From positions 9,618,655-9,682,654 of the forward strand of contig NC_134033.1 in NCBI RefSeq assembly GCF_964204645.1: a stretch of 64,000 nt of DNA. Direction: 5' to 3'. The DNA comes from Tubulanus polymorphus. Taxonomy: Eukaryota > Animalia > Nemertea. A model generated the notes under the pieces. It did no database searches. It was given only the letters and a program-made list of their open reading frames with translations, and was not told the DNA's origin. Below are positions 1-64,000 of this stretch, piece by piece (within the stretch, counting starts at the first letter, position 1; every line of letters starts with the position of its first letter). Both the position numbers and the translations under genes were made by a program.

Positions 1-2045
1 ATTTAATCATAAACAATTATGTGATAATCGTGATTATTGTATATTAATTTTACCAAATGAAAAAGATAATAAATTAGAATTTAAAAAATATGATTACAAA
101 AATAGAATACCATTTGTTATATATGGAGATTTTGAATCACTAAATATGGAATTAACAGATCAAGATAGAAAAGAAATATATTATAAAAGAAAGAAATTAA
201 ATTCTAGTGTCATTGATTTTTCAGACCCGCCAAAAAATACTATTAAAAAGATTCATCAGTCAGCTGCAGCCTTTGGATTATATATTGTATCTGATTATCC
301 AGAACTAATTAAAAGTGACTATTATAATTATCGAGATGAAAATGTTATTAATCATTTTTGTGGCTTATTAATATGAAATAGAATTAAATGAATTGTTAAA
401 TGAAAATATAGAAATTATAATGACAGAAGAAAAATAAGAATTTGAGTTTGCAGATAAATGTTCTTATTGTGAAAAACTATTCAATTTTAAAGATAAAAAA
501 GTTAGAGATCATGATCATTTGAATGGAAAGTTTAGAGGCGCAGCGCATGAGAATTGTAACTTACAATCTAAAAAAAATCAATTTTGTTCCAGTTATATAT
601 CATAATTTATCAGGATATGATGCTCATTTATTTATCAAGCAACTATGTCATAAAATAGAAGAAATCAATAATGAAATAGGAAGATTAAATTCAGATGGAT
701 CAAAAGATGTTGCTAAAATACCATCTTATAAATTCAAAATTTTAGCTAAAACATCTAAGAATTATATATCTTTCCAATTTGGATGCTTAAGATTCATAGA
801 TTCTTATAGATTTTTCAGTAGTTCACTAGATAATTTATCAAAATCATTAGTTGATGATGAATTAAAAATAATAAAATAACATAATCCAAATATTGATGAT
901 TTTCAATTAATGAGATATAAAGGCGCAATTCCCTATTCATTTTATAACTCGCATAAAGATTTTAACATAACTGAATTATTAAAAGAACAATTAGAAAATG
1001 AATATGTTAAAGATGGAGTTTGAAATAGAACATTGAATATTTGGAATCATTTCAAAATAAAAAATCATGGAAAATTAGATTTATATTTAAAATTAGATGT
1101 ATTATTATTAACTGATATATTTGAAAGGTTTAGAGATGTGAATCTAAAATATTTTAATATTGTTCCATGTCATTGTTATTCTAGCCCAGGATTAACTTGG
1201 GATTGTGGTTTAAAATTTACAGATATAAAAATGGATTTATTAACAAATATTGATCAATTACTATTATTTGAAAAATCTATATGGGGAGGTGTTTCAGATG
1301 TATTAGGTGATAGATATTTCAATGTAAATGATAATCCTGGATATAAGTTATTATGGTTGGGCAATGATCGAACCACAACCTTATGGAGTATTTCAAATAA
1401 CTGAAATTTTACAAATTGTTAAATTTGATTGGAAGAAAAGAATTCTAGATATTGCAGATGATTCAGATACTGGTTACTTCTTCGTTGTAGACTTGGAATA
1501 CCCTGAACATAAGAAATTTAAATCTAGAACATAAAAAATTTACATCTAGAAGTCTAGCATACTATCCCGAACATAAAACTGTTACACATGAAGAATTATC
1601 AAATTATCAAAAAAGAATTAAACCGGATAAGAAGATTGATTTAATTATGTAGTACATTACCGGATGTTAAAATTTTATTTTAAGGAAACAAGGAATGATA
1701 TTTAAAAAAGTACATAGATATATCTCATTCAATCAATCTAAATGGTTAGAAAAATATATAGATTTTAACACCAAACAGAGAACTAAAGTTAAAGCTGATT
1801 TTGAGAAAGATTTCTTCAAGTTAATGAATAATGCATTTTATGGTAAGACTTGTGAAAATATTAGAAATAGAAATGATATTGAGTTAGTTAGTAATGGTGA
1901 AAGCATTAGACATTTACAAACATATCTTAAATTTATTGGTAACAGAATATTTGATGAAAATTTAGCTGCAGTTAAAATGAGGAGAACAAGTATGAAATTG
2001 AATAAACCTATTTATGTTGGAGCATCAGTTTTAGAAACATTTTAA
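1..2045 (+). pseudogene. polB: Protein-primed family B DNA polymerase (pPolB) of a Polinton/adintovirus-like element, copy A; frameshifted, starts before the window, 3'-truncated
   Basis: Motifs across frames: exonuclease YGDFESL, HNLSGYDAHLF, DSYRF, LDVLLLTDIFERFR; endonuclease VII-like DHDHLNGKFRGAAH; YGWAM; KLMNNAFYGKT. Ends at YVGASVLE before the DTDS motif. Colinear with 60400-62600. Confidence 0.93.
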
Positions 2046-2460
2046 TGAATATCAAAATAATTATCAAAAAGAAGGATATCAAACAGATTTTAATTTTAAA
2101 ATGAAACAATGTTTAAGATCTAAAGTATCAAATTTATTCAATAAAGATAATCCCTCAGAAACACTATCAAATTTATTAGACTGTTCAGATAAATTCTTAA
2201 AATCATGGATTATACATCAGTTCGATGATGAAATGAATATAGATAATTATGGTGAATACTTTCATATAGATCATGTATTACCAATATCTAAATTTGATAT
2301 GGATGAAGAATGATGATTATAATAAAGATTAATTTGGAATTGGAAAAATTGGAAGACCTTTAGAAAAAGTAGAAAATATTAGTCAAGGAAATAAACTAGA
2401 TTTACAATTATATATATAGATCAATTAAATAAAGCAAAGAAATTTATTGAATTATGGAAT
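2046..2460 (+). pseudogene. HNH-type endonuclease remnant (resembles NCLDV/prasinovirus 'endonuclease VII-like' proteins)
   Basis: ORF 2101-2313 ...LKSWIIHQFDDEMNIDNYGEYFHIDHVLPISKFD; after a stop/frameshift it continues WNWKN..PLEKVENISQGNK, matching the HIDH..P...N..PL...N..K pattern. Confidence 0.7.
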
Positions 2461-3452
2461 AGTTACCCAAATAATGAACCGTATACTGAGACTTTAATCA
2501 GCAATTAGAATAAGAACTCTAGTCGAGTCACGCATGTATATAGTTATTCATATAACTACATAGCAGATTAAAACATCTGTCACACGCTCACTCCACGGGA
2601 GTAATTAATTTGAATATTGATCGATCAAACAGATGTTGCCATTCAACGTTGTTATATTGAATAGCTAGCGGTTAGATATAAGCATGCAATAAATACGCAC
2701 AGGGTGTCTCTTCCGTGATTAATTTCAGTTTGTGAGGTAAGTTTAAGCAAAACCACCCGACCTGACTCGCCGAGTTTTTAGGGGATAAGCATTGAGAGGC
2801 GCCACGAGATACTTATCCCCAAGCATTTCTACTTACACCCCTGCAACCCACGCCTCACCAATTCTCCTTCAATGATTGACAGGAAACACATTATATTTAA
2901 GGCGCCTAATGCGTTTCCTATCAACCCCTTACCCTGAAAGGAGGATCGAAATTCGAAACTGAAGGAGAACTACGGAGAGTGGACAAAGGTGCATTTTCAA
3001 AATGCCCCTGCCAGCCAGGCCCGGCGACACTCCAGTAGTGAAATGAATTTCCTTATATACTTAGCTAAAACACCGAAGTCAATGTTACTGGTGTTTACTA
3101 AAGAAATACGAAATTATTTGAAATTATAAATTATTCCGAATGAAAAGAATATAAGAATGAATTATGGATTTTTGACTTAATTATGATCTAATTTTTAATT
3201 AAATTAATAATCAACTAACATAGATAATTTTAATTAAATTCAAATTCATTTCAGTATCTCACTCAGTGCTGCCATCTTTCAACGTGATAATTAAACGACT
3301 GTAAAAATGCAAATAGAAAATCTTAAATAATAAATAATTAGAAACGACTGTAATACAATATTCAAGTAAAAACTTCAAAATAAAAAGCAATAACTTAACT
3401 AACTATTATAATTATTACTATTCTATTAGAATTCTAATATTTCTAATTATTA

Positions 3453-3613
3453 ACTAGATTAAAAAGATTTTGATAAGATTTGAATAGAAATTACATATCT
3501 TTAACTAACTATTGAATTCTATTATATTTTTAATATATTCTTATTCAATTCTAATTAACACTAGATTAAATAGATTTTGATAAGAATTGAATAAAAATTA
3601 CATATCTTTAACT
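3453..3613. repeat. ~54-bp direct repeat pair (period ~107 bp) in AT-rich non-coding DNA of the Polinton-like element
   Basis: actagattaaa[a/t]agattttgataaga[t/a]ttgaata[g/a]aaattacatatctttaacta at ~3453 and ~3560. Confidence 0.8.
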
Positions 3614-3715
3614 AGCTATTCAAATCTAGTCAACAACTAGAATTCTTTAACTTAACTAGCTAGTATTAACCCAAAGAGTTACCAGTATTATTTTTTCACT
3701 TTTTTGCTAATATAA

Positions 3716-4290
3716 ATGTCAAAGAAATCGAGTAAGAATAATATTGATATTGAAAAAACATCAGATGATTTAGGTATTACCGATAATAATGATAATGTAG
3801 CAACTAATTGTGGTCAAGTTGATAATGATATTGATTACGAGTACTATTTGACATGTAAGCACCGTCTTGAGTTATTAATTGCTAGTGGTAAATGCAAAGA
3901 ATTCTTAGGTAAAATAATAGCTTTTCAAGAATAAGATAATATGAAATCAGATAAAGTAATAAAATATTTTAAAATATGTGAAGAAGCTAGATTAGCCCGA
4001 ATAAATAATTCTATTAGTGATGGTATTATAAAATGTTATTCTAAATTATGTAACCGGATAATACCAATTTATGATGAAAATAAATTATATAGTGATTTAA
4101 AAAATGATTACTTAGTTATAACGGAACTGCAAAAATGGGTTTGATATGCTTCATTTCAATTAGGTGGAATAATGACATTAATTTCTACTGGTGTAATAAC
4201 ATTTTCTAATATCAAACCTATAGTATATAAATCAGATAATATCGAAAGAGAAATCGAAACAGATATTAAATCAGAACAAAAATTAACTAA
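3716..4290 (+). pseudogene. Polinton-like hypothetical protein with C-terminal hydrophobic helix, in-frame stops
   Basis: ORFs 3716-3934 and 3941-4144 share a frame and continue YASFQLGGIMTLISTGVITFSNIK; same AT-rich codon usage and AAAATG context as neighbouring element genes. Confidence 0.6.
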
Positions 4291-4296
4291 AATAAA

Positions 4297-4643
4297 TGAG
4301 TGATGATATTAAGAAAAAGCCTAGATCTGAAACAAATTAAATGGGCAAGGGAGTTAGGTAAAAGATCTTCTGAGTTAAAAAGAGCCAAGAAAAAGAAATT
4401 AACTGATATAAATGAATCACAGAAATAATCTGTTATTAATTCGAATGATAATCCATCTAATTCTTCTAATACTGGAAGAAATAATAACTTATAATACATT
4501 ACAATTGGATTTATTGTAGTAATTATATTCTCTGGTGTAAATTTAACCATAATGATGATGATGATGATGAACCTATTATACCAGAAAATATATCAAATGA
4601 TAAAATCATTGAAAATAAATCTAGATTATTATTAATGGATTAA
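4297..4643 (+). pseudogene. Small basic Polinton-like protein, disrupted
   Basis: MSDDIKKKPRSE(K)QIKWARELGKRSSELKRAKKKK..., packed between the previous gene and the integrase. Confidence 0.45.
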
Positions 4644-4649
4644 AATATA

Positions 4650-5727
4650 ATGAAAAAAGAACAATATTTAAGAGATTTATATTATAACCCAGAGAGTGAA
4701 GTATCATATTCTAGTGTTTCAGAATTATGGGATAAAATAAAATTTGATAATGAAAATAAAAAATACAGTGAATCAAAATTATGGTTACAAAATCAACCAA
4801 CATATCAAATCCATAAGAAAATGGATAAAAATTATTTAACAAGAATAGTTATGGTGTCATATATTGATCAACAATGGCAAGCGGACTCAATTGATAAGAA
4901 AAACTTAGAAGAATACAATAAAGGATATTTCTGGATATTAAATGTTATAGATATATTCAGTAGATACACATGGAGTATTCCAATCAAATATAAAACTGGT
5001 ATAGAAGTAACAAATGCTTTTAAAAATATATTCAAAGAAGCTACCCCAGATAAGATACAATTTGATGAAGGTAAAGAATTTTATAATAAACATTTTTTAA
5101 AATTATCATCTGATAACGATGTAGAGAATTTTTCAATACAATCAGATAAAAAAGCATCTATCATAGAAAGATTTAATAAAACATTGAAATCTAGAATGTG
5201 GGAATATTTTACTGCTAATGAAACATATAAATATATCGATGTTTTAGATGATTTAGTGAAAGGTTATAATAATTCTAAACATATAAGTATTGGTATGAAA
5301 CCTATACAAGCTAGAAAATTAGAAAATTCAGAAATAGTATGGAATAATTCGTATGGAGCATTTGTTACACATCATTTTGGAGAACCTAAATTCAAAATAG
5401 GACAACATGTTAGAATTTCTAAATATAGATAAACATTTTATAAAGGTTATACTCCAAATTTTACTGAAGAAATATCTAAGATTAAAAAGATAATTTTAAC
5501 TAAACCACTTGTTTATAAATTAGAAGATTTCACAGATGAAGAAATATTAGGTTATTTTTATGAACAATAATTATCACATGTACCAAATCCAGATGATATA
5601 GAATACAAAACAGAAAAAGTGTTAAAAACAAAACATTACGTGGTAAGAAATATTCTTTGGTGAAATATAAAGGGTATGATGATAAATTTAATGAATGGAT
5701 TTTATCTGGTAAAATTAAAAGAATAAA
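4650..5727 (+). pseudogene. Polinton-type rve integrase with C-terminal chromodomain; premature stops
   Basis: WQAD..., VIDIFSRY, IQFDEGKEF, IERFNKTLK, YNNSKHISIGMKP, FKIGQHVRIS; past the stop at 5432 it reads KGYTPNFTEE...YSLVKYKGYDDKFNEWI (chromodomain). Confidence 0.92.
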
Positions 5728-6214
5728 TGAATGGCTCGATGGGGTTTCAAGTGGTGGCTTTTGAATACGTCCGACAAATAACAAACTCCGGATATCAAAT
5801 TGATGTTTCTTTATTCAACGGATTTTGGACGATTCAAATCTGTAAACAGATAATACAAACTTATAATATCTGAGCTATTGCTAGAATGCGCAATACAAAA
5901 TAAACCTTTATCTTGCATCATAATATTTCGCCTTAATTTAATGGCATTACTTCTCTATTTCACTGATTTATGTTATACTCTTATACTACGGAATATTCTC
6001 TTATGTTATTACACCATGATCTACTAAATTAACACTGCAAATAGTATAAAATACTCACTGAGTATGCCAGTAATTTAATATTTCCCCATCAACCATGTTG
6101 CAATATCTTAACGTGATTTCAAAATTATGAAACTAGTACATGAAACGTTGACAGCTTTGTCAAACCTCTGCGAACACAAAATGAAAACTCAAAACCCGAA
6201 AAGTTACCGATTCA
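5728..6214 (-). repeat. 3' LTR of BEL/Pao element 1
   Basis: Ends TGAAT...ATTCA (terminal inverted repeat); purine tract GGGAGAG immediately upstream on the minus strand. Confidence 0.7.
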
Positions 6215-6450
6215 CTCTCCCGGCCGCGAGATGCGGAACATTATTCTACAAAATTACCAAATAAATACATACATAAATTTTGATTCAATGAATCTTAAGC
6301 CTTCATAATGATCAATCTTAATCTTAGTTAATATCTAGTACAGAATATTTCAGATTATACAATAACAATATAGTATTTCAATCTCATGTTCAATTAAATG
6401 CACATTTAAATCCCATGTATACACCTCATGATACGACATTTCACTACTAA

Positions 6451-7356
6451 TTATTGTTCCTCCACGGGAAGTAATACAGCTATTCTAGTGATTGCACGCT
6501 GATACGATCCGGTCACGGTTTTTACTTCTACATTTCGAATAAGTCCATCATCGCTCGGAAATACATGTGATATTCGACCCTTACACCATTTACTACGGAT
6601 CGGATTCGGTTCATGGAGTAACACGATATCCCCCACTTTCACATCACGTTTCGCAGTATTCCATTTTCTCCGTGGAGCAAGATGAGGAAACACGTCTCGA
6701 TACCATTTTTTCCACCACGCATCAACGATTTTTTGACAATATTCTACGCGATGTCTCGGATTTCGCGTCTCGGCAAATGGACCATGCGGTGCGTCATCGG
6801 ATGCTCTGCCCAACGAAATTCCGTTCGGACAAATGTAACTGCCATCATTTGGATCACTGGAGTTCACTCCAATTGGCCGTTCGTTAACGAGATTTGCTAC
6901 TTCAAATATAATAGTTTGAAGTTCAAACGGCGCAAGTACTTGTTCTCCAATCACAATTTTCAAATTCCTTTTAACGGATTTCACCAACGCTTCAGCGCAA
7001 CCGTTCTGATGCGGCGCTAACGGTGTAATGAATTGCCACGAGATTTCGCGATTTGCGCACCAGACCCATATTTCCTTCTGTGCAGCTACTAGTTGAGACC
7101 CATTGTCGCTCAACATCGAATCCGGTTTTCCTCTTACAGATAGAAAACGTCGAAAGGTTTGAATAAATTCCTGTGCCGAGTAATCAAGCGCGATATCGCA
7201 ATACACTGCACGAGTCGCGAGACAGGTGAAAATAACACCCCAAACTTTCATTGTTGTCATTCGCTTGATTCGGACGTTAAACGGTCCAAAAAGATCGCAC
7301 GCGGTGTGTTGAAACGAAGGGCTCGGATTCAATCGAATACTCGGAAGGTCAGCCAT
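6451..7356 (-). CDS. BEL/Pao integrase core and C-terminal domain (open segment of pol)
   Basis: 301-aa ORF with DDE motifs and the Pao C-terminal VGDIVLL...W.KGRI...DGLIRNVEVKT. Confidence 0.9.
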   Translation of the reverse strand: MADLPSIRLNPSPSFQHTACDLFGPFNVRIKRMTTMKVWGVIFTCLATRAVYCDIALDYSAQEFIQTFRRFLSVRGKPDSMLSDNGSQLVAAQKEIWVWCANREISWQFITPLAPHQNGCAEALVKSVKRNLKIVIGEQVLAPFELQTIIFEVANLVNERPIGVNSSDPNDGSYICPNGISLGRASDDAPHGPFAETRNPRHRVEYCQKIVDAWWKKWYRDVFPHLAPRRKWNTAKRDVKVGDIVLLHEPNPIRSKWCKGRISHVFPSDDGLIRNVEVKTVTGSYQRAITRIAVLLPVEEQ

Positions 7357-9574
7357 CTACTGATCCTCCACTTTTGCACACATTTCACGACAAAATAAGC
7401 AACTGCGCACTACCGATTTAGCTAATCGATTCAACCCGATTATCCAGAATCCTCGTCGGACTTTCGCGGTAGTCACTGCAACTCCAGGATGACCATATCG
7501 ATGCTGATGTTCCCCGATAAGTTTCGATATGAAATGATCCTTTGGTAATAGAACGGGATGTTTCTGATCATAAGCTACATCAGCGTTTCCAAGTCGACCT
7601 CCCACTCGGATAATCCCTGCAGAATCTACAAACGGCGATAATTTCCGAAATTCCACTTCATATTTACGATTTCTAACTTCGGTTTGTGCCAATTTCACGA
7701 TTGTGCTTTTCGCGCACTTTAATTCGGCTGCAGTAACTTCTCCCGTTTGAATTTGTTCTTTCTTATTCCGAACTCTCGCCTGCAAATTTTTCACAAATCG
7801 AAGAACCATTGCAACGAGGCGTATCAGACGATTCAACATGCTAACTTTCTGCAACGCACTTATCTCAAATCTTGGTTTTATGACCATAACGCACCCTAGT
7901 TTTTGTTCGGAATCATCTATCTCGGTTGTTTCGGTAGGATACGACACTGGCCATACATCTTTCGGTTGACGCAGAAATTCTGGCCCACCAACCCAGCGAA
8001 CATCTAAATCGGCTCATTGATTCCACGGCTAATATCATCGGCCACATTCTCAGTCGACGGACAATGGCCGTAATAACTACGCTCAGTTTTAGACAGAATT
8101 TCTCCGATCCTATTCGCAACAAATGTTTTATATACCCACGAGTCATTCTGAATCCACGAGTAAGCAATCATCGAATCAGTGAAAATGTGAACGTTCTTGA
8201 TCTCAAGTCTCGATTCAACCTTGATAGTCTCATAAATTCTACAGCCCAATACCAATGATCGTAGTTCTTTTCGTGGAAGACTTATCGTACGAATAGGTGC
8301 AATCCTCGACTTCGCCAACGCAAACTTTATCTCCACCTTTCCATCTCCACATATCCAACGTAAATATGCAACACTCCCGAAAGCGACATTTGATGCATCA
8401 CAGAAAATGACAAGGTCTGGATCTGACGCCGCATTTGCCGGTGTTAGACATCGATCAAACTTCCGTGTTTCCAGCTTACGAATTTCCTCGATCCATCTTA
8501 ACCATTTGTCTTGCATCTTCTCTGGTATCGGTTGATCCCAATCAAGATTTTCTCGCCATAATTCCTGCAGTTCGATTTTCCTTTAACAATGACAGGCGCA
8601 CCAAATCCGAATACATCATAAATTCCTGATATAATCGCTGTTATACATCGTTTTGTGACACTGGATGGTATGGACATATGAATTGAGATCTTATCCTCGT
8701 CTCGATACCAAATGACTCCTAGCACTTTCTCAACGTTGTTTTCATTGTTGTCTTCATCCTCCCGGTCCGATAATGGTGCATTCGAGTATCAATGCTTGAT
8801 CTGGAAATATCCCGATTCCAAAATTTGATCGATCTCACATCTTCGTTTTTCTAAATCGAAAATGGTATTCACACTATCTGCAATGTCATCCATATATCGA
8901 CATTGCTTAATCGTTGCGACGGCATCTGGATACTGTGTTTTATATTGATCCGCAATCATATCCATTGCAATATTTGCGAGAGCTGGTGACGATACATCTC
9001 CAAATGTTAAGACCATCTTGACGTAAATATCTGGATCTCGATTCGACTCATAATTTCGCCATAAGAATCGATGCGTTTGAGTATCGATACCTGGGCTAAC
9101 GAGAACTTGATGGGACATCTTTTTGACATCTCCGACCAAAACATACTCTCTTTCACGCCAGCGAATCAACACTCCGAGTAAATTGTTGAGATTATCACCG
9201 CATTTACTCAAATAATCATTTATCACATGACCTCTGTAGTTCTCAGCTTGATTGAAAACCATACGGCACGGATGAGTTGGTTTATCTGGTCGAACTTCAG
9301 CATGGTGACTCATATAATGAACAGGCCCACGATAATTTTCGATTTCTTCAGCCGCCATTTTCTTTGCCGAACCGGACTTCACTAGTTGCTCAACTTGCTC
9401 ATTATAAATCTCAGCCAATTTCTGGGATTTCTGCAATCGTTGTTCCAAACCGCGCAATTTCGCTAACGCTTGATAATAATTATCTGGTAGCTGATTTGGA
9501 TCCTTTTTCCATGGTAACGGAATTTGCCACCGATTTCCGATTCGAATGGGGGACGAACGAAATATTTTGAACCT

Positions 9575-9993
9575 GGTAAAGGACATTCCAATTCATTTAA
9601 TATTAATTTTGTTTGAAAATATGTATGAAATCTTAAAAGTGATAATATTAATGGTAAACTTGGTTTATTCAAATGATCATTCCAACTTATACCACACCCT
9701 GCTGTTGCACAATAAACTGCAAAATTTAATTGGTTCTGCCAATACTTCATATTAGATTTTAATAACTATTGTTTTGCCTAATTCAAATTTTTAAAATTAA
9801 TTGTTTATACATGAAATATATTTTCCATTTTAACTTTAAAATTATAAGTTTCAGTAACATAAATATCTAAATTAATTAATGAATTTAAACTAAATTTTTA
9901 TATGAAATATTTTTATTAAAATCTAGAATATTATAATGCTGGAATATTATATTTAATTGATTTATTATATTGGAAAGCTTTTGGAAACCCCAT
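9575..9993 (-). pseudogene. Conserved Polinton-like hypothetical protein (WQNQLNFAVxCATxGCG family), truncated by the BEL junction
   Basis: MGFPKAFQYNK... start at 9993; ORF segment MKYWQNQLNFAVYCATAGCGISWNDHL...RFHTYFQTKLILNELECPLP. Confidence 0.65.
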
Positions 9994-10150
9994 TTATATA
10001 ATGAAAAAAATTAATAATTAATTAATTCTTTTATTAATTTATCTTGTTCTTCAATTGTTATATTACCATTTAAACTTATTATATAATCTAATGTATTTTT
10101 TAAATTTATTAATTTCTTATTAATTTCTACTTCAATATATTATGTTTAAT

Positions 10151-11331
10151 TTTTTAGCCCACGTGGGACTTTAGTCCCAGCGGGCTATTGCGTTCACTTT
10201 TCGTTCGTCGTCCGTCCGTCCATCCGTAGACAGAATCCAGTTATTTTGGGAAGTTTTGAAGACGCTTCAATGTAATGTCTTGATATTTGGGTTACACATG
10301 TATCTACCCTAGACACATCTTCAGCCCAAAAACTGGCCCTGTCAGATTCAAGATGGCCGACATTTTTGAACTTTTTTAGGGGAATTTTGACGACGCTTTC
10401 ATCAATCACCTTGATCTTTCGGATATATGTGAAACCCCCAGGGCCCACCATCATAACAAAAATTGTGTCGATCGGACTCAAGATGGCCGTCCTATGACCT
10501 TTTTAGTGGCCAAAAATGTCAATTTTGGCCCGAATTCTGAGTCCTGTAGCTTCCTACTGGTTTACCATTTCTCATTGCAATTTGTGATGGGTATTCTTTG
10601 GAAAGGGATGTTTTATACCTGATGCAGGTATTTTTCATATGCCAATTATGACGCAATTGGCGACCATCTTGGTGTCACCAGTACTCATTCGTAAGTGGGA
10701 AAAAGTTTTTCCACATTATATTGATACCTAAGCGTATTTTGTTGTGGTGATTTTCAAGGTCATTGGATTTTGTATATGGCCACCAGGGGGCGTTGAATAA
10801 TGCAATATCTTAGCATTTCTATATTATATTCGTACTTATGCATATTTTGTAACCACAATCAATTGGAACGTTGTAGCTCATGACATCGTCTATGATTGTG
10901 GTGAGTTTCAAGGACATTAGTTATTCTATATGGCCACTAGGGGGCGTTGAATAATAGAATAACTTAGTATTTCCTTATCATATTGGTACCTAGACATATT
11001 TTGTTACCATGATCGATTGCAAAGTTGTAGTTCATGACATGTTCTATGATTGTGGTAAGTTTCGAGGTTATTGGGTTTTGAATGTGGTCACCAGGGGGCG
11101 TTAAATAGTAGAATAACTTAGTATTTTCATATAAGATTGGTAACGAGGCATATTTTTTATCACAATCAATTACAAAATCGTAGCTGCTGACATGTTCTAT
11201 GATTGTGGTGAGTTTCAAGGTCATTGATTTTTGTATATGGTCACCAGGGGACGTTGAATATTGAAATTGTTAGATTGTTGAGCATTTGGAACCACTTCCC
11301 AAGTGGGCATGGTGTCCCTGGACCCCTAGTT
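10151..11331 (+). mobile_element. Non-autonomous Helentron-associated (DINE-1/HINE-like) element
   Basis: T-run flank, subterminal IR gcccac[g/t]tggg...cccaagtgggc, 5' palindrome gggactttagtccc, (GTCC)n microsatellite, internal ~150-bp tandem units, 3' hairpin gtccctggac. Splits a Polinton-like membrane-protein gene. Confidence 0.8.
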
Positions 11332-11637
11332 CTTTATTACTTTTTATTTTTAATTTAGAGCTAATACCTGTTAAAACACTTGAACTTATTCCTAGCACAC
11401 CAATTGATATAGCTTAAATGTTAGTTATAAAAAGTTTGGACCTACTGGTGCAAGGTAGGACCCCCCAAAACCTGAGGTCAAGTTGAGGTCACGCAACCAA
11501 AAAAGTCGCCGACAACCAGTACATACTGCCTGTGTGTCTAGAGTATATACAATCGCTTGTGAGCTCCCTATAGAGCATGCTGACTCAGTGTCAGCAGCCA
11601 GGCTCGACTAGTTTGCCATCTATCGGGGGTAAGGTGT

Positions 11638-11853
11638 TTATGGTGAAAATATTGCTACAAATGTTATCACCAAACTAATTGTAACCGAACCACTTATAAC
11701 AAAATAATATATAATTTTGCTTTTTAAATATTTTTTCTTTTTAACTTTTGAATCAATTTCAAATTCTAATATTTGTTTTTCTAAATATATTTCTAATTTT
11801 TTTTTATTGATATCATGAGAGATAATATCAATATTATCAACTTTATCATCCAT
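11638..11853 (-). pseudogene. Polinton-like two-TM protein, N-terminal part (duplicated at 13846-14061; continues at 11330-11420 and 10025-10150)
   Basis: Basic stretch then hydrophobic IIYYFVISGSVTISLVITFVAIFSP; after insertions continues GVLGISSSVLTGISSKLK...LKNTLDYIISLNGNITIEEQDKLIKEL. Confidence 0.55.
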
Positions 11854-12484
11854 TTATTTAACAAAAAATAATATATAAATATAGCTGCAAAGCAGCGATG
11901 ACGGGTTTTCTGTAAAGCCATTCAGAATGATGGGAATTGTAGTAAATTGAAATATCGATACATAGAATAAAATGCATTGACAGATTCGAACCTAATATGC
12001 AACCACTGTGTAAACGTCAAATATGATTCAGCTTTGAAACTGAACATACGCGGACGTACAATCACAAATATTAATATATTTGACCAGGCATTTATTTTGG
12101 CATTCAAACATCATGATACTGTATTATCAGCATCCTTAAAAATGGATCTGTCCTATTAAGAACTCATCTTAAGCACATGCTGAGCCGATAGATTGATTGA
12201 ATTCACAGATAAGAACGTATTATGATTTAGAATAGAATTAAGAAGTTAATGTTTTTGTTGAAATATTTGAATAAATACATATATTGTAGTGTAGATTCAA
12301 TCAATAAATTATGAATTGATTTGGTCTGGGTTTCCGGCTGATGTTGATTTTGGCTTTTATGGATTACAAATTCTATAGTGATAACTAATTGATACCTGCA
12401 ACATGTGTGTAAATCAAACCTATTCCACAAGTTGCGTGTGTTTCCTAATAAACGGGAGAGTCACTCTTGATCTTGAGTTATTAG

Positions 12485-12653
12485 AACTAGGGGTCCAGGG
12501 ACACCATGCCCACTTGGGAAGTGGTTCCAAATGCTCAACAATCTAACAATTCAGGTATCAAAGGTATAAAACATCCCTTTTCAAAGAATACCCATCACAA
12601 ACTGCAATGAGAAATGGCCAATTCAGAATTCGGGCCAAAATTGACATTTTTGG
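12485..12653 (-). mobile_element. Internally deleted copy of the HINE-like element (duplicated at 14693-14861)
   Basis: Reverse complement of the 3' end and internal pieces of 10151-11331. Confidence 0.8.
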
Positions 12654-15084
12654 AATAGGAGGAATCTATTTTTGTTTTTCTAAATAATCAATTGTTAAAT
12701 TAGATAAAGTAACTGCTAACGCTAATTTTAGAATATCATTGATATCAAATCTATCAACATTAATACTTCCTATTTTGAATACTTTTTTTAAATACCATTG
12801 TATAACCAACAGTTCCCACTGATAGTGAGGCACCATTATATAAACCAGTTATTATCCACTTATTATCACTCATTTATTAATCAAAAAAATCTCCTTCTTC
12901 AAAATATTTAGTTATCTTATTTATAATTATTTCAACATTTATTCCATTACTACGTTTATGATTACCATATGTTTTAGATAATACATTTTTAATATCATCG
13001 ATAATTCCGTCTTCATTTAATTCATAATATTCTAAGGATGTTTTAATTAAATCAATTACTTTTTCGTTATTATAATTTTCTTTATCAACCATTGATGCAT
13101 TATTAAATGATTTACTTTTAATATCAGTAGATCATTTAGTTTAATTATCATTTCTTTACCATGTTTAAAATCAAAACCAAAACATATACTCGGTCCTACT
13201 GTTATATTCATATTTCTTATTCTAAAAAAATTATTAATTATTTTCTACATCTTACAACTAATTCATATATCACAGGAAAGTTATTCAAATCAATAAAATA
13301 TCCATTACGATTTCTAATTTCTAATTTGAAATTATTAAATTGTGAAATGCAAGGCTTAAAATCACATTCAGTTGAATTATAATTTATTTGAGTTCCAAAT
13401 TGTTCTATGATTGTGGTGAGTTTCAAGGTCATTGATTTTTGTATATGGTCACCAGGGGACGTTGAATATTGAAATTGTTAGATTGTTGAGCATTTGGAAC
13501 CACTTCCCAAGTGGGCATGGTGTCCCTGGACCCCTAGTTCTTTATTACTTTTTATTTTTAATTTAGAGCTAATACCTGTTAAAACACTTGAACTTATTCC
13601 TAGCACACCAATTGATATAGCTTAAATGTTAGTTATAAAAAGTTTGGACCTACTGGTGCAAGGTAGGACCCCCCAAAACCTGAGGTCAAGTTGAGGTCAC
13701 GCAACCAAAAAAGTCGCCGACAACCAGTACATACTGCCTGTGTGTCTAGAGTATATACAATCGCTTGTGAGCTCCCTATAGAGCATGCTGACTCAGTGTC
13801 AGCAGCCAGGCTCGACTAGTTTGCCATCTATCGGGGGTAAGGTGTTTATGGTGAAAATATTGCTACAAATGTTATCACCAAACTAATTGTAACCGAACCA
13901 CTTATAACAAAATAATATATAATTTTGCTTTTTAAATATTTTTTCTTTTTAACTTTTGAATCAATTTCAAATTCTAATATTTGTTTTTCTAAATATATTT
14001 CTAATTTTTTTTTATTGATATCATGAGAGATAATATCAATATTATCAACTTTATCATCCATTTATTTAACAAAAAATAATATATAAATATAGCTGCAAAG
14101 CAGCGATGACGGGTTTTCTGTAAAGCCATTCAGAATGATGGGAATTGTAGTAAATTGAAATATCGATACATAGAATAAAATGCATTGACAGATTCGAACC
14201 TAATATGCAACCACTGTGTAAACGTCAAATATGATTCAGCTTTGAAACTGAACATACGCGGACGTACAATCACAAATATTAATATATTTGACCAGGCATT
14301 TATTTTGGCATTCAAACATCATGATACTGTATTATCAGCATCCTTAAAAATGGATCTGTCCTATTAAGAACTCATCTTAAGCACATGCTGAGCCGATAGA
14401 TTGATTGAATTCACAGATAAGAACGTATTATGATTTAGAATAGAATTAAGAAGTTAATGTTTTTGTTGAAATATTTGAATAAATACATATATTGTAGTGT
14501 AGATTCAATCAATAAATTATGAATTGATTTGGTCTGGGTTTCCGGCTGATGTTGATTTTGGCTTTTATGGATTACAAATTCTATAGTGATAACTAATTGA
14601 TACCTGCAACATGTGTGTAAATCAAACCTATTCCACAAGTTGCGTGTGTTTCCTAATAAACGGGAGAGTCACTCTTGATCTTGAGTTATTAGAACTAGGG
14701 GTCCAGGGACACCATGCCCACTTGGGAAGTGGTTCCAAATGCTCAACAATCTAACAATTCAGGTATCAAAGGTATAAAACATCCCTTTTCAAAGAATACC
14801 CATCACAAACTGCAATGAGAAATGGCCAATTCAGAATTCGGGCCAAAATTGACATTTTTGGAATAGGAGGAATCTATTTTTGTTTTTCTAAATAATCAAT
14901 TGTTAAATTAGATAAAGTAACTGCTAACGCTAATTTTAGAATATCATTGATATCAAATCTATCAACATTAATACTTCCTATTTTGAATACTTTTTTTAAA
15001 TACCATTGTATAACCAACAGTTCCCACTGATAGTGAGGCACCATTATATAAACCAGTTATTATCCACTTATTATCACTCATTTA

Positions 15085-15300
15085 TTAATCAAAAAAATCT
15101 CCTTCTTCAAAATATTTAGTTATCTTATTTATAATTATTTCAACATTTATTCCATTACTACGTTTATGATTACCATATGTTTTAGATAATACATTTTTAA
15201 TATCATCGATAATTCCGTCTTCATTTAATTCATAATATTCTAAGGATGTTTTAATTAAATCAATTACTTTTTCGTTATTATAATTTTCTTTATCAACCAT
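15085..15300 (-). CDS. Polinton-like hypothetical protein fragment (duplicate at 12877-13092)
   Basis: ORF in the packed minus-strand gene run directly downstream of the minor capsid-like gene. Confidence 0.4.
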   Translation of the reverse strand: MVDKENYNNEKVIDLIKTSLEYYELNEDGIIDDIKNVLSKTYGNHKRSNGINVEIIINKITKYFEEGDFFD

Positions 15301-15445
15301 TGATGCATTATTAAATGATTTACTTTTAATATCAGTAGATCATTTAGTTTAATTATCATTTCTTTACCATGTTTAAAATCAAAACCAAAACATATACTCG
15401 GTCCTACTGTTATATTCATATTTCTTATTCTAAAAAAATTATTAA

Positions 15446-16204
15446 TTATTTTCTACATCTTACAACTAATTCATATATCACAGGAAAGTTATTCAAATCA
15501 ATAAAATATCCATTACGATTTCTAATTTCTAATTTGAAATTATTAAATTGTGAAATGCAAGGCTTAAAATCACATTCAGTTGAATTATAATTTATTTGAG
15601 TTCCAAATTGTTTAACATTTTTTAATGGTAGAATATTCAATAAACCAGAATTACAAATTGAATCTTTAGTTGCTTCCAATGTTTTTGTAGGATCAATTAA
15701 ATTGCAATAAATATGAAAGTGTGTACAAGGTATTAAGTTTGGTGTAGCATCAACATTACGTATCTTTACATCTGGGGTTATTCTTAAAATGTTAGCTAAA
15801 GGTTTTTTAACTAGAAATTGATGTTGATCTTCATTGCCTAATTTTATTCTTATTTTATCAGAGTTATCACTTTTAATAAGTCTTAATCCAAATCCAGCAG
15901 ATGCACCCATTTTTGAGCGTGCCCTCTTATTAATTTCTTACGCTAATGTTTCTAACTTATATAATCCAGGCTTATGATAAAGATGAAACCATCTATTCTT
16001 ATTTCTATCGTGAATTGAAATGACTCTATGTTCAATAGTTTTATCTGATATATTATAAAAAGAATTACATAAACTAATATTTACTAATTCTAAATCTACA
16101 GAATTTTTAAATTCTCTATCTAATTGAACTAGTAAATTATGTGATTTATAATTTGTAGGTTTTCTAGAATCAACATAAATTCTATATTCTTTTAATTCTA
16201 CCAT
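15446..16204 (-). pseudogene. Minor capsid (penton)-like protein of the Polinton-like element, frameshifted
   Basis: ORFs 15938-16204 and 15446-15910: IYVDSR, LCNSFYNIS, FHIYCNLIDP, LLNILP..FG.QINY...KP...FNNFKLEIRNRNGYFIDLNNFPVIYELVV, typical of Polinton/adintovirus penton proteins. Confidence 0.7.
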
Positions 16205-16273
16205 TTATTTTACATATCTTTTTTTATTCGAAATCTATATTCTTACCTTTGTAATGAAATAGAAATCACCTGA

Positions 16274-16546
16274 CTACAATTCTTCTAGATCTTCACTAGA
16301 TAAACTATGAAATCTATCTGGTAAATATGTTCTGAATCTATATTTATTTCCTTTTAATCCTTCATATTCTAAAAGAATAACTAATTTATCTCCATATCTA
16401 TTAGTAATTGTTTCAATATTTGTAATTAAATATTTGTTATGTAATGTTAATTCTGTTAACTTTTTGAATTTACAATCTACAGATTTGACATTTGTAGTAT
16501 CTTTAATTCTATTTAAGAATTCACTGTGTATTTGTTTACTCTCCAT
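16274..16546 (-). pseudogene. Homologue of the small conserved ORF that follows pPolB (63251-63604), prematurely stopped
   Basis: FKKLTEL...YGDKLVILLEYEGLKGNKYRFRTYLPDRFHSLSSEDLEEL is nearly identical to the 117-aa ORF. Confidence 0.85.
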
Positions 16547-16640
16547 TTTAATAACAAATTTTTTTATTAAAATTGATTTTAGAAATTATTCATATTCATT
16601 TATCCATATATATATGTTATTCATATATATGAAATTATTA

Positions 16641-16773
16641 GAGTAATAGGGAATGTGTTGTTCTAGATTAAAAGTTGAAAGGTTGAGTCAGTGAAAAACA
16701 AAAATAAATTCGAGCGTGCGAGAATTTATTTTTATTTTTTATGAGCTCGACCTTTGATCTAGAACAACACATT
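16641..16773. repeat. Long palindrome at the start of copy B (outer arm truncated by the satellite)
   Basis: aatgtgttgttctagat...aaaataaatt-cgagcgtgcgag-aatttatttt...atctagaacaacacatt; homologous to 58736-58893. Confidence 0.9.
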
Positions 16774-19608
16774 TGCAGAGCTTCTCGGTACCTGTGGTGA
16801 CAGGTCTGCATTAAAATAGATGAAATGAAGGAAAACTTCACTTTTTATGGTCCTTCAAAGTAATGAATATAATATAGATTGCTAACCATAGATAAAGTTA
16901 ATCTTAAGTTACTATAAAACAATAATTATAAGTAAGACCTCACACGGCAGCTCGCGCCATTTTGCAGAGCTTCTCGGGACCTGTGGTGACATGTCTGCAT
17001 TAAAACTGATGAAATGAAGGAAAACTTTAATTATTATTGTCTCTTTATAGTAATGGCCCAAGACCTGACATGACAGGTGGGACCTCAGGTGACAGATCGA
17101 TTCGCTAAAATGAAAATCGTTATGACTGAACCGATGATAGGCGATTAGAAGATATGATAGGCGCGGATTTAGAACAAATGATAGCCGATAAGAACACAAA
17201 GAACATATCGTAGTGCTTTCTGAATATATTATTCAAAAACAAAAAACAAACTATGATGTGTTATGAATTCATTTAAGAATTTATGTTTGTCCGTTTATAA
17301 AAAGTTGTTGAACTATATCGCCTTATAATAATAAAGATGGAATGATTGTGAATTATTGGAGAACATTGAACGAATTGTTTACAATTAATTTATTTTTTTG
17401 TAACACGAAACATAAAAATATCAAGATCAGGCAAAATGATACCAGTAGTGCCTTATGTAATCATAATCAGTATTAATAACAATCGTTATACTCATTAAGA
17501 TTAGGCCCTATATTATTTTATATTATTACTAATTACTCGCAATATAATTAATTAACCAAGTGTACATACAATTTAAAAACATTTCAGTCCAAGCTTATAA
17601 GTTGACATAGATAAATTAGACATAACACTGATTAATTAGTGAGGCCTCACACGGCAACGCGCGCCATTTTGCAGAGCTTCGGGACCTGAGGTGACAGGTC
17701 TGCATTAAAACGGATGAAATGAAGGAAAACTTTAATTTTTATGGTCTCTTTATAGTAAAGAGTATAATATAAATTGCTAACCATGGATAGAATTAATCTT
17801 AAGTTACTATAAAACAATAATTTTGAAGCGAGACCTCACACGGCAGCTCGCGCCATTTTGCAGAGCTTCTCGAGACCTGTGGTGACAGGTCTGCATTAAA
17901 ACTGATGAAATGAAGGAAAACTTTAATTTTTATGGTCTCTTTATAGTAAAGAGTAAAATATAGATTGCTTAACATGGATATAGTTAATCTTAAGTTACTA
18001 TAAAACAAAAATTTTGAAGCGAGACCTCACACGGCAGCTCGCGCCATTTTGCAGAGCTTCTCGAGACCTGTGGTGACAGGTCTGCATTAAAACTGATGAA
18101 ATGAAGGAAAACTTTAATTTTTATGGATTCTTTATAGCAATGAATATAATATAAATTGCTAACCATGGATATAGTTAATCTTAAGTTACTATAAAACAAT
18201 AATTATGAAGTGAGACCTCACACGGCAGCTCGCGCCATTTTGCAGAGCTTCTCGAGACCTGTGGTGACAGGTCTGCATTAAAACTGATGAAATGAAGGAA
18301 AACTTTAATTTTTATGGTCTCTTTATAGTAAAGAGTATAATATAGATTGCTAAACATGGATATAGTTAATCTTAAGTTGCCATAAAACAATAATTATGAC
18401 GCGAGACCTCACACGGCAGCTCGCGCTATTTTGCAGAGCTTCTCGAGACCTGTGGTGACAGGTCTGCATTAAAACTGATGAAATGAAGGAAAACTTTAAT
18501 TTTTATGGACTCTTTATAGCAATGAATATAATATAAATTGCTAACCATGGATATAGTTAATCTTAAGTTACTATAAAACAATAATTATGAAGTGAGACCT
18601 CACACGGCAGCTCGCGCCATTTTGTAGAGCTTCTCGGACCTGAGGTGACAGGTCTGCATTAAAACTGATGAAATGAAGGAAAACTTTAATTTTTATGGTG
18701 TCTATATAGCAATGAATATAATATAAATTGCTAACCATGGATATAGGTAATCTTAAGTTACTATAAAACAATAATTTTGAAGCGAGACCTCACACGGCAG
18801 CTCGCGCTATTTTGCAGAGCTTCTCGAGACCTGTGGTGACAGGTCTGCATTAAAACTGATGAAATGAAGGAAATTTTTAATTTTTATGGTCTCTTTATAG
18901 TAAAGAGTATAATATAAATTGCTAACCATGGATAGAATTAATCTTAAGTTGCCATAAAACAATAATTATGAAGCGAGACCTCACACGGCAGCTCGCGCCA
19001 TTTTGCAGAGCTTCTCGAGACCTGTTGTGACAGGTCTGCATTAAAACTGATGTAATGGAAAAAACTTCACTTTTTATGGTATCTTTATAGTAATGAATGT
19101 AATATAAATTGCTAACCATGGATATAGTTAATCTTAAGTTACTATAAAACAATAATTTTGAAGCGAGACCTCACACGGCAGCTCGCGCCATTTTGCAGAG
19201 CTTCTCGAGACCTGTGGTGACAGGTCTGCACTTAAACTGATGAAATGGAAAAAACTTTACTTTTTATAACCTTTATATAGTAATAAGTATAATATAAATT
19301 GCTAACCATTGGATAGAGTTAATCTTAAGTTACCATAAAACAATAATTTTGAAGCGAGACCTCACACGGCAGCTCGCGCCATTTTGCAGAGCTTCTCGAG
19401 ACCTATGGTGATAGGTCTGCATTTAAACTGATGAAATGGGAAAAACTTCTCTTTTTATGGTATCTTTATAGTAATGAATATAATATACATTGCTAACCAC
19501 GGAAATAGTTACTATAAAACAATAATTATGAAGTGAGACCTCACACGGCAGCTCGCGCCATTTTGCAGAGCTTCTCGGGACCTGAGGTGACAGGTCTGCA
19601 TTAAAACT
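16772..19608. repeat. ~191-bp tandem satellite, about 12 units, interrupted at ~17053-17640
   Basis: Core gagacctcacacggcagctcgcgccattttgcagagcttctcgagacctgtggtgacaggtctgc recurs every ~190-191 bp (ORFs at 17799, 17990, 18181 are spaced by 191). Confidence 0.95.
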
Positions 19609-20187
19609 GGTATAAATAGAAAAAAAACTTCATGCTTTAAATTGATGATTAGATTTACAATCAGTCTCAATAAAATCAGTTTCTATATTGCATTCGGCTC
19701 TTTTACATGTACTTCATAAAGACAATGAATATAAATAGTGATACTTCATGACAGTGAGGTGTTGCCGAACTGTGATAGTGAGCAGATAATTTTCAGTGTC
19801 TTATTGCGGAAACGAAATATCAAGACCTCGATTCATCTAGCGAAAATATTCTCTTATAATGTGCTCTTACTTCTACATTACTTAATTCATCTATGCCTGA
19901 AACTTATTTTTTCCCTTTAATACAGAAATAAGTCATAGTTTACACATAAATATTTTCTTCTTATAAATCTACCTTTCAAATGAATTATTTGTCAGAACAA
20001 TTTCCTTATCGTTATTGTTGAATCATTTTCGATATTAACGACGGGTCAGAATATTCATTCAACTCAAAATGTTCTTCCATTCGTCTAGCACATGTCTAGA
20101 TATTTCGCCGTTTCGTCAAATATTGTCATGAGTTTGGGTTTTGACATGACAGGTTCTGGAAACTCTGCAGACAGACATCAATCGCCT

Positions 20188-20195
20188 ACTTCCGG
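20188..20195 (+). promoter_or_regulatory. ETS/GABP-type motif ACTTCCGG just upstream of the rhodanese start codon
   Basis: Exact motif ~30 nt before ATG 20226, at the edge of a GC-richer island. Function inferred only. Confidence 0.35.
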
Positions 20196-20225
20196 GTTTA
20201 GGGTCCTTCTTCAAATAGAGTCATC

Positions 20226-20466
20226 ATGTTTCGCGTATTTTTTCAGTCTGGACAGCGGCAGTGCTTTAAACTCGGAGGGCGATTACTTATCACATCAGCA
20301 CCAGCAAGACAATGTCATCGAGCAGCAGCAGCAGCAGTAACAACTGTAACGACTACCGCGCGGGGTTCAACCAGCGGCAGCAGGTGCACCCCGTTTCCAG
20401 CCCCTGTGCTCGTTCCTTTTACCCCGCGAGTTTTATCATTTCCTGCTCCTCGTCGCGATATGCAAG
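20226..20466 (+). CDS. Rhodanese-domain sulfurtransferase (TSTD3/TSTD1/Hsp67B2-like), exon 1: mitochondrial presequence
   Basis: MFRVFFQSGQRQCFKLGGRLL... is R/S/T/A-rich with almost no acidic residues. Donor CAAG|GTCAGT in phase 1 joins exon 2 to give ...MQVRGYS (R-x-Y/S processing-type motif). Confidence 0.75.
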
Positions 20467-20670
20467 GTCAGTTGGGTCATAAGAGGTGTTTTGGCGTGGC
20501 GAGTTGTTAAACCTGACTGGTTTAGCAGTTTAGTTTCACGATCGGATATTTTCACAAACCACAGTCAGTCCAGGAACAGGAAGGTCATTTTTCAATGACA
20601 TTTTCGTGAGTCAATTTGACTCACGAGTAATTTGCCTGGCATTTCATCTTCTCTTAAGATATCCGTCTAA

Positions 20671-22008
20671 TTTTTAGCCCACTTGGGACTTTAGTCCCAG
20701 CGGGCTATTGCGTTCACTTTTCGTCTGTCGTCCATCCGTCCGTCCGTAGACGGAATCCAGTTATTTTGGGAAGTTTTGAAGGCGCTTCAATGTAGTGTCT
20801 TGATATTTGGGTTACACATGTATCTACCCTAGCCACATCTTCAGCCCAAAAACTGGCCCTGTCAGAATCAAGATGGCCAACTGGTAGCCATTGTTATTCG
20901 CCAAAATCAACACTTTTTACACATTTTTGAACTTTTTGAGGGAAATTTTGAAGACGCTTTGATCAATTACCTTGATCTTTCAGATGTATGTGAATCCCCC
21001 CAGGGCCCATCAGCATAACAAAAATTGGGTCGATCGGACTCAAGATGACCGTCTGATGACCTTTTTAGTGGCCAAAAATGTCAATTTTGGCCCGAATTCT
21101 GAGTCCTGTAGCTCCCTACTGGTTTGCCATTTCTCATTCGATTTGTGATGGGTATTCTTTGGAAAGGGATGTTTTATACCTGAGACAGGTATTTTTGATC
21201 AGCCAATTATGATGCAATTGGCGGCCATCTTGGTGTCATCAGTACTCATTCGTAGGTGAGAAAAAGTTTTTCCATTATATTGATACCTAAGCGTATTTTG
21301 TTACCACAATCAATTAGAAACTCATAACATGTTCTATGATTGTGGTGAGTTTCAAGGTCATTGGTTTTGTATATGGCCACCAGGGGGCATTGAATAATAC
21401 AATATCTTAGTATTTCTATATTATATTCGTATCAATGCAAATTTTGTAACCACAATTAATTGCAAAGTTGTAGCTCATTGCAATTTGTGATGGGTATTCT
21501 TTTGACAAGGGATGTTTTATATCTGAGACAGGTATTTTTGATCGGCCAATTTTGACGCAATTGGCGGCCATCTTGGTGTCATCAATACTTATTCGTAGGT
21601 GAGCAAAAGTTTTTCCACTTTATATTGATACCTAAGCGTATTTTGTTACCACAATCAATTAGAAACTTGTAGCTCATAACGTGTTCTATGATTGTGGTGA
21701 GTTTCAAGGTCATTGGTTTTTGTATATGGCCACCAGGGGACGTTGAATAATACAATATCTTAGTATTTCTATATTATATTCGTATCAATTCATATTTTGT
21801 AACCATAATCAATTGCAAAGTTGTGGCATATTTTGTTATCACAATCAATTACAAAATCGTAGCTGCTGACATGTTCTATGATTGTGTTGAGTTTCAAGGT
21901 CATCGGTTTTTGTATATGGTCACCAGGTGGTTGAATATTGAAATTGTTAGATTATTGAGCATTTGGAACCACTTCCCAAGTGGGCATGGTGTCCCTGGAC
22001 CCCTAGTT
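20671..22008 (+). mobile_element. HINE/DINE-1-like element, full length, in rhodanese intron 1
   Basis: Same termini, (GTCC)n and internal repeats as 10151-11331, with an internal ~300-bp duplication. Confidence 0.8.
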
Positions 22009-22076
22009 GTTGGAATCAGCGCACAACAGATTCGTTGCTTGTTTGATACCTACTGTCTGTCACACCTGCTGTTCAT

Positions 22077-22525
22077 GCGACGTTTTGGTCCGTAATTTCA
22101 TTAATAATCAGTTGATCTGTAAATATTATGCATGAATTTCAGTTAAGAATTTGCATTCAGAAATAAATCATGAACTGGCATAAAGTTGTTTGTGTTTTCA
22201 TCTATCAGCGATAGTTCACCTAGCATATGCTCGCGTTATGCTGAAAAACGGCTTTTATGGCCCATCACATGGCGGCACCTACTGTATTTTGATATGCTAA
22301 TGAGCAGGTGATGACGTCACAGTAACGTTAATGAGCATCCGCGGAGTGGATTTTTCAGCATTACGCGAGCGTATGCTGAGTAAACTATCTCTCATAAAAC
22401 AAAAACAAAACAACTTTAGTAAAAATTGTTGTATATTTCTGAATGCAAATTCTTAACTGAACAAATTGATGCGTAATAAAGGTAGATAAACCGGTTATTA
22501 ACGAAATTACGGACCAAAACGTCGC
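22077..22525. mobile_element. Foldback-like MITE with long imperfect inverted arms
   Basis: gcgacgttttggtccgtaatttc...gaaattacggaccaaaacgtcgc termini; related copy in opposite orientation at ~36095-37230. Confidence 0.7.
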
Positions 22526-23852
22526 AAATCAAATCAATAAATTATCCGGTTCTGGATTTAGATCATCAAAAATATTATTATAAAACACGTTTTCATCAAA
22601 TACAATAAGGTAGCTTATTAATTTATTTGAGTACAAAGGTGTTAACCTCTTGACAGATTAACGTCAGATGTAGGGAACCGGTAACAACGACTGATATTCA
22701 GCAGGGATGAGAATTCCCCGCGGATATTGGTATTGAAAAATATCAATTTTCCTAATAGCCCAAAAATGATGAAAAAGTAGGCCTTTGGGGTGGGGGGGTT
22801 GATGATCTCACTCAACTGGTCCGGCTGATGGTAATCAGGTGAACCGTAAAAACGTTCAGTGCCTGTTTTACTTATCGTCACGTATTGCATTTCAATGCGT
22901 ATTCATTGACATACAACACTGATTTTGTATCTACTACGACGTGTATGTATTTTACCGATCGGTTGCAGACACACACGTGCGGCAACAGTAGTAATGTATA
23001 TAGGCCTACTATATAAACTTAATGTTGCCGCGCGTGTGTGTGCGAACGCCTTCAGTATTATACACTGTGTGATAATTTTTAGTGAGCATTCATTGGCGCA
23101 TTTTAACTGCAATAATTCAGGGCTCGACTCGTAGTGCTGAATGTCATCAAATGAGGATGTGCCACATCGAATTACTAGCCATTACCTTCCAAAATATAAT
23201 AGTTGTTCATGCGTTCAGGATCGCTCTAAGGGCCCCGAAAACAATTTAATTTCTAAAATTTTCTTGAGGGAGGACCCCAAACCCCCCCTGAAATAGCTTC
23301 GCGCCTTTGGCGCTTGCGAGGACTTCGCCGTCAGCTAGTTCGCATGTGTAACTCGAGAAAAAAACCGCAGATTTAATAAGTCGCTGTTCTCATATCTGAT
23401 TCAGGCAAGAACTGAGACAAAATTAATTATAGCTTTTTCCTTTATTTCTTATCAGGTTTTAGCCCACTTGGACTTAAGTCCCAGCGGGCTATTGCGTTCA
23501 ATTTTCGTAGAAAATTGCAATGACCTCGATTGGGGGGCGTCGTCTCTACGAGCGAATGTGATTGGCTGTTTTTGGGATATACGGGGAATTCCAGCGCTAC
23601 TAAAATGATTATGGGAAAGCCATTAATGGCGAACGTTTCATTGAACTAGGTGTCGATATGTGCGAATTTTAAATGCTCATTGCTGGTGAGGATATAATCA
23701 TTTCCGCCATAGGTATTGTTTCATTTTAATAATACCCGGTGATTGTGTTGATTGAGATTGAAGTGAAGCGGACGTTCACTACACAAGGCCTCCACGTGCG
23801 CGGGAGTGCTTAACGTTAGATTGTTGCACACACAAACACACGCTCATACAGA

Positions 23853-24545
23853 CTACTATATAGTGATCCTGTAACGCTGCTTGGTGCGTGCACGTTTGTT
23901 ATGATAACAGGCTGAATAATTGTCGTAGCAGAAGATGATCGCTGTGTTTTCTGTTTGATAGAATTTGTAATAAATTGTAATTTCTTGTGACCTGAAAATA
24001 CTAAGCAGCAAACTATAGGTATAAGTCGAGGTCTGAATATTGCAGTGGTTAATTCCAGGATTAGAAACGATCTAATACTACGCCCCGGTGTTTTAGCTTC
24101 CGCGGCCATAGATTGGAAGAGGTTCTGTTCCAAGAATCGATATTTGCAGCCACCCTTTGATATGTGACATCATATGAATTTTATTTGAATATTTTTTCAT
24201 ATTGTGAAAAATATTTTTTTGAAAATATAATTTAGATGCCGTGCCGCTCCTACCAGTTTAAACTACTATATAAGTGATACTGTAACGCTGCTTGCTGGTG
24301 CGTGCACGTTTGACATGAAAATATGCTAAAGATGAGCGCTGTGTTTTCTGTTTGATAGAATTTGTAATAGGCTTAAATACTAAGCAGCAAACTGTAGGTA
24401 TAAGTCGAGGTCACAATGTTTTAATGGTAAAATCCAGGATTTAAAACGATCTTCCTACTTAAAATATTCAGCCACCCTCTGATTGGTGATATCATATGAA
24501 TTCTATTCAAATATTTTTTTCATTTTGTGAAAAATATCTTTTCCC
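23853..24545. repeat. Diverged local direct duplication (~23853-24235 vs ~24263-24545)
   Basis: Shared blocks actactatata..gtgat.ctgtaacgctgctt, gctgtgttttctgtttgatagaatttgtaata, aatactaagcagcaaa, cagccaccct. Confidence 0.75.
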
Positions 24546-25169
24546 AAATAAAAAAACAGTTTCCCTACCTACCTGTACCCTACGAAATTTTGGACGTGGA
24601 CGGTAAAACATATATTTTTGGCCTTGATATGACTACAAATTAATTCTTTGAGAAAGATGAAATACAATGATACAACTTACAGTCACAACTTAAAAAGATT
24701 TTTCATCAGCAATGCCCTTGCCAAACAAGCTCCCGTTTTCAAGGTAAACCACACTTTGGCCACGGGCAATTTATTTGGAGTTGCCAAAAAATTAATGGGA
24801 TTCGGAACAACTATCCACAAAGTGTATGCTACTTGTTTTATTCATTTGCATGTTAAAAACTCTACTTATACGGCGGTTTTTACGGTATATTGATACCTTG
24901 GCATGTTTCGTTCGAATGCTATCAATTGCAAAATTGTTACTCATTACATGCTCTATGATTGTGAGATTCAAAGTCAATGGTTTATATATATGCTCACCAG
25001 TGGGTGTTGAATATTGTAGTTAATGGATTTTTAGGCACTACCAAGTGGCCATAGTGTCCCTGGACCACCAGTTTGAAATTTATAAATGATTGTTTACAGT
25101 TTCAATGTGAAGTTGCAGAAAAACCTTTATCGTTGTTTTGCAGGTACATTTTTGAAATTGTATTTTTAG

Positions 25170-25319
25170 TTCGGGGTTACAGTGATCATCCAACTAGTGA
25201 ACTAGAATATGAAGATATTATGGCTTTGATTGAGAGTAAGGATATCCAACTGTTTGACGTACGTGAGCCGTCGGAAGTCAAAGAAACTGGAATGATCAAA
25301 TTGGCCACAAATTTACCCC
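25170..25319 (+). CDS. Rhodanese gene exon 2
   Basis: tttttAG| acceptor and C|GTAAGT donor, phase 1/1; encodes LEYEDIMALIESKDIQLFDVREPSEVKETGMIKLATNLP (rhodanese DVRE..E...G.I..A.N.P motif). Confidence 0.92.
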
Positions 25320-26303
25320 GTAAGTGTTGATGAGAAAGGAGCTTAAGCTACATTATTCTTAATAGTTGCTGAAATGTCCCTAGTGGTGGCTCTTGCCAGC
25401 ATCAATCAGCAGCTACCCACTGAGCTCACCTCTCACATTCTCTTTGTATCTGGTGGATAAGACTTCCAGCAACGAAATGGACTAGATTTACCTTAAAAGA
25501 ACTCATCCTTGATAAGACTCTGTTTGTGTACAGACATATCTAGTTTCCCCGCGATTGACACCTGCTGTAGTTTCTATGTGTGAATTGTCCCTTGGTCTTT
25601 CGATAATGTTTAGATACGAGGTACATGGGAACTAGACAGAAGACTTTCGTTGTCTGTTGCAAAATATTCATTTCAAGGATTACCATGTACACTCAACAAT
25701 TATTGGGATGACAAAACACTTGAGCTATCAAGGACCCTGCACTGCACTTCTATGTACTGTGTAGGAGTGTAATGCACTTGCCGGAATGTTATTGGCCAAC
25801 GTGCGCCGTGGGAACAAAAGAAATTTGAATCCTCGTTACCTACGTCAAACAAACTGAATCAAAATCAAACAGCAAGTTATTTTTAAAATATAAAAATATA
25901 TCAAATTTAGCAAACATTGCCCAAAAATCTCAAACTATCAACAGTCCATTGCCAATAGACCAAATGATCACCAGATAATTCCTAAATATCAATAAATAAG
26001 ATTTTTTCTCAAAAGAATTTCTGAAACTACCCAAAAGATTACCAAATAAGGATGTATCATGTGATCGAATGATGCTTACTAAAATGAACTTTTGTCTGGG
26101 TATGAAATTCAACTACGCAGTAACCTGAAACACAATACTAGGGGTCTGGAATTTTTAACAGATTTACTGCAGTAAAACGCATAAACACACACTGACAAGA
26201 CCAAACGCTGCACATGAGAAAAGGAAATGTCCCACCCATGTATGGAAAACTAAATAAAATCTTATTACACTATTTTAATCCACTAATTAAACTTCCACCA
26301 GTC

Positions 26304-26306
<3 letters not shown>

Positions 26307-26365
<59 letters not shown>
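26307..26365. repeat. (TA)n microsatellite
   Basis: About 29 TA units. Confidence 0.95.
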
Positions 26366-26367
<2 letters not shown>

Positions 26368-29289
26368 CAAAACAACTCCGTCCTCACTACACTAATCTAC
26401 TTGAGTGCTAGTCTACCTCAATAAAATATACACCACAAAAAACCAGGGTCACAGGAGTGAACTTATTTTTCTTTTCTAAAGGGGCTCCCTCAAAAAGTGG
26501 AATCCTTTAATGCCACGGATTGACGGCACAAATTATGGTTTTACAAATGGGTGTTCACGAATACGATTTTAGTCTATTTTAATTACGTTTTACGGAAAGA
26601 TCTAACGTTGTTACGATTCTTGAAAGATTTGTCGCGAAAGAAGTTTAAAAATGTTTATTCTTTTATCAGCAACTATAGGAGTCCTTTAGCGTACGCTGCA
26701 CATTCGTGCTAGTTGATGTACGCGCCAAGCATCCAATCAATAGCACTGTGCTTACACAGACCGCTGGCGTGCACGTGGCTTCCTGGCTCCTGCGCGTTTA
26801 TCTATACATCTATCAGCTGGCTGTCACTGGGGCAACCTACTACTATTGATCTATTGTATAGATCTTTCGTGTGCCTTATAAAGATACAGCACATACTGCT
26901 GTAAAAATAACAACAACGATGCTTGCAGGCGTTGAACCATTTTGAATCATTTCCATCATCATGGAAGTAACCCGACTTAAGTGAATTTATTTGTATATCA
27001 ATCCATGATTCCGCATTTTCTGTTTGTTCAAAATGAAAAATAAAACGACCTCCCACCGCAAACCAGTGGCATCGGTTCTCTGCTGTAATCAGTGTGTCTG
27101 TTGTAAATAATGGTGGTTACCGCGGCCTGGATCGTGATGATTTAATGGATTTAGACGTCATTTTTATCTGATGTGAATGATGAAGCTAATCAATAATGAA
27201 CCGACAAGAAGGAGAAGGGTGCCCGCCATTTTAAAGATGTTACACGGCTATGTTTCCTTGCATGAATGTTTCGTAACACATAGGCCTATGAAGAGCCTCA
27301 CACTCATTTTTCTGTTCCAACTAAGACAAGTCTAAGTAGTGACCAGTTAGTATAGGCCTAGTGTGTGAAGGTGACAATTATAATCTACAAGTCTCATGCC
27401 AGTATTACAAACGTACAATATCATATTGACAATTAAAACGAAAAAACATGAGAAATGCAAATTCAAGTATAAATATAGCTGCAACGCAGCGATAACGGGT
27501 TTCTGTTTTTCTGGATAGAATGTCGTACAGGGATGCGTGCAAACATTTCACCCGAAATCTATAACACGGATATGTTGACCCATGCGCTACTACGCGCAAA
27601 GTACTAATGTGCCAAGTTTAGGGGAAATAACACAGACCTGCTTACCCCTACGGGATTTCCATATTTGCTACGGATTTTAATAGCTAAATACGGAAGTACG
27701 GATGCTCCGTAAAAATTACGGTTTTTATCCGTACTTTTCTAAATACGGATGTGTTTTATCTTCCTTCATGAAAATATGACTATAGTAAATAAATATGGCT
27801 ATATCATCACATCTGTGAATACGGTTATGAACTTTAAAAAATGGGAGTACAGGTTCGTTTACTTCTGCTGCTCGTAAATTGGGTCAGAATATTGATTAGC
27901 CCTGAGTTACGGCAGTGGCGTCACCTCCTTTCCTGTAATTGATGCATAATTCCTATGTTAAGCCTATGTCAATGGTCTGGCCGATTGATAATCATTTGGA
28001 TGCTTAATACACTACGCTCGAAGCTATTTTTAGCACACTCAAATGCAATTTCATTAGACTGTAATTTCACTACTAATGGGCGAATTGAGCGGATTAAGCA
28101 CAAATATATTTCGTAGTTGGTTTTTCTTTATGGTGTGCAAAGTTGAAAGCCGTGGATTTCATATTTTTTGAGAAATGTACCAAAGAGTTCCAAAAATTGT
28201 ATCTATTTGAGCACGTTTTTTTATGCAGCATCTTTAAATGTCCAAAATAACACATGTGAAAATTCAATGCTATTTGCTTCGGAAGACCTTTATATCACCA
28301 AGATCTGTTCGGTAGTTATGGGATCTCAAAATCTTGGTCCTATGAAATTTGTGTTGCCCCGGTTTTGACTTCCATCATGATGTCATAACATTGAACGAGG
28401 TGGATCAGCTGGTGCACGTTATTTCACAAACAAAATGGCGGAACGATTGAATAGGTTGATATTCATCATTTCTAGCGCGAATACCGATATTAAAGGCGTA
28501 TGGTATAACGATTTATTGTGTGCGATGTGTTCAATGATTCATCTAGTTTTGATATCCCGTGCATAAGGTGACGTTGCATCAAGATATCTGATGAAAATGT
28601 GGTTTCAAAATGCAGAAATTTACTTCCGTGTTCGACACACGGCTGATTCACTGATAGCATCGAATTTTCAGAGATGAGTCTGATATTTACACGACTGGAA
28701 TACTTGTTTTATCATCATTAATTGATGTCATTTTATGAACGTTCGCATTAGCGATCCGTTTTGGAGCCTGATTATTTGTATTAGTTTGTTAACTGGGGCA
28801 CAGTGGAGCGTTCGCTTTGAAAACAGTCGTGTGCAGTCGCGTAGCCTTATACTCTCGTGTTCACTGCGTGTTTGTTTCAGTTATAGAGTATGCGCGCCAC
28901 GGTGTAGGTCGCCCGTAACAACGATTTGTCTGAGTGAAGATGTAAGCTACTTGAAGCAATCCTATCGTGAAAAAATCATGTCAGTCGATAAACTTTGTTT
29001 CGTCAGTATCCGGCACTGACTGGCCTCAAATTTGAAGATCTTGGGAGCTTCTGTCCTGATTGGTCCGTAAGTTAAAAATGAAAAAACTTCCGAAGAAACC
29101 CAGGCTCTCACCAAGTTTGTACCCTATCTTATCGGGTCACTCAAAGTTTAAGTTGTTTTACATCATTCAAGGGATGTATTACAATTATGAACATGTTCAG
29201 ACAAAAGGCCCATAATAAATTTTTCGAAGATTTCATTCCTGTTATAAGTCAGTTATCATTAAAAGTTCACACTGTTCAAAATTTTGTCC

Positions 29290-30515
29290 TTTTTAGCCCA
29301 CTTCGGACTTTAGTCCCAGCGGGCTATTGCGTTCGCTTTTCGTCCGTCCGTCCATCCGTCCGTAGACGGAATCCAGTTATTTTGGGAAGTTTTGAAGACG
29401 CTTCAAGGTAATGTCTTGATATTTGGTTGATACATGTATCTACCCTAGGTTCATCCTCAGCCCAAAAACTGGTCCTGTCAGATTCAAGATGGTCGACTGG
29501 CAGCCATTGTTGTTCGCCAAAATCAGCACTTTTTACACATCTTCGAAGTTTTTGATGGATATTTTGAAGACGCTTTGATCAATTTCCTTGAATGTTCATA
29601 TATATTTGTATCGCCCAAGGGCCCATCAGCATGAGAAAAATTGGGTCGATCAGACTCAAGATGGCTGTCCTTTTTGTGCCCAAAAATGTCAATTTTGGCC
29701 TGAATTCTGAGTCCTGTAGCTTCCTAATGGTTTCCCATTTTTCATTGCAATATGTGGTGGGTATTCATTGGAAAGGGATGTTTTATACCCGAGACAGGTA
29801 TATTTGATTAGGCAATGACACAATTGGCGGCCATCTTGGTGTCATCAGTACTCATTCGTAGGTGGAAAAAAGTTTTTCCACATTATATTGATACTTCAGC
29901 ATATTTTGTTACCACAATCAATTGGAAAAGCGTTGCTCATGACATGGTCTATGATCGTGTTGAGTTTCAAGGTCATGTGTGTTTGTATAAGGCCACCATG
30001 GGGCAATAAGTTAGTATTTCTATATTACATTTGTACCTATGCATATTTTGATACCACAATCATGTGGAAAGTTGTAGCTCATGACATGGTCTATGATCGT
30101 GGTGAGTTTCAAGGTCCTTGATTTTTGTATATGGCCTCCAGGTAGCGTTGAATAGTAGAATAACTTAGTATTTCCTTATTATATTGGTACCTAGGCACAT
30201 TTTGTTACCATGATCAATTGCAAAGTTGTAGCTCATGACATGTTCTATGATGATGGTCAGGTTCAATGTCATTGGCTTTGCATATGGTCACCAGGGGGCG
30301 TTGAATAGTAGAATAACTTAGTATTTCCATATCATATCGGTAAGGAGGCATATTTTGTTATCACAATCAATTACAAAATTATAGCTGCTAACATGTGCTA
30401 TGATTGTGATGAGTTTCAAGGTTGTTGGAAGGGGCATTGAATATTGAAATTGTTAGATCGTTGAGCATCTGAAACCACTTCCCAAGTGGGCATGGTGTCC
30501 CAGGACCCCCTAATT
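29290..30515 (+). mobile_element. HINE/DINE-1-like element, more diverged full-length copy
   Basis: Same 5' and 3' termini and internal repeats as 10151-11331. Short fragments also at 23457-23507 and ~24890-25073. Confidence 0.8.
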
Positions 30516-32407
30516 TATTTTGAAGGTAGGTTTAATGTCTGAAGGCAAAATAAGAATAAAGATTTCTTTTTAAATGATTATTTTCCTGACTTTATTAATA
30601 GATATTTTCACCCTTGGGGAAAACCCACTACTCAACCTTTCATCACCGGATAGTGGCAGCACATACCTGATACCTTTTCCATAATGCTAAGTAGATACAC
30701 TCCCGGGAAAAGATCGATATTGCTAAATTGAATGCAACATTTTGAACATACTGTCTGTTAATTAAGAACACTTAAGGTTTTTATCCTTCCGATCCTCAGA
30801 TTTTGGTTCTCATTGACGGGAAGAACAATGGAAAATTTAAAAAAGTAAACAATATTCAATTTAATTTTTTTAATTTATTCTGTTTCCTGATACTACTACT
30901 CTAAAGGAAACTACTGATTTTATGATATAAAACTAATGATGCTTAATCAGAAACTACTGACAGACAAATATTCAGTAAAACTCCTGATGTGAGCTTATTT
31001 TTGCTGAGATAAATATATAATACTACTGATGTTGAAATTTTGAAAGCAGGTCTGATAACATTGAGAATAACAAAGATACGGTGTTTTATCATTCTCTATT
31101 GGCAGTTTAAGCGCATTCGGTTATGACTAGTCCGACAAATAGTCGACTAGGTACGAAAACCGAATTTGGCCCAAGGCGCTCGATAGATTCAAGATGGCAG
31201 CTCCGTGAAATAACCAATACACAAGTTGGGCCTACATATAGGGTTAACTATGCAGGAGGGAAGGCCTAGTAAGAGTGACAATTCGTCTGACAAGTCACAA
31301 GATCAGATGGGGACTACAATTCATATATGAAATTGACGTCAAATAACCATCATAAAAACATCACTAACTGTACCATCATTCCCCGTCGTTACTCACTGTC
31401 ACTGCTGCTGACATTCTTTATGTGTGCAGTGGGTAGGTATTTTCAACTGCCTTTCTTCTTCTATGACATCACCAACGCCGCTGCGTCACTATGTGATGTA
31501 CAAGGGACCTCCAATTTGTAATGTATGTGATGTACAACAAGATAGCACCGACGCTGACATTTTCTGACGCTAACTAGAATGGCCGCTGATGCGGCCTAAT
31601 GAACCGGGCCAATTCAATGATATATAAAAAAACATGTACAGGTGCAATAAATAAATGAACCCTGTTGAATTTTCGTGATATCCGCAAACAAAACAAATAT
31701 TATTTTAGAATGTTTAAAAGGAACTGCTTTTTATAACAGTATGAATAAAGTTATTTCACACACTAGGAAGTACATTTTGTGCTTGTGAATGGTCGAACCC
31801 CAGTTATTCACAGTAACCTGTGATTTGGAGATTCTCGGAGCCTTCCTTCTTTATCTATTTATGAAATGACGTCACGAACTTCCAGATTTCAGCAAGTCCC
31901 CGCCATGATAGGTGATTGCTATTTCCACCGGTGCTATCTTTAAGTAATTTTAAGTTTTAAATAGGATGCGCAGGACATCTATAAAATCTATGCGGAGAAA
32001 GCGATTGTTATATTACTATCAGAGTTGAACATATCGTTTAAAAGCTGTTAGTTGTGGACTATGATAGATGAATTTTATGTACGAAAAAAAAGTGGAAAAT
32101 ATGTAATGATAATCAGCAGGAATGCAATAGGGTTTCTGCGAAAGCAGCAGAAACCATTTATTAAGTTTAGTTTATGTTTCAATCCAGCGTCATATACATA
32201 ACATGATTGTTACTGAAAAACTTCAGATATTTCTGAAAAATTATGATAGGTTAGCAGGCCTGTATATGCAATTAATCTTGATTTACTTTGATTTGCTTTG
32301 ATTTTTTTCACTTCCTTTTTCATCTGAATACTTCTTTACATTTACTGTTATCAGGTTTTGATTTTTATGATCAAAAACGCCACAAATCTATGTATTTCTT
32401 ATTTCAG

Positions 32408-32570
32408 TGGGAAAATTGAAAGACTCGTTGAGATTATCTGAATCATCATTTTTACATCGTTTCGGCGTGCCAAAACCTGCTATTCACGATAAAAATCTGA
32501 TATTCTATGGACAAGGTCCTATTAAAAGCAAAGCCGCTTTGGAATTGGCTGCTAAAGTTGGATATAAGAA
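32408..32570 (+). CDS. Rhodanese gene exon 3A (163 nt; active-site Cys replaced by Gly)
   Basis: tttcAG| ... AA|GTAAGT, phase 1/2, open: (L)GKLKDSLRLSESSFLHRFGVPKPAIHDKNLIFYGQGPIKSKAALELAAKVGYK(K). Not in the supplied ORF track. Confidence 0.85.
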
Positions 32571-33047
32571 GTAAGTCCACAATGACCATGAATTCTGTGT
32601 CCGATTGATATGTGTATAAACACTGCTGAAAACTTAAGTTTTAAGTTAAGTCAAATGTCATACCATATCGGAATCAAGTTAATAGTCTTAGAGTTTAGCT
32701 AAGATCATAAGTTTTGTTTTTCCTTCTCCTCTGGGTTAGAAGTTTTTAAGATAAGACGGTGGACGAGTTGTACCATTTATTAGATTATGTCGAAAGGCTT
32801 TGAATCACCTCGTCCTACTAACTGTATGATCTTCAAGTTTAAGCTACTCTGATTATTGATTATGAGGCTTTGAAAGGAGAATCAGGCTGCGAAAACATGA
32901 ACAAATGTTTGGAAGTTCCATTGGTGGAATTTGATAAAGAAAAGAAGATTCAATCTTTTAGTGTGATAGGCCTTAATGAAAAGTTGGCAGTCACTTTAGT
33001 TGGCAGTCACTTTAGTTGAACTATTAAGGTTCAATTTACTTGACTAA

Positions 33048-33513
33048 GGGACGGTTCATTAAGTACGTACGCAAAAAAAAGTACCTTTTTTCAAGGTCCT
33101 ACCTTGTGTACGCATTTCGTATATTGCCGATGACCTCCTGTACGCAATGATTCATCATGTAGTATAAAACATAAACACTTGTTTTCTACTGGTCGGTTTA
33201 TTATAGTATGAATAAATTCTATTATTTGAGACTAATTATCACGCCATATAGCTTGTCCCTCTTGGAGGGATTTACTAGGATGGTGTTTTTTACAGGGGGC
33301 AGTGAATTCATTATATTGTTCCAGACTCATGGCTGAACAACTACCTAGATGAGTAGCCAGGCTACTGCAAGATAATACAGTAAAAATTAGTGCACTATGA
33401 TTTATTAAGTATGTACACTTTGTGTAAATTGCTACCTAGCTTTGTATACTGATCGTAAGCTTTGCCGTTGAGGTCCTACCTAGGGCTTGCATATGTACTT
33501 AATGAATGGTCCC
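33048..33513. mobile_element. PIF/Harbinger-type MITE
   Basis: TIRs gggacggttcattaagtacgtacgc / gcatatgtacttaatgaatggtccc, preceded by TAA. Confidence 0.65.
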
Positions 33514-35453
33514 AAAGTGATGCTCAATATTAAAAATGGTGGTATGTTACACCTTTAGGTTCTACCTTTTTTTGGCTAGAGGGAACAATTCTTATAAATG
33601 AAATTTGGTATACGCTTAGCTATTTAACATGATTACTTGAGCCTGGTCTGTTAGTTACGAGGGATGTTTAAGTCCGTTTATTCAATCATTAAAGTTCTAT
33701 ACATAAACTGTTGTTTGGGCAAAATATGTTCTATTAGTCAGGTATGTTTTATGATCTATAAAAACTGCCTCTAATAACTCCATTCACGTCAGTATTCATC
33801 TGAACATTCCCAGCTAAGTTCCTGGATCACCCCCTACTTTCATTATCTGTTATTGGATTTTTAATGACGAAATTGTTTTTATACAGAAATCTGGCCATTG
33901 TGGACTCAGTTGCACAATAATGAATCATTTTGTTGTAAGCGTATTCTTGTAAGCGTTATAAGCGTGTTTAGCGTATTCTTATGGGCTTTTCCTTCTTCAT
34001 AGAAGATTTGGTCGTATATACATGTACCAGTGTATCTCGCTTGCTCTTGGTTCTTCTTTTAGCAGGTGTCATTGATATACTTGTTCAATGGTAATCATAG
34101 CATAAAACCTGCATGATTTGGATCATTTGGGATTGAAATGATTAGTCTGGTATATAAGAATCCGGATTAAGCATCATACCTCACATAAACTATTGTATAG
34201 TTCAACTGAAAAATATATCCCAGACTAGAATTAAACTCATCCGAATTTTGCGGGTTTGACTGTGTATGATGCATGATGATCAGCTTTAATTAATCGAGTC
34301 AAATTTTTGCATGAACTCACTATTATGTTGAATTATATTTCTAAGCACCCAGCCAAACTTAAGCTGGGAGTGGGTGTATAGCTTTACCTGCATCCGAATA
34401 TGCCGTGTGTCGGCCGCCGCAACTGATGTTAACAGCCAAAATCTTTCCAACAGATTCGCCACAAAACCTGTTACTTCACATGTGGTGGCAATTTCAGGCT
34501 GGGGGCAATAGAGGTGTTTGTCGCATTTGAGTTTAGAGTCATGCATGTACGGCATTTAATTTCTTCTTTACTCGGTGCTTACATAATAGCCAATAGGATT
34601 ATTCATTGCTGCTGGGCTATCTGAAACCTGCTTGAGCCAGTATATTACATATAATTTTCAACATTTTTCCCTTGTTTCTTGATTTTTACCATTCGTATGT
34701 CAAGTTTCGTCTGTCAGCTTTTAGCCATTGATCCCCCCATCGGCCGGGACACGAATCCCTGCCACGCTAGACCGGGTGCCCAGGGAAATTGCTGTTTGAA
34801 AAATGCAGCACCAATTAGATTGCTCGTTGTATAATCACTGAGGTAAATTTCACGGAAGAACTACAAATAGGAAAACCTGCGCTAGAATAAAACGGGATAT
34901 CTGATTGGCTAATCATGACATCTTCTAAGCTGCGCATGTAGCTGTGCACTCGGTCAAGTGTGGCAATGTTTCGTACCATGGCAATCTCCATGCCATCAGG
35001 TTAGAATCCCTTACGGTTGGATGGGAGAAAATGAGCCAAATTTCAATGAATTTTACCATTCTTGCTTTGATGCTTGACCTTATTTCTTGATAATGATGTC
35101 ACGGGGAGAGCCCTTCATGCTAGTTCCGGCTAGTGAGTCATGGGGATAACGTAGACCATGTGTATTATCATAGTTGAACCTGTTTACTACAGTGGTGTTG
35201 AGCGCAGAGATTTCATTCTTTGGTGTGCAGATCCCAGAACAAACCTTTTTTGTGCCAAAGTAAACTGTACTGGGTTCAAAATGAACCAGTGTTTGGTCAT
35301 TTTAATCATATCTTATTAGGATAAACTAGATCAGACTTCTAAACCCTTTGTCTTTCACTGTAAAGCCAGTTGATAATTTCTGGCCACCCCTCCTGAGAAC
35401 CCCGATGAAGCTGATGAAGACCTAATGATGATCATTGTTTCTGTGGTTTGTAG

Positions 35454-35616
35454 TAGGTGAGGTTGGTGATGCTTTCAATATGAACCCAACGCAATTTAAA
35501 GCGACTTATGGAGTTCAAATGCCCAATGTTGACTGCGACAACATAGTGTTTTATTGTCTAGCTGGGATACGCAGTTTAAATGCCACCAACACAGTCAAAC
35601 AACTCGGATTTACTAG
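35454..35616 (+). CDS. Rhodanese gene exon 3B (163 nt; catalytic Cys loop)
   Basis: tgtAG| ... AG|GTATGC, phase 1/2: (L)GEVGDAFNMNPTQFKATYGVQMPNVDCDNIVFYCLAGIRSLNATNTVKQLGFT(R); FYC..G.RS is the rhodanese active-site loop. Confidence 0.92.
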
Positions 35617-36351
35617 GTATGCCTTTTGTTATTGTATGGTAAAAACTTGCTTAATCCTGGTTTGTTCAATCTGGAGTTTGATCTAGGCCTATACAGATCA
35701 CATTGAAATGGTTAAACTGGCTCACGCCGGACAAAGTCAAATTTGACCCAAGCTTATTTATAAATTAGGGGGTATTTACTCGTTAATCAATCTAATTACT
35801 GAAATATCAAACCAATGGTGTGGCCAGCGATGTGAGTCACTTTCTGAGCCAGTTAGCATTAGCATGGAATAATTGATCAAATGGGTATCCCGTGTAGAAC
35901 CTGTGTTGAATGGCTCAATAATGCTTGTGTGATCACACATAAATGATCAATATGTATTTAGAATTTTCCGCTCTGCAGTTCCACAGTTTTGAGTAAGACA
36001 AAGCCACTATTTTTGCAAATTTGTTTCTGCAATTTTAAAGGCGGGCATTGCAAGACTTCCGGAAATATTTTGGCATTCTACTTTGCCTAATAAACGAATT
36101 TTACTAAACTTCTTTTTGTTTTTATTCATGAGCGATAGTTTACTAAGCATAGGCTCGCATTATGCTGAAAAACTGCTCTGCGGACACTCGGAAACTTTGC
36201 CATGACGTCATCACCTATTCATTAGCAAAGCAAAATAATGTTGGTGGTGCCACATTACGGGCCGCAAAAGCTGTTTTTCAGTATTACGCGAGCATAAACT
36301 ATCGCTGATAGATGAAAACACAAACAACTTTATGCCAATTCATGATTTATC

Positions 36352-37125
36352 AAGGCTGGCTTATGTTGACAAGCAATGCGACGCCTACCGACTCCTACTG
36401 ACGCAACTGAGAGCATCCGTGATCGCAGCCCAGCTCATGTTGACTGCGCTCCGATTCGCAGCAACTGATGACGACTAGCGGGATATGAGATCCTCCCAGT
36501 TGCTCCCCTGCATCGGTTACGATTACTAGCAACTGCACTAGCTCAGATGGTCACGTTAAAAGCATTTTGAGAATAAATTTGAATTATTGGGAAATAAATC
36601 TCTTTTACTAAAGCTATTCATTTAAGATCTTTATCTTTCTGATTCTGTTTTGAATACAATGTGCTAGCGACATCATATAAAGATGGCCGCTCTTGACATA
36701 ATTCTACCAATTTCGTTTCTAGATCTTCGGTCCAGTCCTCTGCCGTGCTGGAGGTTTGGTTTACATTTTGAACTACTTGAATTTAAAAGTTTATGACTAA
36801 TTACGAATGACGCTAAATAGCAGTGATAATTTGTACTAAGTATATGCGGTCTCTTATTGGCTGGAACCCCTGTGCCAAGTTCCGTCACATCGCAGATGAG
36901 CTTATGTTGGTTGCGATCGAAAGCAACTGTCCGCCTATCGTTGGCCGGAGTAAAACATGGGCAACTTGCCGGATAGGGCTCGACAAGTTTGTAGGTGTCG
37001 GGTTGCCGTCGCAAGCGATTGAGCTGCAACTGGCAGCCTCTCGTAGGCCGCTAGTTGCCGCTAATTGGTGATAAACCCAGTTGCGTCGGTAGGCGTGGTG
37101 TTGCTTGTCGACATAAGCCAGCCTT
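36352..37125. mobile_element. MITE with ~41-bp TIRs (PIF/Harbinger-like), nested in a foldback element
   Basis: aaggctggcttatgttgacaagcaatgcgacgcctaccgac / gtcggtaggcgtggtgttgcttgtcgacataagccagcctt; the flanks rejoin the sequence seen at 22140-22175. Confidence 0.8.
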
Positions 37126-40086
37126 TAGTGAATGCAAATTCCCTACTGCACATACTGATGCATAAATTCACAGATGAATTGATTATTAACGAAATTACGG
37201 ACTAAAACGATGCACAGAGAGCAGTGTGACAGACGTCAGTAGTAGCAGTGTGTCAGTAGTAGTTATTTTTAAACATTTTCTTGCCAACTATGCGTCCGCG
37301 AAACGCACTTTGATTAACTGCAATAATTCAGGACTCGACCCGTAATGAGTGAAATGCTGATTGTCATCGAATGAGGATGTGCCACATTGGAAATAGCCAT
37401 TACTTTCTAAAAAGTTATAGGCCTAGTCGTTCAAGGTCGCTCTTAGTGCTCGGAAAACACTTCTAATTTCAAAAATTTCCTTCGGGGAGGGACCCCCCCA
37501 AATAGCTTTGCGCCTTTGGTACTCGCAAATGCTGACAGCTGCGCTGTCAGCTGGTTCGCGTGTGCATGGGCATCCCCAGGATTTTAGGGGGGTTCGTTTT
37601 TAGGGATTGGGGGGTCAAGAGAGAACTGAGAAAATTTTTGAAAATTTCATGCAAGTTCTGGTGCAATCTGAGGACGATAGATTTGCTTTGCATGTATCGT
37701 TTGTTATTTTGCTAATTTAGCAGATGCAGACCATGTGCTGATGTCGTTGACGTTTGAAAATTCAAAAAGGGGGTTAGTTCGAACTACCACACCCTCCTAG
37801 GGACGCCCGTAGTGTGTAACTAAAGAAAAATACCAGAAAGATTTCTGGAAATATTATAGCTAGGTGCTGGCAACACTGCATGTGCAACTAAGCATATGTT
37901 AATACGATCATGTGTTGTAGAATTATTCATTCTCCAATTACCAAGTCCAATTTAAAATGACATGTATTTCACTGCTGAATTGACATTCCTGAATTCTGAA
38001 TCAACAGCCTTTAGTGGATGACTTGTCAATAGTGGCACTTGGCAAGATTCAATCCTTAAGTTAAGGCGTCAGTAGGCGCAGATTCTTTACTTATCCCAGA
38101 TGTAAAACTTAATATAACTCGTTCTGGAAAAAGGAATAAGGAATTCCCTAGGTCACCGAGTATTTGATTTTACCTGCCATAAGTAGAAGAACATATCTGG
38201 ATGTTTCTATATTTCAAAAATTGCTGGGATAGTACACAGCCCTGAAAGCAATTTTTAATAGTAAATTGTGGGAAGTGTCATTTCGGGGCATTGCATTCCA
38301 CTAGCTTTTTGGAAATTACCAACATGCATTGATGTACGTATTGTCTCGAAATTAGCCAGTCTTGCATTTTTCATATCGGGTCAATCTTCACTGACATTAC
38401 TCTTGCACTTGAACTCAAAACTGTGGAACCAATCACAAATTATCTGGATTAAGCTGGTTTTTAGTGTATTAGATCTGTGTTGTTTATTTAGCTTGCTTTT
38501 AATAAATGCATGTAAATGTGTAATTTCTGAAGTTTGTTCTAAACAAAACTTTTTAACATTTGAATTTCAAGTCACTGACAGTTAAACTCCCTTAATCATA
38601 TAAGGTTATATCTGATATTTCCAATCCTTTCATCATTTGTAGTTCGAATTTCCTTTATGATTATCATCCTGGATTTCCTGTGTAATCACTTCACCTTGAA
38701 GATCAAAACTAAGTGGGTTCTACTGTATGTAAAAAAATTTACAATTATGTGTCAATTCAATAGGGTAGTGATTTGTAAAGGCTGCCATCGTAAAATTAGT
38801 ATCACTGAAATTTGAAACCGGACTTCATCTATTCAGTGGTTGGGATTTCATCCAAATTGACTGAAATTCACAGTTCTATTATATTAATCTCGACTATATC
38901 TTCTACAACTGCACTAATAACTATACTAATACTGTAATCTCCTTATGCAGTTATTTATCGGCAAAAACTGGGTATGTAGCATAACACATCAGTCTCTTTT
39001 TACTATACTAATTAACATTTTTTTCTGATTCCTTGTTGTATTTTTACAAATGAAATTAATGCTTCACTGCATCAAGCAAATTTAAAGGCATCTACTTCAA
39101 TTATCAGTTAAAATGCATACAACTCAATTTCTTTTTTAAAATTCAGTTTTCGTTTACTTGAAAGATTTTAAGAAACTATATCATGGCGAAAGAATTCAAA
39201 TTTTAGTTAACATTGTATAACTGTATATGTGCAACTGAGTCCACGAACAGCTCTAAAATGCTTTTTGGAATGGGAAGGGGCATTGAACATCGAAATTTTA
39301 AGATAGTGAAGCATTTCAGGAAGGTATAATGTGACAATTATAATGATAATATCATTTCATTTCAACGTCATAAAGAGAGATATACAAGAATATACAAATA
39401 ATGAAATATTTGAATATATGAAGTGCTCCAGTTAAAAATTTCAGTCAGACAGTATTTGATCACTATTTTTCCTTAATCAGTAAAAGTCTAAGTGGAACGA
39501 TTTCCCTAAATGAATTTAATCGCCCAGTTTAATCCTGACAATCTGTAATATTGCCAACTCTATTGGGGCTCCAGTAAAAATTGAACAAAAATTATATCTG
39601 AGTGTGTTTGAAAGTAATAAATAAAAGAAGTTTGTACAATTTTCATCCTGTCTTAATTTCACGTGCCGCATATGCAAAGGATTTTATTTATTGTCTGCTA
39701 ATCAGAGTCGCAAAGGATGCTGGTAAAAAAACAGTTACCGCACGCGTATTATTGTCTATATGAACAACAGTGTGGACCTTGATCCGAAAATCAATTTGAC
39801 GTATGTACACATAGCTGCCAAACAACACGAACAACAGTGACTGTATATACTGATAATTCATTTATTGTCACGTAACTTCTTTTCTCTCCCGTATTGAGTA
39901 CTGACAAAATATTTTTACCACGTGTCGTTTGTAATTTTCCCCGTTATCCAACCAATACGGACTCTCTGGAGCACTGATAAAGCAGAGGAGATTGGATTAA
40001 CCTTACAAAGGCCTATGAAAGTTTCATATCCCCCTCCAGTGTTCCCAGACTCTTAGTTTTATTATAATTTTTCATCTAAATTTCAG

Positions 40087-40141
40087 AGCTCGGCATTATG
40101 CTGGTGGTTGGGACGACTGGAGTAAGCGCCAAGGACGTTAA
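40087..40141 (+). CDS. Rhodanese gene final coding exon
   Basis: tttcAG| phase 2: ARHYAGGWDDWSKRQGR-TAA (rhodanese C-terminal Y.GG...W signature). 241+150+163+55=609 nt, i.e. 202 aa plus stop. Confidence 0.92.
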
Positions 40142-40815
40142 AATAGTGCATACTTGGGATGCATGCATGTAGAATATTTTAGATGCTATGATATAATTGA
40201 AACGCGCAACTGGAAACATTTCAATAAGAAACTAAAAATGGTGCAGTGTTAAAAGCGATACATATATTTACATATATTTGAATATTTGAAGGTGCGTCAG
40301 GTTTGATTAGGGAAACTGATAGTTATTGCTAAACAGCACATGCTTTGTGAAACAGCACATTAGATCAACAGAAAAGCCCCTCAGCCATACATGTTCTAGC
40401 TACTACAATTATGTGCTAAGGTAATAGAATAATGATCATTATTTATACATGTATTTGTTTGTTACTTAGTTACCATTACTAATTACAATAATTGTACTAT
40501 AGGCGTGTTCACACTACATCGTTCAGAACTGTCAGTTTGGTCCGTTCCACTTTAGAACAGATCAAGCATTCACATAAGCAAAAAGTCCATTCCAAATTGG
40601 TCCTTTCCATTTCAGACCGTTCCAATTTGGACCAACCAAATAACCGAGCCGTGTCTCTTCGAAATTTGGGAATGGTCTAAGTCATTGTGTGTGAAGAGAA
40701 ACTGGTTCTATATCTGTTATTAATTATACTTAGCAGTATGAATTCAATTGTAATGAACTCGTCACCAGTTCTTCGTCAATCTGATTAGTATAGTTTTCGG
40801 ATTTCATATACTTTC

Positions 40816-41102
40816 TGGGGGATGAGATGCATGTGAAAAAAATGTGAAAATCTCATATGTAGTTTTCCTTGTATATATGTTCTTCTGTGGGCTCGACTTA
40901 GACACAAGAAGTTCCTAGCTGACGGACGTAGTACAAGATAAAAAAGGAATCTGCCACGTGACTATAGTCTAGTAATGTATGAAGAAAATGTATCAGGTAT
41001 ATATCCCTTCTGAAAGATTTTTATGAACAAAAACGTGAAAAGAATTGGAAAAGGGCAATGAGAAAAAATGTGAAAATTTCAGAATCTTGCATCTCATCCC
41101 TG
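40816..41102. mobile_element. Small hAT-like MITE
   Basis: gggatgagatgca ... tgcatctcatccctg inverted termini; subterminal aaaaaatgtgaaaat repeats. Confidence 0.6.
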
Positions 41103-41510
41103 AATTTTGATGTTGCCTAAAAATGAATGTTTAGGCTAATTTATTTTAAAATCGGTCTATTTCTCTTGTGTATGTTGCTCGCGGGGTATCTGTTCTAAAT
41201 GTTTTTAAAATGTCCAACAATTTACCATAGATTGCTGTGTCCAAATATATGAACTGCAGTCATTAAAAGTTTAAAAATAAATAACAGCCAGAACTCATAA
41301 ATCTATAGTTTTACATAAATTTTAGGGTAAAAAATTGATAAATGAATAAGACATTTGTTAATGCAAATTATACTGCTGTAGTGCTATAGTGAAATTTTCA
41401 TGAATAAATTATAATCAGTTAATTCCGTTTAGTTTGTCGTTGTTAATGTATGTGATCCATTTTCGCAGCACGCCAAAACCTTAAAATCTATGATCAAATC
41501 GTATTATCAT

Positions 41511-41964
41511 TCATTTTTGTAGGACATGAAAAACCTTCTTTAAAAAGAAACGCAACAATTTGTAACGTTTTACGCGTTCTAGCATTTTGCCTAGTGTGAA
41601 TGTACATGAACCCGTTATAATTGTTGAAGCAAGTCCCTCATAAATGACTCTGTCACCTACGGGATCTTTGAATTCTACTTGAGTGATAGAATGTTTAACG
41701 AAACGTCCAAGAATAAACGAGCCACAACACGCAGAGTTCCTGTCTCCAGAATCACTTTTATTACACGAACTGATCACAACGGTCTGAATGTCTACAGCGG
41801 TCTCCCCAAACGGTCCAAAAAACCCAGTATATATAGTTAATTCCCCAACCAATCTCATTAGCGAACGACATTACCAAAACCCACTGTCTAATTTCTCGTT
41901 CGTGCAACAGCAAATATTTACGAAAGGACGGTATACGTGACAGTTTCCCATTAAAATGTCGCAT
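41511..41964 (-). pseudogene. Unknown Cys/aromatic-rich ORF downstream of the RAG1-like transposase (two overlapping frames)
   Basis: ORFs 41761-41964 (..WTVWGDRCRHSDRCD) and 41511-41858 (..CCGSFILGRFVKHSITQVEFKDPVGDRVIYEG..) look like one frameshifted gene on the transposase strand. Confidence 0.4.
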
Positions 41965-42149
41965 TACTTTGGATAATCTTCAACATCAGCAGTTGTTGCT
42001 TGCAGAAGCTAATATTTACGAGCAACTGACGCGCATTAGTCGTAAGGTTCAATTTCAGTACAAACAAAAAGCTATATCAATCTGAGTACAAACGAAAGCT
42101 GACGCTGGCAAAGTTTGAAACTTTTATCACGAAATAGTTTATGATATCG

Positions 42150-44360
42150 TTAGAAGATGGCAGCATTCTCTATGAATTGAGACTGCTGTTGAAACTCAAT
42201 AATACCGTTGTCACAAATATATTCGTTTAACTACATCATTTAATTTTTCGATTCCCTGGCCGCTATAAGACTTTATCGAATGATATTTCATCAACATATA
42301 TGGTATATGGTAGACCATTATATGGATGTACGGTGTTACATTAGTTTTTGTACCCTTTTCTTGAAGCACCTAGAGAAAGGAATTGTTCTAACCATAGTTT
42401 TGCTTCCTCAAAATATTCTAAATGCACAGTGCTTCCGTCGTTTGTTTGATTTTTACTAAACAATGAGCTGAGCAAGTCTGAAAATTTTTGCCACAAACCT
42501 AGTACTTTTGACTTAGTTACAGGATGAATTATATCTGCATCCTGTAATTTCAGAGGCAAGAATGATGATAATACTTTCTTGAAATCTGGGCCTTGTAATG
42601 ATGACCACTCAAGCACACCCAAACCACTATGAGTGACAGGGTGTTTCTTTTCCCAAATGTGATAACATACACCACAGTCTGCTATTAGGGTACATAAATT
42701 TTGTAAGCCTGGTCCAATTATGCCATGATTTTGAGAACTGTGAAATTGAGTTCCATCATCCCTATCTTTGACATCATTTATAAGGTTACGTAATAACACA
42801 TCTCCAACTCTAGCATTAGATGTAGTTCATCTATCACTACATTTTCTGGCTCAATTTCAAATAATGGCAAATTAAACATTCCATTACTTTTACTCATCAC
42901 ATCAATTTTCATTGCAGCCGAAGTTCTGGGGAATGATAAAAATCCCATGGCTTGCTCGTGTCAAATCTAAAATCTTTGTGAACCTTACAATAAATGCAAC
43001 ATTCATTTGATGTTGAACCTTTTATCCCATATACCAGCTGTAAGAATTTCAGATCACCTCCCATGGTAAAATCCAAATGAAATGAAACATCGTTTAGACT
43101 AACTGATTCCTGATTTATCAATGAATTTATGTCTGCACTCACAGGGGCAAGACCTTGCTTCAAATGGTCATACCTGTCTGGCCACTTCAAAATAGCAAAT
43201 GCCCTTGGCAATCCAGGGAGCTCATTGTCAACAAGACTCAATGACATGGTTATGAAAGATGATGTTTTACTCATGTTTGCTCCATCTCCGCCTATCTTGA
43301 CAGTAAATTGATTAGTATAGCCAATTCTATCTATTTGTTTGATCCTATCAAACAATGCAGTTTTAAAATCGATATAACACCCAGGAATTCCACCAGTGGT
43401 CCTATTGATTACGATGCCTTTTGACAATTCATTTCTGCACGGAATGATTAGTGATTTTGACGGGAGTGCATCACCTGCCACCGATAGTTCATGGAATGCT
43501 GCATCGCTGACGAAATATTGATCTAGAATATAAAGTAGATCTTTGAATTTTGACTGTCCCTCCTGAGACAAATTTTGATATGAAGAACCACTGATAAATT
43601 CTGCTTGGTGCCAAATTTTACTTCGTAAACGTTTTCAGACTTTGAACAGGCCAATTTCAAAGATTAGGGCACAAGCCCATAGGTCTCCGCAAACCACAGA
43701 GACTTCTCTGCTTCAGTCTCTAACTGTCTAAGATTGCGCTTAACCTGCAATGATCCTAGTTCAGAAACTTTCTTACCAGAATTCACTTTCAATGGTTTAC
43801 TAAGGAGTTTCTCAAGTTGTTCTGCAAGGACTGCCTTGCATGACTCTAATTTTTCTATTTTGACAACATTTGACTTTTCTTTAGACAATGCTTCCTGAAG
43901 TGAAGCATATGTTTTGTCTAAGTTGGCAGTTAGGGATAAATCTTCATGTTCCAAAGAGGACACATGTTTGACCGCAACATTTACTTGTACCAGCTCATGG
44001 AAATAAACTTTCACCGAGTGGTTTTCTTCACTGAACTTTAAAAAAGTTCGACCATTCCATTTCCCCTGTTTATACTTTTTATGGACACGAGAAAGGAGTT
44101 CAGATATACGTTTCTCAACACGTGTTACAAAATGTTGAATATTAATAAAATTTAATGTGTTGTTTAAAAAACAAATAAAACTAAAGTTAGGATGCTTATC
44201 CTTAATACTCTTGAGTTCTCTCACAGTCTGGTACTTACATAAAATAAGATAAAGTTATCTTCAGCACTACTATCATCAAACCCGAGTGAAGACTAAGTTC
44301 TGATTTCATTCTTGAATCTTACAGAGCTGTATCTACCGATGTAGTCAATGACTTAGTCAT
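42150..44360 (-). pseudogene. RAG1/Transib/Chapaev-superfamily DDE transposase, frameshifted
   Basis: Ordered motifs KIGGDG (first D), GGDLKFL (second D), CIYC, VIDELHLML/RVGDVLL, WSSLQG, VTPYIHIMVYHIP, SYSGQGIEKLN (catalytic E) parallel RAG1 core KESCDG, GYDEK, CTLC, IDALH, ITNYFHKTLAHVP, ASEGNESGN. Coiled-coil N-terminus at 43664-44224. Confidence 0.85.
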
Positions 44361-44366
44361 ACATTT

Positions 44367-44884
44367 TTAGTTTTGAACTGGATTAAGTGTTAACATGTCA
44401 CAGGCCACAGTTAGAGATTTTAGTACAACACTTTCAATTAGATATCTCAATGTTTTCACAAGATTTCCATCAGATACAAAATATCTAGACCTCGAAAAGC
44501 TAAGCGATGGCCTCAATTTACCGGAAATAATAATTTTGTTCCCTGTCCGTTTTTATCTAGACGGTACCACCAAGCACTAGATAGTGCCAATTCTCCAAAA
44601 TCGGCAAAATTGTATAAGTTGAAATCACCATCATCCGCTAGCGCGCCTTTTCCATGAAACAACTTCCTGAATATGTCCAGTGGAAAGAGTATTCTGATTT
44701 TTACAGTCCCCTCAACTAGACGAGATGAGATAGCATCTTCAAACGTCGCAGCAGCATCCAAAAGCCGTCTCCGTGACACATCAGGGTTGTAAAAATTATC
44801 TATTTAATGATCGGGTATGTGTCTGCCAGGCTCCCAAGTGCAGTCGTTACGTGACCAGTCCTGCCAAACAATTAGATACAGTGT
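44367..44884 (-). pseudogene. Chromodomain gene exon 2 (C-terminal half of chromodomain plus unknown domain)
   Basis: Acceptor ttttcAG| phase 0: TLYLIVWQDWSRNDCTWEPGRHIPDH*IDNFYNPD, in frame with ORF 44513-44779; after a frameshift it ends at TAA 44367. Confidence 0.75.
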
Positions 44885-45072
44885 CTGAAAATAGAAATAC
44901 AAGGTTATATAGTTTTCTGAATAAATCTTGTCAGTCAAAGCCGCTGCTGGTACCCACGTTCAATCCAGAAAAGTTTCTAACACCAGGCAGAAAGGGTCTG
45001 ACGCCATGCGATTTCAAGGGTGTAGGGCCTACCTCCAACAGATACATACAAATACAGTTTATTGTAATGGGT

Positions 45073-48000
45073 GTATGTATGTATGTATGTATGTATATTT
45101 ATTTTATTATTGTGACATGTAGTTATAAGTCTTCTTTACCAACACATAATATATACATTTCAACACTACCCAGCCCTCAACGGGCTTATAAGTCACCATT
45201 AATTAGAATTATTTATAGATATATTCAAGTGGCACTGAAAGTACATGAACTCCTTTTACTCCAACACTTCAATAAAGGTTGCTAGAGTTATTTGATAGTT
45301 AGCCGTTAATATTTGAAACTGTTGTTGTTTTGTTAGTTCTTGGAAGTCATGCACCTCCTGACATGCACCTGTGACATATCTACAAAAAGTTTATACCGTT
45401 CTTGTTCGTATTTCTTACATGACATAATAAAGTGAAATTCATCTTCAACGCATGCTTCAGGTCTACAAAAGTTACATACGCGTTCCTCAACCCTTTTACC
45501 CCTAAACCGACCCAATTCTATTTCCAAACCCAGGACACCACACCTTAGCTGTGCTTATAAGCTTCTCTTCTTTCTTGACGTAAAATTCATTATATAACTC
45601 TCAGCCCCGAAAGTATTCTTAAATGTAATATACGTGCGTAATTTTGGTTTATTATTAACTTCAGAAATCCACTGCTCACTAATTGATAATTCAATACACC
45701 TTTGTGCGTGCTTCATATCAACTCGTTGTAAATTATCTATGAAATTAGTATTTAAACCGAGGCTTCGACATAAGTTACCAAAATCTCGGAACCAACCAAT
45801 ATTCAAATCACGTAATTGGAGAAATATACGTTTAGTGAGTCTATCATCCGCCATAGCGATAAGTCTATTCCAAAGACGGAAAATTTCAAAATAACGCTTT
45901 TACTTAGCTGGATACCATCCAAAGTCACCCTGCATTGCCGCAATGGGGGTTAATGACCCCACACCGAGAAAAAATCTAATGGCTCTAGTTTGCACCCTTT
46001 CTATCAGTTTATTATTCTTAAAACCCCACACACCGGCTCCGTAACTAAGTATAGGGTCCACAAATGATTCATATAGTTTAGTGAACGTTTTATAAGCGAT
46101 ATCATACTGTGATTTTAACTTATACATTAATTTCCCTAAAGCTCTGCCTCCAGAATTAGACAGGACGGTTGTATGATCATTGAAGTTTAATGTACTGTCT
46201 AGCCAAACGCCGAGCTATTTATAAGAATTTACGTTTGTAATTGATTCATTTCGCCACTTAAATTCAAATAGCGTTTGCAATTTATTTTTTGCTCTAAACT
46301 GAACCACTGCCGTTTTCTCTAGATTGATTGCTAGTGCCCATTTTCTGCACCAACGTTCAAAAATATCAATCAGATTTTGTAATTTTTCTTTACTGTCAGC
46401 AATTAATACTATGTCATCTGCGTAGGCTAGGCAATTTACAGAAAATGCATTTTCACTTGTTGCATTCAACTCTATAATTACATCATTTAAGAATATGTTA
46501 CACAGGGTCGGAGAAGCTGGGTCGCCCTGTTTTACACCGTTTGAATAGTTAAACCATTCACTGTAGTGGGTGTTATTTAAAATCAAATCTAAGAGTTTGT
46601 CTTTGCTGGTGCGAACCTCTAAACCTATTGAACTTTTTTTCGAAGTAAACCATATTTGACCAGACGATATTCAACTCTTCATCCCAATATGGTTTTCTAT
46701 TTTTGATAGACTTCTTAGAAAATTTTGAGAGATCTCTAGACTGGAGAAAGGCATCCATTTCTCTGGTTATAACCATACATAAATTGTTATATATTACATC
46801 TATAACATTTTTTTCATTTTCCGCTTGTTCAATATTATTACAAATTATCTCTAATGCATTGACAAATATTTCATTTGACATGAATTCTGCTGGCACCTGA
46901 TTAAAATAATAACGTTTACGTGACTGTGCATTTCCCGACCTCATATCATTGTTTTGTTGTAGATCATTTTTACATTGATTCAGATTTGATAAAACCAATG
47001 TTATTTTAACATCGCGTGGTCAGGCGCTTTACTTCTATTTGATATGAGAGTCTCTGCATGCGCATCTTTCACAAGATCTAATGGGAGTTTCACAGAAAAG
47101 TCAGAAACTTTTTCGAACTGATCATAGGGCAAGGCGACATAGTCAACGACTGATCTTCCTTTTCCCGAAATGCTGGTAAAATTGTTCGAATGTTCTTTGA
47201 AACGACCGTTCAGTACACACAATTGAGCGTCATTTAATAGTTCAACGAAAGAGTTACCATGTGCGTTTGATTGTTTATCTACAACTGTACGGACCGGTAC
47301 TGATACATCCGGACAACTAATATCGTTTTGTTCACCTATTCTCGCATTGAAGTCTCCACACAGAAGAATGACATCGCTTCCCGAGTTCAAATAGATAGTT
47401 AATAGAATATAACTTAAAAATTGAGTGCAGTTGCGACCCCATGGTGAACCTTCGGGAGGTAGGTACGCGTTTATTAACACAAATCAAATTTTGTAATTTT
47501 ATCCTCTAGATGAATAATAAGTAAACCATCAACAGATTTTTCGATTGACTTTACATTGAAAACACTTAACAGATCATTTCGTATGAGAATACCAATTCCA
47601 CCATGGTTTATCGCTGCGTTTTTGTGTTTCAACAGTCTACTGTGAGGTATCCACGTATAGTATTCAATGTCTATGCTGTCTGTTTCATTGTTATTTAAAT
47701 GTGTCTCCTGCAGACACACAATATCAACTCAATTAACTTAGTCCTCATTACGTTTTTTACCTCGTAGTTTAATTCTAAATCACTTATCAAATCCTTGGCT
47801 TTTTCAAGTAGGTTTTCGGTAGATTCGTACTTTATTCCAGAAACAATTGGTATTTTCTGGTAGGAAAGGCTCACACAGTCTGCTGCCATTTCATTCTTCT
47901 CCTCTTCAAGGGAAGATAGCCTTCCTTCAACCAGCTCAATTCGACTCTTCATATCGTCTTCGAAACTATTCAATCGTGTCTCGAAATTCTCAAACGAGTT

Positions 48001-48716
48001 ACTCAGTTTGGCTGTACTTTACTTTACTCAGTCTCGATCTGGAAGTCATCTCTAGTCGATTTCGATTCACTTTTGACGCTCTTCACCAGTGTGTTGAGTC
48101 GTTCCTGCATGGAGGCTTTGAATGATCTTTGTTCTTTAATCGACGTATCAAAGTTTGTATTTAAACACTGAATTGCGTCTAGGATCTTTATTACGGAGTC
48201 TGAACTGTCTTCAGAAACATCATTAAGTTGTTCTGCGATGTTATTTTTTTTGGTGTCTTTTTGGGAGGTCTTTTGGGACTTTTGATTCCAGCCTCATCAC
48301 TTGTCGATGAGTGTTTCCTCGATTGTTTTGACGAACTGGTATTTGACATATCGGCAATACGGGGATTAACATCAACACCATATACAGTCTATAGATTAAC
48401 GACTATACAGTTCAATTCACACGGATAAGTCTTCGGCGTTCGTATTCTACAACCATTCATGCGTGACGAATCTACGCGTATGTATGTACTTTATGTGAGA
48501 ATATTTTGAAGTCAACGATAATATACGCAAAGTCTGTAAATCAGTTACAGTAGAGCATCGGTCGAAAAAAAAAACAATCTGTACCTCGTCCAGAATATTT
48601 TCGCTGTTACAACAATTAAGTTCAGTCTATTGACGGTTCCTCGATCATGTATAGAAACAAACTTTTCCACGGAGCAGTGACAGAACACTGCTGACCTTTA
48701 CCGCCATCTTGAATAC
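45073..48716 (-). mobile_element. Non-LTR retrotransposon (APE-type LINE) with ORF1 and ORF2, internally deleted, TSD-flanked
   Basis: TSD TAATGGGT at 45065-45072 and 48717-48724; 5' end gtattcaagatggcgg; AATAAA then (ACAT)n tail; endonuclease CLQETHL, GDFNARIG, VVDY, PDH; RT GVKQGDPASP, AYADD; C-terminal C..C..EDEFHFIMSC; coiled-coil ORF1 at ~47730-48350. Confidence 0.93.
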
Positions 48717-48849
48717 TAATGGGTATCCACTATTTAAATATTATACTACTATTTCATTACTTGTAAAATGGAATTATGGAATTCCCCAATCATCTGCGGT
48801 ACTGGTAGGAGAATGAATATTTTTTTCTTCGAGGAGGAAATATACTCAC

Positions 48850-49041
48850 TTCATTGCCGTGATTTTTATAGCTAATTGTGCGTTCAACGAAATAAAAGTC
48901 CTCCAGAACATTCCTTGTTTGTTTAGCAATTCTTTTATTATTCAGCAGTTGAAAATCACCAGCAAGACGCTTAAAATTGATATATTTGTGCCTCAAATCG
49001 TAAGGTTTCACGTCCCTCGCGTCTCGCATGCGCGCAGCCAT
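48850..49041 (-). CDS. Chromodomain gene exon 1
   Basis: AAAATGGCT start; MAARMRDARDVKPYDLRH...EDFYFVERTISYKNHGNE|GTGAGT donor in phase 0; completes the chromodomain with exon 2. Confidence 0.72.
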
Positions 49042-49230
49042 TTTGATATGCAGCAGCGCCATAGCGGTAGAGACGAAAATCAATATGAACGCAATTGTTG
49101 GTAATGTCATGACTTCGAATGGAAAGGCAACTGAAATTATGCCCACGAGGCTCACGGTACAATTAAATACTGACACAAACTGACGCACTACGGACACCCA
49201 AAATTTTGTTACACCCCCCCCCCCCCCCCC

Positions 49231-50520
49231 AGACCTTTACCGGTCGAAAAGTAAGACTACAAAATTTTCCAATACAACCTCAAACGTTATTGAAAGGACC
49301 GTTAGGGGATTCTATTACATGTATTTACACTTCCATACTACAACTTCTCCAAGCCCCTCTTGCAGAATTCACAATCCTGGCGGTAATCGAACGTTGCCGG
49401 ATCCCGGTAAAAGGTAGCGCCGTCATGGCAGTGCACGATGCCAAACTGGGCATCCGTCTGGACGGACTTGCCGATCTTCAAAACAATAAAGTTACGCGTC
49501 ACGGTTGTCTTCTTGGTTGGTGCGGGTTACTTTACTGGAGCCTGAGGGACGTCCAGAATACAGGGCTTCGGACGAAACCGGGAGGGAAATACGGGTACCT
49601 TGACCTTCCCCTTCTTAACTACTTCTGCGATCACGTCCTCGTGGTGATTAGCAAAGGTGTTGCCAACAGTTAACTCTTGCGGGCGCTTCCTAAGCGACGA
49701 CTTCACTCTTAACGGGAGCGGGACTTATTTTCCGCTGGAACCTCGAGCCGCGGCTCGTGGCTGTCAGGGCCGACCTTCTTCCTCTTCGGAGACGGGCTTA
49801 TAATCTCTAGAGACGACGTCTGCGACCACGACTTTCGCGCTCTCGCTTGGAGTCGTTGCATCGACTTCTACCAACGTTCTTTCGAACTAGAAGACGGTCT
49901 TCGTCGAACACATCTTTTCGCCTTATGCAACCACAGGTCCTCTTTCCTCCTGGCATGCGTAATAAACGTGCGTAAAACGATAACATAACTTGCATAACGA
50001 TAACACAACACCCTACTTATCACACGCTTTAACTACTACAGTGGGGCTGCCCATTTATTCGGCCCACTCACCGAACCCCTGTGGGTGACTTACCCGCCTT
50101 CCTGACTTAGTAGTCTGAGGGGAATCACCCAATTAAATGTACGCATAATGTTGTCAACAAATGTAGTAGGCAACTGTTCTAATATGCGCAGAACAAGGAT
50201 TTCACCATACAATTTCGTATCTTTACCAAGCGCGGATAAAGATCTAACGTAAGTTTGTATAACATAATAATAATGACGGACAGACACAACGGTATGGTCT
50301 GGTGACAATCATGTCACGCTGCGAAGGTTTATGATCCTTTAGGTTATTTATCGCCGGTAGTGATCAACGCGAAAATGTTAATTCAGGATCTGTGGAAATT
50401 CGCAGACTTGGGTTGGGAGGACGAGGTACCAACCGAAGTTCAGTATCGATGGCGTTGATTACAGAAGATTTGGATGCAGCATCCCACTACCATTTCGCTC
50501 GTAAGCTGTTTGATACATTA
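49231..50520. mobile_element. Rearranged fragments of a further BEL/Pao element
   Basis: Minus 50090-50308 gag-like IQTYVRSLSALGK..YGEILV.RILEQLP; plus 50315-50480 AKVYDPLGYLSPVVINAKMLIQDLWK..LGWEDEVP (Pao pol). Confidence 0.7.
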
Positions 50521-53500
50521 CCCACCGGCTCGTCCAACGCTGGTATCTTGAACAACGACGATATCTCCTATCTGTATGTCAGGATTCTGATGTTGCCACT
50601 TTGATCTTTCCTGTAAACGAGTAATGCTTCCACACTTGCTCAGTGACGAAATTTACTCTTTTCCATCGACCTCTATAGATATCATTTTCGGTAATTAAGC
50701 TTGTGTCGGTTTCAACCTTAGTTAAACCCATTTAATGATTCGGGGTAATGGCAACTACTGTTGTGTCTTCACATGACGATGCGGTCAGTGGTCGGCTGTT
50801 CATTATCCATTCTACTTTGACAAGAACGGTCCTCAGCTCTTCCTCAGATAGTGTCTGTCTATTTATCAGTCCGTACACAATCTTTCGTACGGACCTGATT
50901 TGTCTCTCGTAGTGACCTCCCATGTGACTAGACAACGCTGGATTAAATTTCCATTCTATGTCATCTTTTGTCAATTTTTCTTCAATGAGTAACTGCTTGT
51001 TCATTTCAAGTAAGTCTTTTCGCATTTCTTTACACGCTCCGATCAAGTTTGTACCATTGTCGGACCGTAATATTTTCGGTCTGCCTCTTCTATTAACAAA
51101 TCTTCTTATGGCTAGTAAACACGACTGGGTATCCAATCTACGCGCTAACTCAAGGTGAATTGCTCTTGTAAAATTAGATGAGAAAAACACTCCATACCGC
51201 TTCTCTTCACGCCGTCCGATTATCACGCGCAATGGTCCAAAGTAGTCGATACTCGAATTTTCGAATGCGTGCGTAGCAGATGTTCGGTCTTTTGGTAAGA
51301 CTCCCATCTTCTGCGTCTCTAACCGTGCCTGGTATTTTCTACATATGGTGCAATCTTTTAGGAGTTTTCTTACGACATTCGTCAGGCCAATTATCCGATA
51401 CTGCTCTCTCAATTTCGAGATGTTATGGTTTCTTCCAACATGACCTTCCATACAATGGGTTCTACGGATAAGTTTGCTGACCAACGGACAATAATCGGGT
51501 GTTTACCCTCGTGTGGGAGCAAACTATCATTCAATCTTCCACCAACTCGTAGGATGCCGCATTCGTCGATCTCGGGCATAGCTTTCTTAGGGGGCTACTC
51601 TTCCATACGGGTTGGTGTCGGTTTTAACACTTTCAATTCATTCGTAAAGTGTTTTCGTTGAATGGCTCGAATAACTGCTTCTTTAGCCTCCCGTCGAATA
51701 TTCACAGGACTTAATCCGTCGGAGGATTTCTTTCCAACCACAATCTCAACAAAAGTAAGGATCTTCTCCCATTCAGATATTCGATTCAATATTTCGATTG
51801 TGGCTTCGACGCCTTCAATATCGGTCGTTGGTTGCTCATCCGTGATGATGCGATAAAGCGTCGGCTGTGCAGACGTTTCTTCAACTGGCCAATCTGTTTC
51901 CGGTAACGCTAAGTATTTTGGTCCTTGTTGCCACAGAGTACCAGCTAGTTCTTTCGCGTTAACTCCTCTGGACGCAAGATTTTCCTTTCCTGGGACATGT
52001 TTCCAGTCTTCGACATGGGTAAGTGTTAAGATCTTTCCAATTCGGTTCCTGACGAAGACTGACGTTCTTATGGTGTCACTTCTTAAGTAATCCAGGACAA
52101 TTCTACTGTCCGTCCAATTTGTGCTTTTCTGTAGTGGTAGTCGTAGTTCTTTCTTGAGCTTTGCTGTTGTTCAAGGTCCTAGAACTGCTGCTACAAGCTC
52201 TGCTCTTGGTATGGTTTCTCCTTTGAGAGGATTTACCCTCGATCTTGCATAAACCAGCTTGACTTCTGTTTTGTTCGTGTTTTTGGTTCGGATGTAAGCG
52301 ATAGCTCCGTGTGCCTTTTCTGATGCATCGCTTAACACATGAAGCTGGTATGTGTCACTGGTATGTGGACTGTGACTGGTGATGCATCTTTCAAATTAAA
52401 TTTCGGTTACGGCTTGAGTCCCGTCTCTCCATGTCATCCACTGTTTGAGTTGTTCATCGGGAATCGGGTCATCCCAAGTCAGCTTCAGCTTACAGAGGTA
52501 CTGTGCTAGTATTCGACAATTAAGTATCCATGGTGATACTAGCCCGTATGGATCAAATAGTTTGGTCATATTTGATATCAGTTCTCTTCTTGTCTTAACG
52601 GTCTTCAAATCTGGTGCTCGATAGGTAAGTTTGTCGGTTTGCGGTTTCCACTTCATTCCCAGCGTGGGGTGTTCGCTGGAGTCTTCCTTTCCTACGTTTA
52701 TGTCGCTTCCTGCAGCAGCTCTCCGATCCTCGGGTATGTCGTCCAACACTTCTGGGTCTGTACTTGCGTACCTTCTCACTGGAAAGCCGTAGCGATCGGA
52801 TGCTTCATGAACAACCGTTACTTCTTTCTGTGCGCTCTGTGCATGCGTCCAGGAATTCAAATTATCGTCGACGTAGAATGCCTGGGTTGCTGCTTTACAG
52901 ATCTCTTTATCTCCATGGCGCGACTGTTCTACTAAGCCGTGTCTCAGTACGTGGCAATTGCTGGTGACGGTCTAGATCCAAATGGATGCACGGTCCATCT
53001 CCACTCTTCAGTATTTCCTAAATCATCTATCCATAAGAGTCTGTATACCAATTCCGATCTTTAGGGGATACTTAAATTTGATGAAACATTCCCTGAATGT
53101 CGCTGCTTACAGCGACTGGATATTCCCTGAATCTTATCAGGACTCCATCCAGTCTGTTGGTGAGATCAGGTCCTTTCATCAGAAAGTTATTCAAGGAGAT
53201 GCCGTTTTGCTGCGCTGCTCTGTCTTCAAAACAATAAAGTTACGCGTCACGGTTGTCTTCAATTCGTCGTTTGGAACTGCGGTTTTGGTTCGATACTCCA
53301 TGGTGAGGTAAATACCACTTTTCAATTTCTTCGTTCGGGACCCTCTCGATGTATCCCTTTTTCTTGAGTTCTGTCATCTGCTCGTGGTACTCTTCACTGA
53401 ATTTCTCATTCCTATTCATTCGTTTAATTACTCCCATCAGTCTCCTTTCAGCCATCAGTCTACTATTGGGTATAGGTGGCAATGGCCTTTATAGCGGTAT

Positions 53501-56333
53501 TCCTACTTCATAGCGATCACCAGTGTAGTGTTTGACAGCTTCTTTGGTTTGCATGAAGCGTTTTTCTTCTGGAGAGATTTGAACCTCTTCACCAAGCGAT
53601 CCTTCATCGAACTCTCGGGAGAAGTGTGCATTAATGTTCTTGTTTGGATCATCTATCGAAATTTTATTGACTGAGGTGGATCTGTACGCCGACCGACCCA
53701 TCTGGACTGGCCCAAGTAGTGTCCAGCCAATTGCTGTTCGCATAGCATAGGTCCTTCTCGTTCTGTGGGAATTATCTCAATTGGTCGTATTGCTTCCGGT
53801 ACATTCGCGCCTAAGAGTAATCCGACTGGAGCGTCTACAAATTTCAAATCGACGTTTCTCGACCGATGATACTTCGAGACATCCTTTACGGTTGCTATTT
53901 CCTTCCTGTTAATATAATAATAATATAATACGGTGGGATGGGTGTAGAGCTCGTGGAGTTTGACCCAATTCCCTCCTGCTAGGCCTCGTACTTCCAAGTT
54001 TCGGATCTTTCTTGCTTCAATTTTGCTGTTTGTCTGTAACATGGTAGACAGATCGAAGGTCGTGGCTTGTCCTCTCAGCCCCATCTTCTTAGCCAAAGCA
54101 TCAGTGATAAAGCTGGCCCCGGCCCCAGTATCAAGGAATGCGTTCGTAGTAATTTCGACTCCATTGTCCAGACTACGAAGTTTCACCGGTAATACAGCCA
54201 TAGCTATAGTCCCTTGAGACCCAACTCTTCTTGAGTAAACAGGTTCAGGTGCATCGCGTGCCGCTTGTTGGCCATGCTTCGTTGGTTCTACTTTGCTGTT
54301 TTCTTGTTTCTTCATTACCGGACAATCTCTAATCATGTGCCCTCGTTCTAGGCACTTATAACATCGGCCTATTCGGTCAGTTCTTGTCAATCGCTTCAAT
54401 TTCCAACACTCCTGGAGCAAGTGACCTCCCTTGCAGTGATGGCAGTATTAATTTCGTTCATTGGACGCTACGTTATATACGGGTCTTAGATTTGGTCGCT
54501 GATTCTTCCATGTTGATTTAGCTTCATCTTCTTGGGTCAAATGTTACCAAGTCTTCGTATCTTGCTGGATATCCAGTCTTACTGAAGATATCCGTATCCC
54601 GTCTGATCCATTTATATCGTAGGCAATCTGGTAACTTGTCGACAATCTGGTTCATTGTTGTTGGATGTTCTAGCTCTGTTAACCGCCCTAGCCCCTTTAA
54701 TGCGTTGAAGCTATCTCTTAGAAGAATAGCATATCTGTCCATCTCGACTGGCGCTTTCATAGATCGTCTAGGCCAGGCTTTCAACTTTTTTACGTATGCT
54801 CGACTTGTGTCATATGGAGCGCCATAACTGGCTTCCAACAGACTCATTGCCTCATTGTAACCTTTATTTGGTGAAGGGTGAACACAGCCACGTACATGTG
54901 AAGTACCAGTTGTAAAGGCCCTTAACTGTGTCAACCTCTCTCTGTCGGTGTCCGTCGATTTCGCTACATATTCTTCAAAATCAATCAGGAATTCAAGAAA
55001 CCTTGTTTCATCACCGTTAAATTTCTCTGGTTCGGATTTCGGAAGACGCATCTGCTTTGTCAAGTCTCGTTGTGTGTCTGCAATGGCCGAAAGTGCCCGT
55101 TCGGTAGCCTGTGTCATGGTTGTAGCGTGGGATGATCCGCTGACGTCAACAGCTACGTCATGGTAATCGGTTCTGCCATTTCTTGGCACCGGCTCAGCTC
55201 GGCTGGTCTCTCTAGTTAATGACTCAACTTGTGGTGTCACTGCTGATGGTAGGTCAGATATACCTTCAACCCTTGGCATTTCTGGTGGTGATGACTACGG
55301 TGGTGAAGTCTCCCTTTCTATGTCTGCTACTCTGTCTGTGATGGTCTCAGCTCTGGGTGTAGACGTATTGGTAGGCATTGAAGTTATTCGTTTTGGTAGA
55401 AATGGGACTGCGTCTGGGTGAAGTTCACTTCTCTGTGGTATTTCTATAATCGTATCACCTTCCATTTCAGCCATCGACGCAATCCAACCTGTGACCTCCG
55501 CTCGAAACTGCTCATACCCATCAGTTGTAGAGTCACAATATTCCTGGTCAGTTTCACGTTGTTTTATGGTTAGCTTAGCTTCGAGTTGGTAGTTTGTGTG
55601 ACACTTGAGAAATTTCACAACCAGTTCATCGTACTTATTCAATTCGTGTTCGACTCTTTTCGTATCAAGACATGTTTCCATTAATCTTTGAAGCAAGTTT
55701 TTCTTTGCGGTAACGCGCCCGGTTAAAAGGCAGACCGACTGTGTTTCAACTGCTTCATATCTTCTTCTTTGTCTAATTTGCTTGTCGCTACTCGTCTGGT
55801 CGGCCTCCCTAGTGGAAGGGCTCACGATTAATGCTGAATCTTAATTTTCATCGGTTTCAATTTCTCTTGTCAGCATCTTGACTGCTCACTAGAGTTTTCG
55901 GTGTTGCTCATGATTAAATCTATATCACCCTTTGGAGGCCTCACGTAGTGCTTCCGAAATTATGTAACTGGGTGTTCTGGTTGATGGTGTGAAAAGTAAT
56001 AAACTTTACTCACAGTTCTTCGATGTTTATTTTCTAATGGGTTCGTGGTCCATGGTCCAATCCGTTTACATACAGCAGTCTTCCTCCGTTCCAAAACATA
56101 TCAGTGTAGTTGGCTCCATTAATGCGAAGAAGACCTTTCTTTAGGATTTATATTGGATTTTAATATCGAGACATAAGGAACATGTAATGATGAAATGCTG
56201 ATCTGAAATTAATAACATATGGAATTTAAACTCTGATCTTAAATAAATTTGAACACTGATCTTAGATTAATTTCCTATTTAAATCATTAATTATCAAATA
56301 TAATAGAATACAAATTAAGTGGTCAAACTTACA
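50520..56333 (-). mobile_element. BEL/Pao LTR retrotransposon 2: 5' LTR, gag, protease, RT, RNase H, integrase; decayed, 3' LTR missing
   Basis: gag LPKSEPEKFNGD and CCHC knuckles; protease AFLDTGAGASFI; RT WYLPHHGV, FYVDD; LFDPYGLVSP; RNase H LSDASEKAHG; integrase IDYFGP, SDNGTNL, HMGGHYERQIRSV. Confidence 0.95.
55963..56333 (-). repeat. 5' LTR of BEL/Pao element 2
   Basis: TGTAA...TTACA termini, internal AATAAA on the minus strand, ~140 bp upstream of the gag ORF. Confidence 0.65.
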
Positions 56334-56399
56334 TGTTTTTTGACCAATATATTCTCCTCAATACTCGTTTAATTGCATGAAATCTAATCTCTAAAAAGA

Positions 56400-57385
56400 A
56401 TCGACGTGTCGCTCGTTGTATCTACAAAAGCTCTCATCCTAGATTTTGTTGGTTACACGTGATCAGGCTCTCGATGAGCTATTCGTACCACTAACACCGT
56501 ACCATCCTTCGCCCTACGTCTTTACAGTGCGGCTTCTACCGATCCAAGTGCACGACTTTGACCGTCACATTTGGCATGGACATACGGAAAGTAACGTCAC
56601 TCAACACGTCAAGGACCTTACATGGCCCGATCCAATGCGGCCACAACTTTGGTGATTTCCCCTCAGGTACTGCCGGAGAGTGGGGCCAGACCTTCGCTCT
56701 CTCATAAGCCAAAGACAATCCCTCTCGAAGCTCCTTAGCATACAAATTACTTTCCTAGACGGGAAGCAACGGCCGACCTGACTGCAGGTCCAAAAGCATA
56801 TGGACTTCTCGGCCAAACACAAGGAAGTTTGGGGTTAATCCCGATGCACCGTGTCGTGCGGCTCTATAAGCCATCGTAACAAACGGAAACTGAGGTCCCA
56901 GTCATCCTGGCTCGACTCAACTACGAGCGTTAACTCCGACAACAGGGTACGATGAAACCTTTCTACGACACCGTCAAGACCATGGGTGGTAAGCTGTAGT
57001 GCGAGTTTGCTGAATCGCCCGCAGTTTGCACACACTTCTCTAAATAACTTCGACATAAAGTTGCTCCCTTGATCCGAGTGCAGAAACTCCAGGAATACCT
57101 AGTCGGGCTAAGAAATCCCGTGTCAACAAATCGGCAACGGTTGACGCCTCTTTATTGGGAATAGGGAAGGCCTCCACCCACTTGGTGAATTAATCGGCTA
57201 CTACTAACATAGCCACATTCCCACGTCCGTTTCCGGGATTCTTACCCGCTACACACTCCTGAAACTGCCGGCACCACAACCTGATATCAAACTCAATCTC
57301 ACACCAAAAGTATCGTGCATGAACATTAGTCAACGCACGTTTTATCCCGAAATGACCGGAAGTTTGGGAACCATGGAAATTCAGT
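56400..57385 (-). mobile_element. Ty3/Gypsy integrase remnant
   Basis: H...SGHFGIKR....ARYFW...IRLWCRQ..EC; HSDQGSNF; DGVVERFHRTL; QDDWD; GKSPKLWPHWIGPCKVL...VVHLDR (GPY/F-type module). Confidence 0.85.
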
Positions 57386-57992
57386 GAGACTTCAACTCTA
57401 TACACTCTTGGCAATACGGGATATCGACAAATTTTAGTTCTGGATTTTCTAGTTTGATGGCGCTAGTTAGAACCGGAAGTTGGAACCTAAATCCGCCATG
57501 TTTTAGTTCATTTGCAATAGAAATTTCTCGGTTCAAGCATTGGGAGAGCGTTTTCTTACTTACTATACATCTACAAGGTGAATCCTTTAAATATGATATC
57601 CTCACAACACATCAGATACGATGAAACATCACTTTACAGCTATATATTTCTTATAAATGTTTTGAAATTACCAAAAAAAACACAAACTCAGCCTAAAGTC
57701 TGAAAATTGCAGACGAGGGGAAGACTGGTTGCCGATCTTCCCTTGGTGGCAGCACATGACCGTACAAAACATTTGTTGCGGGCTACAGATATATCGGGTT
57801 CGAGCCCCGGCATTTTCAGCTTTAATTTATTGGTTATCATGTCGTGCGGATCTTCGCTCGTCAAAATAACCGAAAAAGATGTTTCAGAATATGGAAGACG
57901 AAAATACAATACAATATTCTAAGATTTATTTTCAAATACCATATATGCGCAGTTCGAGTCTCATTATATGTATTTTTCTTGCAGTTTCGAAT

Positions 57993-58735
57993 ATGCCGAA
58001 ATTAACATGTGCTTTATTTGGATGTTCGAACTCATCTCGGAAACTAACGCAGTGGAGAAAAAGAAATGTTTACAACACAATGATCTCCATTCACGGTGCT
58101 CTTGTACCCCACCGTTCACGTTATTCAAATTTCCGAAATTAGGTTACGAAACGAAAATTTGGATTAGATTAATTAACAGAAAAGAATGGACCCCAGCACC
58201 AAGTAATCGGATATGTCCCTATCATTTTCCCGAAGGACAACCACCCGTACCCAATTAAACATTTAGGGTATGAATTTGCTGCCAGACCAACAGCAAGATC
58301 TAGTACCATAAAACTGATTAAGTTAAACGATGCGTGCTCATCACATGTTGGTTTAGAAAGCACAGTTTCATCCGACGTAGAAAGGGAGTCTTTAATATAC
58401 TCCAAGAGCGAGGATACTGTAGGAGCAGACGTCCTGGAATCGACGGTCGAGGAATCAGCAGAAATCTCCGAAAATCGAGAAGTAGTTGCCGATATAGTAA
58501 CAGCAGCAGTAACAACAAGTGCAGAGACGAAATCCATTAACAAACCAATTTTCATTAAAGTTTAAGTCAAAACAGCAAGAAATTACAACAAACAGTTTGG
58601 TTTTGAAAGACTTGCTGAAGAAATGTGCATTATATTAAGTATTATACTGGCATCAGAAAAAAAACGTTCAATGGATTATTTTCTTTGTTTGAAAAACCAG
58701 TTGAAACTATAAGAATGTGACATGGAAGTGCACTC
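57993..58735 (+). pseudogene. THAP zinc-finger N-terminus of a PIF/Harbinger-like transposase, truncated
   Basis: MPKLTCALFGCSN...FKFP...WIRLINRKEWTP...RICPYHFPEG (THAP C2CH), followed by ...YYTGI..F..LF, typical of Harbinger transposase N-termini. Confidence 0.75.
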
Positions 58736-58893
58736 TTTGAGTAATAGGGAATAAGTTGTTTCATACCAAAGGTCGAAAGGTCGAGCTCATAAAAAATGAA
58801 AAAATAAATTCTCGCACGCTCGAATTTATTTTTTCATTTTTTATGAGCACCTTCAACCTTTGATATGAAACAACTTATTCCCTATTACTCAAA
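58736..58893. repeat. 158-bp palindrome at the start of Polinton-like copy C
   Basis: tttgagtaatagggaataagttgtttcata...aaaataaatt-ctcgcacgctcg-aatttatttt...tatgaaacaacttattccctattactcaaa. Confidence 0.92.
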
Positions 58894-59171
58894 ATATTCA
58901 TACTTATAGACATAATTTACATGAATTTCATATAAGTAATAAGAAAAGTGGGGTTTCAGGCCAGAGGGCGGAGGGCGAGCCATTATAGATAGATAGATAG
59001 ATAGATAGATATATTTTAAACATATTTCAATATTTATATTTGTATGAGTTAGATTTTTAAACATTAAAAGTGTCAGTAAAGTGTGATTGAAATAATTCAT
59101 ATCTAAATCATTGAATAACATATAAATGAATAACTTCTAACATCAATTTTAATAACAAATTTAGTATTAAA

Positions 59172-62100
59172 ATGGAAACAAAAGTACTACCGTCCGATAT
59201 GTAATATCAATATAGATAAATCTCAAAAAGCAAGACACAATAAAACTAAAACACATTAAGAAAATAAATTAAAGTTAAAATATAAAGATGATATATTAGA
59301 AACTAAATTAGATGAATTAAACTGATAAAAGATATTATAAAGAACATTTAAAATCCAAAAATCATATTAGAAATAAGAATAATGATATTTTAGGTGAGAA
59401 ATTATTTTGATAAAGATAATGATAAGAAACAGAAGACAATTAAAAGAATAAAAAATAAATTAAACAGTAAAAGACCATATATGGAAGATGTAAGAAATTA
59501 TATAAATTCATTAGATAATAAAAAGGAAATAGAGATAACCGAAGCATTTAAAAGTGATATTTGTCCAGCAGCTATCGAGTTTAAATTTCATAAAGGAAAA
59601 ACATTAGAAGAAAATAAAAAACATTTAGAAAATATGAAAAATATTATAAAAATAATTACTGATGTTGAATACCCAAAAATTAGTATATCTTCTAAAGTAA
59701 AGTTTATAAAATCTGAAGATAAACCAATATATAATATAAATTCTCATTCACAACATATTATATCTAAACAACATATAGATGATAAATTAGATAAATGTTA
59801 TAATGAAGTAAAAACTAATACACAAGAGAAATATTTTGAAGGATCTGGTTTTATATTTGGTGAAATAATATTTATGATTTTGTGTTATAAACATGTAAAC
59901 TAAATCAAAACCAATTGATGAAAATAATTCATCATATTATAAAGATGATAGTATAAATGGATCAAGTTATAGCAAATTACCATTTAAAACTAATGCTGTT
60001 ATAAATGTACAAAATTCTGATGATAAATGTTTTCTATGGTCAATTATTAGTTGCTTACATCCAACAGAAGATATTACACATAGTTTTAGATTAACAAATT
60101 ATAAACCATTTGAAAATGATTATAAGATAGATAATTACCCAGTTAGAATTAAAAATATCCCAAAAATAGAAAGAGATAATAATATAAGGATAAATGTGTT
60201 TGATTTACTCAAATTACCAAAAAATAAAGGTAACTATATAAAACATTATACAATAGAACCTTTATTCCAATCAAAAGATTATGATTCAAATGATGTTATA
60301 GATATATTATATTATGAGAATCATTATATGTGGATTATGATTTTGATAATAAAATTTATCTATGTAGAAAATTGTTTACATAAATTCAGAACTGAAAGTG
60401 CATTATTAAATCATAAACAATTATGTGATAATCATGATTATTGTAAAATAGTTTTACCAAATGAAAAGGATAAAGTATTAGAATTCAAAAAAATATGATT
60501 ACAAGAATAAAATACCATTTATAATATATGGAGATTTTGTATCATTAAATAAAGAATTAACTGATCAAGATAGTAAAGAAATATATTGTAAAAGAAAGAA
60601 ATTAAATTCTAATGAAAATCATATAATTGATTATTCAGATCCCCTAATAACAAATACAATTAAAAAGATTCATCAATCAGCTGCAGCTTTTGGATTATAT
60701 ATTAAATCTGATTATCCAGAACTAATTAAAAGTGAATATTATCATTATAGAAATGAAAATGTTATCAATCATTTTTGTGACTTATTAATTGAATATGAAA
60801 TCAAATTAAGTAAACTATTAGATACAAACATAGAAATTATAATGACAGAAGAAGATAAAGAAGCGTTTGAGTTTGCAGATAAATGTTATTATTGTGAAAA
60901 ATTAAATATTAATAAAATATTAATAAAAATTAAAAATATTTAATTTTAGAGATGAAAAAGTAAGAGACCATGATCATTTAAATGGAAAGTTTAGAGGCGC
61001 AGCGCATGAGAATTGTAACTTACAAGCTAAGAAAATTAACTTTGTTCCAGTAATATTTCATAATTTATCAGGATATGACGCACATTTATTTATCAAACAG
61101 CTATGTCATAAAATAGAAGAAATCAATAATGTAAATTCATATAAATCAAAAGATAAAATACCAACATATAAATTTAAAATGTTAGCTAAAACATCTGAGA
61201 ATTATATATCATTCCAATTTGGGTGTCTAAGATTTATAGATTCATATAGATTTTTAGGTAGTTCATTAGATAACTTATCAAAATCATTAGTTGATGATGA
61301 ATTAAGAATATTAAAACAACACTATCCAAATAATGATGATTTTCAATTAATGAGATATAAAGGCGCAATTCCATATAGTTTTTATAAATCACATAATGAT
61401 TTCAATATAACTGAATTATTAAAAGAACAATTTTATGATGAATTAAAAAATGAATATGTTAAAGATGAAGTATATAATAGAACATTGAATATTTGGAATC
61501 ATTTCGGAATGAAAAATCATGGACAATTAGTAGATTTATATTCAAAATCTGATGTATCATTATTATCGGATATATTTGAAAGGTTCAGAGATGTAAATGT
61601 TAGATATTTTAATATTGATCCATGTCATTGTTATTCATCACCAGGATTAACTTGGGATTGTGGTTTAAAATTCACAGATATAAAAATGGATTTGTTAACA
61701 AATATAGGTCAATTATTATTATTTGAAAAATCTATAAGAGGAGTTTCGGGTGTATTAGGTGATAGATATTTCAATGTAAATGATAATCCTGGATATAAAT
61801 TATTATATATAGATGCAAATAATCTATATGGTTGGGCAATGATGGAACCACAACCTTATGGAGTATTTGAAATAAATGAAGTTTTACAACATGAAAATAA
61901 TGATAAATTTGATTGGAAGAAAAGAATTCTAGATATTGCAGATGATTCAGAGACTGGTTACTTCTTTGTTGTAGTCTTGGAATATCCTGAACATATTAAA
62001 TTTAAATCTAGAAATCTAGCATACTGTCCAGAACATAAAACTGTAACATATAATGAATTATCAAATTATCAAAAAAGAATTAAACCCGAAAATCATATTC

Positions 62101-63221
62101 ATACAGAAAAGTAAATGGCAACTGACGAAGATAAATATAATTATGTTGTACATTATAGAATGTTGAAGTTTTATCTAAAACAAGGAATGATCCTAAAAAA
62201 AGTACATAGATATATTTGATTCAGTCAATCTAAATGGTTAGAAAAATATATAGATTTTAACACCAAACAGAGAACTAAAGCTAAAACTGATTTCGAAAAA
62301 GATTTCTTTAGTTAAAAAAAATAATAAATTATAATTTAAAAAAATTTAAATTAATTTAAATTTAAAAAAATTTAAATTAAAAAAAAGTTAATGAATAATG
62401 CATTCTATTTTAAGACTTGTGAAAATATTAGAAATAGAAATGATATTGAGTTAGTCAGTAATGGTAAAAGAATTATACATCTACAAACATATCCTAAATT
62501 TATGGGTAACAAAATATTTGATGAAAATTTAGCTGCAGTTAAGATGAGGAGAACTTCTATGAAATTTAATAAACCAACTTATGTTGGTGCTTCAGTTTTA
62601 GAATTATCAAAGTTATTAATGTATGAATTCTATTATAACGTATTACAACCTCATTTTGGAGAAAAACATATAGAAATCTTATATTTTGATACAGATTCTT
62701 ACATAATAAAGATAAAAACTAATAACATAACTGATGATTTAAAAACATTAAAACATCATTTTGATTTCAGTAATTATCCTAAAGATCATGAATTGTTTAG
62801 CAATGATAATAAAAAGGTGCCCGGTAAATTCAAAGATGAATTAGGTGGTGAAGAAATGATAGAATTTATAGGTATTCGATCTAAAATGTATTCATATAAA
62901 ACTAAAGAACATGAAGCTAACAAGTTAAAAGGAATTACCAAAAGTGTAGTAGAAAAGAATATTCATTTCAAAGATTACATCAATTGTATATTCAAAGAAG
63001 AGGTTAGAAAACATAAGATGAGATGTTTAAGATCTGAAGATCATGAAATGTTTATTGAAGAGATAGAGTAGATAAGTCTAAACCCATTTGATGATAAAAG
63101 ATATATTTTAGATGATGGTATACACACAGTTGCGTATGGTTGCAATTTAGATGAATACTTACAATTTAAAAGAGAAGAAACAAAAGAGAAGGAAATAATG
63201 AAAATTATTCTAGCGTGTTAA
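59172..63221 (+). pseudogene. polB: Full-length pPolB with N-terminal zinc-finger-like segment and endonuclease VII-like insert; several stops and frameshifts
   Basis: INVQNSDDKCFLWS, ENHYMWI, YGDF, DHDHLNGKFRGAAHENCN, FHNLSGYDAHLF, YIDANNLYGWAM, MNNAFY.KT, YFDTDS, KKVPGKFKDE, RSKMYS, KLKGI, FDDKRY. Confidence 0.95.
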
Positions 63222-63250
63222 TCAAATTTTAATAAAAACATGTATTATAA

Positions 63251-63604
63251 ATGGAGAGTACCCAACCACACAGTGAGAACAACAAATCATTTCTAGATAG
63301 AATAAAAGATACTTCAAATTTCAAATCAGTAGATTATAAATTTAAGAAATTAAAAGAATTAACAATCCAAAAGAAATATCTAATTACAAATATTGATACA
63401 GTTACTAACAAATATGGAGATAAATTAGTTATCCACTTAGAATATGAAGGATTAAAAGGAAATACATATAAATTCAGAACATATTTACCGGATAGATTTC
63501 ATAGATTATCAAGTGAAGATTTAGAAGAATTATGTTCTGGAGATTTGTATTTCATATACAAAGGTAAAAATGAAAAAGGGCACCATGAAATAGATTTCGA
63601 ATAA
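63251..63604 (+). CDS. Small conserved Polinton-like protein downstream of pPolB (117 aa, intact)
   Basis: Uninterrupted ORF with a close homologue at 16274-16546; beta-rich pattern FKKL.EL...YLI...TNKYGDKLVI.L...FRTYLP.RF...FIYKG. Confidence 0.8.
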   Translation: MESTQPHSENNKSFLDRIKDTSNFKSVDYKFKKLKELTIQKKYLITNIDTVTNKYGDKLVIHLEYEGLKGNTYKFRTYLPDRFHRLSSEDLEELCSGDLYFIYKGKNEKGHHEIDFE

Positions 63605-63621
63605 GAAAATATGTAAAATAA

Positions 63622-63960
63622 ATGGTAGAATTAAAAGAATATAGAATATTTGTTGATTCTAGAAGACTTACTAATTATTAATCACATAATTTACTAGTAC
63701 ACTTAGATAGAGAATTTAAGAATTGTGTTGATTTAAAATTAGTTAATGTAAGTTTATGTAACTCATTTTACAATATATCGAATAAAACTATTGAACATAG
63801 AGCCTTTTTAATTTTTGATAAAGGTAAAAATGAATGGTCCTATATATATTTAAAACCAGGGTTATATAATTTAGATACATTAGCACAAGAAATTAATAGA
63901 AAAGCCTGGCACAAGTCCGGGTTTAGTATTAGATTTCTAAAAAGTGATAGTTCTACGTTA
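63622..63960 (+). pseudogene. Minor capsid-like gene, N-terminal part, premature stop
   Basis: MVELKEYRIFVDSRRLTNY*SHNLLVHLDREFKNCVDLKLVNVSLCNSFYNIS is homologous to 15938-16204. Confidence 0.75.
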
Positions 63961-64000
63961 CATCAAACCATCTGACAGGCTACAATTCAGCTCAAACCAC

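Follow-up and report, generated by a model that had tools for sequence, protein, structure and literature searches.

Homologous alternative exons replace the catalytic loop of a single-domain rhodanese with a cysteine-less loop in Tubulanus polymorphus and other invertebrates

Introduction

Homologous exons that are swapped between fixed flanks are known from PKM, KHK, FYN, OGDH and Drosophila CG42249. According to the main text of PMC9741552, 21 human tandem-exon events date to Bilateria. Moreover, nine mutually exclusive events described in the main text of PMC7954323, CG42249 among them, touch catalytic sites, so that the general idea of a splice choice at an active site has precedent. In KHK, the two forms both retain the catalytic residue.

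The rhodanese fold offers a different kind of precedent. Inactive rhodanese domains carry Asp or Gly in place of the cysteine, and those of MKP and USP8 are non-catalytic examples. A rhodanese fold without sulfur transfer, or apart from it, is also found in the N-terminal domain of TST and MPST and in mS67, a rhodanese-fold subunit of the trypanosomatid mitoribosome; in two-domain TST, the account in PMC9369223 places the active site in the C-terminal domain only. All of these are fixed domains or separate genes. Closer to the gene described here are human TSTD1 (PDB 6BEV), vertebrate TSTD3 and yeast Rdl1 and Rdl2 (3D1P, 6K6R), which have a single rhodanese domain and are its best matches in sequence and fold. 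Yeast Rdl2 requires Cys106 and the loop-end Arg111, and the loops of single-domain rhodanese sulfurtransferases are characterized in PMC8533005 by a Cys as the first of six residues and by Arg, Thr or Ser at the loop end. Three single-domain rhodanese genes of Drosophila are described in PMC12189691, in whose account we found no splice switch of the kind considered below.

In this study, we analyzed a window of 64,000 nucleotides from the palaeonemertean Tubulanus polymorphus. An initial annotation of this DNA had proposed that two alternative exons, 3A and 3B, toggle one gene between an active sulfurtransferase and a pseudo-enzyme. In contrast to the inactive rhodaneses listed above, 3A and 3B are splice alternatives of one single-domain gene and, unlike the exons of KHK, one of them removes the nucleophile itself. 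We found no published description of a Cys/Cys-less exon switch in a rhodanese, in a search of open-access literature at the level of main texts; the word "Rhodanese" is absent from the main text of PMC7954323, and "TST" from that of PMC9741552. Alternative exons of common descent are known, and so are rhodanese domains without activity; what we did not find described is their combination, together with a Cys-less subfamily.

Results

Both exons belong to the RefSeq gene LOC141910900, whose protein is a 100% match to the 3A peptide. All features lie on the plus strand. The coding part of exon 1 (20226..20466) provides the ATG and an N-terminal extension rich in Arg, Ser, Thr and Ala, identical to the N-terminus of RefSeq isoforms X2 and X3. 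The constitutive exon 2 (25170..25319) encodes the first half of the rhodanese domain, including a DVREP motif, and ends in phase 1. Exon 3A (32408..32570) is Cys-less, with the loop GQGPIK, whose first Gly (codon 32509-32511) occupies the catalytic position, and exon 3B (35454..35616) is of the catalytic type, with the loop CLAGIR and a Cys codon at 35555-35557 (Cys165); a NAGNAG alternative acceptor of 3B lies at 35457. Exon 4 (coding part to the stop, 40087..40141) adds a C-terminal RHYxGGW motif common to both isoforms. The translations predicted with 3A and with 3B, of 202 aa each, are those of isoforms X2 (XP_074657883.1, Cys-less) and X3 (XP_074657884.1, with Cys), respectively. The Pfam family PF00581 is precomputed on both isoforms, and its match to the exon 2 fragment was below the cut-off (E 0.0012).

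The N-terminus common to the two isoforms contains 12 Arg or Lys against one Asp or Glu in its first 85 residues. Basic, acid-poor N-termini with an Arg-x-Tyr-Ser-like end site occur in this protein and in several of seven relatives. Judged by composition, the extension is likely a mitochondrial presequence, and its presence in both forms suggests that they are sent to the same compartment, probably the mitochondrion. A further isoform, X1, passes from 3B to a different last exon (36355..36478) that lacks the RHYxGGW end. This exon begins inside a 41-nt inverted repeat (36352-37125), within one of the repeat arms, the region 36342-37363 shows high repeat depth, and no joint to the exon is listed in the run with spliced contigs described below. 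The last exon of isoform X1 is likely an exonised transposon.

The initial annotation had described 3A and 3B as matched in length and phase and deeply divergent in sequence, and both parts of this description held. Each exon is 163 nt long, AG/GT-flanked and of phase 1/2, and each joins exons 2 and 4 in frame. Aligned without gaps, they agree in 13 of 53 residues (24% amino acid identity) and in 69 of 163 nucleotides, and tblastn within the window detects their homology at E 8e-5. The loop regions read LIFYGQGPIKS in 3A and IVFYCLAGIRS in 3B. The loop of 3B has the features given for single-domain rhodanese sulfurtransferases, namely a Cys first in a six-residue loop and a loop-end Arg, and it resembles the CLAGVR/CLAGIR of vertebrate proteins named TSTD3 and the CAKGVR given for Rdl2 in PMC8533005. 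Exon 3A departs from this pattern: its loop has neither the catalytic Cys nor Gly+3 nor the loop-end Arg (offsets are counted from the catalytic position throughout), and there is no Cys in residues 82-202, the mature domain.

An unseen second copy of exon 2, producing a tandem two-domain protein, had been named as a finding that would overturn the proposal. Our tblastn search of the window found no second exon 2, and the tandem protein is excluded. A third copy of exon 3 was not found either: the 14.8 kb that separate exons 2 and 4 contain 177 open candidates with a length of 100-259 nt, phase 1/2 and AG..GT/GC ends, and scores above zero against the 3A and 3B peptides were reached only by 3A, 3B and their sub-fragments.

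Splice joints were sought in five public runs examined as contigs, none of them on record as RNA, and those found come from run X2, hence from one study; the letters between the two sides of a joint are marked "not known" there. In this run exon 1 is spliced to exon 2, with a loose end at 25168. Exon 3A is joined on both sides, 25319 to 32408 and 32570 to 40087 (GT..AG; contig depth 306, contig depth being a poor expression measure here and below). Exon 3B is joined to exon 4 (35616 to 40087; GT..AG, depth 141), and a joint from 25319 to 40087 skips both exons (GT..AG, contig depth 333). Because the depth of the skip joint is like that of 3A, the choice is "one or none" and not strictly "exactly one". 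Three of the four junctions that the initial annotation had singled out were thus seen, and the fourth, 25319 to 35454 from exon 2 to 3B, is not listed in run X2; RefSeq isoforms X1 and X3 both have it. Nor is a joint from 3A to 3B listed in this run, although contigs cannot prove absence. The joints of run X2 were absent from runs X1, X3 and X4 where these aligned, and run X5, guessed to be RNA, did not reach the exons and so counts neither for nor against their splicing. The contigs of run X1 at this locus are genomic, and this speaks against a retrocopy.

Run X2 also lists a joint from 34149 to 35454 (GT..AG, depth 27), which connects an intronic stretch (33462..34149) with a GT donor after 34149 to exon 3B. 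This stretch may be a cryptic exon, an alternative start or a splicing intermediate. Together with the unlisted joint from exon 2 to 3B, it could be taken to mean that Tubulanus has no true either/or pair, exon 2 leading to 3A or to exon 4 and 3B being reached mainly from an internal start or a cryptic exon. We consider this very unlikely. Isoforms X1 and X3 join exon 2 to 3B, translation reveals no open frame from 34149 into 3B, and the 5' inputs to 3B are listed at depths of 27 and 23.5, well below the 141 of the joint from 3B to exon 4. In addition, 3B is 43-48% identical to its counterparts in Lineus and in hemichordates, which are Cys exons located after exon 2. The RefSeq models and the orthologous pairs are the grounds on which a full-length 3B mRNA is predicted in Tubulanus.

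The initial annotation had also stated that including both exons, or neither, shifts the reading frame. The shift is there, but it does not prevent skipping: the skipped form is seen, and its stop falls in the last exon. With both exons included, the reading frame ends 156 nt upstream of the last junction; with both skipped, it ends 86 nt inside the last exon. Under the usual 50-55-nt rule of nonsense-mediated decay, the first transcript would be degraded and the second would not, which fits the joints seen; the skipped form would escape and yield a domain-less product of 158 aa. As to how joint inclusion might be avoided, the intron between 3A and 3B measures 2,883 nt, a spacing that makes steric exclusion by close sites unlikely. 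The donors, GTAAGT and GTATGC, are ordinary GT sites, and by spacing and donor sequence the pair shows neither the arrangement expected under steric hindrance nor that expected under U2/U12 incompatibility. Regarding RNA pairing, two of the 15 flank pairs had energies below those of all 12 shuffles, which is close to the chance expectation, and no convincing docking site was found among the inverted repeats and flank duplexes.

A search for orthologues with a conserved 3A, suggested by the initial annotation, recovered a Cys-less isoform in five other genera. Isoforms that differ only in a block of about 53 residues, with the Cys in one and not in the other, are present in Lineus longissimus (X1/X2), Glandiceps talaboti (X2/X1), Branchiostoma (X1/X2) and Gordionus, and Ptychodera flava has a three-way set (X2/X1/X3), one Cys-less and two with Cys. 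The swapped block is bounded by N-x-P-L and a (K/R)ARH-type motif. With Tubulanus, the swap extends over six genera and four phyla and covers Spiralia, Ecdysozoa and Deuterostomia, Glandiceps, Ptychodera and Branchiostoma being deuterostomes; outside Tubulanus, the pairs are automatic protein annotations, read at the protein level. The RefSeq isoform pairs of the six genera are the same proteins or orthologues, known so far as automatic models. Their Cys-less members have names like "thiosulfate:glutathione sulfurtransferase-like" or "TSTD3", in which, as displayed, nothing points to the absence of the Cys.

Tubulanus 3A is 52% identical to the Cys-less exon of Lineus, 50% to that of Glandiceps, 48% to those of Ptychodera and Gordionus, and 35% to that of Branchiostoma. 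A merged amphioxus model (P0017) and a Logan protein (P0107) contain both exons, the Cys-less one preceding the other as it does in Tubulanus. Amphiura has two isoforms, both with Cys. In non-exhaustive searches, the Cys-less form alone was retrieved from ticks, Varroa, horseshoe crabs, Priapulus, Trichinella, Patella, Argopecten and Eriocheir, and Cys forms alone were found among the vertebrate, fungal and Exaiptasia matches examined. Thus, unlike LOC141910900, the vertebrate and fungal matches showed no Cys-less alternative exon, and unlike the human cases of exon swapping, the 3A/3B pair is kept across invertebrate phyla and was not seen in vertebrate matches. In a metagenome scan that yielded 80 loci, none had its best match to a Cys-less exon. 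The same intron positions around a single Cys exon occur in three of 13 loci examined (eukaryotic contigs L034, L042 and L044), which indicates that the duplicated unit is an old exon. The possibility that 3A is a dead duplicate, raised by the initial annotation as its own refutation, has itself been refuted and keeps virtually no weight, since 3A is spliced on both sides and is conserved as an isoform in these five genera, which add three more phyla.

The age of the pair was addressed by AU tests in IQ-TREE on 17 rows (the six genera and four outgroups; alignment of 48-54 columns). The tests did not reject a single origin, whether the loop was retained (p 0.50) or dropped (p 0.25). One duplication per phylum was rejected (p 0.0003 and 0.0012, respectively), as was one duplication per species (p 4e-5 and 3e-6). 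The rejection of per-phylum duplication makes it likely, as judged from these alignments, that the exon pair predates the protostome-deuterostome split; the exon would have duplicated once, before the two lineages parted. In a tree of 40 chosen segments, nearly all named, the 15 of 15 labelled Cys-less rows and the segment of Chamberlinius, which has Gly at the catalytic position, formed one clade (95/92), and this clade lost its resolution once the loop columns were dropped. On 167 segments without the loop, the Cys label changes 8 times, compared with 47 times when it is shuffled. AU tests were also run on a quick 40-row tree, for which the free search had missed better trees; they rejected none of four constraints, within-species pairs included, and are uninformative.

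A different history, in which several independent exon duplications converged on the same Cys-less loop, would be compatible with that loss of resolution, and convergent tandem exon duplication is documented for other genes in PMC9741552. The AU tests reject the per-phylum and per-species models with the loop in or out, and three lineages share one exon order; we therefore regard independent origins as highly improbable. A derivation of vertebrate TSTD1 and TSTD3 from the pair of Cys exons present in Ptychodera or Amphiura was also considered and is unsupported, as the two exons of each species group together in the 40-segment tree, and those of Ptychodera do so in the 17-row analysis as well.

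A profile search set of 190 exon-3 segments contained 119 with Cys at the catalytic column, 67 without and four gapped there; a few of the 67 are repeats of multi-domain proteins and may fall outside the clade. For the comparison of classes, later matches were added, rows from P0215 onward (mostly fungal and unnamed) were left out, and the set was dereplicated at 80%. Mean identity is 0.37 both within the 68 Cys-less and within the 121 Cys segments of this comparison, and 0.30 between the classes. The catalytic position of the Cys-less segments is occupied by Gly in 54, Ser in seven, Ala in four, His in two and Trp in one. Gly+3 and Arg+5, present in 98% and 96% of the Cys class, are lost in the Cys-less class, where +5 stays basic (Lys 63%, Arg 12%) and +6 is Ser or Gly. 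The loop GxGPIKS recurs in nemerteans, a hemichordate, a priapulid, ticks and a limpet; over the whole Cys-less class, positions +1 to +4 vary.

Other residues were gained. Lys-30 is found in 74% of the Cys-less class against 12% of the Cys class, Glu+11 in 75% against 27%, and His+14 in 53% against 15%; Lys+15 is present in 62% and is outside the top three residues in the Cys class. Both classes have small or hydrophobic residues at +9, +13 and +16, a pattern from which the gained residues would likely face outward on the helix that follows the loop. The model of P0002, a Cys-less relative 73% identical to 3A, has a pLDDT of 93 and lies at an rmsd of 1.1 A from human TSTD1; its structure matches are TSTD1, yeast proteins and then mS67. 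The profile match to TSTD1 (6BEV) has an E value of 4.8e-21, and ESM Atlas searches returned generic rhodanese clusters only. Taken with the predicted structure, these results indicate that the Cys-less exon defines a widespread invertebrate subfamily that is as conserved as the Cys form and has, in the model of this relative, an intact TSTD1 fold.

Discussion

On the sequence and model evidence, we think it probable that LOC141910900 encodes, with 3B, a likely active sulfurtransferase of the TSTD1/Rdl2 type and, with 3A, a predicted non-catalytic binding protein with a conserved job. Splicing of 3B or 3A between the same flanks would give two rhodanese-fold proteins of equal length. By analogy with yeast Rdl2, whose essential Cys and loop-end Arg are both kept in 3B, sulfur transfer through a Cys persulfide is likely for this form, which would carry the sulfur on that residue. 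A persulfide at this position is impossible for 3A, whose mature domain has no Cys. The proposed toggle between a sulfurtransferase and a pseudo-enzyme, both predicted, is supported in this sense by the splice joints of 3A and by the conserved pairs, and what loses favor is the reading of the 3A form as an "off" state.

Such an off state could take the form of a switch or decoy without a partner of its own, in which 3A displaces 3B or competes for thiosulfate, glutathione persulfide or thioredoxin. The two forms have the same putative presequence, first half-domain and fold, and the basic +5 and Ser/Gly +6 of the 3A-type loop could still hold an anion. Nevertheless, exon skipping already gives a null product, and an off state thus needs no conserved folded 3A protein. 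Moreover, conserved residues have been gained away from the loop in the Cys-less class, and some lineages, from ticks to Eriocheir, have the Cys-less protein and yielded no Cys isoform of the same gene, a suggestive observation from non-exhaustive searches. We judge this explanation unlikely. A second, non-catalytic job is predicted to fit 3A better: the gained residues and the Cys-less-only lineages point to a separate binding role, most likely with a mitochondrial protein or RNA as partner. The face formed by Lys-30, Glu+11, His+14, Lys+15 and Lys+19/+20 may bind this putative partner.

The Cys-less loop could instead serve a Cys-independent ligand binder or catalyst, for instance a sensor or carrier of sulfite, thiosulfate or phosphate that works through a glycine-opened loop. 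The prevalence of Gly at the catalytic position and the strong conservation of GxGPIKS among distant phyla would suit such a role, and PMC11284452 describes a bacterial single-domain rhodanese with a sulfate modelled in its loop. This is a distinctly unlikely reading, given that the near-invariant Gly+3 and Arg+5 are lost and that +1 to +4 vary across the class. The binding of a mitochondrial protein or RNA by the gained face of 3A is the role that we favor.

At the scale of animal evolution, we see an even chance for the following scenario. The protostome-deuterostome ancestor would have duplicated the active-site exon of a mitochondrial single-domain rhodanese, and one copy would have turned into a subunit of a mitochondrial complex, non-catalytic and so far undescribed, or into a sensor of sulfur status. 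This copy would have been kept for more than 500 million years, in some phyla as an isoform and elsewhere as the only product of its gene, and lost in vertebrates.

The known mutually exclusive exons with which we compared this pair tune binding or regulation and, in the accounts available of them, usually retain the catalytic residue, whereas the exchange described here removes the nucleophile. This exchange is common to nemerteans, hemichordates, amphioxus and a nematomorph. Moreover, it exposes a widespread invertebrate subfamily of predicted pseudo-enzymes that databases name as active sulfurtransferases. The two isoforms, with the same putative presequence and the same half-domain and a single differing exon, make a matched pair with which to ask what a rhodanese fold does without sulfur chemistry. 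The pair may also be useful for understanding mitochondrial sulfur regulation in sulfide-exposed marine worms.

Results and discussion

Besides the inclusion of exon 3A (32408-32570) or exon 3B (35454-35616) of LOC141910900, we found a joint from 25319 to 40087 in the assembled contigs, in which both exons are skipped. The contig depth of this form was similar to that of 3A inclusion, and it is absent from RefSeq isoforms X1-X3. Judging from the reading frame, the skipped mRNA would escape nonsense-mediated decay and encode a 158-aa product lacking the active site. We also detected a low-depth splice to exon 3B from an intronic donor after position 34149. The stretch concerned (33462-34149) has no open frame continuing into 3B. 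It may act as a poison exon or provide an internal start, or the joint may reflect a splicing intermediate.

The last exon of isoform X1 derives from a repeat at 36352-37125 with inverted arms of 41 nt that are 90% complementary, and is likely an exonised transposon. A 191-nt unit is repeated in tandem (10.4 copies, 17641-19609) immediately upstream of the gene. Another unit, of 153-154 nt, forms two tandem arrays, at 10742-11260 and 30005-30422, one of them within intron 2. Several stop-free frames of 218-395 codons, at 6451-9592 and 50732-55294 on the minus strand and 60927-63071 on the plus strand, are probably retroelement remains or neighbouring exons.

Among the relatives, P0014 of Watersipora subatra (XP_067948599.1) is a natural two-domain protein. 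In its first domain the catalytic position is occupied by Gly, whereas its second, of the same family as LOC141910900, bears the Cys, a layout that echoes two-domain TST. P0064 of Chamberlinius hualienensis falls within the Cys-less clade and carries a Cys one residue ahead of the catalytic position (FCGKGPIR).

The Cys exon itself is further duplicated in Ptychodera (P0177, P0180 and P0182), with alternative active loops CLAGVR and CRRGNR, and in Amphiura (P0196 and P0074), with CRGGVR and CRSGKR. These alternative Cys loops may switch substrate preference.

What the first reader, a model, noticed from the sequence alone, without database searches (positions are those of the whole stretch)
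42150..49041. RAG1-like transposase paired with a spliced chromodomain gene: a possible RAG2-independent chromatin-reading partner
Seen: the minus-strand transposase keeps every RAG1-core landmark in order (D in KIGGDG, D in GGDLK, CxxC, IDELH, HxxxxH, E in GQGIE). Removing the LINE and splicing 48850 to 44884 (GT-AG, phase 0) reveals a chromodomain missed by the ORF track: FYFVERTISYKNHGNE|TLYLIVWQDWSRNDCTWEPGRHIP. Aromatic residues sit at all three cage positions (Y...W-x-x-W). Its stop (44367) lies only 6 nt before the apparent transposase ATG (44360). Established: RAG1 derives from Transib-like transposases, vertebrate RAG2 reads H3K4me3 through a PHD finger, and cage-intact chromodomains bind methyl-lysine. 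Inference: this is one multi-gene transposon whose accessory gene reads methylated histones and could steer integration, analogous to but independent of RAG2. This copy is decayed.
Basis: partly seen in the sequence, partly recalled or inferred. Interest (0 to 1): 0.82.

Follow-up and report, generated by a model that had tools for sequence, protein, structure and literature searches.

The report
RAG1-fold transposon with chromodomain partner
This is a dead copy of a two-gene jumping element whose cutting enzyme has the same fold as RAG1, the enzyme that builds our antibody genes, and which always travels with a small histone-mark-reader gene; that pairing may be an independent parallel to RAG1-RAG2.

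Summary
On the minus strand the window holds a decayed transposase (44360-42211, at least 4 frameshifts, C-terminus missing). Upstream lies a two-exon gene (49041-48850 and 44884-44367) whose intron carries a LINE.

A 49-sequence profile of the transposase family hits amphioxus RAG1L and RAG1 (E 1.6e-9 and 2e-9). An AlphaFold model of an intact paralogue (pLDDT 92.8) matches only RAG1, Transib and RAGL structures strongly (E 1e-14, TM about 0.6).

Exon 2 passes Pfam Chromo. Natural spliced coral homologues cover the whole chromodomain (E 1.6e-14), and the cage aromatics are present.

A homologue of the partner gene lies just upstream of all nine paralogous transposase copies in this genome (Tubulanus polymorphus). 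The pairing recurs on six contigs from other organisms, once in convergent orientation. More remote transposase relatives lack the partner.

The closest named group is Chapaev (DUF1280) within the Transib/RAG1 clan. However, the ends start CAT rather than CAC, no target-site duplication is visible, and there is no Chapa zinc finger.

Histone reading and steering of integration remain inference. No paper describing this pairing was found. The scan has already found this family on other DNA of the same genome (s1-496673 and three others).

The parts
49075..49106 (-). 5' terminal inverted repeat of the element. It starts CATTACCAACAAT at 49106, read on the minus strand.
   Evidence: 28 of the first 32 bases match the 5' end of the intact paralogue family on contigs C1 and C10, although the proteins are only about 43% identical. 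It lies about 65 bases upstream of the partner gene's ATG, much as in the intact family.
48850..49041 (-). Exon 1 of the chromodomain partner gene. It runs from the ATG at 49041 and ends with the first chromodomain strand (YFVERTISYKNHGNE), followed by the donor GTGAGT.
   Evidence: Sequence. Homologous exon 1 sequences lie at the same place in families A and B and in L071, all ending before a GT donor.
44885..48849 (-). Intron of the partner gene, swollen to about 4 kb by a LINE insertion.
   Evidence: In intact paralogues the intron is about 0.6 kb (family A) and 1.25 kb (family B).
45333..48349 (-). Coding remains of the LINE: ORF1-like piece, endonuclease, partial reverse transcriptase and a C-terminal part. 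All are broken.
   Evidence: Pfam Exo_endo_phos_2, Exo_endo_phos and RVT_1 (E 7.5e-22).
44367..44884 (-). Exon 2 of the partner gene: the rest of the chromodomain plus a conserved C-terminal domain of about 120 aa. It is broken by a TAA at 44806-44804 and a frameshift near 44520.
   Evidence: Pfam Chromo at 27.8 bits. tblastn against the intact family A exon 2 gives 45% identity over 128 aa, then a change of frame. Alignment A3.
42211..44360 (-). Pseudogene of the RAG1-fold DDE transposase. It lies in five frame segments and covers residues 73-747 of an 861-aa intact paralogue. There is a stop at codon 4, and the last ~115 residues and the 3' inverted repeat were not found.
   Evidence: Homology and fold of the family.

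Best explanation
The window holds a dead, LINE-interrupted and 3'-truncated copy of a two-gene cut-and-paste DNA transposon.

Shown:
- Gene 2 encodes a DDE transposase with the RAG1/Transib core: an RNase H fold, a CxxC plus HxxxxH zinc site and a D-x-x-H motif.
- Gene 1, just upstream on the same strand, is a two-exon gene for a protein of about 230 aa. It has an HP1-type chromodomain, split by a phase-0 intron, and a conserved C-terminal domain with no known fold relative.
- The two genes are bounded by short inverted repeats that start CAT.

Inferred:
- The partner binds the transposase through its C-terminal domain.
- Through its aromatic cage it binds methylated histone H3 tails (H3K9me or H3K27me type, judged by its nearest chromodomains).
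- It thereby tethers the transposition complex to marked, probably silent, chromatin and biases where the element lands.
- This is the job that chromodomains do for chromovirus integrases. In outline it also resembles how the PHD finger of RAG2 couples RAG1 to H3K4me3.
- The very short spacer between the genes (6 to 36 bases in several lineages) and the single 5' exon next to the end repeat suggest one promoter with alternative splicing or reinitiation.
For: Transposase:
- The profile of 49 family members hits BbRAG1L (6b40, E 1.6e-9) and RAG1 (E 2e-9). The alignment runs through the second Asp, CxxC, DxxH, HxxxxH and Glu.
- The AlphaFold model has pLDDT 92.8 and pTM 0.85.
- Foldseek's top 40+ hits are all RAG1 (E 1e-14, TM 0.58-0.60 over about 580 columns), then HzTransib (2.4e-10) and BbRAGL (6.7e-10). 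The next fold is the P element transposase, at only 3e-4.

Linkage:
- All nine paralogous loci in the genome carry the partner just upstream.
- The same arrangement is seen in L067, L070, L071, L072 and L068. L066 has it in convergent orientation.
- Identity matrices of the two proteins correlate (r 0.61, Mantel p 0.023).
- Only these two coding units are conserved between families A and B.

Mobility:
- Two family A copies are 99% identical over 5.7 kb, have different flanks and carry 22-base inverted repeats.
- A 495-base non-autonomous derivative has the same ends.

Chromodomain:
- Pfam Chromo scores above its cut-off in every copy.
- Natural spliced coral models cover profile positions 3-52 of 53 (E 1.6e-14 and 7e-12).
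- The nearest solved chromodomains are CBX5, CBX1, CBX2 and CDY (E 5e-8), with the cage residues aligned.
Against: - No RNA data could be found, so the splice, the transcript structure and expression are untested here.
- No target-site duplication is visible at any of the four full-length insertions or at the small derivative. The ends start CAT, not the CAC of Transib, RAG and Chapaev. The integration chemistry therefore cannot simply be assumed to be Transib-like.
- Histone binding, contact between the partner and the transposase, and any effect on target choice are untested.
- The partner's C-terminal domain matches no known fold, so nothing indicates what it binds.
- More remote transposase relatives (L096, L097, L098) lack the partner, so it is not essential to the enzyme type as such.
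- Four of the family B copies on C12 share flanks and are segmental duplicates, so there are fewer independent insertions than loci.
Confidence: 0.6

Rival explanations
1. One gene, not two. Alternative splicing joins the chromodomain exons, or exon 1 alone, to the transposase reading frame. The chromodomain is then an N-terminal domain of the transposase itself, as in chromovirus integrases. A separate small protein is a by-product or a regulator, as with TnpA and TnpD of En/Spm.
For: The spacer between the partner's stop and the transposase ATG is tiny in several lineages: 6 bases in the window, 11 in L067 and 36 in L072. Exon 1 starts about 50-70 bases inside the end repeat, which leaves room for only one promoter.
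Against: Every intact copy has an in-frame stop at the end of the partner gene and a conserved transposase ATG. In L066 the two genes are convergent, which excludes a fusion there. Coral gene models annotate the partner as a stand-alone protein of 170-233 aa. The RefSeq transposase model P0001 holds no chromodomain.
Confidence: 0.15
2. The partner does not aim integration. Instead it manages silencing. It could act as an HP1 mimic or decoy that shields the element from heterochromatin-based repression, or as a self-limiting inhibitor of transposition.
For: The chromodomain is HP1/CBX/CDY-like, but the protein lacks a chromoshadow domain (Pfam finds only Chromo). It could therefore occupy methyl marks without recruiting silencing factors.
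Against: The C-terminal domain diverges in step with the transposase. That fits a direct partner of the enzyme better than a free-standing decoy. This is suggestive only.
Confidence: 0.2
3. Chance neighbours, or a host chromodomain gene that one copy happened to capture. On this view it is not a functional unit of the transposon.
For: In the window alone, the two genes are both broken and are separated from each other and from their context by other repeats.
Against: The pairing recurs at every paralogous locus and in at least six other lineages whose transposases are only 24-45% identical. Both genes lie inside the same inverted repeats.
Confidence: 0.02

Closest known systems
RAG1-RAG2 recombinase and RAG-like (ProtoRAG/RAGL) transposons
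   Same: The transposase has the same catalytic core fold and the same motif order as RAG1 and RAG1L. Both are two-gene elements in which the second protein carries a histone-tail reader module. One lineage (L066) even has the convergent gene orientation.
   Different: The partner is a chromodomain plus a novel ~120-aa domain, not a Kelch propeller plus PHD finger. Orientation is usually head-to-tail. The ends start CAT and lack an RSS-like heptamer. No 5-base duplication is seen. Pfam RAG1 scores only below threshold. No RAG1 N-terminal zinc finger is present.
Chapaev transposons (Pfam DUF1280; CMC/Transib clan)
   Same: This is the closest named transposase group. DUF1280 gives sub-threshold hits in 3 of 49 members, and the nearest ESM Atlas clusters are DUF1280 clusters. 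The literature equates DUF1280 with Chapaev and places it with RAG1 (PMC3985635) and inside the Transib superfamily (PMC4411706). A true DUF1280 family is also present in this genome (L016, E 1.6e-22).
   Different: Identity to that DUF1280 family is only about 25%. No Chapa zinc-finger N-terminus is present; the N-terminus is coiled-coil-like with scattered cysteines. The ends do not start CAC, and no 3-4 base duplication is seen. No paper found links Chapaev to a chromodomain gene.
Canonical Transib (e.g. Helicoverpa zea Transib)
   Same: Shared core fold (Foldseek E 2.4e-10, TM 0.60 by target). Both are cut-and-paste elements with short inverted repeats.
   Different: Transib encodes a transposase only. 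It has CACAATG-like termini and typically a 5-base duplication (PMC1131882), although a 2026 preprint reports that these traits vary (10.64898/2026.08.26.747230). HzTransib was not reached by the sequence profile, while RAG1 and RAG1L were.
Chromoviruses (Ty3/gypsy retrotransposons with an integrase chromodomain)
   Same: A mobile element carries an HP1-type chromodomain. In chromoviruses this domain directs integration to heterochromatin (general knowledge, not tested here).
   Different: Chromoviruses have a retroviral-type integrase with the chromodomain fused to it. Here the enzyme is a RAG1-fold transposase, and the chromodomain sits on a separate protein.
PIF/Harbinger and En/Spm two-protein DNA transposons
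   Same: These are DNA transposons that need, or at least encode, a second non-catalytic protein.
   Different: Their partners are Myb-like or TnpA DNA-binding proteins, not histone readers. Their transposases have different folds or belong to other branches.

Membership tests
RAG1/Transib-fold transposases (Transib superfamily in the wide sense of Kapitonov and Koonin 2015) | Catalytic core with D, D, E on an RNase H fold plus the CxxC and HxxxxH zinc site, homologous to the RAG1 core | tested here: met
   Profile against the PDB: BbRAG1L E 1.6e-9 and RAG1 E 2e-9, aligned through all motifs. Foldseek: RAG1 E 1e-14, TM about 0.59. Invariant D167, D244, C263, C266 and H325.
RAG1/Transib-fold transposases (Transib superfamily in the wide sense of Kapitonov and Koonin 2015) | 5-base target-site duplication | tested here: inconclusive
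   No direct repeat of 2-10 bases flanks the family A copies (C1, C10), the family B copies (C12, C2) or the 495-base derivative. There are too few independent insertions, and no empty site was available.
RAG1/Transib-fold transposases (Transib superfamily in the wide sense of Kapitonov and Koonin 2015) | Inverted repeats that begin 5'-CAC with an RSS-like heptamer | tested here: not met
   Ends begin CATTACCAACAAT (family A, the window and the small derivative) and CATGCCGAAC (family B).
RAG-like (RAGL/ProtoRAG) transposons | A RAG2-like Kelch/PHD gene next to the RAG1-like gene | tested here: not met
   Only two coding units are conserved between families A and B: the chromodomain gene and the transposase. 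Pfam finds only Chromo in the partner.
Chapaev (Pfam DUF1280) | Match to PF06918 above its cut-off | tested here: not met
   The intact paralogue scores 15 bits against a cut-off of 25. At E <= 0.05, 3 of 49 family members hit DUF1280, best E 3.2e-7. A different family in the same genome (L016) does pass, at E 1.6e-22.
Chapaev (Pfam DUF1280) | N-terminal Chapa (NZD-like) zinc-finger domain | tested here: not met
   The first ~230 residues of the intact paralogue hold five scattered cysteines and give only weak coiled-coil-type matches. This rests on inspection, not on a Chapa profile, which was not available.
Chapaev (Pfam DUF1280) | CAC termini and a 3-4 base duplication (TWA in Chapaev3, PMC3014272) | tested here: not met
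   CAT termini. No TWA or other short duplication is visible.
Chromodomain (Pfam PF00385) | Profile match above the gathering score | tested here: met
   Window exon 2 scores 27.8 bits against a cut-off of 25.1. Paralogues score 27.5-31.6 bits and other lineages up to 36.7 bits. Natural spliced coral homologues score 54 and 45.5 bits and cover positions 3-52 of 53.
Chromodomain (Pfam PF00385) | Three aromatic cage residues | tested here: met
   Window: Y in YFVER, then W-Q-D-W. Family A: Y, W, Y. Family B: Y, W, Y. Coral P0180: F, W, F, aligned to Y, W, F of CBX5. The first residue lies in exon 1, so for the window this relies on the splice.
Chromodomain (Pfam PF00385) | Binding of methylated lysine | not testable with these tools
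   Needs peptide-binding assays.
HP1 family proper | Chromoshadow domain after the chromodomain | tested here: not met
   No Chromo_shadow hit. The C-terminal domain model (pLDDT 86) has no fold match: Foldseek has nothing below E 0.1, the best VIA Z-score is 4.0, and the Atlas returns only its own cnidarian cluster.

The most novel reading that the evidence does not exclude
A clade of RAG1-fold transposases has, independently of RAG2, recruited an obligatory partner that reads histone methylation. DNA cleavage or integration would then be licensed by chromatin state through a chromodomain instead of a PHD finger. That would make coupling to a histone reader a recurrent solution for this enzyme type, not a one-off on the road to V(D)J recombination.
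Probability: 0.3. Interest if true: 0.85.

Novelty: new variant of a known kind. Interest (0 to 1): 0.68.

Why it matters
RAG2 is the unexplained half of the origin of V(D)J recombination. It is not clear why a RAG1-type transposase acquired a histone-reading cofactor, or what that cofactor did in the transposon. This family offers a second, apparently independent case of the same enzyme fold travelling with a histone reader: a chromodomain rather than a PHD finger. It is conserved across a clade that includes copies with uninterrupted reading frames, which makes the question open to experiment: whether the partner is needed, what mark it reads, and whether it changes target choice. The family also adds a well-defined lineage between Chapaev and RAG1/Transib, with atypical ends. 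Its partner carries a conserved domain of unknown fold.

Tried and rejected
- **RNA evidence.** The only runs holding the element were DNA-like contig sets, and the one possible RNA run had none of it. Splicing and expression therefore remain untested.
- **3' end of the window copy.** No inverted-repeat partner was found, either by pattern with up to 3 mismatches or by short-word BLAST. There was also no DNA similarity to the 3' region of family A.
- **Target-site duplication.** I compared the flanks of four full-length copies and the small derivative and followed up all 32 genomic matches to the 13-base terminal motif. Only one more derivative turned up, and it was truncated.
- **Partner's C-terminal domain.** Pfam, a PDB sequence search, Foldseek, VIA-align and the ESM Atlas gave no relative outside the family.
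- **Word-based protein searches.** The search with a single partner sequence found nothing; the profile search did. The search with the transposase found only 3 proteins, whereas the exhaustive profile search found 6230. The family is common, not rare.
- **Canonical RAG1 in this genome.** None was detected with PF12940, but the control rang nowhere, so this says little. No tree including RAG1, RAG1L and Transib could be built, because no such sequences were available by reference.
- **Chance adjacency.** Considered and rejected because of the recurrence.
- **Joined spliced product.** The exons were searched separately by reference, and the full chromodomain was assessed on natural gene models of relatives instead.
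Full report
**What is in the window**

On the minus strand between 49106 and 42211 lie, in order:
- a terminal inverted repeat;
- a short exon;
- a 4-kb intron filled by a LINE;
- a second exon;
- after 6 bases, a broken transposase gene.

Mapping an intact paralogue onto the window shows five frame segments covering residues 73-747 of 861. The first ~70 codons are degenerate, with a stop at codon 4 after the ATG at 44360. No trace of the last ~115 residues was found.

Exon 1 ends at 48850 before GTGAGT, and exon 2 starts at 44884 after a polypyrimidine tract and AG.

The LINE has endonuclease and reverse-transcriptase remains.

Exon 2 is itself damaged, by a TAA at 44806-44804 inside the last chromodomain helix and a frameshift near 44520.

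**The transposase has the RAG1 fold**

The genome is Tubulanus polymorphus, a nemertean, according to the name of an identical RefSeq protein. It holds nine paralogous loci at about 43% protein identity to the window copy, some with open frames of 744-882 codons.

Single sequences give nothing significant in Pfam and only E about 0.3 against RAG1 chains. An exhaustive profile search then found a large family: 6230 cluster representatives at E <= 1e-3 and 454 at E <= 1e-30.

A profile of 49 members hits amphioxus RAG1L (E 1.6e-9) and zebrafish and mouse RAG1 (E 2e-9 to 1e-5). The alignments run co-linearly through the second Asp, CxxC, DxxH, HxxxxH and Glu.

An AlphaFold model of residues 225-790 of the intact C1 paralogue has pLDDT 92.8 and pTM 0.85. 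Foldseek returns more than 40 RAG1 chains first (E about 1e-14, TM 0.58-0.60 over about 580 columns). HzTransib (E 2.4e-10) and BbRAGL (E 6.7e-10) follow. The next fold, the P element transposase, is ten orders of magnitude weaker.

**Which named group is closest**

Pfam scans of all 49 members give only sub-threshold hits: RAG1 in 5 members and DUF1280 in 3. The ESM Atlas places the protein nearest to DUF1280 clusters and next to RAG1 clusters.

Majorek et al. equate DUF1280 with Chapaev transposases and cluster it with RAG1 (PMC3985635). Kapitonov and Koonin count Chapaev and Chapaev3 as clades of the Transib superfamily and describe their N-terminal Chapa zinc finger (PMC4411706).

This family has no such cysteine-rich N-terminus. 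A true DUF1280 family with 863-codon frames also exists in this genome, at about 25% identity. The family of interest is therefore best described as a Chapaev-related lineage of the RAG1/Transib clan that meets none of the subgroup definitions cleanly.

**The partner gene**

Exon 2 of the window scores above the Pfam Chromo cut-off, and so do all paralogues and the homologues from other organisms. In every case the match begins at profile position 16-18, directly at the splice acceptor. Exon 1 ends, in every lineage where it was found, with a 15-17 residue stretch that fits the first chromodomain strand. Examples are YFVERTIS in the window, YIIKRLIT in family A, YDVERIIS in family B and YSIDRIIC in L071. 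Each is followed by a GT donor.

Instead, a profile search with exon-2 products found natural gene models in corals: Pocillopora ("heterochromatin protein 1-like"), Stylophora and Montipora, plus a transcript-like contig. In two of these (P0176, P0180) Pfam Chromo covers positions 3-52 of 53 (E 1.6e-14 and 7e-12), and in the transcript-like contig P0169 positions 4-51.

Their chromodomains are closest to CBX5, CBX1, CBX2 and CDY (E about 5e-8), with the three cage positions aligned to aromatic residues. Behind the chromodomain lies a conserved domain of about 120 aa (alignment A3). Its model has pLDDT 86. It has no fold relative in the PDB or the Atlas apart from its own cnidarian cluster.

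**Linkage of the two genes**

A homologue of the partner lies just upstream of the transposase at every one of the nine paralogous loci. The same holds on contigs from other, unnamed organisms:
- L067: 11-base spacer.
- L070.
- L071: exon 1, intron and exon 2.
- L072: its transposase falls in the same 90%-identity cluster as Ixodes scapularis proteins; 36-base spacer.
- L068: has an extra intron.
- L066: the partner is convergent with the transposase.

Pairwise identities of the two proteins correlate (r 0.61, Mantel p 0.023). Between families A and B nothing else is conserved at protein level, so there is no RAG2-like gene.

Three more remote transposase relatives (L096, L097, L098) have no detectable partner. 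They form a well-supported separate clade (100/99) in a 12-sequence tree rooted for drawing on the DUF1280 family. The partner-bearing lineages are not resolved among themselves.

**Ends and mobility**

Family A has two copies, on C1 and C10, that are 99% identical over 5.7 kb. Their flanks are unrelated, and they carry 22-base inverted repeats beginning CATTACCAACAAT. A 495-base non-autonomous derivative has the same ends.

The window copy keeps the 5' repeat: 28 of the first 32 bases match family A, although the proteins are only 43% identical. This argues that the termini are under constraint and that 49106 is the true end.

Family B is 6.76 kb long and ends in CATGCCGAAC. Its four C12 copies share flanks and are segmental duplicates. 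The C20 copy is a near-identical twin of the C2 copy.

No target-site duplication of any length is visible at any insertion. An AGTCATG motif next to three different termini is unexplained.

**Mechanism**

Shown:
- the fold of the enzyme;
- the identity and cage of the chromodomain;
- the conserved pairing;
- the transposon ends.

Inferred:
- the partner docks on the transposase through its C-terminal domain;
- it tethers the complex to methylated H3, biasing integration.

This would be analogous to chromovirus integrases and, in outline, to the PHD finger of RAG2. Alternatives are a fused product made by alternative splicing, or a role in evading or tuning silencing.

**Prior work**

Searches for Transib, RAG1L or Chapaev together with chromodomain terms found no description of this pairing. 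Surveys of RAGL and Transib diversity do not mention it (PMC9435367; 10.1101/2023.08.20.553239). Repbase and Dfam could not be consulted.

The scan itself had already noted the family on four other pieces of this genome. One follow-up reached the same reading. My tests were made independently and agree with it.

Noticed in passing
L016 (G000:C3:4084483-4087824), with near-identical matches at L017-L020: A second, distantly related transposase family (863-codon open frame, at least five copies) is a true Pfam DUF1280 (Chapaev) member (E 1.6e-22). By eye it carries a cysteine/histidine-rich, PHD-like insertion between the DxxH-equivalent region and the HxxxxH motif. If real, this would be a histone-reader-type module inside the enzyme itself.
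   Followed up: partly
window 49107-49116; L021 just outside the 3' end; family B 5' end (G000:C12 near 10066810): The motif AGTCATG lies directly next to, or overlapping, the terminal repeat at three termini of three different subfamilies. It may be a target preference, a duplicated tip or an older terminus. No target-site duplication was found at any copy.
   Followed up: partly
L061 and L062 (G000:C1:25755863-25756358 and 25762299-25762791): Two copies of a ~495-base non-autonomous element carry the family A terminal repeats. They lie 6.4 kb apart with the same G-rich flanks, so they sit inside a local duplication. A third, truncated copy is at C1:14060344.
   Followed up: partly
L021:3534-3867 and L021:6257-6475: Contig depth in public runs jumps about 100-fold at two short stretches inside the family A element: one just after the transposase stop, the other between the two genes. 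High-copy short repeats therefore appear to be nested there. The first stretch is bounded by a 38-base inverted repeat.
   Followed up: no
G000:C12 copies at 9.07, 10.07, 10.40 and 11.15 Mb; G000:C20:113000-123000 versus C2:12561000-12571000: The four family B copies on C12 share kilobases of flanking sequence, so they are segmental duplicates. The C20 contig is 99.5% identical to the C2 locus, so it is a haplotig or a recent duplication. Copy number therefore overstates the number of transposition events.
   Followed up: partly
L096:14297-22283: On a contig from another organism, a remote transposase relative lies next to a Polinton/Maverick-like gene set (rve integrase with its own chromodomain, faint Pox_A32 ATPase, RING finger). 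It is unrelated to the partner gene studied here.
   Followed up: no
P0108 (Lithocolla globosa transcriptome) and P0145: Two family members have long N-terminal extensions (about 500 and 300 residues) with no Pfam match. One comes from a protist transcriptome, which hints that the family may reach beyond animals, or may reflect contamination.
   Followed up: no
window 41511-41858 (minus strand): A 115-codon open frame lies directly downstream of the truncated transposase. It has no Pfam match and was not examined further. It may mark what replaced the element's 3' end.
   Followed up: no
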